From positions 32,001 through 96,000 of IMG/VR virus record IMGVR_UViG_3300012983_000001: a stretch of DNA of 64,000 nucleotides; one strand, written 5' to 3'. Positions 1-64,000 of the stretch are shown piece by piece. Positions within the stretch are counted from its first letter, which is position 1. Every line of letters starts with the position of its first letter. The stretch is from a virus. Taxonomy: Duplodnaviria; Caudoviricetes. The translations under genes were made by a program, and so were the position numbers. The notes beneath the pieces were generated by a model that worked only from the letters and a program-made list of their open reading frames with translations, was not told the origin of the DNA and did no database searches.

Positions 1-231
1 ACTGTAGCTGAAACCGAAGAGGCGGCAACTGAAGAAGAAGCTCCAGCAGTAGAAACTGAAGTTCCAGTAGAAGAAGCCGTTGCAGACCTTGCAAATCAGC
101 AGGAAGCTCCGTTTCCTGACATGAATTTACCTGAGGAAATGGTAGCTACACCAGAGCCACAGCCAGTTCAGGAAGAACAGGCAGTTGGAGCTGTTTTCCC
201 GATGTTTGATGAAGACGGAGGGTCATTCTAA
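1..231 (+). CDS. 3' end of an acidic, low-complexity protein (truncated by window start)
   Basis: Frame 1 is open from base 1 to TAA 229-231: TVAETEEAATEEEAP...AVFPMFDEDGGSF*; followed by a terminator hairpin. Confidence 0.8.
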   Translation, partial: TVAETEEAATEEEAPAVETEVPVEEAVADLANQQEAPFPDMNLPEEMVATPEPQPVQEEQAVGAVFPMFDEDGGSF

Positions 232-240
232 GAAGGAGTA

Positions 241-273
241 GGCAGGGAGTAACATCCCTGCCAATTTTATTTT
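241..273 (+). terminator. Rho-independent terminator
   Basis: GGCAGGGA-gtaaca-TCCCTGCC followed by AATTTTATTTT. Confidence 0.75.
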
Positions 274-528
274 ATGGCAAGACAATATACCTTAAGCCGT
301 GAGATGTATCGCGGTATCAAACAGATGAACGCAACAGAAATGGGTGCGTTCTTAGGTAGTGTATATGATGAAGGATTCGCAGCGGCGCTGAAGAATACCG
401 ATAACATTACTACCGAAGATTTACACAATGCCATTGGCACCGTTAAAGGTATTGGTGACAAACGAATGGCAGAGATTGATGATGCAATACGTAAACTATT
501 TGAGGAGAGAAGGAATGACCGTGGATAA
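274..528 (+). CDS. Small helix-hairpin-helix DNA-binding protein
   Basis: HhH motif GTVKGIGDKR in an 84-aa ORF. Confidence 0.6.
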   Translation: MARQYTLSREMYRGIKQMNATEMGAFLGSVYDEGFAAALKNTDNITTEDLHNAIGTVKGIGDKRMAEIDDAIRKLFEERRNDRG

Positions 529-1282
529 TACCATGATTATATCAGAGATGATACAGGAAGAATTATCTTCCAAAATTGTCAAGACTGAATCTGGTGATTA
601 TAAAGTGGTACTCAGGCCATCTGCAATTTCTAAATCATTAGAAGATAAATTATCTACTGATGATATTTCTGTTGGAATGAATGTCGTTTTACGACAAATG
701 AAATATTCCAATTTAATGTCTAATTTGCACAGTCAGTGTTGTAATATTAATTGTATTTCCAAGGATAAATGTGCCTTCCGTGCATTACCTAATGGCAATA
801 CGAATGCCGATGTTATGTTCATCAGTAAAATGCCGACAGATTATGAGGTAGCAACAATGACTAGTCATACAGACAGAGTGGGCGTATTACTATCCATGAT
901 TTTAAAGAAAATGAATGTATCACGAGATTCTATTTACTGTACAGATATGATTAAATGCAATACTCAGTTAGATGAGACATCTTATTATGAATGTATTCAC
1001 TCATATTTGGATAATGAGATAGAACATGTTGCACCAAAGGTCATTGTTTGTAATGGTTTATCTGTACTGAAAGCATGTAGTAGAACAGGTACATTAAAGA
1101 GCTTGCCAGTTGACGTAACTTATGGTAAGATATATGACGCAAGGACTGCATCAGATGTACCAGTAAAAGTTATTGCAGTATACGATTTAGATACTGTATT
1201 ACAAAAAACAGGTGACGACTATACAAAGTGTAAGTCGGAGCTCTGGAATCAGTTAGTATCTGCATTCCAAGCAACCATTTAG
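515..1282 (+). CDS. Family-4 uracil-DNA glycosylase-like protein with degenerate catalytic motifs
   Basis: NGNTNADVMF, LLSMILKKMNVSRDSIYCTDMIKC and YLDNEIEHVAPKVIV match the UDG-F4 scaffold; GEAPG and HP motifs absent; ATG 515 follows GGAG. Confidence 0.7.
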   Translation: MTVDNTMIISEMIQEELSSKIVKTESGDYKVVLRPSAISKSLEDKLSTDDISVGMNVVLRQMKYSNLMSNLHSQCCNINCISKDKCAFRALPNGNTNADVMFISKMPTDYEVATMTSHTDRVGVLLSMILKKMNVSRDSIYCTDMIKCNTQLDETSYYECIHSYLDNEIEHVAPKVIVCNGLSVLKACSRTGTLKSLPVDVTYGKIYDARTASDVPVKVIAVYDLDTVLQKTGDDYTKCKSELWNQLVSAFQATI

Positions 1283-1297
1283 AAAGGACGAAAGGCT

Positions 1298-1486
1298 TTG
1301 GTAAGATATATTATTGAAAAAACCATTTGTGATGATTATGCTCACGGGCATTTTACCTTAATGGGTGACAATGGTAAACCAAAAACATTCACTACTGAAA
1401 GCGAAGCAATGAATTTCTTGAAGGATTCGGGCGTTTCTGAACAAGAAATCGCAAAGCTTTATAATATCAAACCATATGTAATCTAG
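1298..1486 (+). CDS. Hypothetical protein
   Basis: ORF with GAAAGG RBS and TTG start. Confidence 0.65.
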   Translation: MVRYIIEKTICDDYAHGHFTLMGDNGKPKTFTTESEAMNFLKDSGVSEQEIAKLYNIKPYVI

Positions 1487-1496
1487 GAGGTGCAAC

Positions 1497-1805
1497 ATGG
1501 ATACAAGCAAGATTCGTATTAACGGCGCAAGAGTGCTCGTTAAAGAAGAAAAGCTTAGTGCAGCAACAGAGTCTGGTATTATTATGCCAGGTAGAGACAA
1601 GCAACAGACCAACAAAGGTACGGTATTAGTTGTTGGTGATGGTGCGTTACTTGAGAACGGTACAAAAGTACCAGTGGCCGTAAAGGTAGGAGAAACAGTT
1701 ATTTATTCCAGCTTTAGCGGTTCACCTATCAAACAGGATGAAAAAGATGAGGATACATATCTTATCTTAAATGAAAGAGACATCCTCTGTGTAGTCGAAG
1801 ACTAG
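1497..1805 (+). CDS. groES: Co-chaperonin GroES
   Basis: RVLVK, TESGIIMP mobile loop, G.VLVVGDG, VKVGETVI, YLILNERDIL. Confidence 0.95.
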   Translation: MDTSKIRINGARVLVKEEKLSAATESGIIMPGRDKQQTNKGTVLVVGDGALLENGTKVPVAVKVGETVIYSSFSGSPIKQDEKDEDTYLILNERDILCVVED

Positions 1806-1809
1806 TGAG

Positions 1810-1837
1810 GAGCCCTGCGGTAAGCGGGGCTCTTTTT
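1810..1837 (+). terminator. Rho-independent terminator
   Basis: GAGCCCTGC-ggtaa-GCGGGGCTC-TTTTT. Confidence 0.85.
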
Positions 1838-1853
1838 CGTTTCTGGAGGTTAT

Positions 1854-2159
1854 ATGGATTACATTATTAAACGAAGCGTTATTCAGATAAAGGATACCGC
1901 TGAATATACGCTCGTATCATTGGAGCAAGGGTATCCTACTATTCAAGATGCGATTGAAGCATTGGATAAGCTTTGGAAAGCAGACAAAGCTATGTATCGT
2001 TTAGCAATACAAGAAGCACCAGTTAATACATTTTGTGATGATTGTCACGATAATGCGTCTTATATGTTCCGTATCGGCAATGTTGTTATTGAAGGAGAAC
2101 TGGTTGACGCTAAACGTTACGCACGCAATATTTTTGGACTTGAGGAGGTAAAACAATGA
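1854..2159 (+). CDS. Hypothetical protein
   Basis: GGAGG RBS; 101-aa ORF containing CDDC. Confidence 0.7.
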   Translation: MDYIIKRSVIQIKDTAEYTLVSLEQGYPTIQDAIEALDKLWKADKAMYRLAIQEAPVNTFCDDCHDNASYMFRIGNVVIEGELVDAKRYARNIFGLEEVKQ

Positions 2160-2359
2160 AACTTACCGATAACTATTTAAAGAACATATGTAAGATTGGA
2201 CAAGGAAAGGCTTGTTGTCGTTATCTTACATGTTCAGCAGATGGTTTTAAGTGTGAAAAGCTTGGCCCCTTAAAAGGTGTTCTTGACAGTCGAGTAATGT
2301 ATATGACTGCTCAAGGAGATAACTGTGAAGGAGTTGATAATCGTGAAAAAACGCATTGA
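2156..2359 (+). CDS. Small Cys-rich hypothetical phage protein
   Basis: CKIGQGKACCRYL; ATGA overlap with the upstream gene. Confidence 0.7.
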   Translation: MKLTDNYLKNICKIGQGKACCRYLTCSADGFKCEKLGPLKGVLDSRVMYMTAQGDNCEGVDNREKTH

Positions 2360-2531
2360 TGAATTTCTCTATCGTTATATAGTTACAGTTCTTATAGTGT
2401 TCGGATTACGTTATCCCATTGCTTTATTGAAGCCAGTTACATTAACAGACATTGCAACAACATGTATTACTGTTCTTATTGTAAATTGCTTACAGGAGGT
2501 GTTTCGCAAACATGATGATAAAAATAACTGA
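2325..2531 (+). CDS. Small membrane protein
   Basis: Two hydrophobic segments; GGAG RBS. Confidence 0.55.
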   Translation: MKELIIVKKRIDEFLYRYIVTVLIVFGLRYPIALLKPVTLTDIATTCITVLIVNCLQEVFRKHDDKNN

Positions 2532-3261
2532 AAAGTGCTCTATGGGCTGTACACACTGTATGAACTGTGCAACACCAGAAGGTCAGCATATGGACTTCGA
2601 TACTTTTATGAAAGCAATTGCTTTTCAAAAGCGGTATGGAGGTTCTTTTTGTTTGATAACGGGTGGAGAACCAACAGAGCATCCTGCATTTGCTTTTTTC
2701 TTAGGATATGCAGTTAAGGCATTGCCATATTGTTTTATTACGGTTGCCACGAATGGATTATGGTTAATGGAAAACTGTGATATCGTACAATCTATTTGTA
2801 AGCATCATGGTGACAGGATTTTATTCCAGGTAACCAACGACCCTAGATATTATCCAATACCATTAGATACTACGCATCCTGTTTTTCAGCTGGACAACGT
2901 AATGTTGTGCGATGAGGTGCCACAGATATATCCGCAGGGTAGAGCTCTTGAAAATAATTTACCGTGGACCGCAAAGGCGTGTAAATGTTTCAATATTCGT
3001 GCTATACCTCAGCAGATTCAAGTAAAGGCATTAGAGATAATAATATCTATGATGGCCCTTAAGGGTAAGTACTGCACGCCACATATTAGTATAGATGGGC
3101 ATATTAAACTTGGTGAAAGTGATTTATGTCCTAACTGTAGCCATATTGATAAGACAGGAGATGAAATCGTACAGGATATATTAAACTTTACATGTAGCGA
3201 TTGTAATCATGTTACATGCAATTTAAGCAAGGAACTTAGAAATCTGATAGGAGAAGAATAA
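2512..3261 (+). CDS. Radical SAM protein
   Basis: CSMGCTHC (CxxxCxxC), ITGGEPT, TNG, extra C-terminal Cys residues. Confidence 0.9.
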   Translation: MMIKITEKCSMGCTHCMNCATPEGQHMDFDTFMKAIAFQKRYGGSFCLITGGEPTEHPAFAFFLGYAVKALPYCFITVATNGLWLMENCDIVQSICKHHGDRILFQVTNDPRYYPIPLDTTHPVFQLDNVMLCDEVPQIYPQGRALENNLPWTAKACKCFNIRAIPQQIQVKALEIIISMMALKGKYCTPHISIDGHIKLGESDLCPNCSHIDKTGDEIVQDILNFTCSDCNHVTCNLSKELRNLIGEE

Positions 3262-3262
3262 G

Positions 3263-4033
3263 ATGAAATACAATGACGAAAAAGACTTGCAAAATTTTAA
3301 AAAACTGAATACGGCATCCTGGGATACAGTCAAAGACAGTGTATTTGTGAGATTGATGAACGAGAAGTACGTTAGTAAGTATAACGAGAATATTGCATAT
3401 GTTAAGTTCTTGGATTTGGCAATGACTTTTTCGGTTCAGGAGAAATCCAATGACACTATTCTGTCTCACATGATTACCAAAGACGATTTATCGAAATGGA
3501 ATGTTGACCTTGAAACAGTGCAACATATTGCCAAGCACAACACTGAATATGACAGAAAGAAACGCATTATGACATTTAAGCAAAGTGCATTAAAGAATAA
3601 CATAATGTACCCTCTATTGCAGGTTCCACAAGGATTGACAATGGGTGTTGGTGGAAATTCCGCGGCTGAGTGTGGCATTATTCAGGATGTGGACGAACAA
3701 ACAGGCAACAATAACATTATTGTTCTTTGTAACAAATATGATGTCTTTGGAGCCGCTTATATGACCATTCCAGAAGTATTGGAAGAAGTTTGGTCTCGTT
3801 TTAACGGCGAAAACTTTTACATTATCCCATTGTCTGTTCATCAGGTTATATGTGTAAGAAATAGTTATGTTACTCATGACAATGAAAAGCCAGTATATGA
3901 AGTTGAGGATGATTTACTGGACATGATAGAATCCTTTAATGATAGTAACAACAAGTCGTGGAAGGATATACTATCGTATAAAATTTATTATTATTTTGGT
4001 AATGATGGGAAGAAACTATTTCTCATCAAATAG
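3263..4033 (+). CDS. DUF5688-like protein
   Basis: FLDLAMTF, FGAAYM and FYIIPLSVHQVI motifs resemble DUF5688 of Lachnospiraceae elements. Confidence 0.65.
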   Translation: MKYNDEKDLQNFKKLNTASWDTVKDSVFVRLMNEKYVSKYNENIAYVKFLDLAMTFSVQEKSNDTILSHMITKDDLSKWNVDLETVQHIAKHNTEYDRKKRIMTFKQSALKNNIMYPLLQVPQGLTMGVGGNSAAECGIIQDVDEQTGNNNIIVLCNKYDVFGAAYMTIPEVLEEVWSRFNGENFYIIPLSVHQVICVRNSYVTHDNEKPVYEVEDDLLDMIESFNDSNNKSWKDILSYKIYYYFGNDGKKLFLIK

Positions 4034-4047
4034 AAAGGAGATTAGAT

Positions 4048-5244
4048 ATGTTTAGTATCAGTATCGAACAGCGAGTACTGATGAAGGCTTTAGAATACTT
4101 AGAGCCCACAGTCGGTAAAAACGCTACAGGTCAGGGCGATAACTGTCTCTGCATGAAAACGACTGGTAATGGTTCCGTGGAAATGTACACAACCAATACT
4201 ATCGAATTTACTAAATTAGAGGCGATTGTTGCTTTGGGCGGTAACACACAAGAAGTTGCACCACATGTTGACTTCAAGAGATTTAAAGCCATTATCAGTT
4301 CCATTCCAAGCCATGAGATAATTTCTTTAGAAGCACAAGTAAATGATTTGCTTATCAACTTTGCTCTAAAGAAAACTCCAATCAAGTTGGTTGGTTGTAC
4401 CAATGGTATGATGGCTTTACCGCAGAACCAGTTCCCATCTTCTACCATGGTAACGCTGAACAAAGATGCCATTAAGCAAGCAGTGGAAAACGTATGTAGT
4501 ATTGTAACTGAAAATTCTACAACGCCAATTTACAACTGTATGCGTATCTACACAAATGGTATGAATGCTGAAGTAACTGCACTGGATACCACTCATAAGC
4601 GTACATTTGCAAAGAACTGGTTGGCCACAGGTAATAATCCAAATCAGGAAATCTTACTTGAGGCAAATAAGTTCAAAAAGTCCATCAAGCTCTTTGAGGA
4701 TTATAACGAGTTAGAGTTCTATATGGACCAGAATATGGTTCGTGTAGACGGAACAGATATGGTAGCAAGTTATTATCAGAAGACTCAGGGTATGATTATG
4801 AATATCAGTTACTTCGCTAGACGTCTTGCTGGTGCGTTTCCTACTAATATCAGTGCTAACTTTACCAGTGCTCCACCAACAGAATATGTTGAAATCAACA
4901 GAGAAGAACTTGCAAACTGTTTTACACGTATCAAGGCTATTGAAGACCAGACAACAAACGGTCTTGTAGGCTTTGAAGTAAGTGGAAATGGTATTGCTGT
5001 CACTATGAATTCCGCTTACGGAAATATCGAAGACAATATCACTGCCGAGAACACTGTCTCAAGAACTTTCAAAACAGTGTTTAAATATGACAATCTTAAT
5101 GATATAATGAGAGTGATTGGTACTGATACATTCCAGTTAGGTGTCTTACCAAATCATCCAAACAATTATGTTGTTAAATCAAAGGGTAGCAATGATGTTA
5201 TGTTTACGGTTTCTGGAATGGTAAATGCGTCCGCTACCCCATAA
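4048..5244 (+). CDS. dnaN: DNA polymerase III beta sliding clamp (divergent)
   Basis: 398 aa, three-domain pattern, TALDTTHKR, ARRLAGAFP; next to dnaE. Confidence 0.75.
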   Translation: MFSISIEQRVLMKALEYLEPTVGKNATGQGDNCLCMKTTGNGSVEMYTTNTIEFTKLEAIVALGGNTQEVAPHVDFKRFKAIISSIPSHEIISLEAQVNDLLINFALKKTPIKLVGCTNGMMALPQNQFPSSTMVTLNKDAIKQAVENVCSIVTENSTTPIYNCMRIYTNGMNAEVTALDTTHKRTFAKNWLATGNNPNQEILLEANKFKKSIKLFEDYNELEFYMDQNMVRVDGTDMVASYYQKTQGMIMNISYFARRLAGAFPTNISANFTSAPPTEYVEINREELANCFTRIKAIEDQTTNGLVGFEVSGNGIAVTMNSAYGNIEDNITAENTVSRTFKTVFKYDNLNDIMRVIGTDTFQLGVLPNHPNNYVVKSKGSNDVMFTVSGMVNASATP

Positions 5245-5261
5245 GGAAAGGTGGAGGCTAA

Positions 5262-5789
5262 ATGGCAGCAAAGCGAACAATAGCTGTATTTGGACCCGAT
5301 AATACGTACTTAAGTCACTGTACGTGGCAGAGAGCCTTAGGATTACTAGAATCTGGTAGAGCCATAAGAATCAATGCCACTACAGTCAGACTGAAGCAAA
5401 CGAAAAAAGAACGGGTACAAAAAAAGCATAGTATTATTGCCGACTCTAAACGAATCTGCTATATTTGTAATAAGCGAATTCCAGACGAGGATATTGCAAC
5501 CATTGACCATATTATACCTAAGTCAAGAGATAGAAGGGCAGATACTTACAGCAATATGAAATGTTGCTGTACACGCTGTAATAATGATAAAGGAAACTTG
5601 ACACTATCTGAGTATGTTAAACACATCTCTGAGCATAGAGATGAGTATCCATACATAACAGATAAGAGATTAGGATATCTGGCAGGATTTGCAGAAATGT
5701 ACGAAGAAGAGTTCTATGCTAGGGCTCGTTTGAACATTAAACCACCATACAAGAATTCGCACAAAAAGAGGAGGAAGAAGCGGAAATGA
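5262..5789 (+). CDS. HNH endonuclease with RRXRR/PLMP-like N-terminal segment
   Basis: CYIC..TIDHIIPKS..NMKCCCTRCNNDK; overlaps dnaE start (ATGA). Confidence 0.85.
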   Translation: MAAKRTIAVFGPDNTYLSHCTWQRALGLLESGRAIRINATTVRLKQTKKERVQKKHSIIADSKRICYICNKRIPDEDIATIDHIIPKSRDRRADTYSNMKCCCTRCNNDKGNLTLSEYVKHISEHRDEYPYITDKRLGYLAGFAEMYEEEFYARARLNIKPPYKNSHKKRRKKRK

Positions 5790-8700
5790 TAGAATATGCT
5801 CATTTACATTGTCATACACGATACTCTATCCAAGATGCCATTCCAACCCATAAGGCGTATGTTGATGCTATTTATGAACAGAATCAGAATAGCATTGACT
5901 ATCACTGTATCGGCTTTGCCGCAACAGACCATGGAAACATGTTTGGTTTAGTTAAGCATTATAATGCTTGTGTTAATCCAGACCACAAGGAAAGGGCTAT
6001 CAAACCTCTATATGGATGTGAAGTATATCATTGTCTTGACGTTGATAACAATCCAAATGAAGATAGGTTTCATCTTCCATTGATTGCTGTTACGCAAGAA
6101 GGTTTGGCAAACCTATATCAGATAGTATCTCATGCAGGTACTCATGTTATACAGGGTAGGCAAAAGGCATTCCCTGTAACGGATTTGAAATTTATGCAAC
6201 AACACGGTAAGGGTATTGTTGCGTTAACCGCATGTGTAGGCGGTATCGTGCCGCATTGCATCTTAAATGGTCAAGACGTAGATGCGGTGAAATATATTGA
6301 CACGCTTGCAAATATCTTTGATGATGTGTATCTTGAAGTACAGCCTCATGATTTTCCAGAACAGTTACTTGTAAACAGTGCATTGGTTGATATTGCACAA
6401 AGAACAGGGTATAAGTTAGTAATGACTGCTGATAGTCATTATATCAATCAGGGTGACAGTCAGTATCACAACATCTTAAAGAACATGTGTCATCAAAAGG
6501 TATTTACAACTAACAATCGTTTGTTTACACCAGAAGAAATGGAAGAATATTGTCTCAAGTATGGCATTCCCACCGAATGTATTAGCAATACAGCAGAGAT
6601 TGCCAACTTAGCAGATGTTAATCCAAAACCGAAAGACCATCGAGCATTATTGCCAGTCTTTCCATGTCCGCCTGGATATGATGAAGCATCTTATCTTCGT
6701 AAGTTATCGTATGAAAAACTTCAGGAAAAGATAATCAAGAATAAGATTGACAATCCTGTTAAATATCTTAAACAGATTACTTATGAACTTGATGTTATCT
6801 GTAATGCAGGATTTGCAGGCTATTTCTTAATCTTGTGGGACTGGTTCAAGTGGTGTAGAGATAACGATATTTTGTGTGGACCAGGTAGAGGTTCTGCCGC
6901 TGGTAGTGCTGTATCTTATGTTTTGAACATCACTAAGGTAGACCCTATTAAACATGGCTTTTTCTTTGAGCGTTTCTTGAACGCAGGAAGACTTGAGTTC
7001 CCCGATATTGATACCGATATTCCGCGTAGTCGTAGAGCTGATGCCATTAAGTATCTGTTAGGCAAATACGGAGTACGAAACGTTAGCCAGATAATCACTT
7101 TTCAGGAATATAAGCTTAAGAATACAATCAAAGCTATTATGTCGTTCTTAGGTTGTTCATTCCAAGAAGCAAACGAAGTAACCAGAGACATTCCAGATAT
7201 TGTCGACGGCCATACTGTTACGTATGAATTGATTGAAGATGTAAGTAACAATCCAGACAATGATAAATATGCAACCATGTCTGACCGTGAAAAACAAGGA
7301 CTGAAGAAGAACTATGATAAACTGCAAGAGATATTTCAGAAATATCCTGTTGTTTATGCTGGTATTCAGAACATCTGTGGTTGCTTATCCAGTACTGGCA
7401 TTCACGCTGGTGGCGTTGTAATATCTAACAAGCCAATCAACGAAAACGCAGCAATTATTGACGGAGGAGATACTGCTGTTCTTCCGCTTATTCAGTTTGA
7501 GATGGCAGACTTAGATTTCTTTGGTTTTCTTAAGATTGACGTATTGGGATTAAAGACTCTGGACGTTATCAAAGAAACCATGGATTTAGCAGGACTGGGT
7601 TACGACTGGTATGATTCTGAAGATTATAGTGACGCCGCAGTATACGATATGTTACGTGCAGGCGAAACCACTGATATATTTCAGATGTCCAGTTATACAC
7701 CGACTGCTATGTTGGCAGACTTTGATGTGCGAGACATTGACGGTATATGTGCGGTAAACGCTGGTAACCGTCCTGGCCCACTAGAGAAAGATTTAAAAAC
7801 AGGCAAGTCAATGGTTGATTTGTATGTCGAACGAAAGAAAACTGGTGTTATTGACAGTTGGCATCCAGATATCGACCCTATTCTTAAAGATACTATGGGT
7901 TGTATTTGGTATCAGGAACACTGTATTAAGATTGGTCAGGTTATGGCTGGTTATGACCTTGGTAGTGCGGATTTACGTATTCGTAAACCATTGGGTAAAA
8001 AGCTCAAGAAAAAGATTCCAGAGATTCGAAATGAATTTATCTATGGTAAGCAATCTGAATATGATGAAGACCATAATGTAACTGGTGTTAAAGACGAAGC
8101 GTCTCAGTATTGCGTTGGAAGTTTAGCCAGAGGTTATTCACAAGAATTATCTGAAAAGGTTTTTGAATCCATGGAGGCATTTGCAAAGTATGCATTTAAC
8201 CGTAGTCATGCGTTCTGTTATGCAGTAGTGGCATACAAGACTGCGTATTTGTCACTGCATCATCCAGCTGAATTTGCAACTGCAAACTGTACGGTTAATG
8301 AAGACCAGGAAAACGTTACAGCTACATTGTCTCTGGCAAAGAAACGTAAGATTGATGTATTACCGCCAGATATCAATCATTCTGGTATAGGATTTACCCT
8401 AGAGAACAATGCTATTCGTTATGGATTAAAGGCTATCAAAGGCGTTGGCACGTCTGTACTGAACTTTATTAGTGAGTATAAAAAGATAGACCCAGTTCCA
8501 TTCAAGAATTTTGATGACTACTATAATCGTATTCATGATAGTAACAACAATGCCGTTGCAACATTATTAAACAATCTTAGATTGCAGACTGGTAAAAACA
8601 GTCCGAATCCAATGAAAAAAGATGTTGAGGTTGCTTTAATCTTGTCTGGTGCGTTTGATTATTGTGAGCCAAACAGATATAAGCTTCTGAATCATTATCT

Positions 8701-9250
8701 TGTAGACATCAAGAAGGAAAAGGAAATCAAACTTATGGGTGCCGACAAGCCTACGGCATTGCCATTACCAGAAGCAGATTATAAGCGAAAAGTTAAACTT
8801 GCGCTTGAAAAGCATTATATGGGTAGTTATATTTCCGAACATCCATTAGACCCATTTCCATATGCAGATTTTGATTCTGCTCAAGAAAACGAAGTTATTC
8901 GTACAACTGGTATCGTAACAGGTATGGTCAGTAAGCTTACCAAGAAAGGTAAAGAATATATCACCATTAAGTTTAAAACGAAAGATGATGTAGAGCGTAC
9001 TGTTAATGTATTTGATACCGACTTATCTAGTACCTTAAAGAATGTAGTCAAGAAGAATCAGATTATCATTGTTAAGGGTAGGGTAAGTAAAAAATACAAT
9101 AACATCAATGCTTCTGATGTATCGCCTGTGGCATTCAAGAAGCAATCTATTGATACCGAGAATCTTGATATCGAGGATAGAACTAATGTTACACCAGTGA
9201 CAGATTTTACTCAGCCAGTGACTCCTGTTGAGTTCGGAAGTATCTTTTAA
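5786..9250 (+). CDS. dnaE: DNA polymerase III alpha subunit
   Basis: PHP HLHCHT..TDHG, GPGRGSAAGS, PDIDTD, KIDVLGL, YAFNRSH, C-terminal OB fold; no intein. Confidence 0.97.
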   Translation: MIEYAHLHCHTRYSIQDAIPTHKAYVDAIYEQNQNSIDYHCIGFAATDHGNMFGLVKHYNACVNPDHKERAIKPLYGCEVYHCLDVDNNPNEDRFHLPLIAVTQEGLANLYQIVSHAGTHVIQGRQKAFPVTDLKFMQQHGKGIVALTACVGGIVPHCILNGQDVDAVKYIDTLANIFDDVYLEVQPHDFPEQLLVNSALVDIAQRTGYKLVMTADSHYINQGDSQYHNILKNMCHQKVFTTNNRLFTPEEMEEYCLKYGIPTECISNTAEIANLADVNPKPKDHRALLPVFPCPPGYDEASYLRKLSYEKLQEKIIKNKIDNPVKYLKQITYELDVICNAGFAGYFLILWDWFKWCRDNDILCGPGRGSAAGSAVSYVLNITKVDPIKHGFFFERFLNAGRLEFPDIDTDIPRSRRADAIKYLLGKYGVRNVSQIITFQEYKLKNTIKAIMSFLGCSFQEANEVTRDIPDIVDGHTVTYELIEDVSNNPDNDKYATMSDREKQGLKKNYDKLQEIFQKYPVVYAGIQNICGCLSSTGIHAGGVVISNKPINENAAIIDGGDTAVLPLIQFEMADLDFFGFLKIDVLGLKTLDVIKETMDLAGLGYDWYDSEDYSDAAVYDMLRAGETTDIFQMSSYTPTAMLADFDVRDIDGICAVNAGNRPGPLEKDLKTGKSMVDLYVERKKTGVIDSWHPDIDPILKDTMGCIWYQEHCIKIGQVMAGYDLGSADLRIRKPLGKKLKKKIPEIRNEFIYGKQSEYDEDHNVTGVKDEASQYCVGSLARGYSQELSEKVFESMEAFAKYAFNRSHAFCYAVVAYKTAYLSLHHPAEFATANCTVNEDQENVTATLSLAKKRKIDVLPPDINHSGIGFTLENNAIRYGLKAIKGVGTSVLNFISEYKKIDPVPFKNFDDYYNRIHDSNNNAVATLLNNLRLQTGKNSPNPMKKDVEVALILSGAFDYCEPNRYKLLNHYLVDIKKEKEIKLMGADKPTALPLPEADYKRKVKLALEKHYMGSYISEHPLDPFPYADFDSAQENEVIRTTGIVTGMVSKLTKKGKEYITIKFKTKDDVERTVNVFDTDLSSTLKNVVKKNQIIIVKGRVSKKYNNINASDVSPVAFKKQSIDTENLDIEDRTNVTPVTDFTQPVTPVEFGSIF

Positions 9251-9251
9251 A

Positions 9252-9292
9252 TGTAACATCATATTGCACTTCTCCGCTATTTATTGTATAAT
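9252..9292 (+). promoter_or_regulatory. sigA-type promoter with dyad operator over the -35 element
   Basis: TTGCAC (9264-69), 17 bp, TATAAT (9287-92); TGTAAC-N5-ATTGCA dyad at 9252-9268. Confidence 0.75.
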
Positions 9293-9322
9293 AATAGTAT
9301 GTATAGAAAGGAGAAGTGCTTT

Positions 9323-9583
9323 ATGTTGAACGAGAATATTATGGGCTATATGCTAACTAATGCCTATAAAAAATCAACCATGTCACAGGAAAGAAACAAT
9401 GTAAAGGCAGACATCTCAGAAGAAGAGGCGTTGGAAATATACAACGAGATTCTGGATGTTTACAAGAAACACAATGTCTCTTATCAGTGTGCATGTAGGC
9501 TTAGCATTGCATTAAATGAAGCGTTCATGACAGGTGCAGTCGAGCTATACAGACAGGAACAACTCAATCCCTATCGGGATTAA
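9323..9583 (+). CDS. Hypothetical protein
   Basis: AAAGGAG RBS before ATG 9323. Confidence 0.7.
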   Translation: MLNENIMGYMLTNAYKKSTMSQERNNVKADISEEEALEIYNEILDVYKKHNVSYQCACRLSIALNEAFMTGAVELYRQEQLNPYRD

Positions 9584-9615
9584 AGGGCTATCATTAAAGA
9601 AAGGAAGTAGAAAAC

Positions 9616-10194
9616 ATGCTTAACTTAGCTAACTTATGTATCTTCGAAGGAAGAATGGCAAGAGACCCACAGTATAGTACTGTTCAGTTTGGACAGGAAA
9701 CAGTCGAAAAGGCAATGTTTACCATTGCAATCGACAGAGCATTAAGTTCTCAACAGAGACAGAAAGTAAAGAACGGAGACCAGTCCATTAAGACTGCTGA
9801 TTTTGTTCCATGTTCTTTATTGGGAGCACAGGTTGCTACGCTGAGACAGTATTTCCCGCAGGGTAAGGCTATTCGTGTTGAGGGTCACTATACTGAATAC
9901 CAGACTACGGACCAGCAGACAGGTCAGAAAAAGTATGGTCATGTATTTGAAATTGATTCCATTAGTTTCCCAACTCAGGATGCGAAGAGTTTACAGCAAA
10001 ATCAGGGTCAGCAGAATAACGGTGGTTACCAGAATAACAACGGTTATCAGAACAATAATGGCTATCAGAACAATGGCGGTTATCAGGCACCACAGAATAA
10101 CTATCAGCAGGCACCTCAGTATCAGCAACCAGCACAGCAGGCTCCAGCTCCAGGCGGTTTCTCAATGTTCGATGAAGGAGAATCTCCATTCTAA
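9616..10194 (+). CDS. ssb: Single-stranded DNA-binding protein
   Basis: GRMARDP, FTIAIDR, ADFVPC, Q/N/G-rich linker, acidic tail ending PF. Confidence 0.95.
   Translation: MLNLANLCIFEGRMARDPQYSTVQFGQETVEKAMFTIAIDRALSSQQRQKVKNGDQSIKTADFVPCSLLGAQVATLRQYFPQGKAIRVEGHYTEYQTTDQQTGQKKYGHVFEIDSISFPTQDAKSLQQNQGQQNNGGYQNNNGYQNNNGYQNNGGYQAPQNNYQQAPQYQQPAQQAPAPGGFSMFDEGESPF
10012..10086 (+). repeat. Four 18-bp coding repeats (QNNxGY) in the SSB linker
   Basis: cagaataacggtggttac / cagaataacaacggttat / cagaacaataatggctat / cagaacaatggcggttat. Confidence 0.8.
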
Positions 10195-10208
10195 GATAGG
10201 AGGACAAT

Positions 10209-10577
10209 ATGGAAAGTAATAAGATTTCAGGTGCAAAACATGGCGTGCAGACAATGATGTTTTATTATCTTTCTTCCTTGATTGGTTCTGTTGAAGACCC
10301 TAAACAACACATTGCAACTGAATTAGGAAAGATGATTAACCTTTCCGAAGAGCAGATACAGTATGTACGAATGCAAGTTGCCAATGAGAATAAGATGTTA
10401 GTGAACCTGTCTTCTTCCATAGCCTTGTTAGAGAATATGGAAAAGACAGGTAAACTTGACCTTGAATCTATTGGTATAGTTAAGGGCATTTTAACAATCA
10501 TGCAAGAACAATGCCAAAAAGCTCTTACAGAATATACAGATACGGAAGATGAAGAGAGCGATGAAGAAGATGAGTAA
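10209..10577 (+). CDS. Hypothetical protein
   Basis: AGGAGG RBS; acidic tail. Confidence 0.75.
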   Translation: MESNKISGAKHGVQTMMFYYLSSLIGSVEDPKQHIATELGKMINLSEEQIQYVRMQVANENKMLVNLSSSIALLENMEKTGKLDLESIGIVKGILTIMQEQCQKALTEYTDTEDEESDEEDE

Positions 10578-11076
10578 CAGTATGAAATTTACTTTTACGC
10601 TCCCATCGTCTACTATGAATGGAAGCAATGGTAATTATATCTATTACAGTAACCTTGCAGATGTAAGCTACACTATGATATCAGATGAATGGATGGTAGA
10701 TGAAGAAATGGAATGGATGCCACCAAGTAAGCTTACACCTCAGGATGTTGATGTACTTAAGTGTGCTTTACAAGCAGAAGAGACTCTTGAGCAATGGTTA
10801 ACAGATAATTACGACAGATATGAACTTATGGACTGTGGTGGTTATATCTATGATATCACACAAGAACAAGCATATACTGTTGTTAGTGATATCATTGAAA
10901 AATTAGCCAAAGATGTCAATATGGAATGTGAAGATGAAGAAGCTATCATTCAAGCTGTATTAGAAAACATTGATTTTGATTCACTGTATACTGTAGCCGA
11001 AGACATTATCAATGCACCAATTACTATGGAAGAAAAACTAGCAGAAGTCGGCATGTCTTATCGAGACTTCTTATAG
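10570..11076 (+). CDS. Acidic hypothetical protein
   Basis: ORF overlapping the upstream stop; strongly D/E-rich. Confidence 0.7.
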   Translation: MSNSMKFTFTLPSSTMNGSNGNYIYYSNLADVSYTMISDEWMVDEEMEWMPPSKLTPQDVDVLKCALQAEETLEQWLTDNYDRYELMDCGGYIYDITQEQAYTVVSDIIEKLAKDVNMECEDEEAIIQAVLENIDFDSLYTVAEDIINAPITMEEKLAEVGMSYRDFL

Positions 11077-11088
11077 AAAGGAATTGAC

Positions 11089-12264
11089 ATGGATAAAGAC
11101 AAAATGAAACGGTTACAGGCATCTATGGCGCAAATGAACAAGCGTTATGGTGCAGGTACTGTAATGAGCGCAGCTGAAGCTGCGGCTCAAGGAAAGCTTA
11201 CCAAAAAAGTTATACCAACACCATCCCTTGAGTTGAATGATGCACTGCATTGCGGTGGCTTTTCGGGCATTGTTGAACTTTATGGTCCAAACTCTTCTGG
11301 TAAAACCAGTCTTGCTATTGACACACTGGTAAAGAGCCAGAGAGATGATGAAAATTTCGTTGCCGCATGGCTTGAAACTGAGGGCTCTGTAACTCTTGAT
11401 ATTTTACGAGACCATGGTGTTGACCTTGCAAGATTACTGTATTGGAGACAGGAAGATGTCGGCAATGCAGAAAACGCTTTGGATATTGCCAGAGGCTTTA
11501 TTGTCGGTGGAGATGTTGACATGATAATTGTTAACTCTGTTGCTGGCTTGGCACCAAAGACTGAAACTGAAGACGATTTAGAGAAACAGAATATTGCATT
11601 AACGGCAAGACTGTTATCTAAGTTCTTCCGTGTTGCTAATGGATATGCATCTAAGAATGATGTTACAATGTTATTTATCAATCAAGTACGTGACAATGTT
11701 GGTCAGATGTTTGGTGATACTACAACCACTACTGGTGGTAAGGCATTAGCATTCTATGCATCTCAGCGTATTAAGATGAATCGTAATAAGATTATGGCTT
11801 CCGACCCTATTAAGGAAGAGGATGGCGTAAAGATTTCTTGTATTATTCACAAGAATCGTTTCGCTGGTAAACACAATCCATTTACGAAGTGTATCTATTA
11901 TGCAACATATGCAGGCGGTATTGATTCTGTTGTTGCATTACCACAGATGTTACTGGAAGCTGGCATTATGCGTCAGGCTGGTGCATGGTGGTATTATGAA
12001 GACGCACAGGGTAATTTAATTACTGTTGACGGTATCGTCGGTAAGTTCAGCAGTAAGAATAACTTCTTAGATGCGTTACGTTCAAGTGAAAAACTTTATA
12101 ATGAGTTGGTTAATAAACTTGGCCATCTTGCTGACAATCAGAACCAGGAAGAAATTGCAGCTATCGAAGCAGAAAATGCACAGCTCAATGCTGACATGGA
12201 TGAGATTAACAGAATCGAAGCCGCAGAAGACATTAATGAAGTACTGGAACAGAATAACCAGTAG
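11089..12264 (+). CDS. recA: RecA-like recombinase
   Basis: ELYGPNSSGKT, FINQVR, TTGGKALAFYAS, KNRF, GAWWYY. Confidence 0.95.
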   Translation: MDKDKMKRLQASMAQMNKRYGAGTVMSAAEAAAQGKLTKKVIPTPSLELNDALHCGGFSGIVELYGPNSSGKTSLAIDTLVKSQRDDENFVAAWLETEGSVTLDILRDHGVDLARLLYWRQEDVGNAENALDIARGFIVGGDVDMIIVNSVAGLAPKTETEDDLEKQNIALTARLLSKFFRVANGYASKNDVTMLFINQVRDNVGQMFGDTTTTTGGKALAFYASQRIKMNRNKIMASDPIKEEDGVKISCIIHKNRFAGKHNPFTKCIYYATYAGGIDSVVALPQMLLEAGIMRQAGAWWYYEDAQGNLITVDGIVGKFSSKNNFLDALRSSEKLYNELVNKLGHLADNQNQEEIAAIEAENAQLNADMDEINRIEAAEDINEVLEQNNQ

Positions 12265-12270
12265 TAAGCA

Positions 12271-12304
12271 AGCACGGGGCGAAAGTCCCGTGCTAATTTG
12301 TTTT
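12271..12304 (+). terminator. Rho-independent terminator
   Basis: AGCACGGGGC-gaaa-GTCCCGTGCT followed by a T-rich tract. Confidence 0.75.
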
Positions 12305-12318
12305 GAAAGAGGTGGCAT

Positions 12319-14219
12319 ATGCCTACAGATTTGAATACTTTAAATGACCAGCAGAGAACTGCTGTCTTAGAATCTATGAATCATAATGTGGTTCTACTTG
12401 CAGGAGCAGGTAGTGGTAAAACTGCCACCCTTGTAAAAAGAACGCAATATCTCATAGATGATTTAGGTGTTTCACCTGATAACATTATGATAATTACGTT
12501 TACAAACAAGGCCGCTGGAGAGATTCGTGAGCGTGTTTCTACTGTATCTACTCAGGCATATAAGATGTGGATTGGTACATTCCATCGTATTTGTACACGT
12601 TTAATGCGTATGTTCGGTAGTAGATTAGGTATTCAGAATTTCACAATCATGGATACTAAAGAAAGCAAAAACCTTGTCAAAGAAATTCTTGATGCACAAG
12701 GCGTTGAATATACGTCATATATGGTAACTGATTTGGTCTCTAAGATTAGTACTTACAAGAACAATCTTATAAAACCTGTTAAGGTATTAGCAGACCCAAA
12801 CGAAAAGAAACTTAATGCAACGGTGTATCAGGAATATCAGAATATATCCTGGAGACGTAAAAGTTTTGACTTTGATGATTTGATTATCTATACCATCTTA
12901 TTGCTGTCGTCATATGCAGACGTGTTGCAATGGGTACATGATAACATTAAGTATTTGATGGTAGATGAAAGCCAGGACACCAATAGTGCTCAGTTCCAGC
13001 TCATTCAGCTGATTGCTGGCGACAATAACATCATGATGGTTGGCGATACATGTCAATCCATTTATGGATTCAGAAATGCTAAGCCGAAATACTTAGAGTA
13101 CTTTGCCGACAATCATCCGAATACAGTAAAACTTAAGCTAGAACAGAATTATCGTTCTACTAAGACAATCATTGAAGCAGCAAACCACGTGGTTAACAAG
13201 AATCAATTTGGTACTAAGCTTCAAATGTTTTGTGCAAACGAAGTCGGTGAGAAGATTCAGGTATTTGAAGGCCTGGACGCTTACAATGAAGCGAGATGGA
13301 TTGCTTCAGAGATTCTCATGAATGGCAACAAGAACCTATCTAACTATGCTGTAATTTATAGAGCAAACTTCCAGTCTCGTATACTGGAAGAAGAGTTTAC
13401 TAAGTGCGGTATCGGTTATACTGTTTTTGGTTCACAGTCATTCTATTCCAGAAAAGAAGTTCGCGATTTGTTGGCATACTGTAAGTTAGTAGTGAATCCA
13501 TATGATATCGAAAGCTTTAAACGTATCTTAGGCACACTTAAGGGAGTAGGTAAAGTAACAATAGATAATATTGTTAACAATGCTCAAGATAACTGTATTA
13601 ACTTCCACGACGCTATCAATGCATATTTACCAAATATGAAAGCAGGAGTTATCAGTCATCGCTTACAGACAGTGTCTAGTATCATCAACAAACAGTACGA
13701 TAAATGTAGTGACATTGTTAAGGATGTTCTCTTCCTAACGGAATATAAAACAGAACTTACTAATGTACAAACAGAAGAAACGGACGAGAAGCTTGCTATC
13801 ATTGATGAATTTGTTGAAATGATGCTTAGCATGGAAGCGAATGATGCAAATGATAATATGACCGAAATCATTGACCAGATTGCATTACTTTCTGATGCAA
13901 AAGGTGCTGAAAAAGCTAATCTTAACGCAGTCAAACTCATGACTGCTCATGCATCAAAAGGACTGGAGTTTAATACTGTATTCATTGTAGGAGCCGAGGA
14001 GGGATTATTCCCTCATGCAAATGCATTAAACGAAAATACAACTGAAGCCATTAAGAAGAACGTCGTCTGTTCTATGTAGCCATGACTAGAGCTCAAAAGA
14101 AACTGTATATCAGTCGAGCATGTCAGAAACGTGCAGGTAAAGAAGGCGGGCTTATTATTTCAAAGGCCAGCAGATTCCTTCGTGAAATACCAAAACATTT
14201 GACAGAAGAAGCGTTTTAG
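12319..14219 (+). CDS. pcrA: UvrD/PcrA SF1 helicase, frameshifted at about 14053
   Basis: AGAGSGKT, TFTNKAA, VDESQD, QSIYGFR, LEQNYRS, TAHASKGLEF; motif VI EERRLFYVAMTRA lies in the -1 frame and ends at TAG 14217-19. Confidence 0.9.
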
Positions 14220-14227
14220 TATATAAA
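14199..14227 (+). promoter_or_regulatory. Putative sigA promoter
   Basis: TTGACA, 17 bp, TATAAA. Confidence 0.5.
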
Positions 14228-14238
14228 GGAGGGAAAGA

Positions 14239-14688
14239 ATGTATATAGCATGGCAGAATGATGACAATATCTGTGATGTATATGATAATGGACCAAATTA
14301 TATGTTTTCGTTAATATGTGATTACGAAAAATACGTTAAGGAATTTGGATATATATCCATTACAACGTTCCTACATGGATGGTCATGTATTCCACGAAAT
14401 CAGTTTCAATTCTTGTCGTCAGGAGAACGTGTATACGACCCACAAGGTAGATGCTATCAAGTGATTGAAGACGCAAGAGAAACAGATGATGAAAGTTATG
14501 TTGTCGAGGTCGCTATGGTTAAAGCAGGTGGTATTATTTCTGATTTAACCCAAACATTATCTACTGGTGATTTATACAGTGAAGAATTCGTTCATTACGA
14601 TTATCAGTGGAAAAAGCAACAATTACAAGAAAGTGAGGAAAAACCATGTCCGATTTTAATTACAAAGACAAGTCAGCCCCAAAGTTAA
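14239..14688 (+). CDS. Hypothetical protein
   Basis: AAGGAGG RBS; 149 aa. Confidence 0.75.
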   Translation: MYIAWQNDDNICDVYDNGPNYMFSLICDYEKYVKEFGYISITTFLHGWSCIPRNQFQFLSSGERVYDPQGRCYQVIEDARETDDESYVVEVAMVKAGGIISDLTQTLSTGDLYSEEFVHYDYQWKKQQLQESEEKPCPILITKTSQPQS

Positions 14689-15254
14689 GCGATGAATTTA
14701 AACAGAAATTCAGCGTAAACATCAAGGGTAAGGATGCTATTAAGCTGGAGGGCTTGACTGCATTCGCACACGAAAAGGGAATGTGGAAGTTCGAAACGAT
14801 TATTATTCAGTTCCCAAGTGACCAGAATGGTTGGACTGCTATCTGCCAGACTACCATTGGTGGTTATGATTACGACCCTATCACAGAAAAGGTTCGTGAA
14901 GTTCTCTATTCCGACATTGGTGATGCAAATGTTAGTAACTGCGGTAAGATGGTGGCGGCATCTTATATCCGTATGGCTTCTACACGTTCCCAGGCAAGAG
15001 CGTTAAGAAAATATACCAACATTGATATGGTATGTTCTTCTGAACTTAGTGATGTTATGGATGAAGCTCCAGAACCACTTATCTCTGTTGAACAGTTAAC
15101 GGAAGTTAAACAGTTATTATCAGCAAAGGGTATTAATAAGGAAAAGTTTGGTGAAATCTTATTCCAGTTGTTCCAGCATACGAATTATCAGGGACTGACT
15201 GGCAATCAGGGTAACGTACTGCTCGAAACTCTGAAGAACTATGCGGTGAGCTAA
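14646..15254 (+). CDS. Putative Rad52/Sak-like single-strand annealing protein
   Basis: YSDIGDA..YIRMASTRSQARALR motif; helical C-terminal domain. Confidence 0.5.
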   Translation: MSDFNYKDKSAPKLSDEFKQKFSVNIKGKDAIKLEGLTAFAHEKGMWKFETIIIQFPSDQNGWTAICQTTIGGYDYDPITEKVREVLYSDIGDANVSNCGKMVAASYIRMASTRSQARALRKYTNIDMVCSSELSDVMDEAPEPLISVEQLTEVKQLLSAKGINKEKFGEILFQLFQHTNYQGLTGNQGNVLLETLKNYAVS

Positions 15255-15262
15255 GCATAGCC

Positions 15263-15976
15263 ATGCATATAGTAAATAAGCGATTTCATCGAAACGGATT
15301 ATTATTCGTTATAATTGCCATCACTGTGGCAGCCATTACAGGCGGCTGTAGTGATGGTGACGATGAAATTGTAATTCCAAGCATTACTGCTACTTCGACA
15401 CCTACTCCAACATTTTCACCAACACCAATTCCGACTAATACCCCTACTCCAAGTCCTACACCAACCAATACGCCAACGCCAACATTAAGTCCCACACCAA
15501 CACCAAGTCCTACGTCTATACCTACTCCTAGACCAAATAAGCTTTATCATATGTACTCTACTAAGGGTACGGAATATACTTTGGAAATAGAGTACCAAGA
15601 CTATTTATACGAAATGTGTGTTAAGTATGAGATTCCAGAGCACTATGAGTTACTTATGGCACAGATGTGGCATGAATCAAGGTTTAATCCAAATGCTTAC
15701 AGTGACACAAAGGATTATGGCTTAATGCAAATCAATGTATGTAATCATGCAAGCCTAAGCAAAAGGTTTGGTAAAGACAACTTTTTTGACCCTTATTTTA
15801 GCATGGAATGCGGAACGTACATGATGAGTAAATATTTAAAAAAATATAATGATGTACAAAAAGCATTAGTATGTTATAATAGTGGTGAAAGCAAAGTAAA
15901 AAAAGGTACATATTCAACAAAATACAGTCGTTGTGTGCTTGAAGACATGGAACGACTTGTTGAAATGGAACAATAG
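15263..15976 (+). CDS. Lytic transglycosylase (SLT) lipoprotein with Pro/Thr linker
   Basis: Signal peptide and ITGGC lipobox, (TP)n linker, HESRFNPNA, GLMQIN, ALVCYNSG. Confidence 0.85.
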   Translation: MHIVNKRFHRNGLLFVIIAITVAAITGGCSDGDDEIVIPSITATSTPTPTFSPTPIPTNTPTPSPTPTNTPTPTLSPTPTPSPTSIPTPRPNKLYHMYSTKGTEYTLEIEYQDYLYEMCVKYEIPEHYELLMAQMWHESRFNPNAYSDTKDYGLMQINVCNHASLSKRFGKDNFFDPYFSMECGTYMMSKYLKKYNDVQKALVCYNSGESKVKKGTYSTKYSRCVLEDMERLVEMEQ

Positions 15977-15991
15977 AAAGGAGTAAAGATT

Positions 15992-16540
15992 ATGATACTT
16001 GAGTACAATTACGACAACGGCAACCTTGTGCTTGACTTATTCAAGAAATCAGCATTAGCAACCCTGGAAATCAAAACAGTACAGGAGAAACGAATTGACG
16101 CACCGCTGAGATTTGTAATGGAGTACACTCTTGTAGAAGACTACCCAGAAGATAAGCAGGTAGCTATTCGTAAAATCTTGTCAGAGTCTCTTAATGAGAG
16201 ATTGCAGACAGTGAACGTTATCAACAAGTTCATCGAGAACGCTATCTTGAATAACGTCAAGGCTTTCAATTTAAGCTTTAACACTGTCATGGTACGCAAA
16301 TGTGAGATTTTCTATTCTTCTTCTTACGGCGCAAACAGCGTAGCGACACCACAAAGCGATATTGCAAAGTTAACTCAGTGCCTTGAACAGTTCGATAGCA
16401 TTATCACGTCTATGGGTGTGGCACAGGAAACTGTTCCAGGTGTGTTTAAACGCGAAGGAACAGGTAAGAACAAGAAGAACGTACCGTTAAACATTGCAGA
16501 CTTGGCAGCAGCTTTACGACATGCATTAGTGGAGGAATAG
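15992..16540 (+). CDS. Hypothetical protein
   Basis: AAAGGAG RBS; 182 aa. Confidence 0.75.
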   Translation: MILEYNYDNGNLVLDLFKKSALATLEIKTVQEKRIDAPLRFVMEYTLVEDYPEDKQVAIRKILSESLNERLQTVNVINKFIENAILNNVKAFNLSFNTVMVRKCEIFYSSSYGANSVATPQSDIAKLTQCLEQFDSIITSMGVAQETVPGVFKREGTGKNKKNVPLNIADLAAALRHALVEE

Positions 16541-16546
16541 CATAAT

Positions 16547-16945
16547 ATGGCATTTGTTACTTATAAAGAAGACCCAATACTTGAAGTAACGCCAGTCGAT
16601 AGTGATATCCCATCTCTCTCTAGTTTTATCGGAGTAGAGATGGGATATTATTTATGTGCGTTAAAAGATAAGTGGGTATTACCATTTAAACGTACCAAGG
16701 TAAGATTGAATATCGCATCTATTACGCTACCAAACAATACGTTTGGAATTCTTAGTGCAAACTGTACGGATTACCGTTCAGAAACTACGAAAGTTATTGG
16801 TAGTTACGAATTGTACGAAATCGCAATTACCTCTAAAAGATTATTGCCTTTCAAGATTTGCCAGGGTGACGCAGTTGCAGTACTATCTGTTATACCTTTT
16901 GTTGAATGTCATACACTGATTCACAACAAAGCAGTTGAAAGGTAA
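16547..16945 (+). CDS. Degenerate trimeric dUTPase-fold protein
   Basis: MGYYLCA, VLPFKRTKV, ITLPNNTFG and FKICQGDAVAVL follow dUTPase spacing; catalytic motifs missing. Confidence 0.55.
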   Translation: MAFVTYKEDPILEVTPVDSDIPSLSSFIGVEMGYYLCALKDKWVLPFKRTKVRLNIASITLPNNTFGILSANCTDYRSETTKVIGSYELYEIAITSKRLLPFKICQGDAVAVLSVIPFVECHTLIHNKAVER

Positions 16946-16977
16946 AGTATTTTATTATATAATGGAGGTGTAATATA

Positions 16978-17241
16978 ATGTTACAGATTAAGATTATACA
17001 CGATGGTCATTACATGTATATTCAGGAAATCAAAGACGACGACCAGGTGCTCAGCACATTTGATGAATCTGCTAACAAGATTGAGTTAGCACTTATGGTT
17101 CCATTCATTGGACGTAAGGTAATGATTTCTCATTATGTAAAAGAAGGCGAAGACTTGTACTTTGACTACGAACATGAACAGACTATCGTTGCTGTAGCTC
17201 AAGAAGAAGATGGCAACTGGTTTATTGAATGGAGTGAATAG
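16978..17241 (+). CDS. Hypothetical protein
   Basis: GGAGG RBS. Confidence 0.7.
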   Translation: MLQIKIIHDGHYMYIQEIKDDDQVLSTFDESANKIELALMVPFIGRKVMISHYVKEGEDLYFDYEHEQTIVAVAQEEDGNWFIEWSE

Positions 17242-17243
17242 GC

Positions 17244-17678
17244 ATGGCAATTTTAAATTACACTACAACAATAGACGCTTACAAAACAGTCAGCGAGATT
17301 GAACACATTCTTGTTAAGCACAAGGCAAAATCTATTATGAAAGATTATGATGGCGAATCCATTATCGCTTTGAGCTTTTTGATTGATGTTGGATATAATC
17401 AGCTACCAATTAAATTGCCAGCAAAGATTGATGAGTGCTATAAAGTTTTATGTACGGAGAAAGCCAATGGCACTAAGAATATCAAAGCAACACATGAGCA
17501 GGCAGAAAAGGTGGCATGGAGAATCCTCAAAGACTGGGTTGAAGCTCAAATGGCATTGCTAGATATCCACATGGTTAAGTTCGAGGAAATCTTTATGCCG
17601 TACATTGTTGATACTCAAGGTAAGACATTATTCGAGAAACTTGAGGAAAGACAGTTTTTACTAACACAAACTGACTAG
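17244..17678 (+). CDS. Conserved phage hypothetical protein
   Basis: NYTTTI..QAEKVAWRILKDWVEAQMA motif. Confidence 0.75.
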   Translation: MAILNYTTTIDAYKTVSEIEHILVKHKAKSIMKDYDGESIIALSFLIDVGYNQLPIKLPAKIDECYKVLCTEKANGTKNIKATHEQAEKVAWRILKDWVEAQMALLDIHMVKFEEIFMPYIVDTQGKTLFEKLEERQFLLTQTD

Positions 17679-17687
17679 GAGGACCAT

Positions 17688-20072
17688 ATGAGAATTTTAC
17701 ACATTACAGACTCACATGGTACCGCTAAGGGTCCTGAAAGCAGAAAGGACGTTTACTATATCACATTCTTGAAGAAACTGTATGAGTTAGGTTTTGTTAT
17801 CAAAAAACTTAATGTTGATATGGTTATCCATACTGGTGACTTGTTTCATACAGCAAGAGTGTCTGATAAGTTTGCTGGCCAGGTATCTGCAATGATTAAG
17901 TCTATGGGAGTACCATTTTATGTAGTTCCAGGTAATCATGACATTGAAGGCTATACTACAGATACTATTGACCAGACAAAACTTGGGTTGCTCGCTAAAG
18001 CAGGTGTCGTTACGATACTTGATAGAGATAATCCTATTCGTATTACTGCAACTCAGAACGGTGAGGAATTTACAGTAGCCATTAGCGGTCAAGAGTATTA
18101 CGCTCATATTGATGAAGGCAACATGCGTGATTTCGAAATGCAACAGGATGAGGCAGATTTAAACATTCTTGCTATCCATGGTTACATTGCCGACACTCCG
18201 CAACATCCCGACATTAAATGTACAATGGCCAATGACATTGTTACAGATGCTGACCTTATTTTGACAGGTCATTACCATCGGTCCTTTGAGTGGAGCGATG
18301 GACAGAATCTTGATATTTTTAATCCAGGTTCAATGATGAGAGTTGAACAAACGGATTATAACAAGACGCATACACCACAGTATGGTATATTAGATATCAA
18401 TCTGGATGAGAATGGTAGCATTGAATGGGACTATAAGTTCCATCAGTTCCGCATAGCGCAGCCATCTACAGTAATATTTGATTATGCGTCAAAATATAAA
18501 GCTAAAGCGGCTTCGATTACACTGGATGGATTTAAGACAAGCATTGCCAATACCATGACAGCGGTACAGCCGTCTATGACAATCGACAAAATTATTGGTG
18601 ATATTTGTACTACAGGCAAGGTAGATGCCAAGGTAGAACAGCTTGCCTTTAAGATGTATCATGATACATTGCAAGCAATTCCAGATGAATTTGAAGCTCA
18701 GCAAGGCTATATTGAAGCTCAAAAGACAAAGAAAATTTCCAAAGTTATTCTGGAGAATTTTCAGTCTCATGCACATACCGAAGTAGAATTTGATGATGGA
18801 TTAAATATCATTGTAGGTGAATCCAACAATGGTAAGACATCTATTCTTCGAGGTATCATGTGGGTTATTGATAATCAGCCGTTAGGTACTGATTTCATTA
18901 TGGCAGGTCAGGATAATTGTTATGTTCGCATTGAATATAATGATGGTACATTTATTGAGAGGGGACGAACCCTCAAAGATACTGGCTATTACAAAGTAGG
19001 TTTCATTGACGAGAATGGTAACTTAACTCATCAAATGTATCGTGGCTTTACCAATGCAGTTCCTGTTGAGGTTGCTAATGTACACCAGATGCCTAAAGTT
19101 AATATCACTAAAGATATTGAGACTCATCTTAATGTATTGTCTCAGTTAGATGCTCCATTCTTGCTCACAGAAAGCCCGCTGGTGAAAGCTTCTGCTATTG
19201 GTAGAATAACAGGTACCCATGTGGTAGATGCGGCCATTAAAGAGGCAAATAAGACGATTCAAGGTGGACGCAAATCCATTAAGCATTATGAACAAGAACT
19301 TACAGAGAAAGAAAATGAGTTAAAGGCGTTGCCAGACATTGCGTTGATGACTCAGTTTACCGCGGCATATGCTGCACTTGTGGCAAGAATGAAGTCTTTG
19401 AACGAAGGTATTGAGAAAATTGAAAACTTCATAGTGTGCAATGACCAATATGAACGACTTATTGCACAGGACGAAGTGCGTTATGCCCAGTACCGTGTAT
19501 TAAGCAATCTTCAGAATGTAGTAAGCTTAGCAGAAACTAAGCTGACTCAAACAAAGCCTTTGCATCTTGCTTATGAAGAGTTACAGATTACTCAAATGTC
19601 TATTGGTCATCATCAGAATACATTGAATAGAACACAGAGCTTGCTTCATTTCAAACCGATTGTAGAGCAGGCATGTGATTTAAAACAATCTATTGACCAG
19701 TTACAAAGCAAATATGATTTGTGCGTAAACATTGAGCAAAACTTATCTTCATTTGAATCTAATGCCAATGCTCTTATAGAGTACAATCGGCATTTGAATG
19801 CAATCCATATTTACTGTGGATTACTCAATGATTATATCCAGCGAATGGCACCAAAGATTATACAAATTGCAGATATCGCAACGAAGCAAAGTGCTGTTGT
19901 TGATAACATTGCAATTCTTAAGCGTACCACAAAGAAGCTGGATAGCCAGGTCAAGGAAGCACAGCAACAAAAGAATGCCTTTATTTTAGATAATGGTATT
20001 TGCCCATGCTGCGGACAGAAAGTTGAAGAATCTCATATACCAGCAATTACATCATTTATGGAGGGACAATAA
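17688..20072 (+). CDS. SbcD/Mre11 nuclease fused to the N-half of SbcC/Rad50 (Walker A, coiled coil, Zn hook)
   Basis: HITDSH, TGDLFH, GNHD, TGHYH, NPGS; then LENFQSH, GESNNGKTS, SQLD; C-terminal CPCCG. Confidence 0.9.
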   Translation: MRILHITDSHGTAKGPESRKDVYYITFLKKLYELGFVIKKLNVDMVIHTGDLFHTARVSDKFAGQVSAMIKSMGVPFYVVPGNHDIEGYTTDTIDQTKLGLLAKAGVVTILDRDNPIRITATQNGEEFTVAISGQEYYAHIDEGNMRDFEMQQDEADLNILAIHGYIADTPQHPDIKCTMANDIVTDADLILTGHYHRSFEWSDGQNLDIFNPGSMMRVEQTDYNKTHTPQYGILDINLDENGSIEWDYKFHQFRIAQPSTVIFDYASKYKAKAASITLDGFKTSIANTMTAVQPSMTIDKIIGDICTTGKVDAKVEQLAFKMYHDTLQAIPDEFEAQQGYIEAQKTKKISKVILENFQSHAHTEVEFDDGLNIIVGESNNGKTSILRGIMWVIDNQPLGTDFIMAGQDNCYVRIEYNDGTFIERGRTLKDTGYYKVGFIDENGNLTHQMYRGFTNAVPVEVANVHQMPKVNITKDIETHLNVLSQLDAPFLLTESPLVKASAIGRITGTHVVDAAIKEANKTIQGGRKSIKHYEQELTEKENELKALPDIALMTQFTAAYAALVARMKSLNEGIEKIENFIVCNDQYERLIAQDEVRYAQYRVLSNLQNVVSLAETKLTQTKPLHLAYEELQITQMSIGHHQNTLNRTQSLLHFKPIVEQACDLKQSIDQLQSKYDLCVNIEQNLSSFESNANALIEYNRHLNAIHIYCGLLNDYIQRMAPKIIQIADIATKQSAVVDNIAILKRTTKKLDSQVKEAQQQKNAFILDNGICPCCGQKVEESHIPAITSFMEGQ

Positions 20073-20395
20073 TGGATTTTAAAGAACAGTATCAGAGTTA
20101 TGATAAGACTCTTAACGATTTGAAGAATCAATGTGCAGAAGCCGAGAAGCAGGCAATTATTGCAGAAACAAATCTGAATAACTTGCGCAAGCAAAGAGAA
20201 CAGCTTATCGAAGAATGCGAAGCATTCGCTGGTGTATCAATGGGACAGGTCCCTGAGATACTTGCACAGAAAAAGGAAGAACTGGATGCTATCATGGCAA
20301 AATTATCTGCCATTGATGTTACTGGTCCAATTACACAGGATAAGCTCGATGCAATCAAGGCAATTACCGATGAATTCGCAGTACCTGTAGCGTAG
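20072..20395 (+). CDS. Small coiled-coil protein of the SbcCD-like operon
   Basis: Heptad pattern; translationally coupled (TAATG). Confidence 0.75.
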   Translation: MDFKEQYQSYDKTLNDLKNQCAEAEKQAIIAETNLNNLRKQREQLIEECEAFAGVSMGQVPEILAQKKEELDAIMAKLSAIDVTGPITQDKLDAIKAITDEFAVPVA

Positions 20396-20404
20396 GAGGC
20401 TTGT

Positions 20405-21115
20405 ATGAGTATAGAGACATTTGAACAAACCTTGAAACAGTTAGAAACAAATGTCATCATTGCTAAGCAAAACGAGGCTAATTTGCAGAAAGATATTGCA
20501 AATATTAAGCTACATGCGGCTAATTACGAAGAAATGTGCCAGAACTTAGAAAAGGTTATTGTTATATTAACTCAGGCTGCTACAGCTTCCAGAGATAATG
20601 CCAGAGCCCACTTTGAGAAGATAGTTACAGATGCATTGCAATTTGTAACTCAAAGTAAGGATTACGAATTCATTGTCAAAGAGCTACCAAATCGCGCTAA
20701 AGCTTCATATGAATTCTATATCAAGAGTACAGTTAATGGTGTAGAATGCATTCAGAAACCAGAAGACGCTAATGGCGGTGGCTTCGTAGACATTATCTCT
20801 GTAGCTTCTAAGTATGCATATAGAGAAATATTTAATGACCCTAAGATTATGAGTGACACATTGCTGTATGATGAACCTGGTAAAATGGTATCTGAGCAAA
20901 TGTCTATTAAGTTTGCTGAGTATATCAAGTTCCTTGGGAATCATTATGGAAGACAGACAATCATGATTACTCATAATGAGCACCTTTCTAATGTTGCAGA
21001 CAAGACATTTGTGGTACGCAAGGGTAATGATGGTATAAGTACCGCAACGGAATTAACTTCTGCAAGTGTAAGCTTTGATGATGTGGAGGGATTATTTGAT
21101 GAAAATCTCAATTAA
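20405..21115 (+). CDS. C-terminal half of SbcC/Rad50 ABC ATPase
   Basis: Signature ANGGG, Walker B LLYDEP, H-loop MITHN; no Walker A. Confidence 0.88.
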   Translation: MSIETFEQTLKQLETNVIIAKQNEANLQKDIANIKLHAANYEEMCQNLEKVIVILTQAATASRDNARAHFEKIVTDALQFVTQSKDYEFIVKELPNRAKASYEFYIKSTVNGVECIQKPEDANGGGFVDIISVASKYAYREIFNDPKIMSDTLLYDEPGKMVSEQMSIKFAEYIKFLGNHYGRQTIMITHNEHLSNVADKTFVVRKGNDGISTATELTSASVSFDDVEGLFDENLN

Positions 21116-21833
21116 AGACAGAGGGATGCTTGTAGCTATTGAAGTAGATAGTCATCCCACTAAAAAGCAGGCTTTAAAGCTATTTGAGTCTATGTATGAC
21201 ATGTACAAAGATTTTGTTGGCGATGAAGATAAAGTTGTTGCTTGTGATGATGAATGCAAGGCAGCATCAGAACCTGCTGTAAAACCTGTACAAGTTGCTA
21301 GAGATGATTTTAATATTAGACAGCGTTTGCCAAATAACGTTGTCGACATTAAAGAGCTCGATATTAAGCAGGCAGTAACCCAAAAGGCATTGGTGCGTTG
21401 TCCAAAATGTGGACAGGCGCATTGTCTAGCTGTAAATTCTGGACAAAAAGTTTATCTTATGGAGCGTAATTTCAGCACTGACGACTTTAATGTTATTGCA
21501 GAGTTTGACTCCTTAAATAGTCAGGATTTTGCTGATGTATGCTGTACAGAGAATACAGATAGACTTGCATATTTCAATGATTTGCAGAGTGCAGAAGTTA
21601 TTAGTCGCGATGATTTTGCTGCTGATAACGATACAGAATTATTCTGTCCTGTGTGTTGTTCGTCGAATGCATTCTTCTATTGGAAAGATGCATTTGAAAC
21701 GCCATTAAAGTATTTTGAAACAGAGCACCTTTGTGATGTATGTGGCGGTGAGAAAATCGAAAGATTTATCAAGAAAAAACATGTACATCAGTGCGATAAA
21801 TGTGGTCATCAGACCGATTATAAGGAGGAATAG
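21099..21833 (+). CDS. Multi zinc-ribbon protein
   Basis: CPKC, CPVC, CDVC, CDKC. Confidence 0.75.
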   Translation: MKISIKDRGMLVAIEVDSHPTKKQALKLFESMYDMYKDFVGDEDKVVACDDECKAASEPAVKPVQVARDDFNIRQRLPNNVVDIKELDIKQAVTQKALVRCPKCGQAHCLAVNSGQKVYLMERNFSTDDFNVIAEFDSLNSQDFADVCCTENTDRLAYFNDLQSAEVISRDDFAADNDTELFCPVCCSSNAFFYWKDAFETPLKYFETEHLCDVCGGEKIERFIKKKHVHQCDKCGHQTDYKEE

Positions 21834-21836
21834 ACA

Positions 21837-22124
21837 ATGGCTAAAACGTTGCAAGAAGTGTTGAACACTGACCTGTCACCAGACAAGATGGGAGATTTTA
21901 CCCCAAATGAGCTTGCAGACTTTCTTGTTAAGAATGGTATTGTAAGCAATGCTGCGGATGTTAATCGTCTTGTTATTGAAGGAATTCAGAGAGCATTACG
22001 CGATGATGATGAATTCCCTATTCGTTATTACGGTAAAGACGAAGAGATGTCTGAAGAAGGCAGAGCTGCTGACCCAGGCCCATGTTTAACCGATGAGTAC
22101 ATTGAAAACGAAATGAACTCCTAA
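21837..22124 (+). CDS. Hypothetical protein
   Basis: AAGGAGG RBS. Confidence 0.75.
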   Translation: MAKTLQEVLNTDLSPDKMGDFTPNELADFLVKNGIVSNAADVNRLVIEGIQRALRDDDEFPIRYYGKDEEMSEEGRAADPGPCLTDEYIENEMNS

Positions 22125-22132
22125 AGCAAGGA

Positions 22133-22156
22133 TAAAGCCCCCTGACGGGGGCTTTA
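22133..22156 (+). terminator. Terminator-like hairpin
   Basis: TAAAGCCCCC-tgac-GGGGGCTTTA. Confidence 0.7.
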
Positions 22157-22179
22157 AACTATTTAATCGGAGGTAGCAT

Positions 22180-23388
22180 ATGGATATAGATACAGATGAA
22201 CTTAAAGCGTATGCCCCACTAATTCCATATGTCAAGCAATTCTACAAAGACAAAATTCAGATTGTTAGAGAGACTCAAAATGTAGCGTTTGCTCCTTGTA
22301 TATGGCATTCTGAAAAGACGGCTTCTTTGGCATTATTTGCTAACGGTAGTTATAAATGTTTTGGATGCGGGGAACATGGCGATGTGATTACATTAGTCCA
22401 AGACATTGAGAATTTACCATTTCAGGAGGCGTGTAAAGTGATAGGAGATAATGTTGGTTATGAAGTTATTCTTGAAGAACCTAATCCAGTACATGAAGCG
22501 TATAAAGATACTCTTGATAATCATACGAGAAGGTACTGGAGTAACTTACAGAATCATGGTGAGGCATTGCGATACTTGCTATGTGAACGTGGTATCTCAA
22601 AAGAAATGATTGATTTATTTCGTTTGGGATATACAGATGCAGAAGAATATAAGTATCGTACAGACATGGGGAGCATATCAAACAAGATTGTGTTTCCAAT
22701 TTTGGAACACAAGAGACGTAACGCAAAATGCGTTGGTATGGCGTATCGTGGACTAACAAACGATAAGCCGAAGTACATTAATGATGTTAACCAGGATGGA
22801 AGAGAAGGACAAGACCCACAACTTGCAGGCTTGTTCATCAAAGGTGATTTATTATATGGCTTACCTTTGGCGTATGAAAGTATTGCAAAGCAAGGTCATG
22901 TTATTTTGGTGGAAGGATATTTTGACGTAATTGCTATGCATCAAGCAGGCATTACAAATGTTGTTGGCTCTATGGGAACAGCAATTACTGAAAATCAAAT
23001 CAATGCTATAGCTAGGATTACAAAGAATGTAATTCTGTTTTTGGACAGTGATAAAGCTGGAACCAATGCTATGGTAAGATGTATTAAGGATTTATATACT
23101 GCTGGTATTAATGTTGCTGTTTGTATTATTGAAAACAATATGGACCCAGCAGATTTATGCAAAGCAATGAACTTTGACAGCACGGCGATTGGTATGGAGA
23201 TTAAATCTCATACAAAGCAAGGCATAGAGCTGGTTATCAATAGTTCAGTAGAGCGTTATGAAAATATCGCTACGATTGAAAGGACAAGAGCACTACGCAC
23301 TGCCATGCCAATTATTGACGCAGTTCAGGACAGTGCGATTAGAGAGCTATATAAATCCAAGTTGTTTAAGCGACTGGATATCATTTAA
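22180..23388 (+). CDS. dnaG: DnaG-type primase
   Basis: CIWH..CFGC zinc finger, PKYIN, VEGYFDV, MGTA, LDSDKAG, DPAD. Confidence 0.95.
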   Translation: MDIDTDELKAYAPLIPYVKQFYKDKIQIVRETQNVAFAPCIWHSEKTASLALFANGSYKCFGCGEHGDVITLVQDIENLPFQEACKVIGDNVGYEVILEEPNPVHEAYKDTLDNHTRRYWSNLQNHGEALRYLLCERGISKEMIDLFRLGYTDAEEYKYRTDMGSISNKIVFPILEHKRRNAKCVGMAYRGLTNDKPKYINDVNQDGREGQDPQLAGLFIKGDLLYGLPLAYESIAKQGHVILVEGYFDVIAMHQAGITNVVGSMGTAITENQINAIARITKNVILFLDSDKAGTNAMVRCIKDLYTAGINVAVCIIENNMDPADLCKAMNFDSTAIGMEIKSHTKQGIELVINSSVERYENIATIERTRALRTAMPIIDAVQDSAIRELYKSKLFKRLDII

Positions 23389-23398
23389 GGAGGTTTAT

Positions 23399-24280
23399 AT
23401 GGAAACACACGACAACGAAATGCAGGATATGTTAGAACACGTAAAGGAATTTGTTGGTGCAGGTGATGTTCAGGTTATCGGATTAGACGATACCTTTGGA
23501 TTCAAATGTCAACAATGTGGTCAGTGTTGTATGTACAGAGAAGACATTGTACTGAATCCTTTTGATGTTTACAATGGAGCTCAGTATTTGGGCATTACGC
23601 CATCAGAGTTTATTCAGCAGTACGCCCATGTTGAATTGGGAGCGGAATCTAAGATTCCAATGGTTCTGTTAAAAAGCACAGATAATGGCTTTTGTCCGTT
23701 GCTGAAATTCGATATTAAGGACGGCTGTAAGTTCAAGTGTATGATTCACGAAGCTAAGCCTGGTGCATGTGCTAATCATCCTATTGGCGTAATGCGTTCC
23801 CGTAAAAAGGACGAAGGTATGGACAAAGAAGTTATGACCTTTATTAAGGTTGACCAGTGTCCGAACAGTGTATCTGATGAGCAACAGGTTGTAAGAGAAT
23901 GGGTAAAGTCTTATCTTGACCATGAAGAAGAGATTGCATATGCACATCAGATGCAAACCATGGTTACAAATTATTTTGATACCAAAGAATTTTGGGCAAT
24001 GATTCAGAAACTGTTAGTATTTGCTCGTGGTGCAGAATCTGAAGAAATCATGGAAAAGTTCTTATCATTACCAAAGTCTTATATCGGTACTGTTATTGCA
24101 TTAGGTTATGCAGATTTTGATATCAACCAGCCATTCATTGAACAGGCTAAGGTAAATATCGAAAAGCTTGATGAGTTCTTTACGAAGACCAAAGAACTTT
24201 ATGACCATCTGAAGCTAGTTGCCGACCTTGCAGACGAACATGCATCAGAAGCTTTCAAACGAATTTTCAAGGAGGATTAA
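23399..24280 (+). CDS. YkgJ-family CxxCxxCC metal/Fe-S protein
   Basis: FKCQQCGQCC, CPLL, CMIHEAKPGACANHP; AAGGAGG before ATG 23399. Confidence 0.85.
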   Translation: METHDNEMQDMLEHVKEFVGAGDVQVIGLDDTFGFKCQQCGQCCMYREDIVLNPFDVYNGAQYLGITPSEFIQQYAHVELGAESKIPMVLLKSTDNGFCPLLKFDIKDGCKFKCMIHEAKPGACANHPIGVMRSRKKDEGMDKEVMTFIKVDQCPNSVSDEQQVVREWVKSYLDHEEEIAYAHQMQTMVTNYFDTKEFWAMIQKLLVFARGAESEEIMEKFLSLPKSYIGTVIALGYADFDINQPFIEQAKVNIEKLDEFFTKTKELYDHLKLVADLADEHASEAFKRIFKED

Positions 24281-24281
24281 C

Positions 24282-24683
24282 ATGGGAACATCAGTTGATG
24301 CAACATTGCATTTTGACCAACAGAAAATCAAGGATATGGAATCTTTGGTGGCTATCAATGAAGAGCTTAAGAAGCTTGAGGCCAAGAAGAAAGACCTGGT
24401 AGAGCTTGTTAAGCAACATATGTTAACTGCTAATATTGACAAAGTTGATGTAAACGGTAGCACAATCATGGTTACGGAATCTGAACGTAGAACCGTAACA
24501 AAGGCTACCAAGGACCAGTTTATTGCGGAGTTAGTAAGTATGAACAAGAAACATCTTGTTATTCATACGCTTGACCCAGATGTAGACAGCATCTTCGCAG
24601 AAGTAGATGCAGGTACATTGCCTAAAGACTTTGTTGATAAATATGTAAAAGTCTCTTCAGTAAAGACATTGCGGTGCAACTAA
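24282..24683 (+). CDS. Hypothetical coiled-coil protein
   Basis: AAGGAGG RBS before ATG 24282. Confidence 0.75.
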   Translation: MGTSVDATLHFDQQKIKDMESLVAINEELKKLEAKKKDLVELVKQHMLTANIDKVDVNGSTIMVTESERRTVTKATKDQFIAELVSMNKKHLVIHTLDPDVDSIFAEVDAGTLPKDFVDKYVKVSSVKTLRCN

Positions 24684-25237
24684 TGCTTGATGAGATGAAA
24701 CAGCATCTTTCTGCTCTGTCAATTCCAACAGAGCAGAAACAGTATGCCATGAACTTCTGCAAAAAGATGGAATATCTTGATTCGCTTCATAAGATTACAG
24801 CCCAAGAAGTAAATGAATACGTAGCTACTGGTTTTGGTAATTTCAATTCAAAGATATGTTTTGTATTTAAAGACAAGATTACGTATGAAATAGTACGGCC
24901 ATTGCTTCAAGAAACATTAGAAAAGTTTCATATCAACGCATGGGATATTTATGTAACGTTTGTCAATAAAACAAAAACTGAGTATAATAAAAAATACATG
25001 TTCCTAGTGAATGAGCTTCATGCTATTAATCCAGGAATTATGTATGTCTTTGATAATGATACAGTATTGTATGATACTATCTTGAAAGAATTCCAAACCA
25101 ATAATGTTACTGCGCCAGGAAAGCATTTCCTGGTTGATATTCAAAAGCTGGGCTCTTTAGAAGTTGAAGTACGCAAAGACTTATGGAATATATTCAAGTA
25201 TCTCATTAATTTTAAAGAAATCACACAGGAGGATTAG
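24674..25237 (+). CDS. Second, highly degenerate family-4 UDG-like protein
   Basis: GFGNFNSKICFV, LLQETLEKFHINAWDIYVTFVNK, FLVNELHAINPGIMYVF, KDLWN. Confidence 0.55.
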   Translation: MQLMLDEMKQHLSALSIPTEQKQYAMNFCKKMEYLDSLHKITAQEVNEYVATGFGNFNSKICFVFKDKITYEIVRPLLQETLEKFHINAWDIYVTFVNKTKTEYNKKYMFLVNELHAINPGIMYVFDNDTVLYDTILKEFQTNNVTAPGKHFLVDIQKLGSLEVEVRKDLWNIFKYLINFKEITQED

Positions 25238-25239
25238 TC

Positions 25240-25848
25240 ATGGACCAGAATTTAACTCAGCAACCGCAACAGGTTGTAGTTGCACAGCCTGTTATGTTTA
25301 ATCCAGCAGTACCACAACGCACATACACAAACCCTCAATGGAGCATTAAGGAAGATTGGTATACTCAACAGTGTAACAGTATTCAGTTATCTGACAGTCC
25401 TACACCAGCACAGATTCAGCAAGCTGCGTTACAGATTGACACATTGCTTACAGTGGCTCGTATTGATTATGCATTTGTTAGTCAGATGTATGATAGATAC
25501 AGTATGCAACTTAAGATTGAGGAAAAGCGTAACTTCGTTGACTTGAAGATTTCTCCGCCAACTACTTACAATACATTGAAGTTAACTGTTGACGAGATGA
25601 AGGGCGTTGTAACATCTGTTATTCAGAAGAACCCATGGGCAGGAACCAAATATTCATTGTATGAGCTTGTAGAAATGTCCAGCGGTAGAAACATCTTCAT
25701 GGAAGCAATCATTAAGATTCTTCAGGACAAGAAGGATTTGCTGATTACTCACAGCGGTATGCTTAAGATTGAAAACAGCTTAAGTGGTATGCAGTCTAAT
25801 GCACCAACTACACCACGTCACGGTTATAATAATGCAATGGAGGAATAA
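25240..25848 (+). CDS. Hypothetical helical protein (possibly UvsY-like mediator)
   Basis: AGGAGG RBS; long helices; recombination context only. Confidence 0.6.
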   Translation: MDQNLTQQPQQVVVAQPVMFNPAVPQRTYTNPQWSIKEDWYTQQCNSIQLSDSPTPAQIQQAALQIDTLLTVARIDYAFVSQMYDRYSMQLKIEEKRNFVDLKISPPTTYNTLKLTVDEMKGVVTSVIQKNPWAGTKYSLYELVEMSSGRNIFMEAIIKILQDKKDLLITHSGMLKIENSLSGMQSNAPTTPRHGYNNAMEE

Positions 25849-25851
25849 GAC

Positions 25852-26418
25852 ATGAGTTGTGCATATGAAAGTTCTTGTATGAACTACGGCAAGTGTTTCC
25901 GCTGCACAAACGAAAGTCTTTTGAAACTCAAGGGACAGAAAGGCCAGCGGAAAACCGCTGGTCTTTTTAGTACTCATGATAATAAAACAGCTCAGGCTGA
26001 AGATTCATGGAAAGACCTAGAACAACAAGTAGCGGATAAATTAAACAACATCCCGACCATGCAGGAAGCAAGACGCAGTCGAGCGTCTGGAGCCTTATGG
26101 TTTGAGAAGGGTGATATTGTTGACCGAATTCTCCATCCAGAATGTAAGGAACGTAAAGGTAATGAATTGAAGTCTGGCGAAAAATCTATCTCTATTAAGA
26201 GAGAATGGCTTGAAAAAGCCGCTGACGAATGTAAATTCGAAGACAAAACAATGTGTCTGCCATTCAGGTTCAAAGGCGACGAGAATATTTATTGCATCTT
26301 TAGGAACGACGATATCGCAGAGCTCATCACTATAATGAAAGCTTATATGCTAGATAACGAACTGAAGGACCAGGAAATAGCCAGACTAAAAACCATTATT
26401 GAAAGAAAGGAGAGTTAA
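25852..26418 (+). CDS. Hjc-like PD-(D/E)xK Holliday junction resolvase
   Basis: EQQVA, RRSRASGA, KGDI, ECK; N-terminal Cys cluster. Confidence 0.7.
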   Translation: MSCAYESSCMNYGKCFRCTNESLLKLKGQKGQRKTAGLFSTHDNKTAQAEDSWKDLEQQVADKLNNIPTMQEARRSRASGALWFEKGDIVDRILHPECKERKGNELKSGEKSISIKREWLEKAADECKFEDKTMCLPFRFKGDENIYCIFRNDDIAELITIMKAYMLDNELKDQEIARLKTIIERKES

Positions 26419-26419
26419 A

Positions 26420-27739
26420 ATGCCTCGTAAACCCGAATATGAAAAAGAGTTGCTTGCGTTAATCAAGCAACCACAAGGGACAGCTAATGCAGATGAGAAT
26501 GGCCAAGATACCCTTTCTCTTGTTAAAGAAATTATAACAGAGTATACTGACCCAGAAACAAATCAAACAAGTGCTGAGACACTGTATGTGTATCATAATC
26601 GTAAGAATGGTGGCATATATATTCCTGTTCAGAACATGCTGAAAAACTATCTTCATGCATCTATGGAAAATAAGAAGCTGTTTTCGCTTGCATATCCACG
26701 TATCATGTATGTGCGTTTGGAACATGATTATCGTAAGGATATGCAAAGCAAGACATTGCAACTTATGATATCTATTGATGGAATACAGGAATTTGTAAAC
26801 TCAAAACTACTTTGTAGCCGTCAGGCAAAAAAGGAAGAATTGTACGCATTACTCACTGAAACCATGAAGTCAATACATATTGTGCCTGTGTTGACAAATC
26901 CTGGTATAATGACTGAAAGTGGTGTGCAAGATATCTTAACAGTAAAGACCAGTGAAACTGTGACAAGTATATTACCAACAGATTTCGCAGCGCCACAAGA
27001 AGAAACATCGGCAATTCAGCAACCAGAAGAAACTTCAGAAGAACCAGCAACAGAAGAAGTTGCGACTGAACAAACATCAGAAGACGACTTACATGTCGAC
27101 ACAATGCTTCTTGGAATACCAAGTAAGTATATAGAAAGCCATGTTAAACCAATGGTAGAAATGATTCAGGCATGTTGTAATGCTGAAAGTACAGTACAGA
27201 ATCAAGCTAATGAAGTCGAATATTTAAGGTCAGAGAATCAAAGATTGCAGAAAGAGCTGGATGAAGTACTTAAAACACGTGCTTCAAGTAAACATATTAC
27301 ACATGCTGATACTGCTGGTGTTTTTGATGACATTGCAAAATTAAGTCACCATTGCCAGCATATACAGACTATTGTAGGTGATACTATACGTATATGGATT
27401 AATCTTGAAAAAGGTGTTGTGAATCAGCACGACACTGATGCACAGCAACAAACAAATCTTATATATGATGAGCTTGCAGTAATCATTGGACAAAGAGTGT
27501 ATAAGACTCAGGGATATGCAGGTTCTACATTAAACTATATTGTTACACAAACCAACTACGCTGTTGAGCTTCTACAAGCATGTTATCAAGTATTTGAGAG
27601 ACAAGGTTGTTTGAAGTATTTACTGATAGCTATTAAGGATTGTTTTAAGCTTAAATATTTAAACACTTCCATATACTATCTGAATCGGATGTTAAAGAAA
27701 CTGGATACTCCAATCCCGTTATTAAAAGACGAAGAATGA
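26420..27739 (+). CDS. Hypothetical protein with acidic linker and coiled coil
   Basis: AAAGGAG RBS before ATG 26420. Confidence 0.75.
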   Translation: MPRKPEYEKELLALIKQPQGTANADENGQDTLSLVKEIITEYTDPETNQTSAETLYVYHNRKNGGIYIPVQNMLKNYLHASMENKKLFSLAYPRIMYVRLEHDYRKDMQSKTLQLMISIDGIQEFVNSKLLCSRQAKKEELYALLTETMKSIHIVPVLTNPGIMTESGVQDILTVKTSETVTSILPTDFAAPQEETSAIQQPEETSEEPATEEVATEQTSEDDLHVDTMLLGIPSKYIESHVKPMVEMIQACCNAESTVQNQANEVEYLRSENQRLQKELDEVLKTRASSKHITHADTAGVFDDIAKLSHHCQHIQTIVGDTIRIWINLEKGVVNQHDTDAQQQTNLIYDELAVIIGQRVYKTQGYAGSTLNYIVTQTNYAVELLQACYQVFERQGCLKYLLIAIKDCFKLKYLNTSIYYLNRMLKKLDTPIPLLKDEE

Positions 27740-27748
27740 GGTGAATAA

Positions 27749-28933
27749 ATGAGTTACACTGCACTATATCGTAAGTACAGACCAACAGTCTTTGATGATG
27801 TACATGGGCAGTCCGCTATAGTGCAGACTCTCAAGAATCAGATTACATCTCATAGAATTGCACATGCTTACTTGTTTAGTGGCCCACGAGGAACTGGTAA
27901 GACCAGTATTGCAAAAATTTTTGCAAAAGCCATTAACTGTAAGTCGCCCGTAAATGGCAGTCCATGTTTACAATGTGAATGTTGTCAAATGAATAATACA
28001 GATGTTGTCGAGATAGATGCTGCATCAAATAACGGCGTGGACCATATACGAGAACTAATCGAGGAATCAAAGTATATGCCACAGCATGGACAATACAAAG
28101 TCTATATTATAGACGAAGTACACATGTTATCTTCTAGTGCCTTTAATGCCTTATTGAAGACATTAGAAGAGCCGCCAGCACATGTTGTATTTATCCTGGC
28201 TACAACTGAAGATTACAAAGTGCCTGCCACGATTACTTCACGCTGTCAGCGTTATACTTTTAGGTTGATTAACGACGTAGGTATCGTACAGGCATTACAG
28301 CAGGTTCTTATTCAGGAAAATATAGAATGGGAAACTGACGCTGCATTGTTGCATATTGCCAAGCTTGCACATGGAGGTCTAAGAGATGCCTTGAGTCTCT
28401 TAGACCAATGTGTAACGTTTGCCAATGGAAAAATTACCTTGGCATTAGTTAAAGAAGTGTTTGGAGAAATTGAGAATACAACACTTACTTGCATGGCAAA
28501 TGCAATTCAAACTAAGGACGTTACACAGTTGTTAGATATTATTGCCGAAGAAGAACAAAGTGGCAAATCACTAGCAAAGATATGTGTTGACTTATATGAA
28601 TACTATCGCGATATATACTTCAGCAATCCAGATGCAGATACAATAATTTATCAAAGATATATGAAAATTCTTGCTGAATTATCTGAGAAAATGAGGTATA
28701 ATAATAATCGTAGTATGTTCGAAATAGAAATAATTAAGATGTGTACTCCACAAATGGAAACGGATTATTCAGCATTGTACCATCGAATACAGCAACTGGA
28801 AAACATTGTTGAAAGATTATTAAATAATCAGCCAGTGTGTTATCAAAAGCCAGAGCCTGTTGATGAAAGTGAATTCATTTCATTTTGTGTTAAAGCACCG
28901 TATCATGTTTCTACAGAACTGTATTATATCTAA
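27749..28933 (+). CDS. dnaX: DNA polymerase III gamma/tau clamp-loader subunit
   Basis: LYRKYRP, GPRGTGKTS, EIDAASN, IIDEVHML, SRCQ, GGLRDA. Confidence 0.95.
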   Translation: MSYTALYRKYRPTVFDDVHGQSAIVQTLKNQITSHRIAHAYLFSGPRGTGKTSIAKIFAKAINCKSPVNGSPCLQCECCQMNNTDVVEIDAASNNGVDHIRELIEESKYMPQHGQYKVYIIDEVHMLSSSAFNALLKTLEEPPAHVVFILATTEDYKVPATITSRCQRYTFRLINDVGIVQALQQVLIQENIEWETDAALLHIAKLAHGGLRDALSLLDQCVTFANGKITLALVKEVFGEIENTTLTCMANAIQTKDVTQLLDIIAEEEQSGKSLAKICVDLYEYYRDIYFSNPDADTIIYQRYMKILAELSEKMRYNNNRSMFEIEIIKMCTPQMETDYSALYHRIQQLENIVERLLNNQPVCYQKPEPVDESEFISFCVKAPYHVSTELYYI

Positions 28934-28945
28934 AGGAGGATTAAG

Positions 28946-29410
28946 ATGAGCAACAGTATTAAGTTGAGCCCTAAACATGGGGTAAATCCAACCATGCCAG
29001 TTTGTTTCTGGTGCGGACAACCGAAAAACGAGATTGCACTGTTAGGTAAGCTTCCAGATGATGCGGAAGCACCAAAACATATCATTATGGACTATGAGCC
29101 ATGTGATGCATGTCGTGAAATCTTTGGTAAAGGTATTCATGTAATTGGTGTTACTGAAAAGCCAATGGTTCCTAACATGTTCCCGATTGTTAGTGACGAA
29201 CACAACACCCTTTACCCAAGTGGTTCTATGTTTGTTGCACGACCAGAATGGGCAGAAAGATTTCTTACTGCCAATGACCAGCAGGATATGGTTACGGATG
29301 TCTTAGAAAAGAAAGCCTTGTTGTTACCAGATGAAATCGTAAATGAAATCATTAAGGACGCTAAGGCAGTAGAAGAAAGCGAAGGAGGACAGGACAATGC
29401 AGATAATTAA
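28946..29410 (+). CDS. Zn-binding hypothetical phage protein
   Basis: SPKHGVNP, CFWCG, EPCDAC. Confidence 0.75.
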   Translation: MSNSIKLSPKHGVNPTMPVCFWCGQPKNEIALLGKLPDDAEAPKHIIMDYEPCDACREIFGKGIHVIGVTEKPMVPNMFPIVSDEHNTLYPSGSMFVARPEWAERFLTANDQQDMVTDVLEKKALLLPDEIVNEIIKDAKAVEESEGGQDNADN

Positions 29411-30482
29411 TGCAGGTTATCAGCTCATTGAAGAGCCAAACGTGACAAAGAAAATCGAACGTGTTGCTCGTGTATGCTACAAGTCCGAAGATAAAATCGG
29501 TGAAGGTACCGACCTTAAAATGGTAAACGCTCTGATTGAGCGTCAGCATACTGCAATGCTTGAACATGCAGATGTTGCTCTGGTAGTTACAGGTGCAGAT
29601 TATAACTTTATGAAGAAAGTTGCTGAGACAATGGCGACACAGTGTCATAGCGAATCTACACCAAGACCTTGTTATTTACGGATGACTTATCATTCTGCTC
29701 AGGAACCATATGATGGTATCTCAAGCTATGGCCAAAGATACGTAGTCTCTGGTAACATTAGAGCTTGGCATGATTACTTTGATTTTGCAACTGCATATGG
29801 CTATGGTATTCAGAAGCCAGTATTTGACCTGGTAAACGAAGCAGCTAACCATATCTTTGATAAGTTTGCCGATGGTGTTGGCGTAGCAGATGGAGTAGCT
29901 CATTACTTTAAGAATGACACTCCAGATGCAAGACTTGTCAAAGATTATAGCACCTTGTCAGACGCAGAACGCATGGTGCATGAAACCCTTAGCATCCTGT
30001 TTACTGTAGACCGTGGCGTTACTCATGAACTGGTTCGTCATAGACCTGTAAGTTTCGCTCAGGAGTCTACTCGTTATTGTAATTACTCTTTAGGTAAGTA
30101 TAATAACGAAATTACTGTTATTGAGCCTTGTTTCTTTGCACGTCCAGAAGGCGGCGATTATGATGCTGAAGCATGGGCTGAAACTTATGGCGCATGGAGA
30201 CATGCGTGTGAGGAAGCTGAAAGAATGTACTTCCGTCTGTTAGAAGCAAAGGCAACTCCGCAACAGGCAAGAGATGTATTGCCAACATCGGTTAAGGCAG
30301 ATATCGTAATGACTGCCAATCTTTGCGAGTGGAAGCATATTTTCGCATTAAGAGCATGTGATTCTACTGGTCCAGCACATCCGCAGATGGCTGAAGTAAT
30401 GCGTCCATGCCTGAAGGAATTAAAGTCTAGCAAGTATGCATTTGCGTTCAAAGATTTGATAACGCCTGACGAAGTTATTTAA
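29397..30482 (+). CDS. thyX: FAD-dependent thymidylate synthase
   Basis: HTAMLEH, THELVRHRPVSFAQESTRYCNY, ARDVLP, AHPQM. Confidence 0.95.
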   Translation: MQIINAGYQLIEEPNVTKKIERVARVCYKSEDKIGEGTDLKMVNALIERQHTAMLEHADVALVVTGADYNFMKKVAETMATQCHSESTPRPCYLRMTYHSAQEPYDGISSYGQRYVVSGNIRAWHDYFDFATAYGYGIQKPVFDLVNEAANHIFDKFADGVGVADGVAHYFKNDTPDARLVKDYSTLSDAERMVHETLSILFTVDRGVTHELVRHRPVSFAQESTRYCNYSLGKYNNEITVIEPCFFARPEGGDYDAEAWAETYGAWRHACEEAERMYFRLLEAKATPQQARDVLPTSVKADIVMTANLCEWKHIFALRACDSTGPAHPQMAEVMRPCLKELKSSKYAFAFKDLITPDEVI

Positions 30483-30487
30483 TCTAC

Positions 30488-30516
30488 TTGAATTCTCTGT
30501 CTATTTGTGATACTCT
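30488..30516 (+). promoter_or_regulatory. Putative sigA promoter for spoVG
   Basis: TTGAAT, 17 bp, TACTCT with upstream TG. Confidence 0.55.
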
Positions 30517-30546
30517 TATAGTATCATAATAAAGGAGGACGCAGCT

Positions 30547-30816
30547 ATGAACATCACAGATGTACGGGTTAGACCTGTAGAGAAGGAAGACAGCAAGATG
30601 AAAGCTGTAGCTTCAATTACTATTGATGGCGAATTTGTAGTTCATGACATCAAGGTTATCGAAAGCGACAAGGGCTTATTCATTGCAATGCCTTCTAAGA
30701 AGGATGGTAACGGCGAGTACAAGGACATCGCTCATCCTATCAACACAGCTACCAGAACACGTATCCAGGATGCAGTACTTGCTAAGTACGAAGAAGTCGT
30801 TGGCGATACCGAATAA
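30547..30816 (+). CDS. spoVG: SpoVG regulator
   Basis: [39 protein letters not shown]. Confidence 0.95.
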
Positions 30817-30830
30817 GAAGGTAGTTACAT

Positions 30831-30867
30831 ACACCCGCTTATCGTAAGGATAGGCGGGTGTGTTTTT
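30831..30867 (+). terminator. Rho-independent terminator
   Basis: ACACCCGCTTATC-gtaag-GATAGGCGGGTGT-GTTTTT. Confidence 0.85.
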
Positions 30868-30883
30868 ATTTAAGGAGGTAGAA

Positions 30884-31312
30884 ATGAATCCGTTTTATTA
30901 CATACAGGAAATGAAACAAACACTTGAAGCAAAGAAACAGGAAGTTGCTGGCACTCCAACTCGTATATCAGCAGAACAACACTATCAGGAAATGCTTAAC
31001 ATGTTGAATATCTTAGACATGGAAATGCAGGAAGCAGAATATCATTACCAAGTTGAAGCTGTAGACCATAGTGTCAGAACCTTTGATGAGCTTACTGTGT
31101 TACAGAAAGAGTTAACTGAAGAGGTAATCATTTTCCAGCCGATTGCTATTGGTGAAGCCGAACTGTCCGCAGTGGACATGCAAAGCTTAGCTGAAGTACT
31201 TACTCAGTTGCGTGATAACGGTACGATTAAAGAGAACATGTTGTTGTTGCCACCAAACATCAATGTATTCAGGGCTAAGCTTGCACCATTAAATGCTGAA
31301 GATGAAGAATAA
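30884..31312 (+). CDS. Hypothetical protein
   Basis: AAGGAGG RBS before ATG 30884. Confidence 0.75.
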   Translation: MNPFYYIQEMKQTLEAKKQEVAGTPTRISAEQHYQEMLNMLNILDMEMQEAEYHYQVEAVDHSVRTFDELTVLQKELTEEVIIFQPIAIGEAELSAVDMQSLAEVLTQLRDNGTIKENMLLLPPNINVFRAKLAPLNAEDEE

Positions 31313-31314
31313 AA

Positions 31315-31355
31315 TGTAACATATTGTTGCAAAATATATTGTCATGTGGTATAAT
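31315..31355 (+). promoter_or_regulatory. sigA-type promoter with dyad operator over the -35 element
   Basis: TTGCAA (31327-32), 17 bp, TG-extended TATAAT (31350-55); TGTAAC-N5-GTTGCA at 31315-31331. Confidence 0.8.
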
Positions 31356-31389
31356 ATAACTATCTTAAACAGAAAGGTAGTGTATAACC

Positions 31390-31545
31390 ATGACAGAACC
31401 AGAAGTAGTAAACAACAACAGAAAATGCCCAGTATGTGGGTCTGATACTAAGAGAAATAGCTCAGATAGCCCTCACGATATTTGCAAAGAGGAGCATACC
31501 TGTGTTAATCAGCAATGTGCAGTGTCGGTAATCTTTAGAAACTAA
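31390..31545 (+). CDS. 51-aa zinc-ribbon protein, Ogr/Delta-like spacing (not in ORF track)
   Basis: MTEPEVVNNNRKCPVCGSDTKRNSSDSPHDICKEEHTCVNQQCAVSVIFRN*; GAAAGG RBS, own promoter and terminator. Confidence 0.75.
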   Translation: MTEPEVVNNNRKCPVCGSDTKRNSSDSPHDICKEEHTCVNQQCAVSVIFRN

Positions 31546-31550
31546 GAAAC

Positions 31551-31576
31551 ACCCAGGTAACCCCTGGGTTGTTTTC
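31551..31576 (+). terminator. Rho-independent terminator
   Basis: ACCCAGG-taacc-CCTGGGT-TGTTTT. Confidence 0.7.
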
Positions 31577-31592
31577 ATGTAAGGAGAAGGAT

Positions 31593-31760
31593 ATGAAACA
31601 GCCAAAGAAATTGATTCGAAGCCAAAAAGAGGTCTTAAAGAAGAATGGTCTGGATTGGAATAACTATATGTTATTAACCGAAGATAAAGACACATTCACA
31701 GTGATAGCGAAGAATGCAGATGAGCATGGTTATAGAGAACAGTTAACCTATGCGAAATAA
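31593..31760 (+). CDS. DUF6906-like small protein
   Basis: MKQPKKLIRSQKEVLKKNGLDWNNY. Confidence 0.65.
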   Translation: MKQPKKLIRSQKEVLKKNGLDWNNYMLLTEDKDTFTVIAKNADEHGYREQLTYAK

Positions 31761-31765
31761 GAATA

Positions 31766-31808
31766 ACTCCCCCCGTAGCGATTTGTGCTACGGGGGGAGT
31801 GGTCTTTT
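31766..31808. terminator. Terminator between the convergent gene blocks
   Basis: ACTCCCCCCGTAGC-gatttgt-GCTACGGGGGGAGT (14-bp stem). Confidence 0.85.
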
Positions 31809-32151
31809 ACTCTTCTATTTGTTCTTTTTTCTGCTTAGCAACTTCTGCCTCAGCCAGAATACGTTTCATTTCTGTAAGAGCGTCTTCAATGAGTGTTTTC
31901 AGTGCTTTCTCTGAAATGAAAAACGTGATAATCGGGAACTGGGTCTTCAGATAAGTATAAACTTCAGCAAACTTAATCTGGCCTGTCTTAGAGCCCCAGG
32001 TTTCTTCTGCAACAGATACTGCATACAGTGCAGCCTTATACAGAAGACCTTCCTTGTTGTTGATGATTGCAAACACTAAGCCTGCAACAGCAACAATGAC
32101 AATCAAAATTGTGACTGAGTTTTCGAGTAACCAATTCAATACTTCGTTCAT
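31807..32151 (-). CDS. Holin (LL-H-like, one TM segment)
   Basis: N-terminal TM, AVSVAEE..G..GQIK; directly after the endolysin. Confidence 0.75.
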   Translation of the reverse strand: MNEVLNWLLENSVTILIVIVAVAGLVFAIINNKEGLLYKAALYAVSVAEETWGSKTGQIKFAEVYTYLKTQFPIITFFISEKALKTLIEDALTEMKRILAEAEVAKQKKEQIEE

Positions 32152-32171
32152 AACTCTGTTCTCCTTTCTTA

Positions 32172-33248
32172 TTATGAATTAAACATTGCATAGAATGTAG
32201 CTGGGCCACATTTACTATCATGTCTAAGACCTCTGGTATCTTGCTGGTATTTCAATACCGTAGCTTTGGTGCCGCTGCCATATGACTTATCTAAATCATT
32301 ATTCTTAAGACTATGCTTCATGTCGTATCCCTTACAGTACAGCATTGCTTGACAGATGTATGTAAGCTCTCGTGCTGAGGAAGCTGATTTACAAGCTTTC
32401 TTCGTTAACGCACCGAATGAGCCGTCTTCTACCAGGCCTGCCTTATACTTAACATTTAAACAATGCTGTAAAGCTTTACACAAAGCCTTCTTGGTTTCTG
32501 GACCGAACTTACCATCTACTGCAATCTTAGTGTTGGCATAACTGTTACACCATTTCTGGATGTTAACAATAACAGCATCTTTTGAAGTAATAGGATAAAC
32601 TACATTGCCTTTGCTATCAAAAACATAATATCCTGTCTTACAAGCCTTCTTAGCGTAATCCAGATTCTTGTATGCTCCAATCTGTGACTTAGCGTCCTGC
32701 CAGGACTTACGCACACGATACATTTCTGTGCTAGGCTGACTTGGTGTTACTGGCGCAGGCTTGGATGGAGTTACTGGTGCTTTGATATCAGTTTCCAGCC
32801 AGGATGGAATACCAAAATACTTCCATCTTGATTTCTTAAAGTTTTGCTTTACGCAATTACTTGTACTGCTGGCCATCTCAATAGTGGTGCCATTACCAAG
32901 ATATGCACCTACATGGGTCCAGCCATCATTGAATACGAGACAAGCAGTGTCTTTTGGTAAGTCATCAATATCGCCCTGTATTGGACATGCATTGTAATAT
33001 TGTTTAGCTGTCTTGTCGCCTTTAGACAATGGGAAGATACTACCAGAACAGTCAGCACCTATCTTACCCTTGCCTTCCTTGAGTTTCTTATCGTAATATG
33101 CCTTGTTGTATTTTGTTGAGCCAAATATTCTGTAGAGTCTATCAGTGAGTTCTTTAGTAATAATTTCACAGTTGCCGCCCCATACATAAATGGCTCCATT
33201 CTTGTACAGGTCTTCATAGTGTTTCTTGAATTCTGCTTGTGTTACCAT
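32172..33248 (-). CDS. Endolysin: NlpC/P60 peptidase plus cell-wall-binding domains
   Basis: YVWGG, GADCSG, HVGAYLGNG; YRVRKSW..SQIGA domain; VDGKFGPET PG-binding repeats. Confidence 0.88.
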   Translation of the reverse strand: MVTQAEFKKHYEDLYKNGAIYVWGGNCEIITKELTDRLYRIFGSTKYNKAYYDKKLKEGKGKIGADCSGSIFPLSKGDKTAKQYYNACPIQGDIDDLPKDTACLVFNDGWTHVGAYLGNGTTIEMASSTSNCVKQNFKKSRWKYFGIPSWLETDIKAPVTPSKPAPVTPSQPSTEMYRVRKSWQDAKSQIGAYKNLDYAKKACKTGYYVFDSKGNVVYPITSKDAVIVNIQKWCNSYANTKIAVDGKFGPETKKALCKALQHCLNVKYKAGLVEDGSFGALTKKACKSASSARELTYICQAMLYCKGYDMKHSLKNNDLDKSYGSGTKATVLKYQQDTRGLRHDSKCGPATFYAMFNS

Positions 33249-33253
33249 TCAAA

Positions 33254-34243
33254 TCACTCCTCACTTAATATTTTTAAATCAATAGCTTTTGCTTTGATTT
33301 TATTTATCGCCTTCTTCTTGTGGTCGTTGATAGTTGAGCGATGACATCCATAAATATTACCAATTTCAATATCGGTCTTATGTTTTACGAAACTGAGAAG
33401 TACAATCTCTCTTTCGTATGGAGTAAGAGTTGTGAACAATTCACTACAGGTAACACCATTAGTCCAGTTAAAATTCAAAGAGTCTATATCATAGGAACTA
33501 ATAGGTTCCTGCTCTTTCAAGGTTAATGTATTTGCATTTTTGATATTATCTTGTCTACTAATTGTATCAATAGCTTTTTCGAGTTTAAACGTTGCTTGCT
33601 CATCTTCCACAAACACTTCTGGATAGTTCTCTTCGGTATTCATGTCATCGAACTGGTCACATAAGTGAATGACGGAGCTATGTGTTAATGGGTCTGTGAT
33701 TAAACGATTCAGATATCGGTATGCTTCCCAGTGAAAGCATTTGCTTATGTACATATGGAAGGTTCCGTTTGCTTTGTGATATTTATCACCATCAGTTGTA
33801 ATCTTGTATTTATTAGCCATGTTGAGTAAAGCTAGTACGAGCTCATTATAGATATCTCCATATTCATATTTAGAGAATAACGTTTTAATTTTATAGCATG
33901 TAGATGAGAACAGTTTCTTTTTGTCTGTTTCATCAGTTTTCTTCTCTATGAATAACGACACGAATTTGGATATTGTAGCACTTACTTTACGTCTTTCTAC
34001 TCCCTTGAAATCCTTGAAAACAAAGTACGGCAAGTCTCCCTTAACGATAAAGCGTGCGTACTTTGATATAAACGGATGAAAGATTCGAATGATATAAGTA
34101 ACTGCTTCTTGGTTGCCTTCTTTATACAGAATCAGATTACGTTGTAGTTCCTGATAATCTGATTCTGTAAAATACCCTTCATCTGTTGGGTCATGATTTG
34201 GTCTAAAGGTTTCATCTAATTGATTGACATAAAAGTTATCCAT
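33254..34243 (-). CDS. Phage sigma-70-family factor
   Basis: Region-2-like DIYNELVLALLNMANKY..F..YI; region 4 LTPYEREIV..KTDIEIGNIYGCHRSTI. Confidence 0.75.
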   Translation of the reverse strand: MDNFYVNQLDETFRPNHDPTDEGYFTESDYQELQRNLILYKEGNQEAVTYIIRIFHPFISKYARFIVKGDLPYFVFKDFKGVERRKVSATISKFVSLFIEKKTDETDKKKLFSSTCYKIKTLFSKYEYGDIYNELVLALLNMANKYKITTDGDKYHKANGTFHMYISKCFHWEAYRYLNRLITDPLTHSSVIHLCDQFDDMNTEENYPEVFVEDEQATFKLEKAIDTISRQDNIKNANTLTLKEQEPISSYDIDSLNFNWTNGVTCSELFTTLTPYEREIVLLSFVKHKTDIEIGNIYGCHRSTINDHKKKAINKIKAKAIDLKILSEE

Positions 34244-34790
34244 CTGTACCCCCGTGACTTAAGGATTTAGAAAAGGCAACACCGATAGATATCGCGTCGT
34301 AGATATCACTCGTTTTATCTTTGTTTTGTTTGTCGCTGTATGGTCCGATAAGTTCAAGCTTTTTATTGTTTGGATACATAGCTTGTATAACCTCAGCAAC
34401 TTGGTCTTTCTTAGCATTTCCCCCGCAGCCTAACTCTTTGCGTATTTGAGAAGGTAGCATGTGATATACAAGATATTTGTTAAAACTGAAGACTCCTATA
34501 ATCGCACCCCTAAGTGTTGCTAATTGAAGAGCGGTTCTGGTATTGGCACCCATGAATCCGTCTTCCAGGACTATGTATTTAATAGGATACTGACTTGCAA
34601 CGTAAAACAACCTCGCTACAATTTCATTGATTCGAAAATCATCTGAATTTTTAGACGAGGTTGTAAACTTGTTGATGTACGCCAATTCTAACGTATGCAA
34701 GTTAATCACAGCGTAACCTGTTGTAGACAATGCAGGGTCAATAGCAAGAACATATTCAGTATCTCTTTGTTCCAGCGTATTGATATACAT
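34236..34790 (-). CDS. ruvC: RuvC Holliday junction resolvase
   Basis: LAIDPALSTTGYA, IVLED, PSQIRK..G.GNAKKDQV, DIYDAI. Confidence 0.9.
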   Translation of the reverse strand: MYINTLEQRDTEYVLAIDPALSTTGYAVINLHTLELAYINKFTTSSKNSDDFRINEIVARLFYVASQYPIKYIVLEDGFMGANTRTALQLATLRGAIIGVFSFNKYLVYHMLPSQIRKELGCGGNAKKDQVAEVIQAMYPNNKKLELIGPYSDKQNKDKTSDIYDAISIGVAFSKSLSHGGTDG

Positions 34791-34809
34791 TTTAATCACC
34801 TCTACAACA

Positions 34810-34838
34810 ATTATAACATCAATATTCAATTATAGCAA
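34810..34838 (-). promoter_or_regulatory. sigA promoter for ruvC-sigma-lysis genes
   Basis: Minus strand TTGCTA, 17 bp, TG-extended TATAAT. Confidence 0.65.
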
Positions 34839-34997
34839 TCAATCTTTTACAGTTAAGTCTGGCTTTTGCCAATCTTTTTTATCGTCAGGCTTTTCACAGT
34901 TATCTTCGATTTCCTGTGCGATATTAGCAGAAACTATAGTCTTATTGTCGTCGGTAATCTCCATGTTGCCACCAGCAATTCCTAACTTCATGCTCAT
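34839..34997 (-). CDS. 52-aa hypothetical protein (not in ORF track)
   Basis: MSMKLGIAGGNMEITDDNKTIVSANIAQEIEDNCEKPDDKKDWQKPDLTVKD*; AGGAGG RBS. Confidence 0.7.
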   Translation of the reverse strand: MSMKLGIAGGNMEITDDNKTIVSANIAQEIEDNCEKPDDKKDWQKPDLTVKD

Positions 34998-34998
34998 G

Positions 34999-35256
34999 TT
35001 ATCTACCTCCTATCTGGTACTGAAGTCTGTACCCCTCCAGTTCCCAAAGTTTATCCTTAATTCTTTGGATACAAATGTTCATTCCTTTGATTTCGTCATA
35101 GTTCATTGGGTCAACGCAAGCACTTGATTCTACCACTACGAATCCGTTTGGTAATTGTACCGCAACGATAGTACACTTACCAAATACGCTCTTAACAGTA
35201 ATCTGTGAACGTGAAATCAAATTATCAATCTCTGCTTGTGTAACTGTGTTCTGCAT
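34999..35256 (-). CDS. N4 gp49/Sf6 gp66-family protein (candidate nucleotide sponge)
   Basis: TIVAVQLPNGFVVVESSACVDPMNYDEIKG..IC..I..KLWELEGY. Confidence 0.85.
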   Translation of the reverse strand: MQNTVTQAEIDNLISRSQITVKSVFGKCTIVAVQLPNGFVVVESSACVDPMNYDEIKGMNICIQRIKDKLWELEGYRLQYQIGGR

Positions 35257-35258
35257 AT

Positions 35259-36077
35259 CTATTCTCCTTCCAATGATGATGTACATACATCTCTGTATTC
35301 ACAATGATAGCATTTCTTATCAGGTGATACACATCGAATATTTCCTCTTATGCATCTTGCAACGCTTATCACTGTTTTCTTTAATAGGTCAAAATCTTTT
35401 TGTGTTCGATATGATGATATCATCTTTTTCTTGTAAATGTCAACATATACTAGCTGAACATCATTTGCACTAAACATTTGACTAAATGCTAATGCCGCTG
35501 CGGTCAGTTCTAAATCATGGTTCATTTGTCCAAGAACCTGGAACCGATTGTTCTCTGTTCTGAATTTCATTAACTGTATAACTTTCTTTCCGTTGACTTC
35601 TATTTCTCTAACATATTCCCATACACCTGTAAGAGTGATATTGTTGGCTATCTTAATGGAATATTTTTTATTAACCAAGATAGGAAACTGTGGTGTATTC
35701 ATTAGCTTGTCGAAAGTAATGATTGCATCTATACCAGCTCTACGCTTGGCGTCATAGGTATCTCTCTTTAAAGCAGATGGTGTACAGATAATTTCAGCAT
35801 TGGTTTTCTGTTTAACCCATTCTTTGCCCCACTTATATTTCAAAGTTTTCAGGCTATCTGTTAAAGTATCGTTTTGTAATGCTGTCAGATATGAATAAAA
35901 ACAACGGTGCAAGGCCATGTCATAGGCTTCTTTTAAGTTACGCTCATTGGGATTGTCGTTCTTTAAATCATAGTATTTAGGACACCAGCTAAAGTCTAAA
36001 ACGTCTTTAATGTCAAGAACGATTGCCGCCGCGTGGTCCGCCGAGATACATTGCTGGTCTGCCAACGGAAATACCAT
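35259..36077 (-). CDS. Cas4/AddB-like PD-(D/E)xK protein with degenerate active site (start uncertain)
   Basis: FSWCPKYY and CYHCEYRDVC Fe-S ligands; LTGVWE and MKFRT in place of GxxD and DYKT. Confidence 0.65.
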   Translation of the reverse strand: MVFPLADQQCISADHAAAIVLDIKDVLDFSWCPKYYDLKNDNPNERNLKEAYDMALHRCFYSYLTALQNDTLTDSLKTLKYKWGKEWVKQKTNAEIICTPSALKRDTYDAKRRAGIDAIITFDKLMNTPQFPILVNKKYSIKIANNITLTGVWEYVREIEVNGKKVIQLMKFRTENNRFQVLGQMNHDLELTAAALAFSQMFSANDVQLVYVDIYKKKMISSYRTQKDFDLLKKTVISVARCIRGNIRCVSPDKKCYHCEYRDVCTSSLEGE

Positions 36078-36360
36078 CCTTACGTTCTGCCATTAAGCCT
36101 GGTGTTTGTCTATCTACTAAATCCCATATTTGTTGTTCACAAGCATAGTGGATATGCCACTTAAACTCATGTTTACGTATCTTAGGGTCTTTATGAAAAT
36201 CCTGTGGATACATTGGTTTGCCGCACTGCTGACATATCATAACTTCGCCTGGCTTTGGTGGTGGCGGGACTAAGTATCCCGCCCCTTTTTGCTTTTCTTC
36301 TGCAACCATGGCATTCGTATTGGCGGCAACGTATTGAGCTAATTCTTCTGAACTAGGCAT
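36013..36360 (-). CDS. Zn-binding hypothetical protein
   Basis: CQQCG..HYAC. Confidence 0.7.
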   Translation of the reverse strand: MPSSEELAQYVAANTNAMVAEEKQKGAGYLVPPPPKPGEVMICQQCGKPMYPQDFHKDPKIRKHEFKWHIHYACEQQIWDLVDRQTPGLMAERKDGISVGRPAMYLGGPRGGNRS

Positions 36361-36751
36361 TGTTGTTTACCTCCTTGTCAATCTCGCGAATCATGTTCAT
36401 GGTTTCTTCTGTTACTGGAATCTCGAAGTTCTTACGTTTAATCATACGCTCTCTGTCCTGATAAGTATGACTACAGATAGGAATCTTACAGGTTTGACAA
36501 GCTACATAAAGATGACTAGCTTTCGCACGGCACTTGTCACAAATAGGGCATGGGTCATAGCGCGGACATGTTTTGAACTTTGTTTCCCCTGCTTCGTAGT
36601 TATCACGATTGCGTCGACCTAACTTAGAATTCTGGTCCAAAGCTCTTCTAAGTTTCTGTTCGTCCATTTTAGGTATTCCAGTCAACGGGTCAACCTGTGA
36701 ATCAGATTTTGCCATATCATAGAGACCCTGGATAAAGTTATTTCCTGCCAT
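36353..36751 (-). CDS. Cys-rich hypothetical protein
   Basis: CPRYDPCPICDKC..CQTC..CSH. Confidence 0.75.
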   Translation of the reverse strand: MAGNNFIQGLYDMAKSDSQVDPLTGIPKMDEQKLRRALDQNSKLGRRNRDNYEAGETKFKTCPRYDPCPICDKCRAKASHLYVACQTCKIPICSHTYQDRERMIKRKNFEIPVTEETMNMIREIDKEVNNNA

Positions 36752-36752
36752 A

Positions 36753-37241
36753 CTAGTTCACCTCTTTGTTAATGATTTCGTAGATGTAAATGTTACGATA
36801 CTTACCATGTCTGTCTTTAAAGACATCTGTAAGTTCCATTACTCTACCGTTGTATTTGTGACAGAATCTGTCGTAGCTTCTAATAGCTGGATTGCCTTCT
36901 ACGGCTCTCCATTCAATTCTATGAATCTTGTATTCAGTCAGTAACTTATTGAGTTCTTCAAATAAGCTTCGACCAATAGTTACATTTCCCTTGTCAAAAG
37001 AGAATAGCGTAAAACTATATGCTGATGAGGAATACCAGTCTATTGTATATGATAAGTATCCAATCAGTTGATTGTTACTATCAAGAATGGCATATTGATA
37101 TTCATTGCCATCTGTACTGTCATTGATTTCTGGAGCATTAGACCCAAGGTATCCCTGCTCATACATCATGTCATCAGTATAGAATTGTTGCTGAAATCGC
37201 ATCTCAATTTCTTGCTTATAAAGTATTGCTGGTACTAACAT
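36753..37241 (-). CDS. GNAT-fold acetyltransferase-like protein
   Basis: YAILD..LIGY, IHRIEWRAVEGNPA, RimJ-like C-terminus. Confidence 0.7.
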   Translation of the reverse strand: MLVPAILYKQEIEMRFQQQFYTDDMMYEQGYLGSNAPEINDSTDGNEYQYAILDSNNQLIGYLSYTIDWYSSSAYSFTLFSFDKGNVTIGRSLFEELNKLLTEYKIHRIEWRAVEGNPAIRSYDRFCHKYNGRVMELTDVFKDRHGKYRNIYIYEIINKEVN

Positions 37242-37250
37242 AGCTCCTCC

Positions 37251-37724
37251 TTAAGAAATCTTTTCTGCATACTGGTTACTACTTGCTAGTTCAACCTGCA
37301 ATACCTCATCGAAATGAGATTGCTGTCCTGGAATAAATCGCCCGTACTTGATGATTATATTACTAAACTGTTTCAAGGTCTCTATTTTATCTAAGATTTC
37401 GTCTTTGTTATATCCTGTATAGATTACAACATCGTCTTGACAATGTTCTCTTAGACAAGAGATAAGCTCAAGCAAATCATCATATGAATCTAACGGCTCC
37501 AGGCCGCCACAGCAAATAGATTTTGTTATTGGGTTACCAAGATAACGCTTAACAATATTTTCAACGTTTACGCTGATGTCAGGAGCGTATGCGAGCGTGC
37601 CGTTATGACACACTCGCTCTCCACATTCTCGCTCACATTTCCATGAGCAATACGGGAATATAATAAACATTGCGGCGTTCTTATATTGACAAAAGTCTTC
37701 GTCTCTAAGTCCTTTAATTATCAT
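37251..37724 (-). CDS. nrdG: Anaerobic RNR activase
   Basis: CSWKC..CHN, GGLEP, IYTGY, KYGRF, LASSNQ; follows nrdD. Confidence 0.9.
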   Translation of the reverse strand: MIIKGLRDEDFCQYKNAAMFIIFPYCSWKCERECGERVCHNGTLAYAPDISVNVENIVKRYLGNPITKSICCGGLEPLDSYDDLLELISCLREHCQDDVVIYTGYNKDEILDKIETLKQFSNIIIKYGRFIPGQQSHFDEVLQVELASSNQYAEKIS

Positions 37725-37727
37725 GTT

Positions 37728-39659
37728 CTACCTCATTATCTGGTCGTTATTAAGAACATTGTACCAACGTCGATGTGTAAACTCATTTTTACGAATCTTC
37801 TGGTAGCTACTTACTGGAGTGTAGAAACCTACTACTCTAGCATATTGGTCCACTTCTGGCTTACCACAAATAGGACATTGTGATACACCGATGAAAGCGT
37901 GCTTATCTTCGCATACAGAAATCTTAGTAGTGAATGCGAAATAGATAACACCCTGCTCAGCGATGTAGTTCAACATATCCCATGCTGCTTCTCTGGTAGT
38001 AAAGCGATTCTCGATATTGATGTGTGCAATACAGCCACCGCCACACTTCGCATCAAATAAGCTACCCAGTCTACATTTCTCCTGAATGGTACATTGTTCC
38101 ATTAACGGAATCCATTGGTTGGAATAAATAAAATACTTGTCTTGTTCATACAGTAAGTTATCTGCCTGACAGATAACACCTGCGCAGTTTTCTGCTGGAA
38201 TCATCTCAAGGTTAAAGGTGAAATCACAATCAAAATTGTCTTTCACGTTATTGATTACATCAAGGATTTCTAATGTAAAGTCCACACCTGCATCAGAGTA
38301 AGACTTATTACCGAATTCATCGGTATTGATGTATCCGAACATATCCATAACTTCGTACATGCCAATACCGCCGATAGTACAGAACTGCTTATCTAACTCT
38401 ACCGCACCATCCTGGTAGTTTGGAAGCAGACCTTTCTCGATATTTCTTTTCAAGATGTGTCTCATGGAATATAAAGCTTTGCAGTCTAATTCTACTCTTT
38501 CTCTTAAGATTTCCAGGTACTTACGTCTGTTCATCTTGGATTCGTAAGCGATTCTTACTAAGTTAATGGTGCTTACTCTACAAGAACCTACAGATAAAGC
38601 AGTACCGCCAATAGAGTTGATGAAAGCATCCAATTTTGTTGTTTCGCTTAACAGACGGCAGCAATTTGACAGCACGCCTACATTGTCACTGATAAAGAAA
38701 TTCGAATCAGACCATTTCATATTATGGTCAGAACACCAGCGAGCAAAGCCTTCATCAATGAAATGCTTGTCTTTGTATAACAGAGAATACGTTAACACTG
38801 GGAATGTAAACATGTTTACTGTTCTGATTTCGCTTACCACTTCCATGAATGTTTTCTGACAATCAATCAGTTCTTCGATGTGGTCAATAGCAAATGTACC
38901 GTCTGGGAATTCCATGCCGCCGAACAATGCTTCCAGATACGGTCTATCAAAGATTGAAATATTAGTAAAAGCACACTGGTCAATTCTTAAGAACGGCTGA
39001 TTCAATCTGTAAATGAACTTCTGGAAGTTCTGTCTTAAGTAATAATCGGGGTCTTTCATTACATGTCCCTGCTCTACGTCCTTGTGCCAAAAGTACCATG
39101 CCCAAATTAACACATTTGGCATACCAACAGCACCAGACTGTCTATTAGACAAGAAGCTTACGAATTCGATAACATCATCGAAATATGTAGTTAAATGCTT
39201 AGGCGGCTCGTTATTGTAGTTATTTAAGAAGAACAAGCCCTCTGTTGCTAATCTTGTAAAGTCATTAGCCCAGCAGTACGGGAAATAACTTGCTGTTGCG
39301 GAATCGTTGAGATAAAAGCCCTTACTAAATTCCTGCTCCAGCCACTGTTTTGCAGTACGCAATCCCCATTTCTTCTTGATTTCTAAGAATATCTTATTCA
39401 GGCCGAACAGCTTATCTTCACTCTTACCCTTTTCGGTCATAAAGCTTCTAATGTCTTTATGCCATGCATTTGCATTCGGGTCGATTGTGGCATCCGCCAT
39501 GGTATCCTGCTGTACGAACTTGTTTAAGAACTCGGAATAATCTAATTGACTTGGATGCAGACCATTGATAAATTCAAAGTCTTCACCGTATTTCTTCTTC
39601 AAATCTTCAAGACAACGCTCAAAGTCTTTTGTTAATCGAATACTGATTTCCATTGACAC
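37728..39659 (-). CDS. nrdD: Class III anaerobic ribonucleotide reductase (no ATP cone)
   Basis: YCW, QSGA, FTFPV, SNCCRL, IPAE, CPICG, RVVGF glycyl loop. Confidence 0.95.
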   Translation of the reverse strand: MSMEISIRLTKDFERCLEDLKKKYGEDFEFINGLHPSQLDYSEFLNKFVQQDTMADATIDPNANAWHKDIRSFMTEKGKSEDKLFGLNKIFLEIKKKWGLRTAKQWLEQEFSKGFYLNDSATASYFPYCWANDFTRLATEGLFFLNNYNNEPPKHLTTYFDDVIEFVSFLSNRQSGAVGMPNVLIWAWYFWHKDVEQGHVMKDPDYYLRQNFQKFIYRLNQPFLRIDQCAFTNISIFDRPYLEALFGGMEFPDGTFAIDHIEELIDCQKTFMEVVSEIRTVNMFTFPVLTYSLLYKDKHFIDEGFARWCSDHNMKWSDSNFFISDNVGVLSNCCRLLSETTKLDAFINSIGGTALSVGSCRVSTINLVRIAYESKMNRRKYLEILRERVELDCKALYSMRHILKRNIEKGLLPNYQDGAVELDKQFCTIGGIGMYEVMDMFGYINTDEFGNKSYSDAGVDFTLEILDVINNVKDNFDCDFTFNLEMIPAENCAGVICQADNLLYEQDKYFIYSNQWIPLMEQCTIQEKCRLGSLFDAKCGGGCIAHINIENRFTTREAAWDMLNYIAEQGVIYFAFTTKISVCEDKHAFIGVSQCPICGKPEVDQYARVVGFYTPVSSYQKIRKNEFTHRRWYNVLNNDQIMR

Positions 39660-39665
39660 ATCCTC

Positions 39666-39869
39666 CTACTGTTTGTTAGCCCAATCATTGGCCTCTGTAA
39701 AATTCATAGCCTTACCATCAACTTCTAACATTGGTGCTGCCATGAATCCCTTCTCCATCATCACTTCCATGTCAGTTACTTCTTCGAATTTGATGTCCTT
39801 CTGGGTTAATTTTTTCTTTAAAACCTCACACTTTGGACAATGTGTTGTATACAGTATAACGTTAGCCAT
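39666..39869 (-). CDS. nrdH: NrdH-like glutaredoxin
   Basis: LYTTHCPKC, APMLEVDG. Confidence 0.85.
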   Translation of the reverse strand: MANVILYTTHCPKCEVLKKKLTQKDIKFEEVTDMEVMMEKGFMAAPMLEVDGKAMNFTEANDWANKQ

Positions 39870-39892
39870 ATTAAAATCCTCCTAATTTTGTA

Positions 39893-40216
39893 TTAGCCTC
39901 GTTTTGCGGCCTGTTCGACTGCTTCTCTTTCGATTTCCATTACCGTCAATAAACAGTAGTTAGCTAAGTCAAGCAAGGTATCAGTAATGGCTTCATCGCC
40001 AGTATTAATGTTATTGTTCTTATCTTTGGCGAGTGTTTTGAGTCTGCTGTACTTGTGGGTAATCTGTGTTACTGCGGAGATAATTCCAAGGTCCTTATAT
40101 AACTCATGGAACGAATCTCCATATGCAGTATTCTTCTGTACATAGGTTTCGTGTATTTCATCGCAAAGCTCTTGATGTCTCTTGTAACCTTTCTCTTGAA
40201 TGGTTAACTCACTCAT
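39893..40216 (-). CDS. DUF1599 / nucleotide-modification-associated domain 1 protein
   Basis: KNTAYGDSF, KYSRL, DTLLDLANY. Confidence 0.85.
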   Translation of the reverse strand: MSELTIQEKGYKRHQELCDEIHETYVQKNTAYGDSFHELYKDLGIISAVTQITHKYSRLKTLAKDKNNNINTGDEAITDTLLDLANYCLLTVMEIEREAVEQAAKRG

Positions 40217-40231
40217 GGGTCTGTCCTCCTT

Positions 40232-40627
40232 TTAGTATATCCAGTTGATTTTGTCGCCTGTACTTAATCCTGCTTCTCCAAACTTCTTGAGCATTTGTGT
40301 AACTTTGGTATTAACATCAATCTCTATGCTCTTGTTTTCGCATTTCTGCAAGAAGTCTGCTAATGGCCAGCTCACTCCAATAGTGGCTTGTCGTTCAGCA
40401 TTATACAAGTACAAAGTATAACATTGCGCCATCAACTCGGTTTTGATAAAATAAATATCAGGGTCTGCCTGGTTGCATACGATGTCTTCGACAAATTTCT
40501 TGATGTAATTATCAATTTGCGCAAGACCTGCGAACATCTTGGCGTATCGTGGATTGGTCTTTGCAAGAGCCGATAACTGATTTAGATTGATTGTATCAGC
40601 TTTCTTACTGATTCTGCCCATCGTCAT
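40232..40627 (-). CDS. Hypothetical protein
   Basis: Overlapping operonic ORF with AGGA RBS. Confidence 0.7.
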   Translation of the reverse strand: MTMGRISKKADTINLNQLSALAKTNPRYAKMFAGLAQIDNYIKKFVEDIVCNQADPDIYFIKTELMAQCYTLYLYNAERQATIGVSWPLADFLQKCENKSIEIDVNTKVTQMLKKFGEAGLSTGDKINWIY

Positions 40628-41006
40628 CCTTCCTTTCTAATATCTTCTCAACTGGCAGTTCTTTGTTCATACGATAGATGATTGTACTACGTGGAATACC
40701 AGTTTCCTTTGACCAATCACTGATATTCATTGTCTTGTTGTCATATGTGAGATATACGGCAGTTGCTGTTGAGTTTCTATTCTTCTCTATGGCTTCCGCC
40801 GCTTTCTCTCGTCTATAATGTCCGCAGCTTTTAATGAGTCCATGCGTTACTCCGTACAATGGAACATCAATTTCATTACCGCAACTACATTCACAGTGTA
40901 CCCAAATGCTGGTGTTCCATGATTTGTATTTATCGGTATCTTCTGGCTTATCAATGTATTTCTTAATTGTAAGCTCATTGTATTGCGTTTCTAATATCGG
41001 TTCCAT
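40605..41006 (-). CDS. Homing-endonuclease-derived DNA-binding protein lacking the HNH core
   Basis: CECSCGN..G..KSCG joined directly to LTYDNKTMNISDWSKETGIPRSTI..R HTH. Confidence 0.65.
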   Translation of the reverse strand: MEPILETQYNELTIKKYIDKPEDTDKYKSWNTSIWVHCECSCGNEIDVPLYGVTHGLIKSCGHYRREKAAEAIEKNRNSTATAVYLTYDNKTMNISDWSKETGIPRSTIIYRMNKELPVEKILERKDDDGQNQ

Positions 41007-41015
41007 CTTGTTCTC

Positions 41016-42152
41016 CTAACCAAATATAATCTGTGAATAAGTTTTTTGTGCTGCTGGGTCACATTCTTTCATATATGCCATTTCTGGATAAAACTCAAAG
41101 AATGCTCGACCTTTGTATGTACCGAATTTGTTCTTAGCAAAGTGTACTTCGAATACAGGTTGCTTGTATGGATTACCTTGTTTCATGTAAAAGATATCAG
41201 CACCGTCGCCTTTATAGTGGACTTCGTTATAGACAAGCAATACAGCTTTGGCTTCATACTTAATCTTAACGGCTTCTCTGATATCATCAAGGATAGGTCT
41301 ACGGTTACCGTTCAATTTCTTCAATTCGGCTGAACAAACAACCACGATATTATGCTTAATCGCTAAATCGGAACACCACTGCGCTAAGTAATCGAATTTC
41401 GCCTTGTCCTGTAAACTAGGCTGTGATGCGATATTCAAATCGTGGAAGTTGTCAATACATACAACTAGCTTCTTGTTCATACCGTTTGCATCGAAGTATA
41501 TCAGTTTTTCTTCGATTTCTTTTTCAATGTCCTCTATAAAAGTACTGAATGTTGCATCGTATGCACGGTATCTATCTACTTTGGCTCTTAAATTTAAAAT
41601 CGCATTCTTTCTGCGGATGAGCATCAGTGGATAGTTCATGTAATTCAACGGTGTCTTAACAGCATTGATAATGAGTTTACCAGAACATGCCGCTACTCTG
41701 GCAAGCTTATCTGGCATCGCATCATCAAGAGAGAAGTCCATTACGTATACGTCTGGATTATTTTCAACAACACCCCATGCAAGCTGGGTGATAAATGCTG
41801 ATTTACCAAGGTTGGAATCTCCTGCTATGATAATAAATCCTGGAAACAACCCGCCTTCGAATCCTTTATCTATGCTGTCAAAGCCAGTTTTAATGCCTAT
41901 ATTCTTTGCTTGCCATGCGTTAGTCTCGAATGTATCAAGCGTATTCCACATGGCAAGCTCATAATCTTCAGAAGGTTTCTGAGGATAATTAAATGTGACA
42001 TTGTTAGGATTAGTATTGCCTATTTGTACGGAACAACTGGAATCAGTATAAGCGTTATCTTGAGCAGGAATTGCAGGTCCGTAAAAGTTAGGTGCGTTAA
42101 TGGTAATGACTTGATTGGTTTCCTGGTCAGTTACTTGTATCTGATTACTCAT
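41016..42152 (-). CDS. dnaB: DnaB-like replicative helicase (RecA-fold domain only)
   Basis: IKTGFDSID, AGDSNLGKS, VCIDN, RPILDDIRE, AKNKFG. Confidence 0.85.
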   Translation of the reverse strand: MSNQIQVTDQETNQVITINAPNFYGPAIPAQDNAYTDSSCSVQIGNTNPNNVTFNYPQKPSEDYELAMWNTLDTFETNAWQAKNIGIKTGFDSIDKGFEGGLFPGFIIIAGDSNLGKSAFITQLAWGVVENNPDVYVMDFSLDDAMPDKLARVAACSGKLIINAVKTPLNYMNYPLMLIRRKNAILNLRAKVDRYRAYDATFSTFIEDIEKEIEEKLIYFDANGMNKKLVVCIDNFHDLNIASQPSLQDKAKFDYLAQWCSDLAIKHNIVVVCSAELKKLNGNRRPILDDIREAVKIKYEAKAVLLVYNEVHYKGDGADIFYMKQGNPYKQPVFEVHFAKNKFGTYKGRAFFEFYPEMAYMKECDPAAQKTYSQIIFG

Positions 42153-42171
42153 GTTGTTTTCTCCTTGTTAG

Positions 42172-42426
42172 TTACTTTGTAGGGTCAACAGGCTTGTTTG
42201 TAATCATGTTTATAAATGTTACGTCAACATAAATGTGGTCTTTGATTTGGTCAAATTGCAAAACCGCATGTATATGATGTCCATTCAATATCTGATTAGC
42301 TTCATTTACAGCCTGTTGACAACATCCTCTGAACCGATGAATGTTTTCTGATGTCATAAACTCATAAAGGAATTGATTCTTAAGTTTGTCTAAGCGTGTA
42401 AATAATTTTTGCACTGTCTCTTTCAT
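42172..42426 (-). CDS. Hypothetical protein
   Basis: AGGAG RBS. Confidence 0.7.
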   Translation of the reverse strand: MKETVQKLFTRLDKLKNQFLYEFMTSENIHRFRGCCQQAVNEANQILNGHHIHAVLQFDQIKDHIYVDVTFINMITNKPVDPTK

Positions 42427-42435
42427 AATATTCTC

Positions 42436-42951
42436 CTACTCTGTAGTACTGCCCATGCCTCCGTTGCGGATGCCATCAGCATCGTCGTCGATTGTCAGAC
42501 CGAATGGTAAGAAAATACCTTGCGCAAAACCATTGCCAGCCTGTACATTAAGAATCTTACCTTCATTGGAATCATTGGTTACCTTAATGAAGATGTGGCC
42601 TTCGTTGTCAGAATTTACGTAATCACTGTCAATAATGCCAACGGTGTTGTTTAACTGTAAGCGGAACTTAAATCCAAGACCGCTACGCGGGAAAAGCATC
42701 AATACCCAGCTGATGTCCATTGTACATCTGATACCTGTAGGAATCTTAATGGTCTTGCCTGGAGATAATTCAAAGGTCATTGGAGCAAAGAAATCATATC
42801 CTGCGGAACCCGTGGTTGCTCTCTTTGGCAACTTGATATTGTCGTAAATTACTTCTGCTTCGTCTTTGGTGCAACCGAATGTGTCAATCCAGTCAGCTAC
42901 GAACTGTTCCTTGCTTACTTTGTTGAATTGTGCTATGCTTCTGTTGTACAT
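42436..42951 (-). CDS. dut: Trimeric dUTPase (intact)
   Basis: SAGYDF, PRSGLG, GIIDSDY, FAQG, RNGGMGST. Confidence 0.95.
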   Translation of the reverse strand: MYNRSIAQFNKVSKEQFVADWIDTFGCTKDEAEVIYDNIKLPKRATTGSAGYDFFAPMTFELSPGKTIKIPTGIRCTMDISWVLMLFPRSGLGFKFRLQLNNTVGIIDSDYVNSDNEGHIFIKVTNDSNEGKILNVQAGNGFAQGIFLPFGLTIDDDADGIRNGGMGSTTE

Positions 42952-43978
42952 TATCTTGTCCTTCTTTCTTTTTTGATAGTTTACATCTGCTTTCATCACA
43001 AACAGATATAGTCTTCAGAGTACTACAACCATATATCTTTTCGCCCATAAAGATACTTTTGATTGTTTTCTTCATCTCTTGAGCCCCAGTAGGTTTCACA
43101 TTCTTATCGTTCCATTCTGAGATAAAGTCTATAGTTTCATTCAAAGACTTTCCAGAGTTCTTACAGAACCCTGTCAGACATGCAATTGTAATATTACGTT
43201 GTCCCTCTGGTGCTCCATTTTCCAATATGTATTGAATACATGGCGGTGTAAAATCGTATTTTCTCTTAAACTTACGGTCTTTCTTCGCTTCTTTGTCTAA
43301 GATATAATACTCTTCAACGGCTCGTTGGAATTGCTTTTGTGCAATATTGTTCGTTGCAAATAATGTACTAAAGTGCAGGTCCCTTGGTTGTTGAGCCATT
43401 GTCTTAATTTGGTCTTCTGTCAGGTTTCGTAATTCATCAGAAGTGATTGGTATCTTGTACAGCTTACTTTTCTCATGGATAGTATTAGCTATACGAAATA
43501 AACGTTTGTTGTCGTAGATTTGCGTATCAATAGTCTTGTGTGGCGTAAAAGACTTAATAGATAACGCAATGGTTTTAAATACCCCATTCAGTAATGGCAT
43601 CGGCTCAATCCCAAGTATCTTAGCAGGAACAATAATGTGAATGCCTTTGTTCCCACTAAAATATATCTGCACTTGGTTTTCTTCGATGTGGTATACAATC
43701 TTTAAATAACTGAGTGCCGTTAATGCGTCCGCTCTTACATGAGAGAAATCATTAACATCATCGAAGTCTAAATATAAATCTCCGAATAAGTCTGACTTAG
43801 CGATATCTGTAGTGCTATAACGGTACGCACTACAAAACACACTGTATCTATTACGGTTTGCAATAAAATTAGAAATTGTCCGATACGGTATATAATTCCC
43901 ACGACTAAAACCTCTCTCTCCATTAGATTCGAATCCGAAGCCTACTTCACACAGGTAACACTCTTGTTCTGTACACAT
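42893..43978 (-). CDS. AEP primase-polymerase with PriCT-like C-terminus
   Basis: DLYLDFD, FSGNKGIH, IDTQIYD..RLFR, PPCI..EGQRN. Confidence 0.85.
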   Translation of the reverse strand: MCTEQECYLCEVGFGFESNGERGFSRGNYIPYRTISNFIANRNRYSVFCSAYRYSTTDIAKSDLFGDLYLDFDDVNDFSHVRADALTALSYLKIVYHIEENQVQIYFSGNKGIHIIVPAKILGIEPMPLLNGVFKTIALSIKSFTPHKTIDTQIYDNKRLFRIANTIHEKSKLYKIPITSDELRNLTEDQIKTMAQQPRDLHFSTLFATNNIAQKQFQRAVEEYYILDKEAKKDRKFKRKYDFTPPCIQYILENGAPEGQRNITIACLTGFCKNSGKSLNETIDFISEWNDKNVKPTGAQEMKKTIKSIFMGEKIYGCSTLKTISVCDESRCKLSKKKEGQDNVQQKHSTIQQSKQGTVRS

Positions 43979-44585
43979 ATTTATTGCCTCCAGAATATAC
44001 ACAGTTATTCTTAATCTCTTCAAGATACTGTGAAGCTGTTGAACTATAGGAATCGAAATCAGTTAATGTAAATACTTTGTGCTCTGCCTCATACATACGT
44101 GCTGCTCCTTCAATCATGAAGAGCAATTTGTCCAGACCATATTTTTCTATCATATGTCTGAACATCCCTGCCATACGTTTAGGATTGTATTCCTGCACGT
44201 CTGCCATGTCTTTGGAGTAGAAGTATGTAAGTAAATCATTCATAGTATAGCTGGCTACTGGCTCTAAATAGTACTCTATCTTTTCGCTAGTCATGGTGCC
44301 GCTGTCTATATCATGATGAATAACAGGAAGCGAATTCATAAGCTTTAATTGTTTATGATAATACATCACTCCCTGCTTTAAAAGATTACCTTCCTGCTTG
44401 CAAGGTTTTGCGAACTTATAGGCTGGGAATGGCTTCTTTTTGTGTAAGTCATCCAGCATCGCGTTACGAATCTCTTCGTAAGTATAACCATTATCAAGAA
44501 ACATGCACAGCTGTGCAATGATTTCCTTCTTGCGTTGCTCGGTTGGGCTACACTTTTCAATCAACACGATATATGTAGCCGCCAA
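43947..44585 (-). CDS. Hypothetical protein
   Basis: 212-aa operonic ORF. Confidence 0.7.
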   Translation of the reverse strand: MAATYIVLIEKCSPTEQRKKEIIAQLCMFLDNGYTYEEIRNAMLDDLHKKKPFPAYKFAKPCKQEGNLLKQGVMYYHKQLKLMNSLPVIHHDIDSGTMTSEKIEYYLEPVASYTMNDLLTYFYSKDMADVQEYNPKRMAGMFRHMIEKYGLDKLLFMIEGAARMYEAEHKVFTLTDFDSYSSTASQYLEEIKNNCVYSGGNKYVYRTRVLPV

Positions 44586-44608
44586 ATCAAAAACGGAACC
44601 TTTCTTGA

Positions 44609-45379
44609 CTAGCAGTCCATTTTTCCCAGGCCTTCAACCCAGTCTAAGAACGCATTTGCATTTGCAGGTGTAATCTGTGATTTACTTGTGAGGGTTTTGT
44701 CCCATGTATTGACATAGTTACCAAACATTGCATCATTCGTGATATCGAAATCCTGCTTGAACTTGTTCAGTCTGTCAATCTGTCTCTGAGAAAAGCCTTT
44801 GTATTTCTCTAATGGAGCATCATAATCGGATGGCACATTAGACTCTGGTGCAGGTGTGCTTGTAACTTCCTGCTGAAGTTCTCTATGGCAATTCTCTGTC
44901 ATTGCATCCATAGGAACACCCTGTAACGGAATACCGTTGTTGTCTTTGTAATTATAGAACTGTGCCGCTGTGTTTACTTGCTCTGGCGCTGGCTGACCCA
45001 AAGCACTCATAATCTGGTCTGCTGTCATTTGCTGACTGCCAGGATTAGCCTGAGGCGTAGACTGTGGAGCAGCTGTCTTCTTGTCAATAAATGTTTGACA
45101 AGCATCTAAAATAGCGAACAAATGATTCACATGATAATCCTTGACCTTACATAAAGAACGTCCTGTGTATACTCTTCCTGGAGTATAAACCGTTACTGTT
45201 GTACAGACCATTGAATTATCCATAGCAAATCTTTCGTCCGCTAACTCCCATGTCCATAATTCACCGAAGAACTTATCCAGTGCTGGAATGATATCTGTAT
45301 AAGCTACTTCTGGCATTTTTGTGCCTTTCTTTTCTGGTACTAATCCCATGTAAAACTTGCATAACTCTGTGTTGCTCAT
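44609..45379 (-). CDS. Putative Rad52/Sak-like annealing protein
   Basis: YTDIIPALDKFFG..WTW..VTV..G resembles the Rad52 N-domain; ATG 45379 after AAAGGAG. Confidence 0.45.
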   Translation of the reverse strand: MSNTELCKFYMGLVPEKKGTKMPEVAYTDIIPALDKFFGELWTWELADERFAMDNSMVCTTVTVYTPGRVYTGRSLCKVKDYHVNHLFAILDACQTFIDKKTAAPQSTPQANPGSQQMTADQIMSALGQPAPEQVNTAAQFYNYKDNNGIPLQGVPMDAMTENCHRELQQEVTSTPAPESNVPSDYDAPLEKYKGFSQRQIDRLNKFKQDFDITNDAMFGNYVNTWDKTLTSKSQITPANANAFLDWVEGLGKMDC

Positions 45380-45410
45380 TTTGTTTACTCCTTTCACTTG
45401 ATGTATTTTA

Positions 45411-45439
45411 ATAATACAACTTAAAATCCTAGATGTCAA
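45411..45439 (-). promoter_or_regulatory. sigA promoter at the head of the minus-strand replication operon
   Basis: TTGACA, 17 bp, TATTAT. Confidence 0.75.
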
Positions 45440-45451
45440 TACCATAAATAG

Positions 45452-45482
45452 AAAAAGACCAGAATATTTCATCTAGTCTTTT
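45452..45482 (-). terminator. Terminator ending the structural operon
   Basis: Minus strand AAAAGACTAGA-tgaaatat-TCTGGTCTTTTT. Confidence 0.7.
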
Positions 45483-45486
45483 CCTG

Positions 45487-45561
45487 TTTCGTCTTACGGA
45501 TATAAAACAAAACAGCAAGTTATGAGTTTTACTGATTTGATTATATCCTATTCTGACGAAA
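45487..45561 (-). ncRNA. Candidate structured RNA (long imperfect stem-loop)
   Basis: Nested pairs TTTCGTC/GACGAAA, GGATATAA/TTATATCC, CAAA/TTTG, CAGTAA/TTGCTG. Confidence 0.4.
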
Positions 45562-45576
45562 TATTCAATACATAAT

Positions 45577-46848
45577 TTACGCTAATTTGTATTTTACATT
45601 ACACTTATAAATGTTCGGCGTCACCTGGTTACCTTCAATGGTATAACGGACCATCATTTTATGTCCCTGTAATACAAATGGACATGTCGACGGAATCTTA
45701 TGAGTATTACCATTGGAATCAAAATAGAAATACTCTTTAGATACACCGAAGTTTCCGTCGTCGGTCATATGCGCATTGTTAAAAAAGACTTCGCTGTCAT
45801 AAACCTTGATGTTCTTATCGGTCTCTGGGAAGTCATATACCATTTCGAATACGCTATGGTCTCTTGTATATACGTTATATAAAACGTTAACATCTCTGAG
45901 ACCAAAGTACCAGATACGTCTATTGTTTTCCGCATCATATTCGTAGTTACGCTGACGTAACTTAATCTTCAGCTGACTAGTCTGTAATCCCTGAAAATTG
46001 AATTTGATATTCGACGAATTATTGATTGCATGATATTGATATGCATTTCCAAAAGCATCGTTCGCAGAATACTCCATACAACCATGATGTTCAGTAAACC
46101 CTGGGATTCTTTGCCATGCGCCGTTAGATTTATATTGCACGTCCATAATGTCTACAAATCCAACAGGGAAGGCTTTAACAATTATTTGGTTCATTAAACG
46201 TGTAGTAATGATATCCTCAGGGAGACCAACTATAACTTCGTTTTCAATAAATTCTACCTCTGGACTGGTAGTAACCTTACGAAACCAAACATTGTTATCA
46301 TTGCCATCGAATGCGTGCGTAATATCGCTATCTTCGATTGCATAGATGAGTCCGCCAACTTTGAAACTATCTGGTCCAATATAAGCTTGTAAGCTAGGTG
46401 ATACCAGCGTTTCATCATACGTAGAATCATACAAACGTGTTTTACTGATACTGCTGGCGATATGCGCTACGATATCATTTGTATTTTGGTCAATGGTTGC
46501 AGCGTACTCGTCATCAGTAGTAGTTGCCTCGAATGCATAACGACTAACAGTTCGGAATTCATCGTCCTTACTAGTTAAGTTATTGTATGCTTCTTGCAGT
46601 CTATCCAAATTGGTGACCGCAGCTTCCAAACGTTTCGCATAACACACTGATTCAATGTTGTTGGACAGATTCATTTCGTAGATAGTCTTTTGTAATTGAT
46701 TTGCTTTGTTAAACAAATCCAGGATATCATGAAAAGCTTCCTGTTGCATTGCATTCAGATTTTCACTGCTCATTGGGGCTCTGTATCTAAAGTCCCGTTC
46801 TTTAATGCTTGGTATGTTTCTTACAAACAGATTACTGCTATTACTCAT
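45577..46848 (-). CDS. Putative virion (baseplate-like) protein
   Basis: Paralog-family motifs SSENLN..DI and TPNIYKC; AFDGNDNNVW; ATG 46848 after AGGAGG. Confidence 0.65.
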   Translation of the reverse strand: MSNSSNLFVRNIPSIKERDFRYRAPMSSENLNAMQQEAFHDILDLFNKANQLQKTIYEMNLSNNIESVCYAKRLEAAVTNLDRLQEAYNNLTSKDDEFRTVSRYAFEATTTDDEYAATIDQNTNDIVAHIASSISKTRLYDSTYDETLVSPSLQAYIGPDSFKVGGLIYAIEDSDITHAFDGNDNNVWFRKVTTSPEVEFIENEVIVGLPEDIITTRLMNQIIVKAFPVGFVDIMDVQYKSNGAWQRIPGFTEHHGCMEYSANDAFGNAYQYHAINNSSNIKFNFQGLQTSQLKIKLRQRNYEYDAENNRRIWYFGLRDVNVLYNVYTRDHSVFEMVYDFPETDKNIKVYDSEVFFNNAHMTDDGNFGVSKEYFYFDSNGNTHKIPSTCPFVLQGHKMMVRYTIEGNQVTPNIYKCNVKYKLA

Positions 46849-48571
46849 GACTTTCCTCCTTTTCTGATTGATACTTACCAGTAGTAAATCTGCTATCGGT
46901 AATACGTGCTGAGCTTTCACTTTCGATTTGATAAATCACATTCATGGTTTTTGTTCTGATGTTTCCATTACCGTGCGTTGCATCAACCAAATCATTAAAA
47001 TCTTGCTCAATCTTTGCATATAACTCGTACAGAGTTTTAATGTTCTCCCATAACATAAAACTTATACTATTATGTTTATAAGCTTCTGCTGGGCCTCTGT
47101 ATCTGTTATTGATACGTGTTGCTTCAGGGTAATGATTCTGTAATGTAATTGGTGCATAGCCTGTCGTTTCTGTTGGGTCAATCTCAAGTCCTGTAACGAT
47201 TAACGTGGTCGTGGCAATAACATCTTTGTCTTTATATGTAACAAGGAACTCGTTAACACCTACATACTGAATAACATTACTGTTGAGCGCAAAGTCTTTG
47301 ACAATAACAATGGCACCATTGGTATAATGTGCTTTACATATTACCCGTTCAACACTGAAAGATTTACCTTTAGTAACTGGAGCCCCAGTATACTGTGCTT
47401 CGATAAAACTTAAGACAGCTTCTGGCTTGATACCAGTAACTATCATGGTTGTTGAAACAATGCCAGTTTTACCTTGATATTGTACTACGACATGATTAAC
47501 ACCTTCATGTTCTACGGTCTTATTTGAAAACGTACATCTATCAGGACTAATATCTTCATAATAGGCATTGACATTATCATTAGCCTGGTAATAGATTTTG
47601 ATTTTACAATAACTCGTATCGAAATTATTGCCAACCTCAACATTAGGTCCATCATAGTATGCAATCAATCTGGATGAGGATACCTCATACGTTGGTATAA
47701 CAACGTTTGCATAGAACCCTTTATAATAAATAGTGATAACTCCAGCATTGTTTGCACTCACCACGTTCCCGCTAGGGAACGAAAAATCTGTAACTGTTGC
47801 TGTTGATTCATCTGAATATTGCGCAACAACGTAAAAGTATTTACGTAATGCTTCTTGGCCATAAGCAATACTTGGACCATCATAGAATGCCTCAATGCCA
47901 ATCAAGCTTTTAGTACCTTCAATGATTGCTGTTGTAATAAACGTTGTTCCAGTTGGAGACGTATAAGTAATCTTAATTGTATTACTTGCCAGTTGTGTAA
48001 TAACCTTATCATCTGGTTCAACATTATAGCCTTCCTTAATTTGTACTCTATTACCATCCGCATAAACAGCCCATACTTCCAGATATTTATCTTCGAATGC
48101 AGTACCGACAGGAACAGCTGCTCCAGTATACTTTGCAACAATAGTTACTATATCAGGAGTGGCATACTGGTCCACATACACAATAGCATAATGGTCAAAG
48201 CGTTTCTTGGTTGAATCTGCATGGAAGATAACACTACTTTCGGTAACTACAAATGGCTCATAATAGTATTGCGCACTATTTTCTGAATCATCTTCTACAT
48301 CAACTGTCTTATCATATTCATTGATTTTCTTGGTAATGTCATTGTAATTATCGTCTATATCAAGAATAGATGTATATCCAAATTCTGAAATAGGCACAAC
48401 CTTATACACACAACCGTTAACGACATTTGTTGGATTGTCAATTTGAATTTCTGGAGTACCATAGAATACTTTTGTATCAACAGGAAGTTGAGTAAATGTT
48501 CCGTATTCTTTACCAAGGTCTGGAATTAAGTTACCTTCTACTCTACACCATTCATATCTAAATACAGCCAT
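46841..48571 (-). CDS. Virion protein with four bacterial Ig-like repeats
   Basis: Repeated A.Y.G..V..G..F......V.A.Y.DG units. Confidence 0.7.
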   Translation of the reverse strand: MAVFRYEWCRVEGNLIPDLGKEYGTFTQLPVDTKVFYGTPEIQIDNPTNVVNGCVYKVVPISEFGYTSILDIDDNYNDITKKINEYDKTVDVEDDSENSAQYYYEPFVVTESSVIFHADSTKKRFDHYAIVYVDQYATPDIVTIVAKYTGAAVPVGTAFEDKYLEVWAVYADGNRVQIKEGYNVEPDDKVITQLASNTIKITYTSPTGTTFITTAIIEGTKSLIGIEAFYDGPSIAYGQEALRKYFYVVAQYSDESTATVTDFSFPSGNVVSANNAGVITIYYKGFYANVVIPTYEVSSSRLIAYYDGPNVEVGNNFDTSYCKIKIYYQANDNVNAYYEDISPDRCTFSNKTVEHEGVNHVVVQYQGKTGIVSTTMIVTGIKPEAVLSFIEAQYTGAPVTKGKSFSVERVICKAHYTNGAIVIVKDFALNSNVIQYVGVNEFLVTYKDKDVIATTTLIVTGLEIDPTETTGYAPITLQNHYPEATRINNRYRGPAEAYKHNSISFMLWENIKTLYELYAKIEQDFNDLVDATHGNGNIRTKTMNVIYQIESESSARITDSRFTTGKYQSEKEESHE

Positions 48572-48580
48572 TTAACTCAC

Positions 48581-50623
48581 CTACCTTCCTGTGATTCTAA
48601 AGTTTACGAGCTCTGGAGATACATTACGGTCCGTACTGGAAAGCACAGCCATGATTCTAAACGAAAGGCTATTGTTTTCAAAGTAGCCTATCATATCTTC
48701 ATTCAGTGCGTAATAACTGATAAAGTATCCCATATCATTCAGGTCTGACTGAATCATGTCATCTGGATTACACTTAACATAAACGTAACCATCTTTAATG
48801 GTGTAATACTGATAGGTATCGCCTATTAGTTTGTCTAATACGCCATTACTGGTATATTTCATTGGTACGAAACCAAATACATCGTTCGTAAGTGCCTTAA
48901 AGTTTAAGTTATGATACAGATGCTTAATAGTTGCATTATTACTTGGACAGTAAATGGCTATCTGAATCTTATTGATGCCTTTACGTAATGCAAATGAATA
49001 CTGTTTATTCTCAGTTGTAGTTACTTCGTATCCATTGACAAAGATACGGATTTCGGCATTAGCATCTGTTTTGTAATCATCTTCAACGACCTTTACGAAC
49101 TTGTTAAATAAATTCATTGACCGTTCTAATGAAACAAACTGAGTCATTACGTATAAGACATTGGTCTGGATACCAAATTTATCATAATTCTCACAATCCA
49201 TAAATAACTGAGACATGTTACAGTGACTAACATGAGTACTAAAGTCACCTGTTGCCAAATTAAATCCGTCTTCGTTGGAATCGCCTGCTTTGCGGTTATA
49301 TCGCTTAACAGACCACATGTTATAAGCAGGAGTAAGCTTAATACTGTTTTGATTGATGTTCTCTGGAAGCTTAAAAAGCTTATACAGGTTCAACAGTTCG
49401 CCTTCTTCTGCAAATCCGTTAACGTGATAGTTTAAAATCTTGTGTCGCTTACTAAACATCGTTAACGGGTAATCTTTGTGGTTTTCAATCGCATCCCAGC
49501 CTATCTTATCGACGCCATTATCAAAACCGATAAAGTAATCTATTCTTGTACTGCTGAATACCATATCGGTAGCATCTAACTTTATCGTACTGGTCAAATC
49601 ATTGAAGACAATCGGTTTGGATACAAATATTGACTTTGACTCAAACTCTTCTTTGGCAATCGAAATATTCTTTAAGATGAAATAATATTCGTGCGCACTG
49701 CCGTCTGTGCTTAATCCATCTGGCTCAGTCTTATGGCAAATAATCTTTAAATATCTTGCTGTCTTTACATTGAAATTCCATTCTGCATAATCTCTATTAT
49801 TGACATCATATACAGGGATAAAGTTTTCATTGTCTTCGGATAAGTATAATTCACACGGCATTACTCGTGTAGATGTAAAAGAAAACGATACTGTATTAAA
49901 TGTCAGCATAGACCCAAGGTCTACATGGATTTCAATCGTCTTTTCGTTTGTACCCGTGCTTTGAGCTACTAGAATGTACATGTTAGTTGCGACGTCGTCT
50001 AAGACATGTTGCAGGGTACCTTTTGCTGTGTATCCACTGAAACCATTCAGGCCTTTGATTGCAATTGTGGCATTCTGTAATGCAATCTTATTCATCTTTG
50101 CACTCATACGGTCCGTGTACAGTTTCTTTTGTAGTAAGTCCACAAAGGATGTGGTATATGGAATATTACGCTTGGCATCTCCGTAAAACTCTACGCCATA
50201 CAGGTCATCAAATACTTGTACATATTGTTTGACATGACTAGTAGTTCTTAACGCATCAGTAACGTTTTCAACACGTAATGCTAATTTTGTTAATGCGTTA
50301 CGCACGCGATGCTGTTCTAAGTCATAATATTCCTGCATGGCAACAGCCTTGTTATTTGCCTCGATATTAGCCTGATAAATAGTTTCCATATCTTCGCCAA
50401 GAGTTCTAAAGTTATGATTATAATCGTCCTTACTGGACTCTTCGTAAGGCTTTTGTTTAATCGGTTTATAACAAGGCATTCCCATAATATGATTATCAAA
50501 GTACTCTGCCAGCAGTCTATTGAGTTCGAAGTTATTTGGTTCGACACCTTTACGTAAAAGCTGCTGTGTGAATTCTTCAGTTTTTCTTTTTCTTTGAATC
50601 GAACTAATACTCAATAGTCTCAC
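48581..50623 (-). CDS. Putative virion (baseplate-like) protein
   Basis: SKDDYN..DM, discoidin-like IHVDLG..ARYLKI, C-terminal SPELVNFRI. Confidence 0.65.
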   Translation of the reverse strand: MRLLSISSIQRKRKTEEFTQQLLRKGVEPNNFELNRLLAEYFDNHIMGMPCYKPIKQKPYEESSKDDYNHNFRTLGEDMETIYQANIEANNKAVAMQEYYDLEQHRVRNALTKLALRVENVTDALRTTSHVKQYVQVFDDLYGVEFYGDAKRNIPYTTSFVDLLQKKLYTDRMSAKMNKIALQNATIAIKGLNGFSGYTAKGTLQHVLDDVATNMYILVAQSTGTNEKTIEIHVDLGSMLTFNTVSFSFTSTRVMPCELYLSEDNENFIPVYDVNNRDYAEWNFNVKTARYLKIICHKTEPDGLSTDGSAHEYYFILKNISIAKEEFESKSIFVSKPIVFNDLTSTIKLDATDMVFSSTRIDYFIGFDNGVDKIGWDAIENHKDYPLTMFSKRHKILNYHVNGFAEEGELLNLYKLFKLPENINQNSIKLTPAYNMWSVKRYNRKAGDSNEDGFNLATGDFSTHVSHCNMSQLFMDCENYDKFGIQTNVLYVMTQFVSLERSMNLFNKFVKVVEDDYKTDANAEIRIFVNGYEVTTTENKQYSFALRKGINKIQIAIYCPSNNATIKHLYHNLNFKALTNDVFGFVPMKYTSNGVLDKLIGDTYQYYTIKDGYVYVKCNPDDMIQSDLNDMGYFISYYALNEDMIGYFENNSLSFRIMAVLSSTDRNVSPELVNFRITGR

Positions 50624-52379
50624 CTCCAGTGGTTATCTTAAGTTTGTACTGGTAAACGATTGGCGTGCAGTACTCTAAGTTCTCTACGCCTACTGGTCTG
50701 TTCATCTCGATTTTCAGCTGTACAGACTTTGGTTCTCCTACGATACTTAAGTTTCTACTCTTCTTCTGTGTGCTGTCGTCTGCCAAGAGGTTTTCGATGG
50801 AATCATTATTAACGTAATACTTATAAACACCTTGATATGCTCTATGCATTGGATATATCTGATGCCATGTAACGCCGCCGTTTAAGCTTACGTAATATCT
50901 TAAGATGTCTGGGTCATCACCAGGAATATATTCGACGGAGTCCAATGTAATACTTGTGATAATATCATCTGTCGTAAACTGTTTGCTTACGTATTCTCCA
51001 GTTTCTTTAAAGGTGCATGAAGATATTCTGATGTCACGGATACCTATCATGTATCTGTAAGCATCAATGATTTCTTGTCCTGACTTACAGGTAATCGTGC
51101 TTTCTGGTAATGTGAATAGTTTATCCTGTGTATAGGTTGCATCTGGTAACGGAGATAATGTATCTGGATATGTAATCCACTTTGTTGTTGGGTCATATTT
51201 GGCCCCTAGCAGGCCCACAGATGCTTTTTGTCCATCCACCCTAGCAAACATATCAGAATAATCGTAATCTTGAAATATGGACATGTTAGACGTGTTTGCC
51301 GACGTATAATAAAAATGTCCTATTTTGGTTAGGTATTTTGCAGGCTGTTTGAACGTAAATTCAATACGGCTTACTTCTTGTGGCGGGAATGGGAACACCA
51401 ATGTATCATTAAAGATTTGGTTAAGTGCCACTTCATATACATTATTAGAGGCCGTAATCACTTCGCACTTTTCTAAGTATCCGCTCTTTACGCCTTTGAT
51501 TTCTGATAAATACGGATTAATAGATACCCATGAACATGTAGTATCTGCCGCCAAATGAACGATTAACTTCAAACGCAAGATATCGTCGTTATTAACCCAA
51601 CTTACGCCTTCGTCATATTCAAATCCATATGAATTACATTGCTTTCTTACTTCGTCGGTAATAGCAAATAATTCGAACTCAAACCAAGTATCTGGTCTGC
51701 CATCTACCATGGAACTAGGGTCGTTATGCAAACCATCCTGTCCAATGAAATGCAGTTCGTTATTTAATGTATCGACACAGTGAGTATTACCTGGGAAACC
51801 ATTGCTTATTTCGCTGTCTATTTCTAATTTAGCTACGGTTGCATGGGCTCTTGTAGTTTGCTTTAAAGTCAGCACGCCATCCGTGGTATTTAGATAACAA
51901 CTATTGTCGGCATTGGTATTGCCCATCATTTCCTGGTCATTAAATAATTCTGTAAATACGACGGTCCCCATTGGCTGGTTCTTAGTAATACTCTCGCCTA
52001 TTGCAGCAATCTTCTTAGAGATATACGCTAACTCGTTCAACAACATTGTTCTACTGAGCTCTGCATCAGTAAAGGACTGCGAAATTAGTTTGCTTAATAT
52101 TTCGCAGTCCTTAATGATATACTCCATGTCACTATATGATTCTACAATCATTTTGTTATACTCATCAGACATTGGAGTACTAACTGCTGGTCTGTATTGA
52201 AACGTTGGTTTTGTTAACGATTCATAGAACTGTGTTAGCATTTCTTTGATTCTGTAATAGTACTCTGTTTCTGTTCTGATATTACCGTTCTTGTAATCAT
52301 AATTGATTTGAGACAAAAGGGTATTGAGCTTGTTATCTATCGCCGTGCTTTTATTAGTATATTGTAACAAGTTACCCAT
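50604..52379 (-). CDS. Putative virion (baseplate-like) protein
   Basis: SDEYN..DM, MVDGRPDTWFE, SLNGGVTW, TPIVYQYKL. Confidence 0.65.
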   Translation of the reverse strand: MGNLLQYTNKSTAIDNKLNTLLSQINYDYKNGNIRTETEYYYRIKEMLTQFYESLTKPTFQYRPAVSTPMSDEYNKMIVESYSDMEYIIKDCEILSKLISQSFTDAELSRTMLLNELAYISKKIAAIGESITKNQPMGTVVFTELFNDQEMMGNTNADNSCYLNTTDGVLTLKQTTRAHATVAKLEIDSEISNGFPGNTHCVDTLNNELHFIGQDGLHNDPSSMVDGRPDTWFEFELFAITDEVRKQCNSYGFEYDEGVSWVNNDDILRLKLIVHLAADTTCSWVSINPYLSEIKGVKSGYLEKCEVITASNNVYEVALNQIFNDTLVFPFPPQEVSRIEFTFKQPAKYLTKIGHFYYTSANTSNMSIFQDYDYSDMFARVDGQKASVGLLGAKYDPTTKWITYPDTLSPLPDATYTQDKLFTLPESTITCKSGQEIIDAYRYMIGIRDIRISSCTFKETGEYVSKQFTTDDIITSITLDSVEYIPGDDPDILRYYVSLNGGVTWHQIYPMHRAYQGVYKYYVNNDSIENLLADDSTQKKSRNLSIVGEPKSVQLKIEMNRPVGVENLEYCTPIVYQYKLKITTGGETIEY

Positions 52380-52391
52380 AATGATTCTCCT

Positions 52392-52670
52392 TTATTTCAG
52401 TGTTTTAACAATCTCATGTCTGATTAACAATAAGATACTGCGAGGACAAATCTGTTGGCAAGCAGCTGCCATGTATGCGTTACCAGAAAAATCAGCACTC
52501 ATGCAATCGAAAACAGCATCTGCAACTTCAATTGCAGATGCTCCTTCGTCCATTTTCTTCATGCCCGCATCCTTAATTGTAGCGCGTACAAAATTATCCA
52601 ATGTGTCGGCAGTATACTTATCAATAACCCCTTGAACAGCTTTTTTCATTGTATCTGTATAAGAAGTCAT
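52392..52670 (-). CDS. Small helical hypothetical protein
   Basis: AGGAGG RBS. Confidence 0.75.
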   Translation of the reverse strand: MTSYTDTMKKAVQGVIDKYTADTLDNFVRATIKDAGMKKMDEGASAIEVADAVFDCMSADFSGNAYMAAACQQICPRSILLLIRHEIVKTLK

Positions 52671-52683
52671 GATAGCTTACCTC

Positions 52684-52998
52684 CTACTCTTCTGTGGTTT
52701 CGACAGTTGCCGCATCTAATGCTTCGATACGTCTCTGTACTTCGCCCTGCATGTAAAGTGCAACGTTGTGCATTGAATCGCCCATACCAACAAGACCAAA
52801 GCCTGTCTGGTGAAGGTCTAATTTAGCTACTGCATCATATGCATTACATGCGATTTCTTCTGCGGACAGACCTGCTTCCATGCCCTGACGGATTACTGTT
52901 GACGGGAACATGCAGTTCTGTACGTTTGTAAAGTGACCCATGATTTCATAACCTGCGTCACATACGGATTGAATTTGTTCTTCTGTGTACTTAGCCAT
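52684..52998 (-). CDS. Small helical hypothetical protein
   Basis: AAGGAGG RBS. Confidence 0.75.
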   Translation of the reverse strand: MAKYTEEQIQSVCDAGYEIMGHFTNVQNCMFPSTVIRQGMEAGLSAEEIACNAYDAVAKLDLHQTGFGLVGMGDSMHNVALYMQGEVQRRIEALDAATVETTEE

Positions 52999-53291
52999 TA
53001 GTTATTACCTCCTTCTGCGATAATCTTTCTGATTTCGGACATTGCAAATCTTACATTATTTGCTGTCAGTCCCTGGTTCAAGCAGGTTGGCATCAAGTAG
53101 GATTGTCCTGCTCCACAACCGTGTCTTACGGTATCAAAGGAGTCAAGGTATGTAGTCATTTCTAAGATAGTATCTTCCGTAGGATTCTTGATGATTTCGT
53201 TTGCTGCATGAGTAATCTCTTGTGTCTGTAAGAATTCATGACAGTACTGATATAATACATCATGAATCTGTTGCTGTTGTTGTGTTGTCAT
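52998..53291 (-). CDS. Small helical hypothetical protein
   Basis: AAGGAGG RBS. Confidence 0.75.
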   Translation of the reverse strand: MTTQQQQQIHDVLYQYCHEFLQTQEITHAANEIIKNPTEDTILEMTTYLDSFDTVRHGCGAGQSYLMPTCLNQGLTANNVRFAMSEIRKIIAEGGNN

Positions 53292-53307
53292 GGTTTAATC
53301 CTCCTTT

Positions 53308-55575
53308 TTAGATTGTTGTGAACTCCAACTTGTATTTATTGAGCACTGGTGTTATCCAGCTGTCTCTCTTAGTATTACGACGCAGTATGGCTTTTACTCT
53401 AATCTTGCAATCGAAACTCGGATAATTGACTTCAATCTTCTGAGTTTTAAGAATTGGCCGATTAAAATAAATATACCTCCCATTAGTATAATACTGTATT
53501 TTGTTCGTATTTGCAATAAAGTTCTTATAACTCTCAGCAGGATTTTCTTTATTTGTTACACATTGAATTGGACTATCCTCTGAATTTGTCTGATTCATCA
53601 CCTTGTTAGTGGTAATATCAATGATTTTTACATAGCTGGAAGTAAGTCCTGGCTGTGTACGACTATAATACGGATAGTTCTGAAGCTGGTATGCACCTGT
53701 GCCGTCTCCCATGATTTCTTCGTATGTATTGGATGGGATTGGGTCTTCTTCACTAATCAGGTTTAATTCTTTCGAAGAATCTGTTGGCTGATAGGATACA
53801 GTATACATTGCAAAGTGGTCGATATTGGATATCTCTACTGCAATAACATTACCTTCTTCGTCGTATCTTAAGATATAGTCTGCATCTTCTGTCATTACAA
53901 TATCGTTCATGTAAACAATAGGACGAATCATTTCCATTTGCTGATTGCCATCTTTATCACTAGTAAGAACGTTACCACATACCGCTTTATGTCTTAAGTA
54001 ACAATAAGCATAATCCAGCTGTAACAATTCTTTATAGACGTAGTTTTTGTTTACTGGACATATAGGTTTCCAGTCTTGGTAAGTCGGATTTTGCTTTGTC
54101 GTAACATAAAACTCAATATCAGTTGCAATATAACCATCAGTGGTTCTGTAATGTTCTTCTTCAGATTCTAATCTGATAGTATCTATTGCACCATCTACTT
54201 CGATTTCCTGGGACACATACACGCTGGCTTTCTGGAATTCTACAAAGTTAGGAGCTATATTGTAAAAGCCGTATGTATACTGATACTTGGTAACAGGTAA
54301 CATTTTATTATTGTTGTTAATCAATAAATCGTTTACATCAAGTACTTTGTTAGTAACGATTTTGTTATTGATATAACGCCACACTGGGTCTTCTGCTGCA
54401 CGGTCCAGATATAATGGAGCAAACACACTTGTGCTTTCCATTACTGCATTCTCTGCTTCGTTGTACGTTGCCTTAAACCAAAGTTCGTTTTTAAACATTT
54501 GGTTACAAGAAATCATATAGGTATCTTTAATACAATGTAACTGATTGATTAAGATATAAAGCTTTTTGCATGTTACCTCTGGAAAATGAAATGCATATTC
54601 TTGACCAATCGTCTGGCTATCTAACCATTCATGTACTGGATTATTCGGACAGACAATATCATAAGTATCGTCATCTTCATCATCTGACAGTGCATATCTG
54701 ATAGCTACGATATCTATCGGGAAGCTACCAAATGGTCTTAAGACAATCTCATTCACTTTGGTCAATGCTTCGAATGTCAGGCAGAGCTCACACAAAGCGC
54801 CTCGTGGTAAATCATAAAACGAACGATTTGTTTCTCCCAGCCCTGTAGCATCAGAAAATCCTGCACCACTTACTTTCATTTCAGCATCTGACAAAATAGT
54901 TTCCGCCCAATAGCTACTCATTGATGTGTCAATCGCATTCTCTAAGCGTGCTTCAGAATTGCGTGCTTTAATGAATCCAGAACCATATTGCTTTGTAATA
55001 CTGATTTCGCCAAGCTGTACACCAGATTTGTACACCATAACATTCTGTTGTCTGGAATAATTTAATGTAATGTTTTCCTGTTCAGGATTAAAGCGTACAT
55101 AAGTCGCTAATGGCATTACTTCACCGTATCGTTCGGTGTAAAACTTTTGGTCAGTTTCTTGATAGTTCTGAGTTCTAAATCCTTCGATAAAGCAATCAGG
55201 AGACCCTGCGGTACCAATAACAGCCGCATATTCATCTAATTTATCGTTTAAAGCTGCAATCGTAGAGTACAAAGTATTTACAATACTTTCGTTTAGCATT
55301 TGATGCGCACTAATGGTATTGTAAAGCTCATTGACATAACCGAATGTGGTAACGATATCTAAGTACAGTTCATACGCTGTTTGATTGTAATCCTCTGCAT
55401 TGGTTAATCCGTCCTGCGTTCTTAATGTAGTGGTAAGTAGCTTTTCCTGTACTTTAGCAATTAAGCTAGACTTATACAGGTCTCGTTCCGTATCCGTCAT
55501 GTATCTCATGTCTGATAACTGGGTAATAACTTTTGAAATCATATCTTCCTTGATTTTATCTAATGAAGTTACCAC
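53308..55575 (-). CDS. Putative virion (baseplate-like) protein
   Basis: NAEDYN..DI, NAIDTSMSSYW, TPVLNKYKL. Confidence 0.65.
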   Translation of the reverse strand: MVTSLDKIKEDMISKVITQLSDMRYMTDTERDLYKSSLIAKVQEKLLTTTLRTQDGLTNAEDYNQTAYELYLDIVTTFGYVNELYNTISAHQMLNESIVNTLYSTIAALNDKLDEYAAVIGTAGSPDCFIEGFRTQNYQETDQKFYTERYGEVMPLATYVRFNPEQENITLNYSRQQNVMVYKSGVQLGEISITKQYGSGFIKARNSEARLENAIDTSMSSYWAETILSDAEMKVSGAGFSDATGLGETNRSFYDLPRGALCELCLTFEALTKVNEIVLRPFGSFPIDIVAIRYALSDDEDDDTYDIVCPNNPVHEWLDSQTIGQEYAFHFPEVTCKKLYILINQLHCIKDTYMISCNQMFKNELWFKATYNEAENAVMESTSVFAPLYLDRAAEDPVWRYINNKIVTNKVLDVNDLLINNNNKMLPVTKYQYTYGFYNIAPNFVEFQKASVYVSQEIEVDGAIDTIRLESEEEHYRTTDGYIATDIEFYVTTKQNPTYQDWKPICPVNKNYVYKELLQLDYAYCYLRHKAVCGNVLTSDKDGNQQMEMIRPIVYMNDIVMTEDADYILRYDEEGNVIAVEISNIDHFAMYTVSYQPTDSSKELNLISEEDPIPSNTYEEIMGDGTGAYQLQNYPYYSRTQPGLTSSYVKIIDITTNKVMNQTNSEDSPIQCVTNKENPAESYKNFIANTNKIQYYTNGRYIYFNRPILKTQKIEVNYPSFDCKIRVKAILRRNTKRDSWITPVLNKYKLEFTTI

Positions 55576-57140
55576 TATACCACCTCCTCTGTTCCTAATA
55601 CTTCATAATAGATTCTTGGGTTGTCAAATTCTTTTGTAAGCTTGTGTATCTTATATTCAGCTACAAAAGCAAATGGCTCAGAGCCATCTACTGATTGCCA
55701 TTTACCGTTTACAGTAGCAATGTTGCTGTGAATATCATCTTCAATAGGATGCTCACTGTCCCAGTTTAAATATTGTATAACATTACCTTCGCTGTCATAA
55801 TACTTGCCGTCGATATATGAACGTTGACCATCTATTAAATAACTTGTATCTTGCTTTAGCAATTTAGATACAAAAGTATTTTTTGTGGTAGAGTCTATTT
55901 TACAGAGTTTAAAATCTTCTTGATTAGCTCGATACTGTAAAGCATAAAATGCATCAATATTTACGCTGTCAGCTGCGATAATGGTATTAGCATCATATTT
56001 ATTGTCTTCAGTGGCATATACAGAGAACTTGCTAAGCAGGTTACAAGTAATAATAATTTTACCATCGTCATCTTGCGTGTCTTGAACAATAACATCAAAG
56101 GCATCGGTTTTAAAATGAAACGGAAGCGGAGTGGTGATAGTTTCGTTATCTTTATCGTATTTGAAATACAACTTGACTCTGCCATTCTTATACTTGTTTA
56201 ACGATATATTGTAACTTGCTTTTGACGTTTCGTTAATGTTTGTATACCCATCTGATTCATCGCCAATAGAAACCAAAGAAACAATGCCACTCTGGAAAGT
56301 AAATTCTCCACTATCAAGTAACATGTATCCATTCTTTAAGGCTTCAATAACGTTTTGTGCTCGTGATTGTGTAACCAAGCTAAGAATACGCTTTAACATT
56401 TCGTTTTTCCATGTCGATACGTTAGCGTCTGTATATGCTTGTGCATCTGACAACCATGTAATTGCATTCTCAGTAAACTCTTTTGCATTCACTACAATCT
56501 TAGAAATGTTTGCAATGTATTCTTGCAGATAAGCTAATCCATTTCTTTTAATAACAACAAGCTCTTGATTGTATGTAGAGAATTTATTGCAGTGGTCTAT
56601 CACTGCTTTTTCTAATTGCTCAAGGGCAATTAAATCAATCTGAGCTTGTCTTCCAGTGTATACTAATGCATCCAGTATTTCCTGGTTTGCATGGGAGTGC
56701 GCAAATCCTGAAGTCGGCCAAACAATTTTGGTTAATTCTTCTCGTAATCCCTTAATATCGTCAATGGTTTGTACGTGTTCTAAAGGAATTCTTGCATCAT
56801 ACAATCTAGGGTCATTGCCCTCACAGACAGTGTCAGCGATATCTCCAAAGTCTTTATTAAAAGCAGTCTGTTTATCTATCATTGGCTCTCCGCCGAAATC
56901 TTGGATTGTCAGTGTAATATCGCCAGTCAGTCCATTCAATGCAAATATATATCCTGTCTGTGATGCAATATGTTGCTTGAATCGCTTAAGGGCTTCAAGT
57001 ATAATTGCTTCAGTGGATTCTTTCGTAAAGTTCTTTTCGATATCAAAGTATCGTTGAATAATACGTAACAGGTATCGTTCGACGGCGTCTTTTTCTTTGG
57101 TATATTGATTATCGTTATGTCCTTTTATACTCATGGTCAC
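55575..57140 (-). CDS. Tail-fibre-like protein with a C-type-lectin-like insert
   Basis: CEGNDPRL, HSHAN, coiled coil; YLNWDSEHP..NGKW..FVAEY. Confidence 0.6.
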   Translation of the reverse strand: MTMSIKGHNDNQYTKEKDAVERYLLRIIQRYFDIEKNFTKESTEAIILEALKRFKQHIASQTGYIFALNGLTGDITLTIQDFGGEPMIDKQTAFNKDFGDIADTVCEGNDPRLYDARIPLEHVQTIDDIKGLREELTKIVWPTSGFAHSHANQEILDALVYTGRQAQIDLIALEQLEKAVIDHCNKFSTYNQELVVIKRNGLAYLQEYIANISKIVVNAKEFTENAITWLSDAQAYTDANVSTWKNEMLKRILSLVTQSRAQNVIEALKNGYMLLDSGEFTFQSGIVSLVSIGDESDGYTNINETSKASYNISLNKYKNGRVKLYFKYDKDNETITTPLPFHFKTDAFDVIVQDTQDDDGKIIITCNLLSKFSVYATEDNKYDANTIIAADSVNIDAFYALQYRANQEDFKLCKIDSTTKNTFVSKLLKQDTSYLIDGQRSYIDGKYYDSEGNVIQYLNWDSEHPIEDDIHSNIATVNGKWQSVDGSEPFAFVAEYKIHKLTKEFDNPRIYYEVLGTEEVV

Positions 57141-57148
57141 ACCTGCCT

Positions 57149-58354
57149 TTATAACGTTACGTTTTGTTTAGCGTAGACATTGTATACTATACTTGCATCT
57201 TTGATTTCATCTGGAATCACATAAGATGTGGAATCAAACATGAGAACAATCTGATTCAGTCCGTATTTGGTACTTAACTGAATCGAACCATCTATTGCAT
57301 TGTCATGAAACAAAACATATGGTAATGCCGTTCGTACCGTTTTATAGTTCTCATCTTGATATTCAAGAAAGGCTTCGATTTGACAATCTCTTAAGGACTG
57401 TACACGAGCACTTAACTCAGCCATGATTGTAGGGTCAATTGCTATTGTTACTTCTTCAGAGGTTGTGAAGTTTAAATACTGTTTAAGATTAAACCGCATG
57501 GTGCCTGCTAATGTCATAATATTATTTGCCATCGCCAATGCTTTTATTAAGTCTTCTTTGGTGAAGTACTTTGCAAATTCTGTATTGAATGCCTGCTGTG
57601 CTTCTGTAATTTTATCGTCTGTATATTTCTTTGACAAATCATAATGTTCTTGATTGGTCTCTAGGATATACTGTTTAATGGTATCAATTTCTTTAACTAC
57701 TCTTTCGATTTCGGTATTAACCTCATCGACTTTGTCTTCGACCTCTTGACGATAGTCAATAATGTGTTGGTGGACTTCTTCAATGAGCTTTACCATTTTA
57801 CCTTCTAAGGTTTCCAACAATCTCAAGTCAATTGTTTCTTGGGCTCCTGTATATACAAGAATGTCCAGTACTTTTTGATTATCGTGTGAATGAGTTAAAT
57901 CATGTACACGCTCAATCTTACCAGTAAGAGTGCTGAGAATTCCTTCAAGACCAATAACATCGGATATCTCATGCTGATGGTCCAGTGGCTCTCTCTTATC
58001 GGATAATCTAGGGTCATTACCTTCGCAGGCCGTGTTTTCTTGATTACCAAAGTTTACATTGAATGCTGCGTTCTTTGGACTAATCAATGGCTCACCATAT
58101 AAATCTGCAAGAGAAATATTCACTGCGCCTGTACGCATCTTTCCATCAGGTAAGGTAATACTGAGTACACCGATGCCTTCATAAGAGATTTCTTCCTTCA
58201 TGCGTTCAACAGCACGCTTAATAATGAATTCTCTGGATGTAGTAGAAGCAATATTGGCATTCTTAAAGTATTCTTGCACTAAATTTAATAAATAGCGCTC
58301 AACGGTATCCGTGCCTTTTATATATCGGCTATCGGACAGTTCTTCCATTCTCAT
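57149..58354 (-). CDS. Tail-fibre-like protein, paralog of 55575-57140
   Basis: ERYLL, CEGNDPRLSD.R.P..H.H.I.DV.GL, HSHDNQ..LVYTG. Confidence 0.65.
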   Translation of the reverse strand: MRMEELSDSRYIKGTDTVERYLLNLVQEYFKNANIASTTSREFIIKRAVERMKEEISYEGIGVLSITLPDGKMRTGAVNISLADLYGEPLISPKNAAFNVNFGNQENTACEGNDPRLSDKREPLDHQHEISDVIGLEGILSTLTGKIERVHDLTHSHDNQKVLDILVYTGAQETIDLRLLETLEGKMVKLIEEVHQHIIDYRQEVEDKVDEVNTEIERVVKEIDTIKQYILETNQEHYDLSKKYTDDKITEAQQAFNTEFAKYFTKEDLIKALAMANNIMTLAGTMRFNLKQYLNFTTSEEVTIAIDPTIMAELSARVQSLRDCQIEAFLEYQDENYKTVRTALPYVLFHDNAIDGSIQLSTKYGLNQIVLMFDSTSYVIPDEIKDASIVYNVYAKQNVTL

Positions 58355-58746
58355 GGTGTATTACCTCCCTGCTGTGTCATCATATCTTCCATTTCGTCTT
58401 CTAAATTATCATATACTGGACATTGTCTACAGGTTCGAACAATCTCAACATTATCCAGTACTTTCTCACCGAAGTCAGTGGACTGTCTAACTTTTTGTAA
58501 TACATTTTCTGTTTCGCCTAAGCTATTAAGGTAATCGCCATAGTATAACTTATGCATCTGATTGATTTCCATGCCGTTATAGTTAGGCCAATTGGTTTTT
58601 ACGAAAGCCAGACGTCCGTCATTATTCTCGAAATCATAGACCAGATGAACTGTGTCCATTGGTTCTATAATTCGTACCACTTTATCATCTTGGGCTCTAT
58701 CTCTGACAATTATGGTTAGCCCATCATCAGAGCCTATTTCGACACT
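58351..58746 (-). CDS. Probable +1 frameshift extension of 58745-59401 (track ORF 58351-58680)
   Basis: Frame is open back to the CCC-TAG of the upstream gene; no SD before GTG 58680. Confidence 0.6.
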   Translation of the reverse strand, partial: SVEIGSDDGLTIIVRDRAQDDKVVRIIEPMDTVHLVYDFENNDGRLAFVKTNWPNYNGMEINQMHKLYYGDYLNSLGETENVLQKVRQSTDFGEKVLDNVEIVRTCRQCPVYDNLEDEMEDMMTQQGGNTP

Positions 58747-59401
58747 AGGGAAACCTCATTAAGTCTGGGTTTGTCATGCCGTAGTTCTTTTCAACTTGAG
58801 CATCCCAGTACAGAATTGCATATCCGTTTAATACAGGACGTTCGCCTAATGCATTGGCTCTTATTTCAGTAATAATCTTAAAGCCAAATCTGAGGTTTTC
58901 TGTGAGGTGCAGAGGCAACTTTAATGCATTCGGTATAATCGGCCACCGCTCACCTGTGTATGTTTCTAAGTAATATTTTACTTCTGCGCCAACTGGTACT
59001 TCTTCGTTAACAATCAAGAAGAAATCATTTAACTCAATGTCAATACCATGCACGCTATGTACTAGTGTACTAACTGCCGTACCAGAAATAACCTGGTCTT
59101 CCAAAGTCAGCTGGCTCTTATTAAAGTCAATCTTAATATCAGAAGAAGCATTCATGTTAATGTATTCGCCAGTATTGAATCGGTCTAAGAACATGGCATT
59201 GGTATATAAGTTATTTTCAAAGATAGTATAGACACGTTCTTCAAATGCCGTATCTTTTACGGTATTTGTTTCTTGCTGCTGGACGTTTATATCCTGTTGA
59301 ATTTTATTGACGTCTTTGGCATCAATTCTTTCGTTGGACTCATTAACATGTCTTTTGTATTTCGTATACTGTCTTGTCTTATCATAATCGTTTAATGCCA
59401 T
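58745..59401 (-). CDS. Putative virion protein ending in TTT-CCC-TAG
   Basis: 218 aa; RPVLNGYAI paralog motif. Confidence 0.75.
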   Translation of the reverse strand: MALNDYDKTRQYTKYKRHVNESNERIDAKDVNKIQQDINVQQQETNTVKDTAFEERVYTIFENNLYTNAMFLDRFNTGEYINMNASSDIKIDFNKSQLTLEDQVISGTAVSTLVHSVHGIDIELNDFFLIVNEEVPVGAEVKYYLETYTGERWPIIPNALKLPLHLTENLRFGFKIITEIRANALGERPVLNGYAILYWDAQVEKNYGMTNPDLMRFP

Positions 59402-59412
59402 GGTCTCATCTC

Positions 59413-59679
59413 CTATTCTATATTTATCATATCCATCTCTTTCTGATTGCCGTTCGTCATCATGTATTTTACTTTGCCATCTGTAACGAAGAAGTGTTCA
59501 CCTGTGGATTTATTTAACATAGAAGGCCAGAACGTTGGCTTTTCCATGTCTCCGTTAAAATCCCAGTAGACTGTTTCGCCTGACTCTTTTGTATAAAAAC
59601 AATATGTATCGCCCGTCATTGGAGACTCCATAACGTATGCGATTACAACGTTATCTCTTACGATTGGTTTAACTTTCAT
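59413..59679 (-). CDS. DUF6527-like small protein
   Basis: WDFNGDMEKPTFWPSML..HFFVTDGKV. Confidence 0.6.
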   Translation of the reverse strand: MKVKPIVRDNVVIAYVMESPMTGDTYCFYTKESGETVYWDFNGDMEKPTFWPSMLNKSTGEHFFVTDGKVKYMMTNGNQKEMDMINIE

Positions 59680-59690
59680 CTCTTTCTCCT

Positions 59691-60185
59691 TTATATTATC
59701 ACATTATGATATCCATAGGAATAACTTTCTGTAAAAACTGGCTTAATGGATATTTGACAATCTTTCTCTAACATATAATCTTTTGTAATAATATCCTGGT
59801 AGTATTCCATTTCCATTTTATCATTAACCGTATAATTTTGCATTACGGTATCCAGAGTTATTAACTTGCTGAGACGATTATAATTATAACATAAGGAATT
59901 CAAGATAAAGCCATTCAAATATAATCTAAACTGGTGGTCCCTATCAAGATATGCGTCATATGGTAACTCCCATGTGGCATTGTCATTATAGGACAAATCA
60001 ATGCGCTTGATAATTGGATTTGGAACATTAGGGTTCTGGATAGTATCCATGAGTTCAGTTCTGACACCAGAAGAATAGGTATCATCTTTGTACGTTGCAT
60101 ATACTTCGTAAGATAATACGTTCTTAGATGCTAATCGTCTGAACGTAATGGTCTTCTTGAGTAATGCTGGAATTATATATTCCAT
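59691..60185 (-). CDS. Putative virion protein
   Basis: LYLNG..YNY..ITL..DKMEMEY beta-rich domain. Confidence 0.6.
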   Translation of the reverse strand: MEYIIPALLKKTITFRRLASKNVLSYEVYATYKDDTYSSGVRTELMDTIQNPNVPNPIIKRIDLSYNDNATWELPYDAYLDRDHQFRLYLNGFILNSLCYNYNRLSKLITLDTVMQNYTVNDKMEMEYYQDIITKDYMLEKDCQISIKPVFTESYSYGYHNVII

Positions 60186-60195
60186 AAGACACCTC

Positions 60196-61341
60196 CTATG
60201 TTCTTGCTACGAATTGAACTGGTTCTGAAACATTACCGTATACATCGAATAAGTAAATGGTAAAAGCATAGATGTGATTAGGTAGGGCTTCCATTTGGAT
60301 TTTAATCTCATCTTGAGTTGAGGCTTCAGAGAAGATACCTGTTCGTTCTTCTAATGGAATACTATATTTGTTAAGGCTGAGTTTTCTATGGTCTTTGGCA
60401 TTATAGTAAATACCATCGCGACGAATGATTTGATACGTATCCGCATCTAAATCTGTTACAGGAATAATTGCTGTTTCATCCGCAGGGTCTGTTTTTCTTA
60501 AGATAAGCATCTTCTCGATGCTGACTGGAAGCAAACTTTGATATGTAGGCTCACTGAAATCACTATACTGTTCGTCGCATACGTTTTGAAGCTTGTAGGA
60601 TTTCATCTCTCTGTAATTATACTGCTTATTGTTACGTTGCCATGGATTAGGTACTTCTAAGAACATGAAGTTATTGACTGGCACGCTTCTGGTCTGGCAG
60701 AAGACATCGTCACTTGTAAAGATAGGAACGGTTTCAATCATTGGGATACCAAAACGTTGCATTGCTGCTGCGTCTGTAATATCACCAATCTTAATTTCTT
60801 CGTTCCAGTCAACGGATGTAACATATGTCCATTTATCTGTTGACTCTCCTGTGTAATCGTCGCAGGAATATAAATGACGTTTGCCTTCAGATTGGAAGTC
60901 AGAGTCAATCATGACACCGTTTACTTTAGATAAGTGCGTAATCAAGTTATTTGCTTCATCTACACCCAGTACAGAATAATAAAGCATAGTGCCATTGTAT
61001 TTAATTGGCAGTTCTTCAAGGACTACTTGATTTACGTATGTGTAGTTATTTACAGGAACTACGTTAACACTTGACTGATATTCAGATGTAGGAACTAAAT
61101 TCCATGGCGGAGCAATTCTTGTAACGCCCGCTTGTGGGGTAGCCTTGTCTGTATCGTACACAATATAGCAAGGTTTACCATCAACATCCTGCGCTACCGC
61201 AACCGCCTCATCAATGATAACTGCTGGCATAAGTACACGTATTTTTTCAATGGTATTGATGCTATCTGGGTTTTTGGAACTATACACATATAATTTGTAT
61301 GAGTCTGACATTTTAGGTATTGTTAATTTGGCACAGTACAT
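60196..61341 (-). CDS. Putative virion protein
   Basis: 381 aa; C-terminal FN3-like YAFTIYLFDVYGNVSEP. Confidence 0.6.
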   Translation of the reverse strand: MYCAKLTIPKMSDSYKLYVYSSKNPDSINTIEKIRVLMPAVIIDEAVAVAQDVDGKPCYIVYDTDKATPQAGVTRIAPPWNLVPTSEYQSSVNVVPVNNYTYVNQVVLEELPIKYNGTMLYYSVLGVDEANNLITHLSKVNGVMIDSDFQSEGKRHLYSCDDYTGESTDKWTYVTSVDWNEEIKIGDITDAAAMQRFGIPMIETVPIFTSDDVFCQTRSVPVNNFMFLEVPNPWQRNNKQYNYREMKSYKLQNVCDEQYSDFSEPTYQSLLPVSIEKMLILRKTDPADETAIIPVTDLDADTYQIIRRDGIYYNAKDHRKLSLNKYSIPLEERTGIFSEASTQDEIKIQMEALPNHIYAFTIYLFDVYGNVSEPVQFVART

Positions 61342-61363
61342 AGATATCCACCTTTCTAATATA

Positions 61364-61388
61364 ATAGGCTGGATTACCTCCAGCCTAT
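61364..61388 (-). terminator. Intergenic hairpin (weak U tract)
   Basis: ATAGGCTGGA-ggtaa-TCCAGCCTAT. Confidence 0.5.
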
Positions 61389-61411
61389 CGTGTAATCCTT
61401 ATTAAATTATA

Positions 61412-64000
61412 TTATGAAATCTCAATACATTCAAGCAATATTTCTGGAGTTTCGTTAGTTACATTCGTATAAGAGTCTTCAACTACTAAATTATACTGTG
61501 GCATATCTCTCTTCGAATAGCTATCGACGTACTCTATAATCGGATATACGCCAAATCCTAACCATCTCTTTACTTTGGTTTCGATATCACCATGAGTAAA
61601 TCGTCCACCAAATTCTTTAAGCAGACAATTATCTAGTCGTATAATGATTACACCATTTTCTTGATATGGCTCACCATCGTAATAACCGATATCTAAATAA
61701 TAATCTGACTCAGGTTCTAATTGCTTGCGCAGGGAGTCTTTCATTGTTTCGAGCACGCCACCGCCTCGTGTTCTGGAGTCCACCAGGATTGTAGAGTGCA
61801 ACGAAGTATTTTGTCTGATATACACTGAACCGATATAGATATCATGGTCAGCGTCTGGCTGATTGTCATCTATCTTATGATACAGCGTTTCTTTGTTATG
61901 TAGAACAACAGTACCGATATCCTCGTCGTTCTCTAAATCGTAAATCAAACTATCGTTGCTGGCATCTACTTCATATGCAACAGTAGGCTTCATGAAGAAA
62001 TATATAACCTTGTTAAACAGGTTCTTACTTGCTTTTGTTTCAGCAGGAGTATAAGTAGGGTCTGAATAAGTATGATACTGATTTGGGTTCAAGTCTATTC
62101 TAACAAAGTCATTTTTGTTACGCCAATAACCTCTGTAAACATAGCTTTCTTCGATATAAGTATAATTACAGATGATGTTGTCATTTTCGCTTACCGTTTC
62201 TTCTGTGATGATAATACCGTCAGAATATGAAATATCTTTAATGTGTATCTCAAACAACTCATTATCCAGTTTTTTAAACAGGCTTATTGTCGTTTTTGTT
62301 TCGTGGATAAATAACGGAAAGCATTGAGTCTTAACCATGTGTGAGTTCAATATCAATACTTTTTCTTCGGTAACATCAACATATGGCTTGCCATACTCTT
62401 GAGAATAGTGTTGCATGTCGTACTCTGGCATTGTATAACACACTTTGAGATGAGAGCCATACTGGTCAAGTATCTGACTGTAATGTCCGAACTGAATACG
62501 CGGATACCATGATTGTAACAACCCATCTTCTCGTGGAGACTGTACTTTGATATATCTGGAGTCTACACACTTAACCTTAAATCCTGGGTAGATATATCCA
62601 TTCTCAATGTAATATGGATTTTGCATGTAAAGTTTTTTCGTATATGAGCCTTGACGTTCATCCCAGAAGCCAGTGTCAATTGTTGTTTCAGCAGTAATAG
62701 TACCGCTTCCGTCTGCGTTACATCTGATATTGACCGCTCCCCTATTTTCATTTGCAATCTCTGTAATGGTTGCATAGAAGATAAATCCTGTATCTTTGGA
62801 TGTAATTACGGTTTCTGCACGGTTAGCTGCTTGGTCATGCAACACCAAATCAAATGGTGACAAATACACTCCATTAAGCATTGGAGAGATAATCATTGCC
62901 CTGCCATCGAATTGTTTGTATTCCATTGGAACTACATAGTCACGATTTAAGATACTCACCATTCGTGGTGTGGTGGTAAATATCTTACCGTCTTCTTTGC
63001 GTTCCGCTGTAATCGTATAGGAGAAGGTTACGTAGTGACGTGTATCTTCAATACGTCTTGGTTCTGGTAATTTAATTTTGTTTATTCTGGCACGGGTATC
63101 AACAGACTCTAACATGAAATCTCTATCCTTGAGCATAAATGGATAGTTGTAAATTTCTTCAGTTACACCGTTATCCAATGCAACGTTATCTGTTTCAGAA
63201 TCGTTATATGCATTATAGATAACTTTATAGGTATCAGAAGAGCTGGACACATATGATGTAAATAACTCAGCGATATATCTTTTTGGCACTTTCTTGGATG
63301 TCAGCTGGAAGTCATTTGTGATATCCATTATATCTTCGTATTCTGCTACCTTAAGTCTCATGTTATGTTTATAACCTGTCGGGACATCTTTAAATCCAGA
63401 GGTTACAATCTTAACCGTATCGCCTTCGTAAAATCCATTGTCATCTGGACCTCTGTAATCATAAATCGGAAGCTTTAACGGATATTTATAGAAACATGCG
63501 ACGCCGTCTTTAAAGACGTCTGTTAAATAAATATAGTCTGCTTCGACTCGATAGAAGTTCTTAATGGATGTTTCTCCATTCTCGTCAGTAACTTCTGTTG
63601 GTCGTCTTAAGTATCCTTCGTCGTCAGAGAACATAAGGATTTCGTTATTGCCATCTGGATTAACATTGCCAACGCTATTGCCCTTAGTGACAGCGCCTCG
63701 ATAATAAGCAACTCCGTCGTAATCATACCAGACTTTGCGAACGATACCTGTATAATTACAGGTTGCTCTGTATTCAGCAGGAGTTTCTTTAATCGTAGTC
63801 ACAGTCTTTTTTAAGGTACCAGTATACGTAACAGTGATGTTGTATTGATAATTACTATTTACAGCGGCTGCACTTGAAGTAGTATATTTATACTTTACTT
63901 CGAACCATGCATTAGCATTTGCCTCTGAACTTTCTGGAACGATATTTAACTTATCCATAACGATTGCAATATCCTGGTTTTCTTCCATTGCTGCCTTAAG
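61412..64000 (-). CDS. Large putative virion protein, 5'-truncated by the window
   Basis: Frame is open to base 64000; DSRTRGGG..DIGYYDG motif; beta-rich. Confidence 0.75.
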   Translation of the reverse strand, partial: LKAAMEENQDIAIVMDKLNIVPESSEANANAWFEVKYKYTTSSAAAVNSNYQYNITVTYTGTLKKTVTTIKETPAEYRATCNYTGIVRKVWYDYDGVAYYRGAVTKGNSVGNVNPDGNNEILMFSDDEGYLRRPTEVTDENGETSIKNFYRVEADYIYLTDVFKDGVACFYKYPLKLPIYDYRGPDDNGFYEGDTVKIVTSGFKDVPTGYKHNMRLKVAEYEDIMDITNDFQLTSKKVPKRYIAELFTSYVSSSSDTYKVIYNAYNDSETDNVALDNGVTEEIYNYPFMLKDRDFMLESVDTRARINKIKLPEPRRIEDTRHYVTFSYTITAERKEDGKIFTTTPRMVSILNRDYVVPMEYKQFDGRAMIISPMLNGVYLSPFDLVLHDQAANRAETVITSKDTGFIFYATITEIANENRGAVNIRCNADGSGTITAETTIDTGFWDERQGSYTKKLYMQNPYYIENGYIYPGFKVKCVDSRYIKVQSPREDGLLQSWYPRIQFGHYSQILDQYGSHLKVCYTMPEYDMQHYSQEYGKPYVDVTEEKVLILNSHMVKTQCFPLFIHETKTTISLFKKLDNELFEIHIKDISYSDGIIITEETVSENDNIICNYTYIEESYVYRGYWRNKNDFVRIDLNPNQYHTYSDPTYTPAETKASKNLFNKVIYFFMKPTVAYEVDASNDSLIYDLENDEDIGTVVLHNKETLYHKIDDNQPDADHDIYIGSVYIRQNTSLHSTILVDSRTRGGGVLETMKDSLRKQLEPESDYYLDIGYYDGEPYQENGVIIIRLDNCLLKEFGGRFTHGDIETKVKRWLGFGVYPIIEYVDSYSKRDMPQYNLVVEDSYTNVTNETPEILLECIEIS

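Follow-up and report, generated by a model that had tools for sequence, protein, structure and literature searches.

A probable phage Mre11-Rad50 for DNA-end processing divided over three proteins

Rad50 and the other SMC-like ATPases are defined by a one-chain design: the polypeptide extends along a coiled coil, reverses at a hook or hinge, and comes back to complete the ATPase head that it started. The locus described here is located in a window of 64,000 nucleotides from a phage with a complete genome of 208,433 bp. An earlier note had reported three open reading frames, with a nuclease fused to the Walker A half of Rad50, a coil ending at CPCCG, and the C-terminal ATPase lobe in a separate gene. 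The three frames are present as described there, all on the plus strand: gene 1 (17688-20072, 794 aa), gene 2 (20072-20395, 107 aa), and gene 3 (20405-21115, 236 aa). Genes 1 and 2 meet in a TAATG overlap, and each of the three is preceded by a ribosome-binding site (AGGAGG or GGAGG) read from the sequence. We confirm this three-gene layout, and estimate the probability that these form one SbcCD-type Mre11-Rad50 complex, with gene 2 as the middle of the returning helix, at about 75%.

Gene 1, which starts 5 nt downstream of a Shine-Dalgarno AGGAGG (17677-17682; ATG at 17688), combines an Mre11/SbcD nuclease, the N-terminal Rad50 lobe, an ascending coil, and a predicted zinc hook. Pfam searches detected Metallophos in aa 1-198 (E 2e-17, above the cut-off) and AAA_23 in aa 352-578 (E 6e-14), the PHROGs matches were phrog_16465 and phrog_100, and the AlphaFold2 (AF2) model has a mean pLDDT of 82.4. 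The phosphoesterase and capping domain occupy aa 1 to ~262 (17688-18473). Phosphoesterase motifs I-VI (DxH, GD, GNH, H, GH, H) are all present together with the nuclease/capping fold: D8, D51, H84, H164, H195, and H197 are invariant among 41 gene 1 homologs of 23-83% identity, and H10 and N83 are retained in at least 90% of these sequences. In a Foldseek search with the gene 1 model, the top 50 matches were all Mre11/SbcD structures with 260-310 aligned columns, including 9bi5_B (E 1.2e-13), 3av0_A, and 5dny_C. Judged from its sequence, the nuclease appears to be an intact, active-looking Mre11. It is not a free-standing Mre11 with a C-terminal helix-loop-helix Rad50-binding domain because it is joined, within one open reading frame, to the Rad50 N-lobe via a helical linker of ~80 aa.

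The linker (aa ~263-345, 18474-18722) is predicted to contain three helices, assigned by DSSP in the AF2 model to residues 266-292, 299-309, and 314-330. The absence of an internal methionine noted earlier holds for the final stretch of ~20 residues leading up to the Rad50 lobe but not for the linker as a whole, which includes the methionines of NTMTAV, PSMTID, and FKMYH. The 10-bp direct repeat TTGAAGCTCA is located at 18691 and 18712, as had been noted, with a third copy at 17539 (three found vs 0.23 expected); the two linker copies simply encode (F/I)EAQ twice, in frame.

The Rad50/SbcC N-terminal ATPase lobe follows at aa ~346-509 (18723-19214). Its Walker A motif, GESNNGKT, spans aa 377-384 (18816-18839), its Q-loop residue is Q486, and G382, K383, and Q486 are invariant across the 41 homologs. 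The best PDB sequence matches of gene 1 are N-terminal fragments of Pyrococcus furiosus Rad50 (1ii8_A, E 2e-8). The best NCBIfam match is the Rad50 model PRK03918, with 65.5 bits against a cut-off of 700, and the other Rad50 models score similarly, as is to be expected for half a Rad50 that is also divergent. That the curated NCBIfam models of Rad50, SbcC, Mre11, and SbcD all score far below their cut-offs counts against the assignment. Beyond the lobe, AF2 predicts the ascending coiled-coil helix at aa ~510-769 (~260 aa, 19215-19994; helices 510-546 and 551-769). PRK02224, an archaeal Rad50 model of 888 positions, matches aa 518-784 through its positions 209-466, which cover the ascending arm up to the hook. 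The coil does end at CPCCG (aa 772-776), and the chain stops 19 residues after the CxxC. C772, P773, and C775 of the motif C772-P-C-C775 (20001-20012) are invariant in the same 41 diverse homologs, and this conserved CPxC is a predicted zinc hook. Gene 1 thus does not carry both ATPase lobes on one polypeptide folding back at the hook.

The second lobe is encoded by gene 3, with a Shine-Dalgarno AGGAGG (20394-20399) that overlaps the TAG stop of gene 2 (20393-20395). A predicted head-proximal returning helix (aa 1 to ~63) is followed by the Rad50 C-terminal ATPase lobe with a signature-like GGG (aa 124-126, 20774-20782), the Walker B residues D156-E157 (20870-20875), and the H-loop H190 (20972-20974); G124-G126, D156, E157, Q184, and H190 are invariant among 19 gene 3 homologs. 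The protein matches phrog_15167 (E 3.5e-34) and gp5 of Bacillus phage 0305phi8-36 (33% identity, E 1e-35), and weakly the C-terminal parts of Pfam SMC_N and NCBIfam RecN. A longer form of gene 3 was looked for and not found. The motifs of a full ABC-ATPase head are therefore present only across two polypeptides, those of genes 1 and 3. Across all 208,433 bp of the genome, gene 1 alone matches AAA_23, the family of Rad50/SbcC-type ATPases, with no further AAA_23 or SMC_N match, so there is no complete Rad50/SbcC elsewhere in this phage.

The division is conserved. Homologs of gene 1 form 386 clusters; the fused open reading frame is kept at 792-798 aa in the 120 listed, and its length is ~700-900 aa among remoter homologs. 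The chain ends at most 35 residues after the hook in 132 of the 150 best representatives at 50% identity, none of these 150 representatives listed (466 clusters at E<1e-30) exceeds 898 aa, and each of the 18 examined loci has a CxxC at a distance of 6-20 residues from the end of the chain. The architecture search in phages that had been proposed as a check found the same three genes in relatives: homologs of genes 1, 2, and 3 were detected in every examined locus covering the region downstream of gene 1. In Bacillus phage 0305phi8-36, these are gp8, gp7, and gp5. In the Bacillus cereus prophage phBC6A51, BC1852, BC1854, and BC1855 are Rad50 pieces homologous to the C-terminal part of gene 1, gene 2, and gene 3, respectively, and SbcD is kept separate (BC1857), so the split of Rad50 also occurs without the nuclease fusion. 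In some relatives, unrelated genes are inserted between the pieces. The complete set consists of an N-half extending to CPxC, a small helical protein, a separate C-lobe, and SbcD, the latter being fused in the present lineage. By sequence comparison, the split layout is not an artefact and is common to hundreds of related phages.

Gene 2, the least familiar of the pieces, is preceded by a Shine-Dalgarno GGAGGG (20060-20065) inside the end of gene 1 and is predicted to form a helix of ~45 aa, a loop (AFAGV..P), and another helix. Its homologs comprise 69 clusters of 106-125 aa with 36-92% identity, and in the examined loci a small open reading frame precedes the gene 3 homolog, in most cases immediately. 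The earlier proposal of gene 2 as a contributor to the return strand is backed by a clade of six representatives (100/100 support) in which gene 1 carries a tail of 132-140 aa beyond the hook. This tail is a homolog of gene 2 (hhalign 94.6%, E 7e-8, 72 columns, with a common EC...FGV..E.L loop), in a class of proteins, coiled coils, where composition can inflate profile similarity scores. The clade lacks a separate small gene, and at one locus with such a long gene 1 (L026), the gene 3 homolog starts 3 nt later, with no small open reading frame in between. AF2 models the natural gene 1-gene 2 fusion as a helical hairpin (pLDDT 80.9), for which the best structural matches are end-to-end antiparallel hairpins, among them SMC arms and Rad50 hooks: 5xg2_A (SMC arm, Z 10.8, rmsd 9.1, 235 aligned), 7zqy_A (Rad50 hook, Z 8.7, rmsd 6.6, 153 aligned), and 5gox_B (Rad50 hook, Z 8.4, rmsd 8.5, 170 aligned), all below the Z of ~13 from which matches between long helices become specific. 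Because the homolog is fused straight after the hook and the fusion is modeled as a hairpin, gene 2 most probably represents a segment of the Rad50 arm on its return path.

Multimer prediction, also proposed as a check, was carried out with gene 2 as a partner and yielded an ipSAE of 0.55 (0.56, 0.55, and 0.55 in the individual runs) vs 0.04 for the best control, with a partner pLDDT of at least 80 and agreement between runs in at least 96% of contacts. This was rated as weak support. When the method was calibrated, 58 of 80 solved complexes and 2 of 110 mismatched pairs attained the required mark; scores of at most 0.60 were obtained for 7 of those 80 solved complexes and for both mismatched pairs that passed.

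The reading of gene 2 as an arm segment has to be weighed against one in which genes 1 and 3 make up a two-piece Mre11-Rad50 and gene 2 is an accessory protein binding the arm or head, fused to the end of gene 1 in one clade; it could, for instance, be an adaptor or regulator that replaces the missing Mre11 helix-loop-helix Rad50-binding domain. Such a role would be consistent with the helix-loop-helix architecture of gene 2, with the description of the 0305phi8-36 fusion as devoid of the Mre11 capping/helix-loop-helix segment (Yoshida et al. 2011, PMC3175470), and with the weak complex score. The arm lengths are also unlike those of a simple two-stranded coil: in this phage, the ascending helix measures ~260 aa vs ~170-190 aa for the returning pieces in total, and from locus to locus the ascending length does not vary in step with the returning one. 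However, without gene 2 a 260-aa helix would be faced by only ~80 returning residues (19 plus ~63). In the fusion clade, moreover, the gene 2 homolog occupies the very place at which the return helix of Rad50 is expected to start, AF2 places the fused tail as an antiparallel partner of the ascending helix, and no other candidate segment is available, the gene 3 homolog beginning 3 nt on. Gene 2 also occurs in phages that encode SbcD as a separate gene. We consider the accessory role fairly improbable.

It is highly doubtful that the module is a conflict system of the Lamassu, Gabija, or OLD kind, directed at competing phages, plasmids, or host DNA, rather than a replication/repair enzyme. LmuB (E 7e-12), GajA, AriA, and PtuA profiles of PADLOC do match the Walker A lobe, and Lamassu LmuB is among the weak Foldseek matches of the arm model, but most PADLOC matches are limited to the P-loop lobe (aa ~349-400), a generic feature, with LmuB, the strongest of them, also extending through the coil as far as aa 782. 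By family and by structure, Rad50 and Mre11 give the best matches, the CPxC hook combined with an Mre11 partner is the signature of SbcCD, and the genes lie inside a conserved replication-recombination block beside RecA, UvrD, DnaE, and primase. No LmuA/LmuC, GajB, or TOPRIM partner is adjacent to the genes, and the locus does not qualify as a defence ATPase. Sequencing errors, pseudogenization, or a read-through stop (the TAG between genes 2 and 3) in what was one sbcC gene would account for the location of genes 2 and 3 in the same frame, TAG plus 9 nt apart, and uvrD on this contig does show a frameshift. Against this, hundreds of clusters, with identities as low as ~25%, share the positions of the breaks; in L003 and L006, which are close relatives, genes 2 and 3 do not share a frame; every piece starts with a Shine-Dalgarno and ATG of its own and is conserved as a protein; and whole unrelated genes separate the pieces in relatives. 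Artefact or decay of a single sbcC is contradicted by these comparative data and can be considered next to negligible.

The preferred reading, a single Mre11-Rad50 complex of three proteins, has to be set against systems already described. The locus shares with canonical Mre11-Rad50/SbcCD (Escherichia coli SbcCD, T4 gp47-gp46, and the archaeal complexes) a nuclease of the calcineurin type in which no Mre11 metal-ligand motif is missing, the motifs of an ABC-ATPase head, a predicted long arm with CPxC, and a place among recombination and replication genes. In contrast to those, Rad50 is interrupted just beyond the hook and, most probably, a second time within the returning helix. The nuclease, which in the canonical complexes docks via a helix-loop-helix at its C-terminus, is here linked covalently to the N-terminal end of the ATPase. 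Fusions of Mre11 and Rad50, such as Mimivirus R555, were reported by Yoshida, Claverie and Ogata (2011, Virol J 8:427, PMC3175470), and share the nuclease-then-ATPase order in one open reading frame, but there Rad50 is whole (1351 aa), whereas gene 1 contains only its N-half and no complete Rad50 region. The 0305phi8-36 protein A7KV18 (gp8), which shares 34.5% identity with aa 1-581 of gene 1, was listed in that work as an incomplete case: one P-loop NTPase segment 'was not observed' in this Bacillus phage protein, the capping/helix-loop-helix part was missing, and gp5 and gp7 were not identified as the missing lobe and an arm piece (PMC3175470). In gene 1, the capping domain seems to be present, given that Foldseek aligns ~300 columns to Mre11 nuclease plus capping cores.

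Close natural parallels are the unfused three-piece Rad50s of phBC6A51 and the IMG/VR loci L015-L025, in which the N-half ends 6-17 aa after CPxC and a small open reading frame of 71-100 aa lies directly upstream of a C-lobe gene of 194-261 aa, the pieces being homologs of gene 1 (in its C-terminal part), gene 2, and gene 3. In these, a separate SbcD is found between or after the pieces, whereas in the ~210-kb lineage related to 0305phi8-36, SbcD is fused to the N-half. The engineered two-chain Rad50 (PDB 1F2T/1F2U, 1II8, 1US8) likewise consists of separate N- and C-fragments, and its N-fragments (147-203 aa) are the best PDB sequence matches to aa 349-424 of gene 1. Such engineered fragments assemble into a functional ATPase head. 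They are, however, artificial and lack the arm, whereas the present split is natural, retains the arm and hook, and adds a third piece. No paper describing Rad50 split into pieces was found in the literature searched. The nuclease-ATPase fusion has been known since 2011; the evidence from the gene 2 fusion is new.

We infer the physical assembly, stoichiometry, zinc binding, and activity of the three-protein complex, which might operate as follows. The N-lobe of gene 1 and the C-lobe of gene 3 would form one ABC-ATPase head in trans, with gene 1 contributing the whole ascending helix and the hook, gene 2 the middle of the returning helix, and gene 3 its head-proximal part. ATP would be sandwiched between two heads, one contributing its Walker A motif and the second its GGG signature. 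Two gene 1 chains would dimerize both at their Mre11 domains and at the opposite end of the arm, where four hook cysteines would bind a zinc ion. ATP-driven closure of the heads on a DNA end would then license cutting by Mre11. With no peptide bond closing the hairpin at the hook and a returning strand made of exchangeable pieces, the non-covalent arm could conceivably be functional rather than a neutral relic, the arm or the gene 2 piece acting as a gate or a dosage-controlled switch. We regard this as unlikely; were it true, the Rad50 ring could open beside the hook and load on DNA without a free end, or the nuclease could stay inactive until gene 2 is made.

In the field, it has yet to be settled how signals pass along the arm of these ATPases and whether DNA enters through an opening in the arm or hook. 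A large natural family with an arm assembled from two or three polypeptides cut at the hook would imply that covalent continuity at the apex is dispensable, and the split arm would offer a ready-made system in which single segments can be added, omitted, or labeled without engineering, with Bacillus phage 0305phi8-36 and prophage phBC6A51 as cultured members. The comparison also corrects annotations: the phBC6A51 pieces, labeled in GenBank as 'Exonuclease SbcC', 'hypothetical', and 'Chromosome segregation ATPases', are read here as parts of Rad50. Similarly, the NTPase segment reported in 2011 as lacking from the phage fusion is accounted for as being encoded two or three genes downstream.

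Genes 1-3 are flanked by genes for RecA, UvrD, DnaE polymerase, sliding clamp, clamp loader, DnaG primase, and ThyX, and the same replication-recombination block surrounds them in distantly related phages. This neighborhood points to a role in recombination-dependent replication and repair of the phage genome, for which T4 gp46/gp47 provide the comparison with the three-gene module. On the same contig, uvrD contains a -1 frameshift.

The three open reading frames of the presumptive Mre11-Rad50 system lie exactly where the earlier note placed them, in the same orientation: gene 1 (17688-20072, 794 aa), which carries the Mre11/SbcD nuclease, the N-terminal lobe of Rad50, the ascending helix and the zinc hook; gene 2 (20072-20395, 107 aa), a small helix-loop-helix protein; and gene 3 (20405-21115, 236 aa), which contains the proximal returning helix and the C-terminal ATPase lobe. 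An AGGAGG/GGAGG ribosome-binding site precedes each gene, the ATG of gene 2 overlaps the TAA of gene 1, and no terminator-like site was found between the three. The complete phage genome containing the window is 208,433 bp long, with direct terminal repeats, and blastn gave no DNA similarity to known phages.

In Pfam searches, gene 1 matches Metallophos at aa 1-198 (E 2e-17) and AAA_23 at aa 352-578 (E 6e-14) and, in PHROGs, an SbcD-like nuclease family and an 'exonuclease' family, the latter being the Rad50 N-half, that is, the part from the Walker A lobe to the hook. In an alignment of gene 1 with 40 homologs (23-83% identity), the Mre11 metal ligands D8, D51, H84, H164, H195 and H197 are invariant, H10 and N83 are present in at least 90% of the sequences, and the Walker A residues G382-K383, the Q-loop Q486 and the hook C772-P773-x-C775 are conserved. 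The PHROG match of gene 3 is 15167, 'ATPase' (E 3.5e-34), and the protein also has weak matches to the SMC_N and RecN models, at their C-terminal ends. The signature, Walker B and H-loop previously recognized in gene 3 were all recovered, with GGG (aa 124-126), D156-E157 and H190, along with Q184, invariant in 19 homologs (24-81% identity). Gene 1 is the sole AAA_23 or SMC_N family match in the 208,433-bp genome, which leaves gene 3 as the one candidate for the lobe that gene 1 lacks. For gene 2, generic coiled-coil models are the only matches in Pfam and NCBIfam.

In the AlphaFold2 model of gene 1 (mean pLDDT 82.4), an alpha/beta nuclease region is followed by three linker helices and then by the ATPase lobe; helices 510-546 and 551-769 come next, a small beta hairpin lies at the CPCC motif, and the last helix is 781-793. 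The top Foldseek matches of this model are all Mre11/SbcD structures (9bi5_B, E 1.2e-13; 3av0_A; 5dny_C; 1ii7_B; 260-310 aligned columns), and hence the nuclease and capping fold is present. Among solved structures, the best sequence relatives of the ATPase lobe are the N-terminal fragments of Pyrococcus furiosus Rad50 (E 2e-8), and aa 518-784, the coil and hook, align to positions 209-466 of the 888-position archaeal Rad50 model of NCBIfam, which are the ascending arm up to the hook. All curated NCBIfam models of Rad50 and Mre11 score far below their cut-offs; the protein is a divergent relative rather than a textbook ortholog. The direct repeat reported in the nuclease-ATPase linker was also found: two copies of the 10-mer TTGAAGCTCA, at 18691 and 18712, lie 21 nt apart within gene 1, in frame, encoding (F/I)EAQ twice; a third copy is located at 17539, giving three occurrences in the window against 0.23 expected by chance.

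The fusion of nuclease and ATPase is already published. Yoshida, Claverie and Ogata (2011; PMC3175470) included gp8 of the Bacillus thuringiensis phage 0305phi8-36 among Mre11/Rad50 fusions, remarking that it lacks the capping/HLH part and that one P-loop NTPase segment 'was not observed'; gp5 and gp7 were not linked to gp8. In the comparative-genomics paper on this phage, the gene is labelled only 'rec. exo', and GenBank annotations treat the Rad50 pieces as unrelated proteins. Literature and full-text searches on split or bipartite Rad50/SbcC returned nothing relevant. The observation made in the earlier note is confirmed and its interpretation supported: the window holds a new architectural variant of the well-known Mre11-Rad50 machine, not a new kind of system, with all statements on function inferred from sequence and models. 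The variant is of interest to students of SMC-like proteins because here nature cut the arm at its apex.

The same three-piece arrangement is found in 0305phi8-36, with an extra gene, gp6, between gp7 and gp5. The 769-aa gp8 is 34.5% identical to gene 1 over aa 1-581 of the latter, gp7 (92 aa) is weakly similar to gene 2, and gp5 (236 aa) is 33% identical to gene 3 (E 1e-35). A scan of IMG/VR with the single sequence of gene 3 yielded only one locus, and a scan with the gene 3 alignment 15 more. Mapping of the loci with HMMs revealed two forms, with SbcD either fused to the N-half, as in the phages of about 210 kb, or separate, as in smaller phages (loci L016-L025), where separate genes, in an order that varies, encode an N-half of 321-480 aa, a C-lobe of 194-220 aa and an SbcD of 298-340 aa. 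Almost every locus has an ORF of 71-163 aa directly upstream of the C-lobe gene, and many of these ORFs are detectably similar to gene 2 (E 1e-60 to 1e-2).

A cultured example of the unfused three-piece Rad50 is the Bacillus cereus prophage phBC6A51 (NC_004820.1, 3697-7874). Its BC1852 (518 aa; 'Exonuclease SbcC' in the annotation) ends 10 residues after CPLC; BC1854, of 77 aa, is a gene-2 homolog (E 6e-11 with the gene-2 profile); the C-lobe is BC1855 (211 aa; 'Chromosome segregation ATPases' in the annotation); and SbcD is a separate protein, BC1857. These database names hide the kinship of the Rad50 pieces. Rad50 is split in phBC6A51 as it is in the window phage, whereas SbcD is fused only in the latter; therefore, the split is not peculiar to the fusion lineage. 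In a tree of the N-lobe (62 rows, 191 columns), fused and unfused states of SbcD are interspersed.

The breaks between the pieces are real and conserved. A word-index search with gene 1 produced 386 homolog clusters, of which the 120 listed comprise 792-798 aa and stem from metagenomes, those of the gut among them, on contigs of up to about 220 kb. When 1.84 billion representatives were searched exhaustively, 466 clusters scored E<1e-30, and among the 150 listed, none exceeds 898 aa; the chain ends no more than 35 residues past the CxxC in 132, a long tail follows the hook in 6, and the remaining 12 are fragments or have no recognizable Walker A or hook. In each of the 18 loci examined, the hook is followed by just 6-20 residues before the N-half ends, bearing out the proposal that Rad50 is split at this point. 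Gene 2 has 69 homolog clusters (106-125 aa, 36-92% identity). Longer, unsplit forms of gene 3 were not found among 751 candidates, no relative being longer than 414 aa, which is weak evidence.

Several trivial or mobile-element explanations of the breaks were considered. In the window, genes 2 and 3 are in one frame, separated by a TAG and 9 nt; in the homologous loci L003 and L006, the two genes are in different frames, so read-through is no explanation. Other genes do occur exactly at the Rad50 break points of relatives, which gives these junctions the look of preferred insertion sites: a DUF1653 gene between the homologs of genes 1 and 2 in L003 (8388-8852), gp6 between gp7 and gp5 in 0305phi8-36 (L001, 8602-9318), four ORFs in L010 (7337-9046 and 9329-9880), three of them separating gene 1 from gene 2 and the fourth gene 2 from gene 3, and an insert in L009 (7322-7618). 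These are unrelated small genes with DUF1653, DUF1292 or no family; they lack HNH, GIY-YIG and Vsr domains, arguing against homing endonucleases as the cause of the breaks, and no intein motifs are visible at the chain ends. The apparent lack of a Walker A in the N-halves of L017 and L018 was traced to start-codon choice and the locus edge.

The identity of gene 2 is clarified by a clade of gene 1 homologs of about 770 aa (50%-identity cluster representatives P0303, P0305, P0312, P0313, P0323 and P0328), monophyletic with 100/100 support in the N-lobe tree, in which the CPxC at residues ~630-640 is followed by a tail of 132-140 residues. The profile of these tails matches that of gene 2 (hhalign probability 94.6%, E 7e-8, 72 columns), with a common loop motif (tails, EC...FGV..E.L; gene 2, EECEAFAGV...PEIL). 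In locus L026, a gene-3 homolog (29% identity, E 2e-33) begins 3 nt after the end of the long gene 1 (1493-3805), with no small ORF in between. This is a Rosetta-stone case, in which gene 2 sequence continues the Rad50 chain past the hook where the separate gene is missing. The earlier suggestion that gene 2 supplies part of the return strand is accordingly backed, and, taking the models described below into account as well, we put the probability that gene 2 is the middle piece of the returning Rad50 arm at roughly 0.7. The deep branches and the root of the N-lobe tree are without resolution, so that it reveals neither the order of events nor whether the join was kept or regained in the fusion clade.

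The AlphaFold2 model of the natural fusion arm (P0303, aa 466-770; pLDDT 80.9, with confidence highest at both ends) consists of helices 3-141 and 144-160, the hook turn, and helices 174-200, 210-256 and 260-301. Foldseek yielded no match to this model at E <= 0.001. Its structural matches are end-to-end, antiparallel hairpins, among them the chemoreceptor 2ch7_A (Z 10.8, rmsd 8.3, 274 aligned), the SMC arm 5xg2_A (Z 10.8, rmsd 9.1, 235 aligned), Wadjet JetC 9qe0_A (Z 11.5, rmsd 12.4, 305 aligned) and the Rad50 hooks 7zqy_A (Z 8.7, rmsd 6.6, 153 aligned) and 5gox_B (Z 8.4, rmsd 8.5, 170 aligned), but these VIA-align Z values are below the level specific for long helices and show the shape of the model, nothing more.

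A complex was predicted from residues 345-794 of gene 1 together with genes 2 and 3, the partner scored being gene 2. The ipSAE was 0.55 (0.56, 0.55 and 0.55 in individual runs; rated 'weak support'), against 0.00 with an unrelated protein in place of gene 2 and 0.04 with the gene-1 chain replaced; the partner pLDDT was at least 80, and the runs agreed in at least 96% of contacts. In calibration, 58 of the 80 solved complexes reached the mark, as did 2 of the 110 mismatched pairs; only 7 of the 80 solved complexes had scores of 0.60 or less, and so had both of the mismatched pairs that reached the mark. The prediction gave no contacts from which to place gene 2 along the arm.

The ascending helix comprises about 260 aa (window 19215-19994) and the returning pieces about 170-190 aa (20072-20593), a difference of 70-90 residues; in the fusion clade, the imbalance is reversed, with ~155 ascending and ~200 returning residues. 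A simple balance, in which the ascending helix equals the sum of the gene-1 tail, gene 2 and the N-terminal helix of gene 3, was rejected because the sums are unequal and the lengths do not co-vary across loci: the distance from Walker A to the hook ranges from 288 to 558 residues among the representatives, with no matching change in the small pieces. Given these mismatches, a plain two-stranded coil from end to end of the arm cannot hold for every member. The dips in pLDDT at aa 601-610 and 651-660 of the gene 1 model may represent an extra excursion of the arm.

Separate halves of the Rad50 head have long been used in crystallography, where they reconstitute in two-chain constructs (1F2T, 1II8); the N- and C-lobes are likewise on separate chains in the window phage, in this case by a natural division. 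By homology with Mre11-Rad50, the N-lobe of gene 1 and the C-lobe of gene 3 would most likely combine in trans into a single ABC-ATPase head. A pair of such heads would close around two molecules of ATP, the Mre11 domains of two chains would dimerize, and at the distal tips of the arms one zinc ion would be bound jointly by the C-terminal CPxC motifs of two chains. Coiled-coil packing alone would hold each arm together, among the helix and the 19-residue tail of gene 1, gene 2 and the N-terminal helix of gene 3.

The three genes are surrounded by a replication block (window 4048-9250, 11089-14219 and 22180-30482) that encodes a clamp-like protein, a DnaE-type Pol III alpha subunit with a PHP domain, RecA, UvrD, DnaG primase, a clamp-loader subunit and ThyX; distant relatives have similar neighbors. 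By analogy with T4 gp46/gp47, this neighborhood argues for a role in recombination-dependent replication and repair rather than in defense, and matches to defense models mostly involve the generic P-loop lobe only. Within the block, the UvrD-family helicase gene (12319-14219) contains a -1 frameshift near 14052 that leaves a 586-aa and a 45-aa ORF (GCCATT-AAGAAG in the window against GCAATCGAAGAG in L003, where the gene is intact, 631 aa); this is either an assembly error or a recent pseudogene. A Cys-rich protein of 252 aa (21075-21833), with several CxxC pairs and weak zinc-ribbon matches, begins inside the end of gene 3; its counterpart in L003, of 247 aa, comes after the gene-3 homolog, a position in which the more distant loci have no counterpart.
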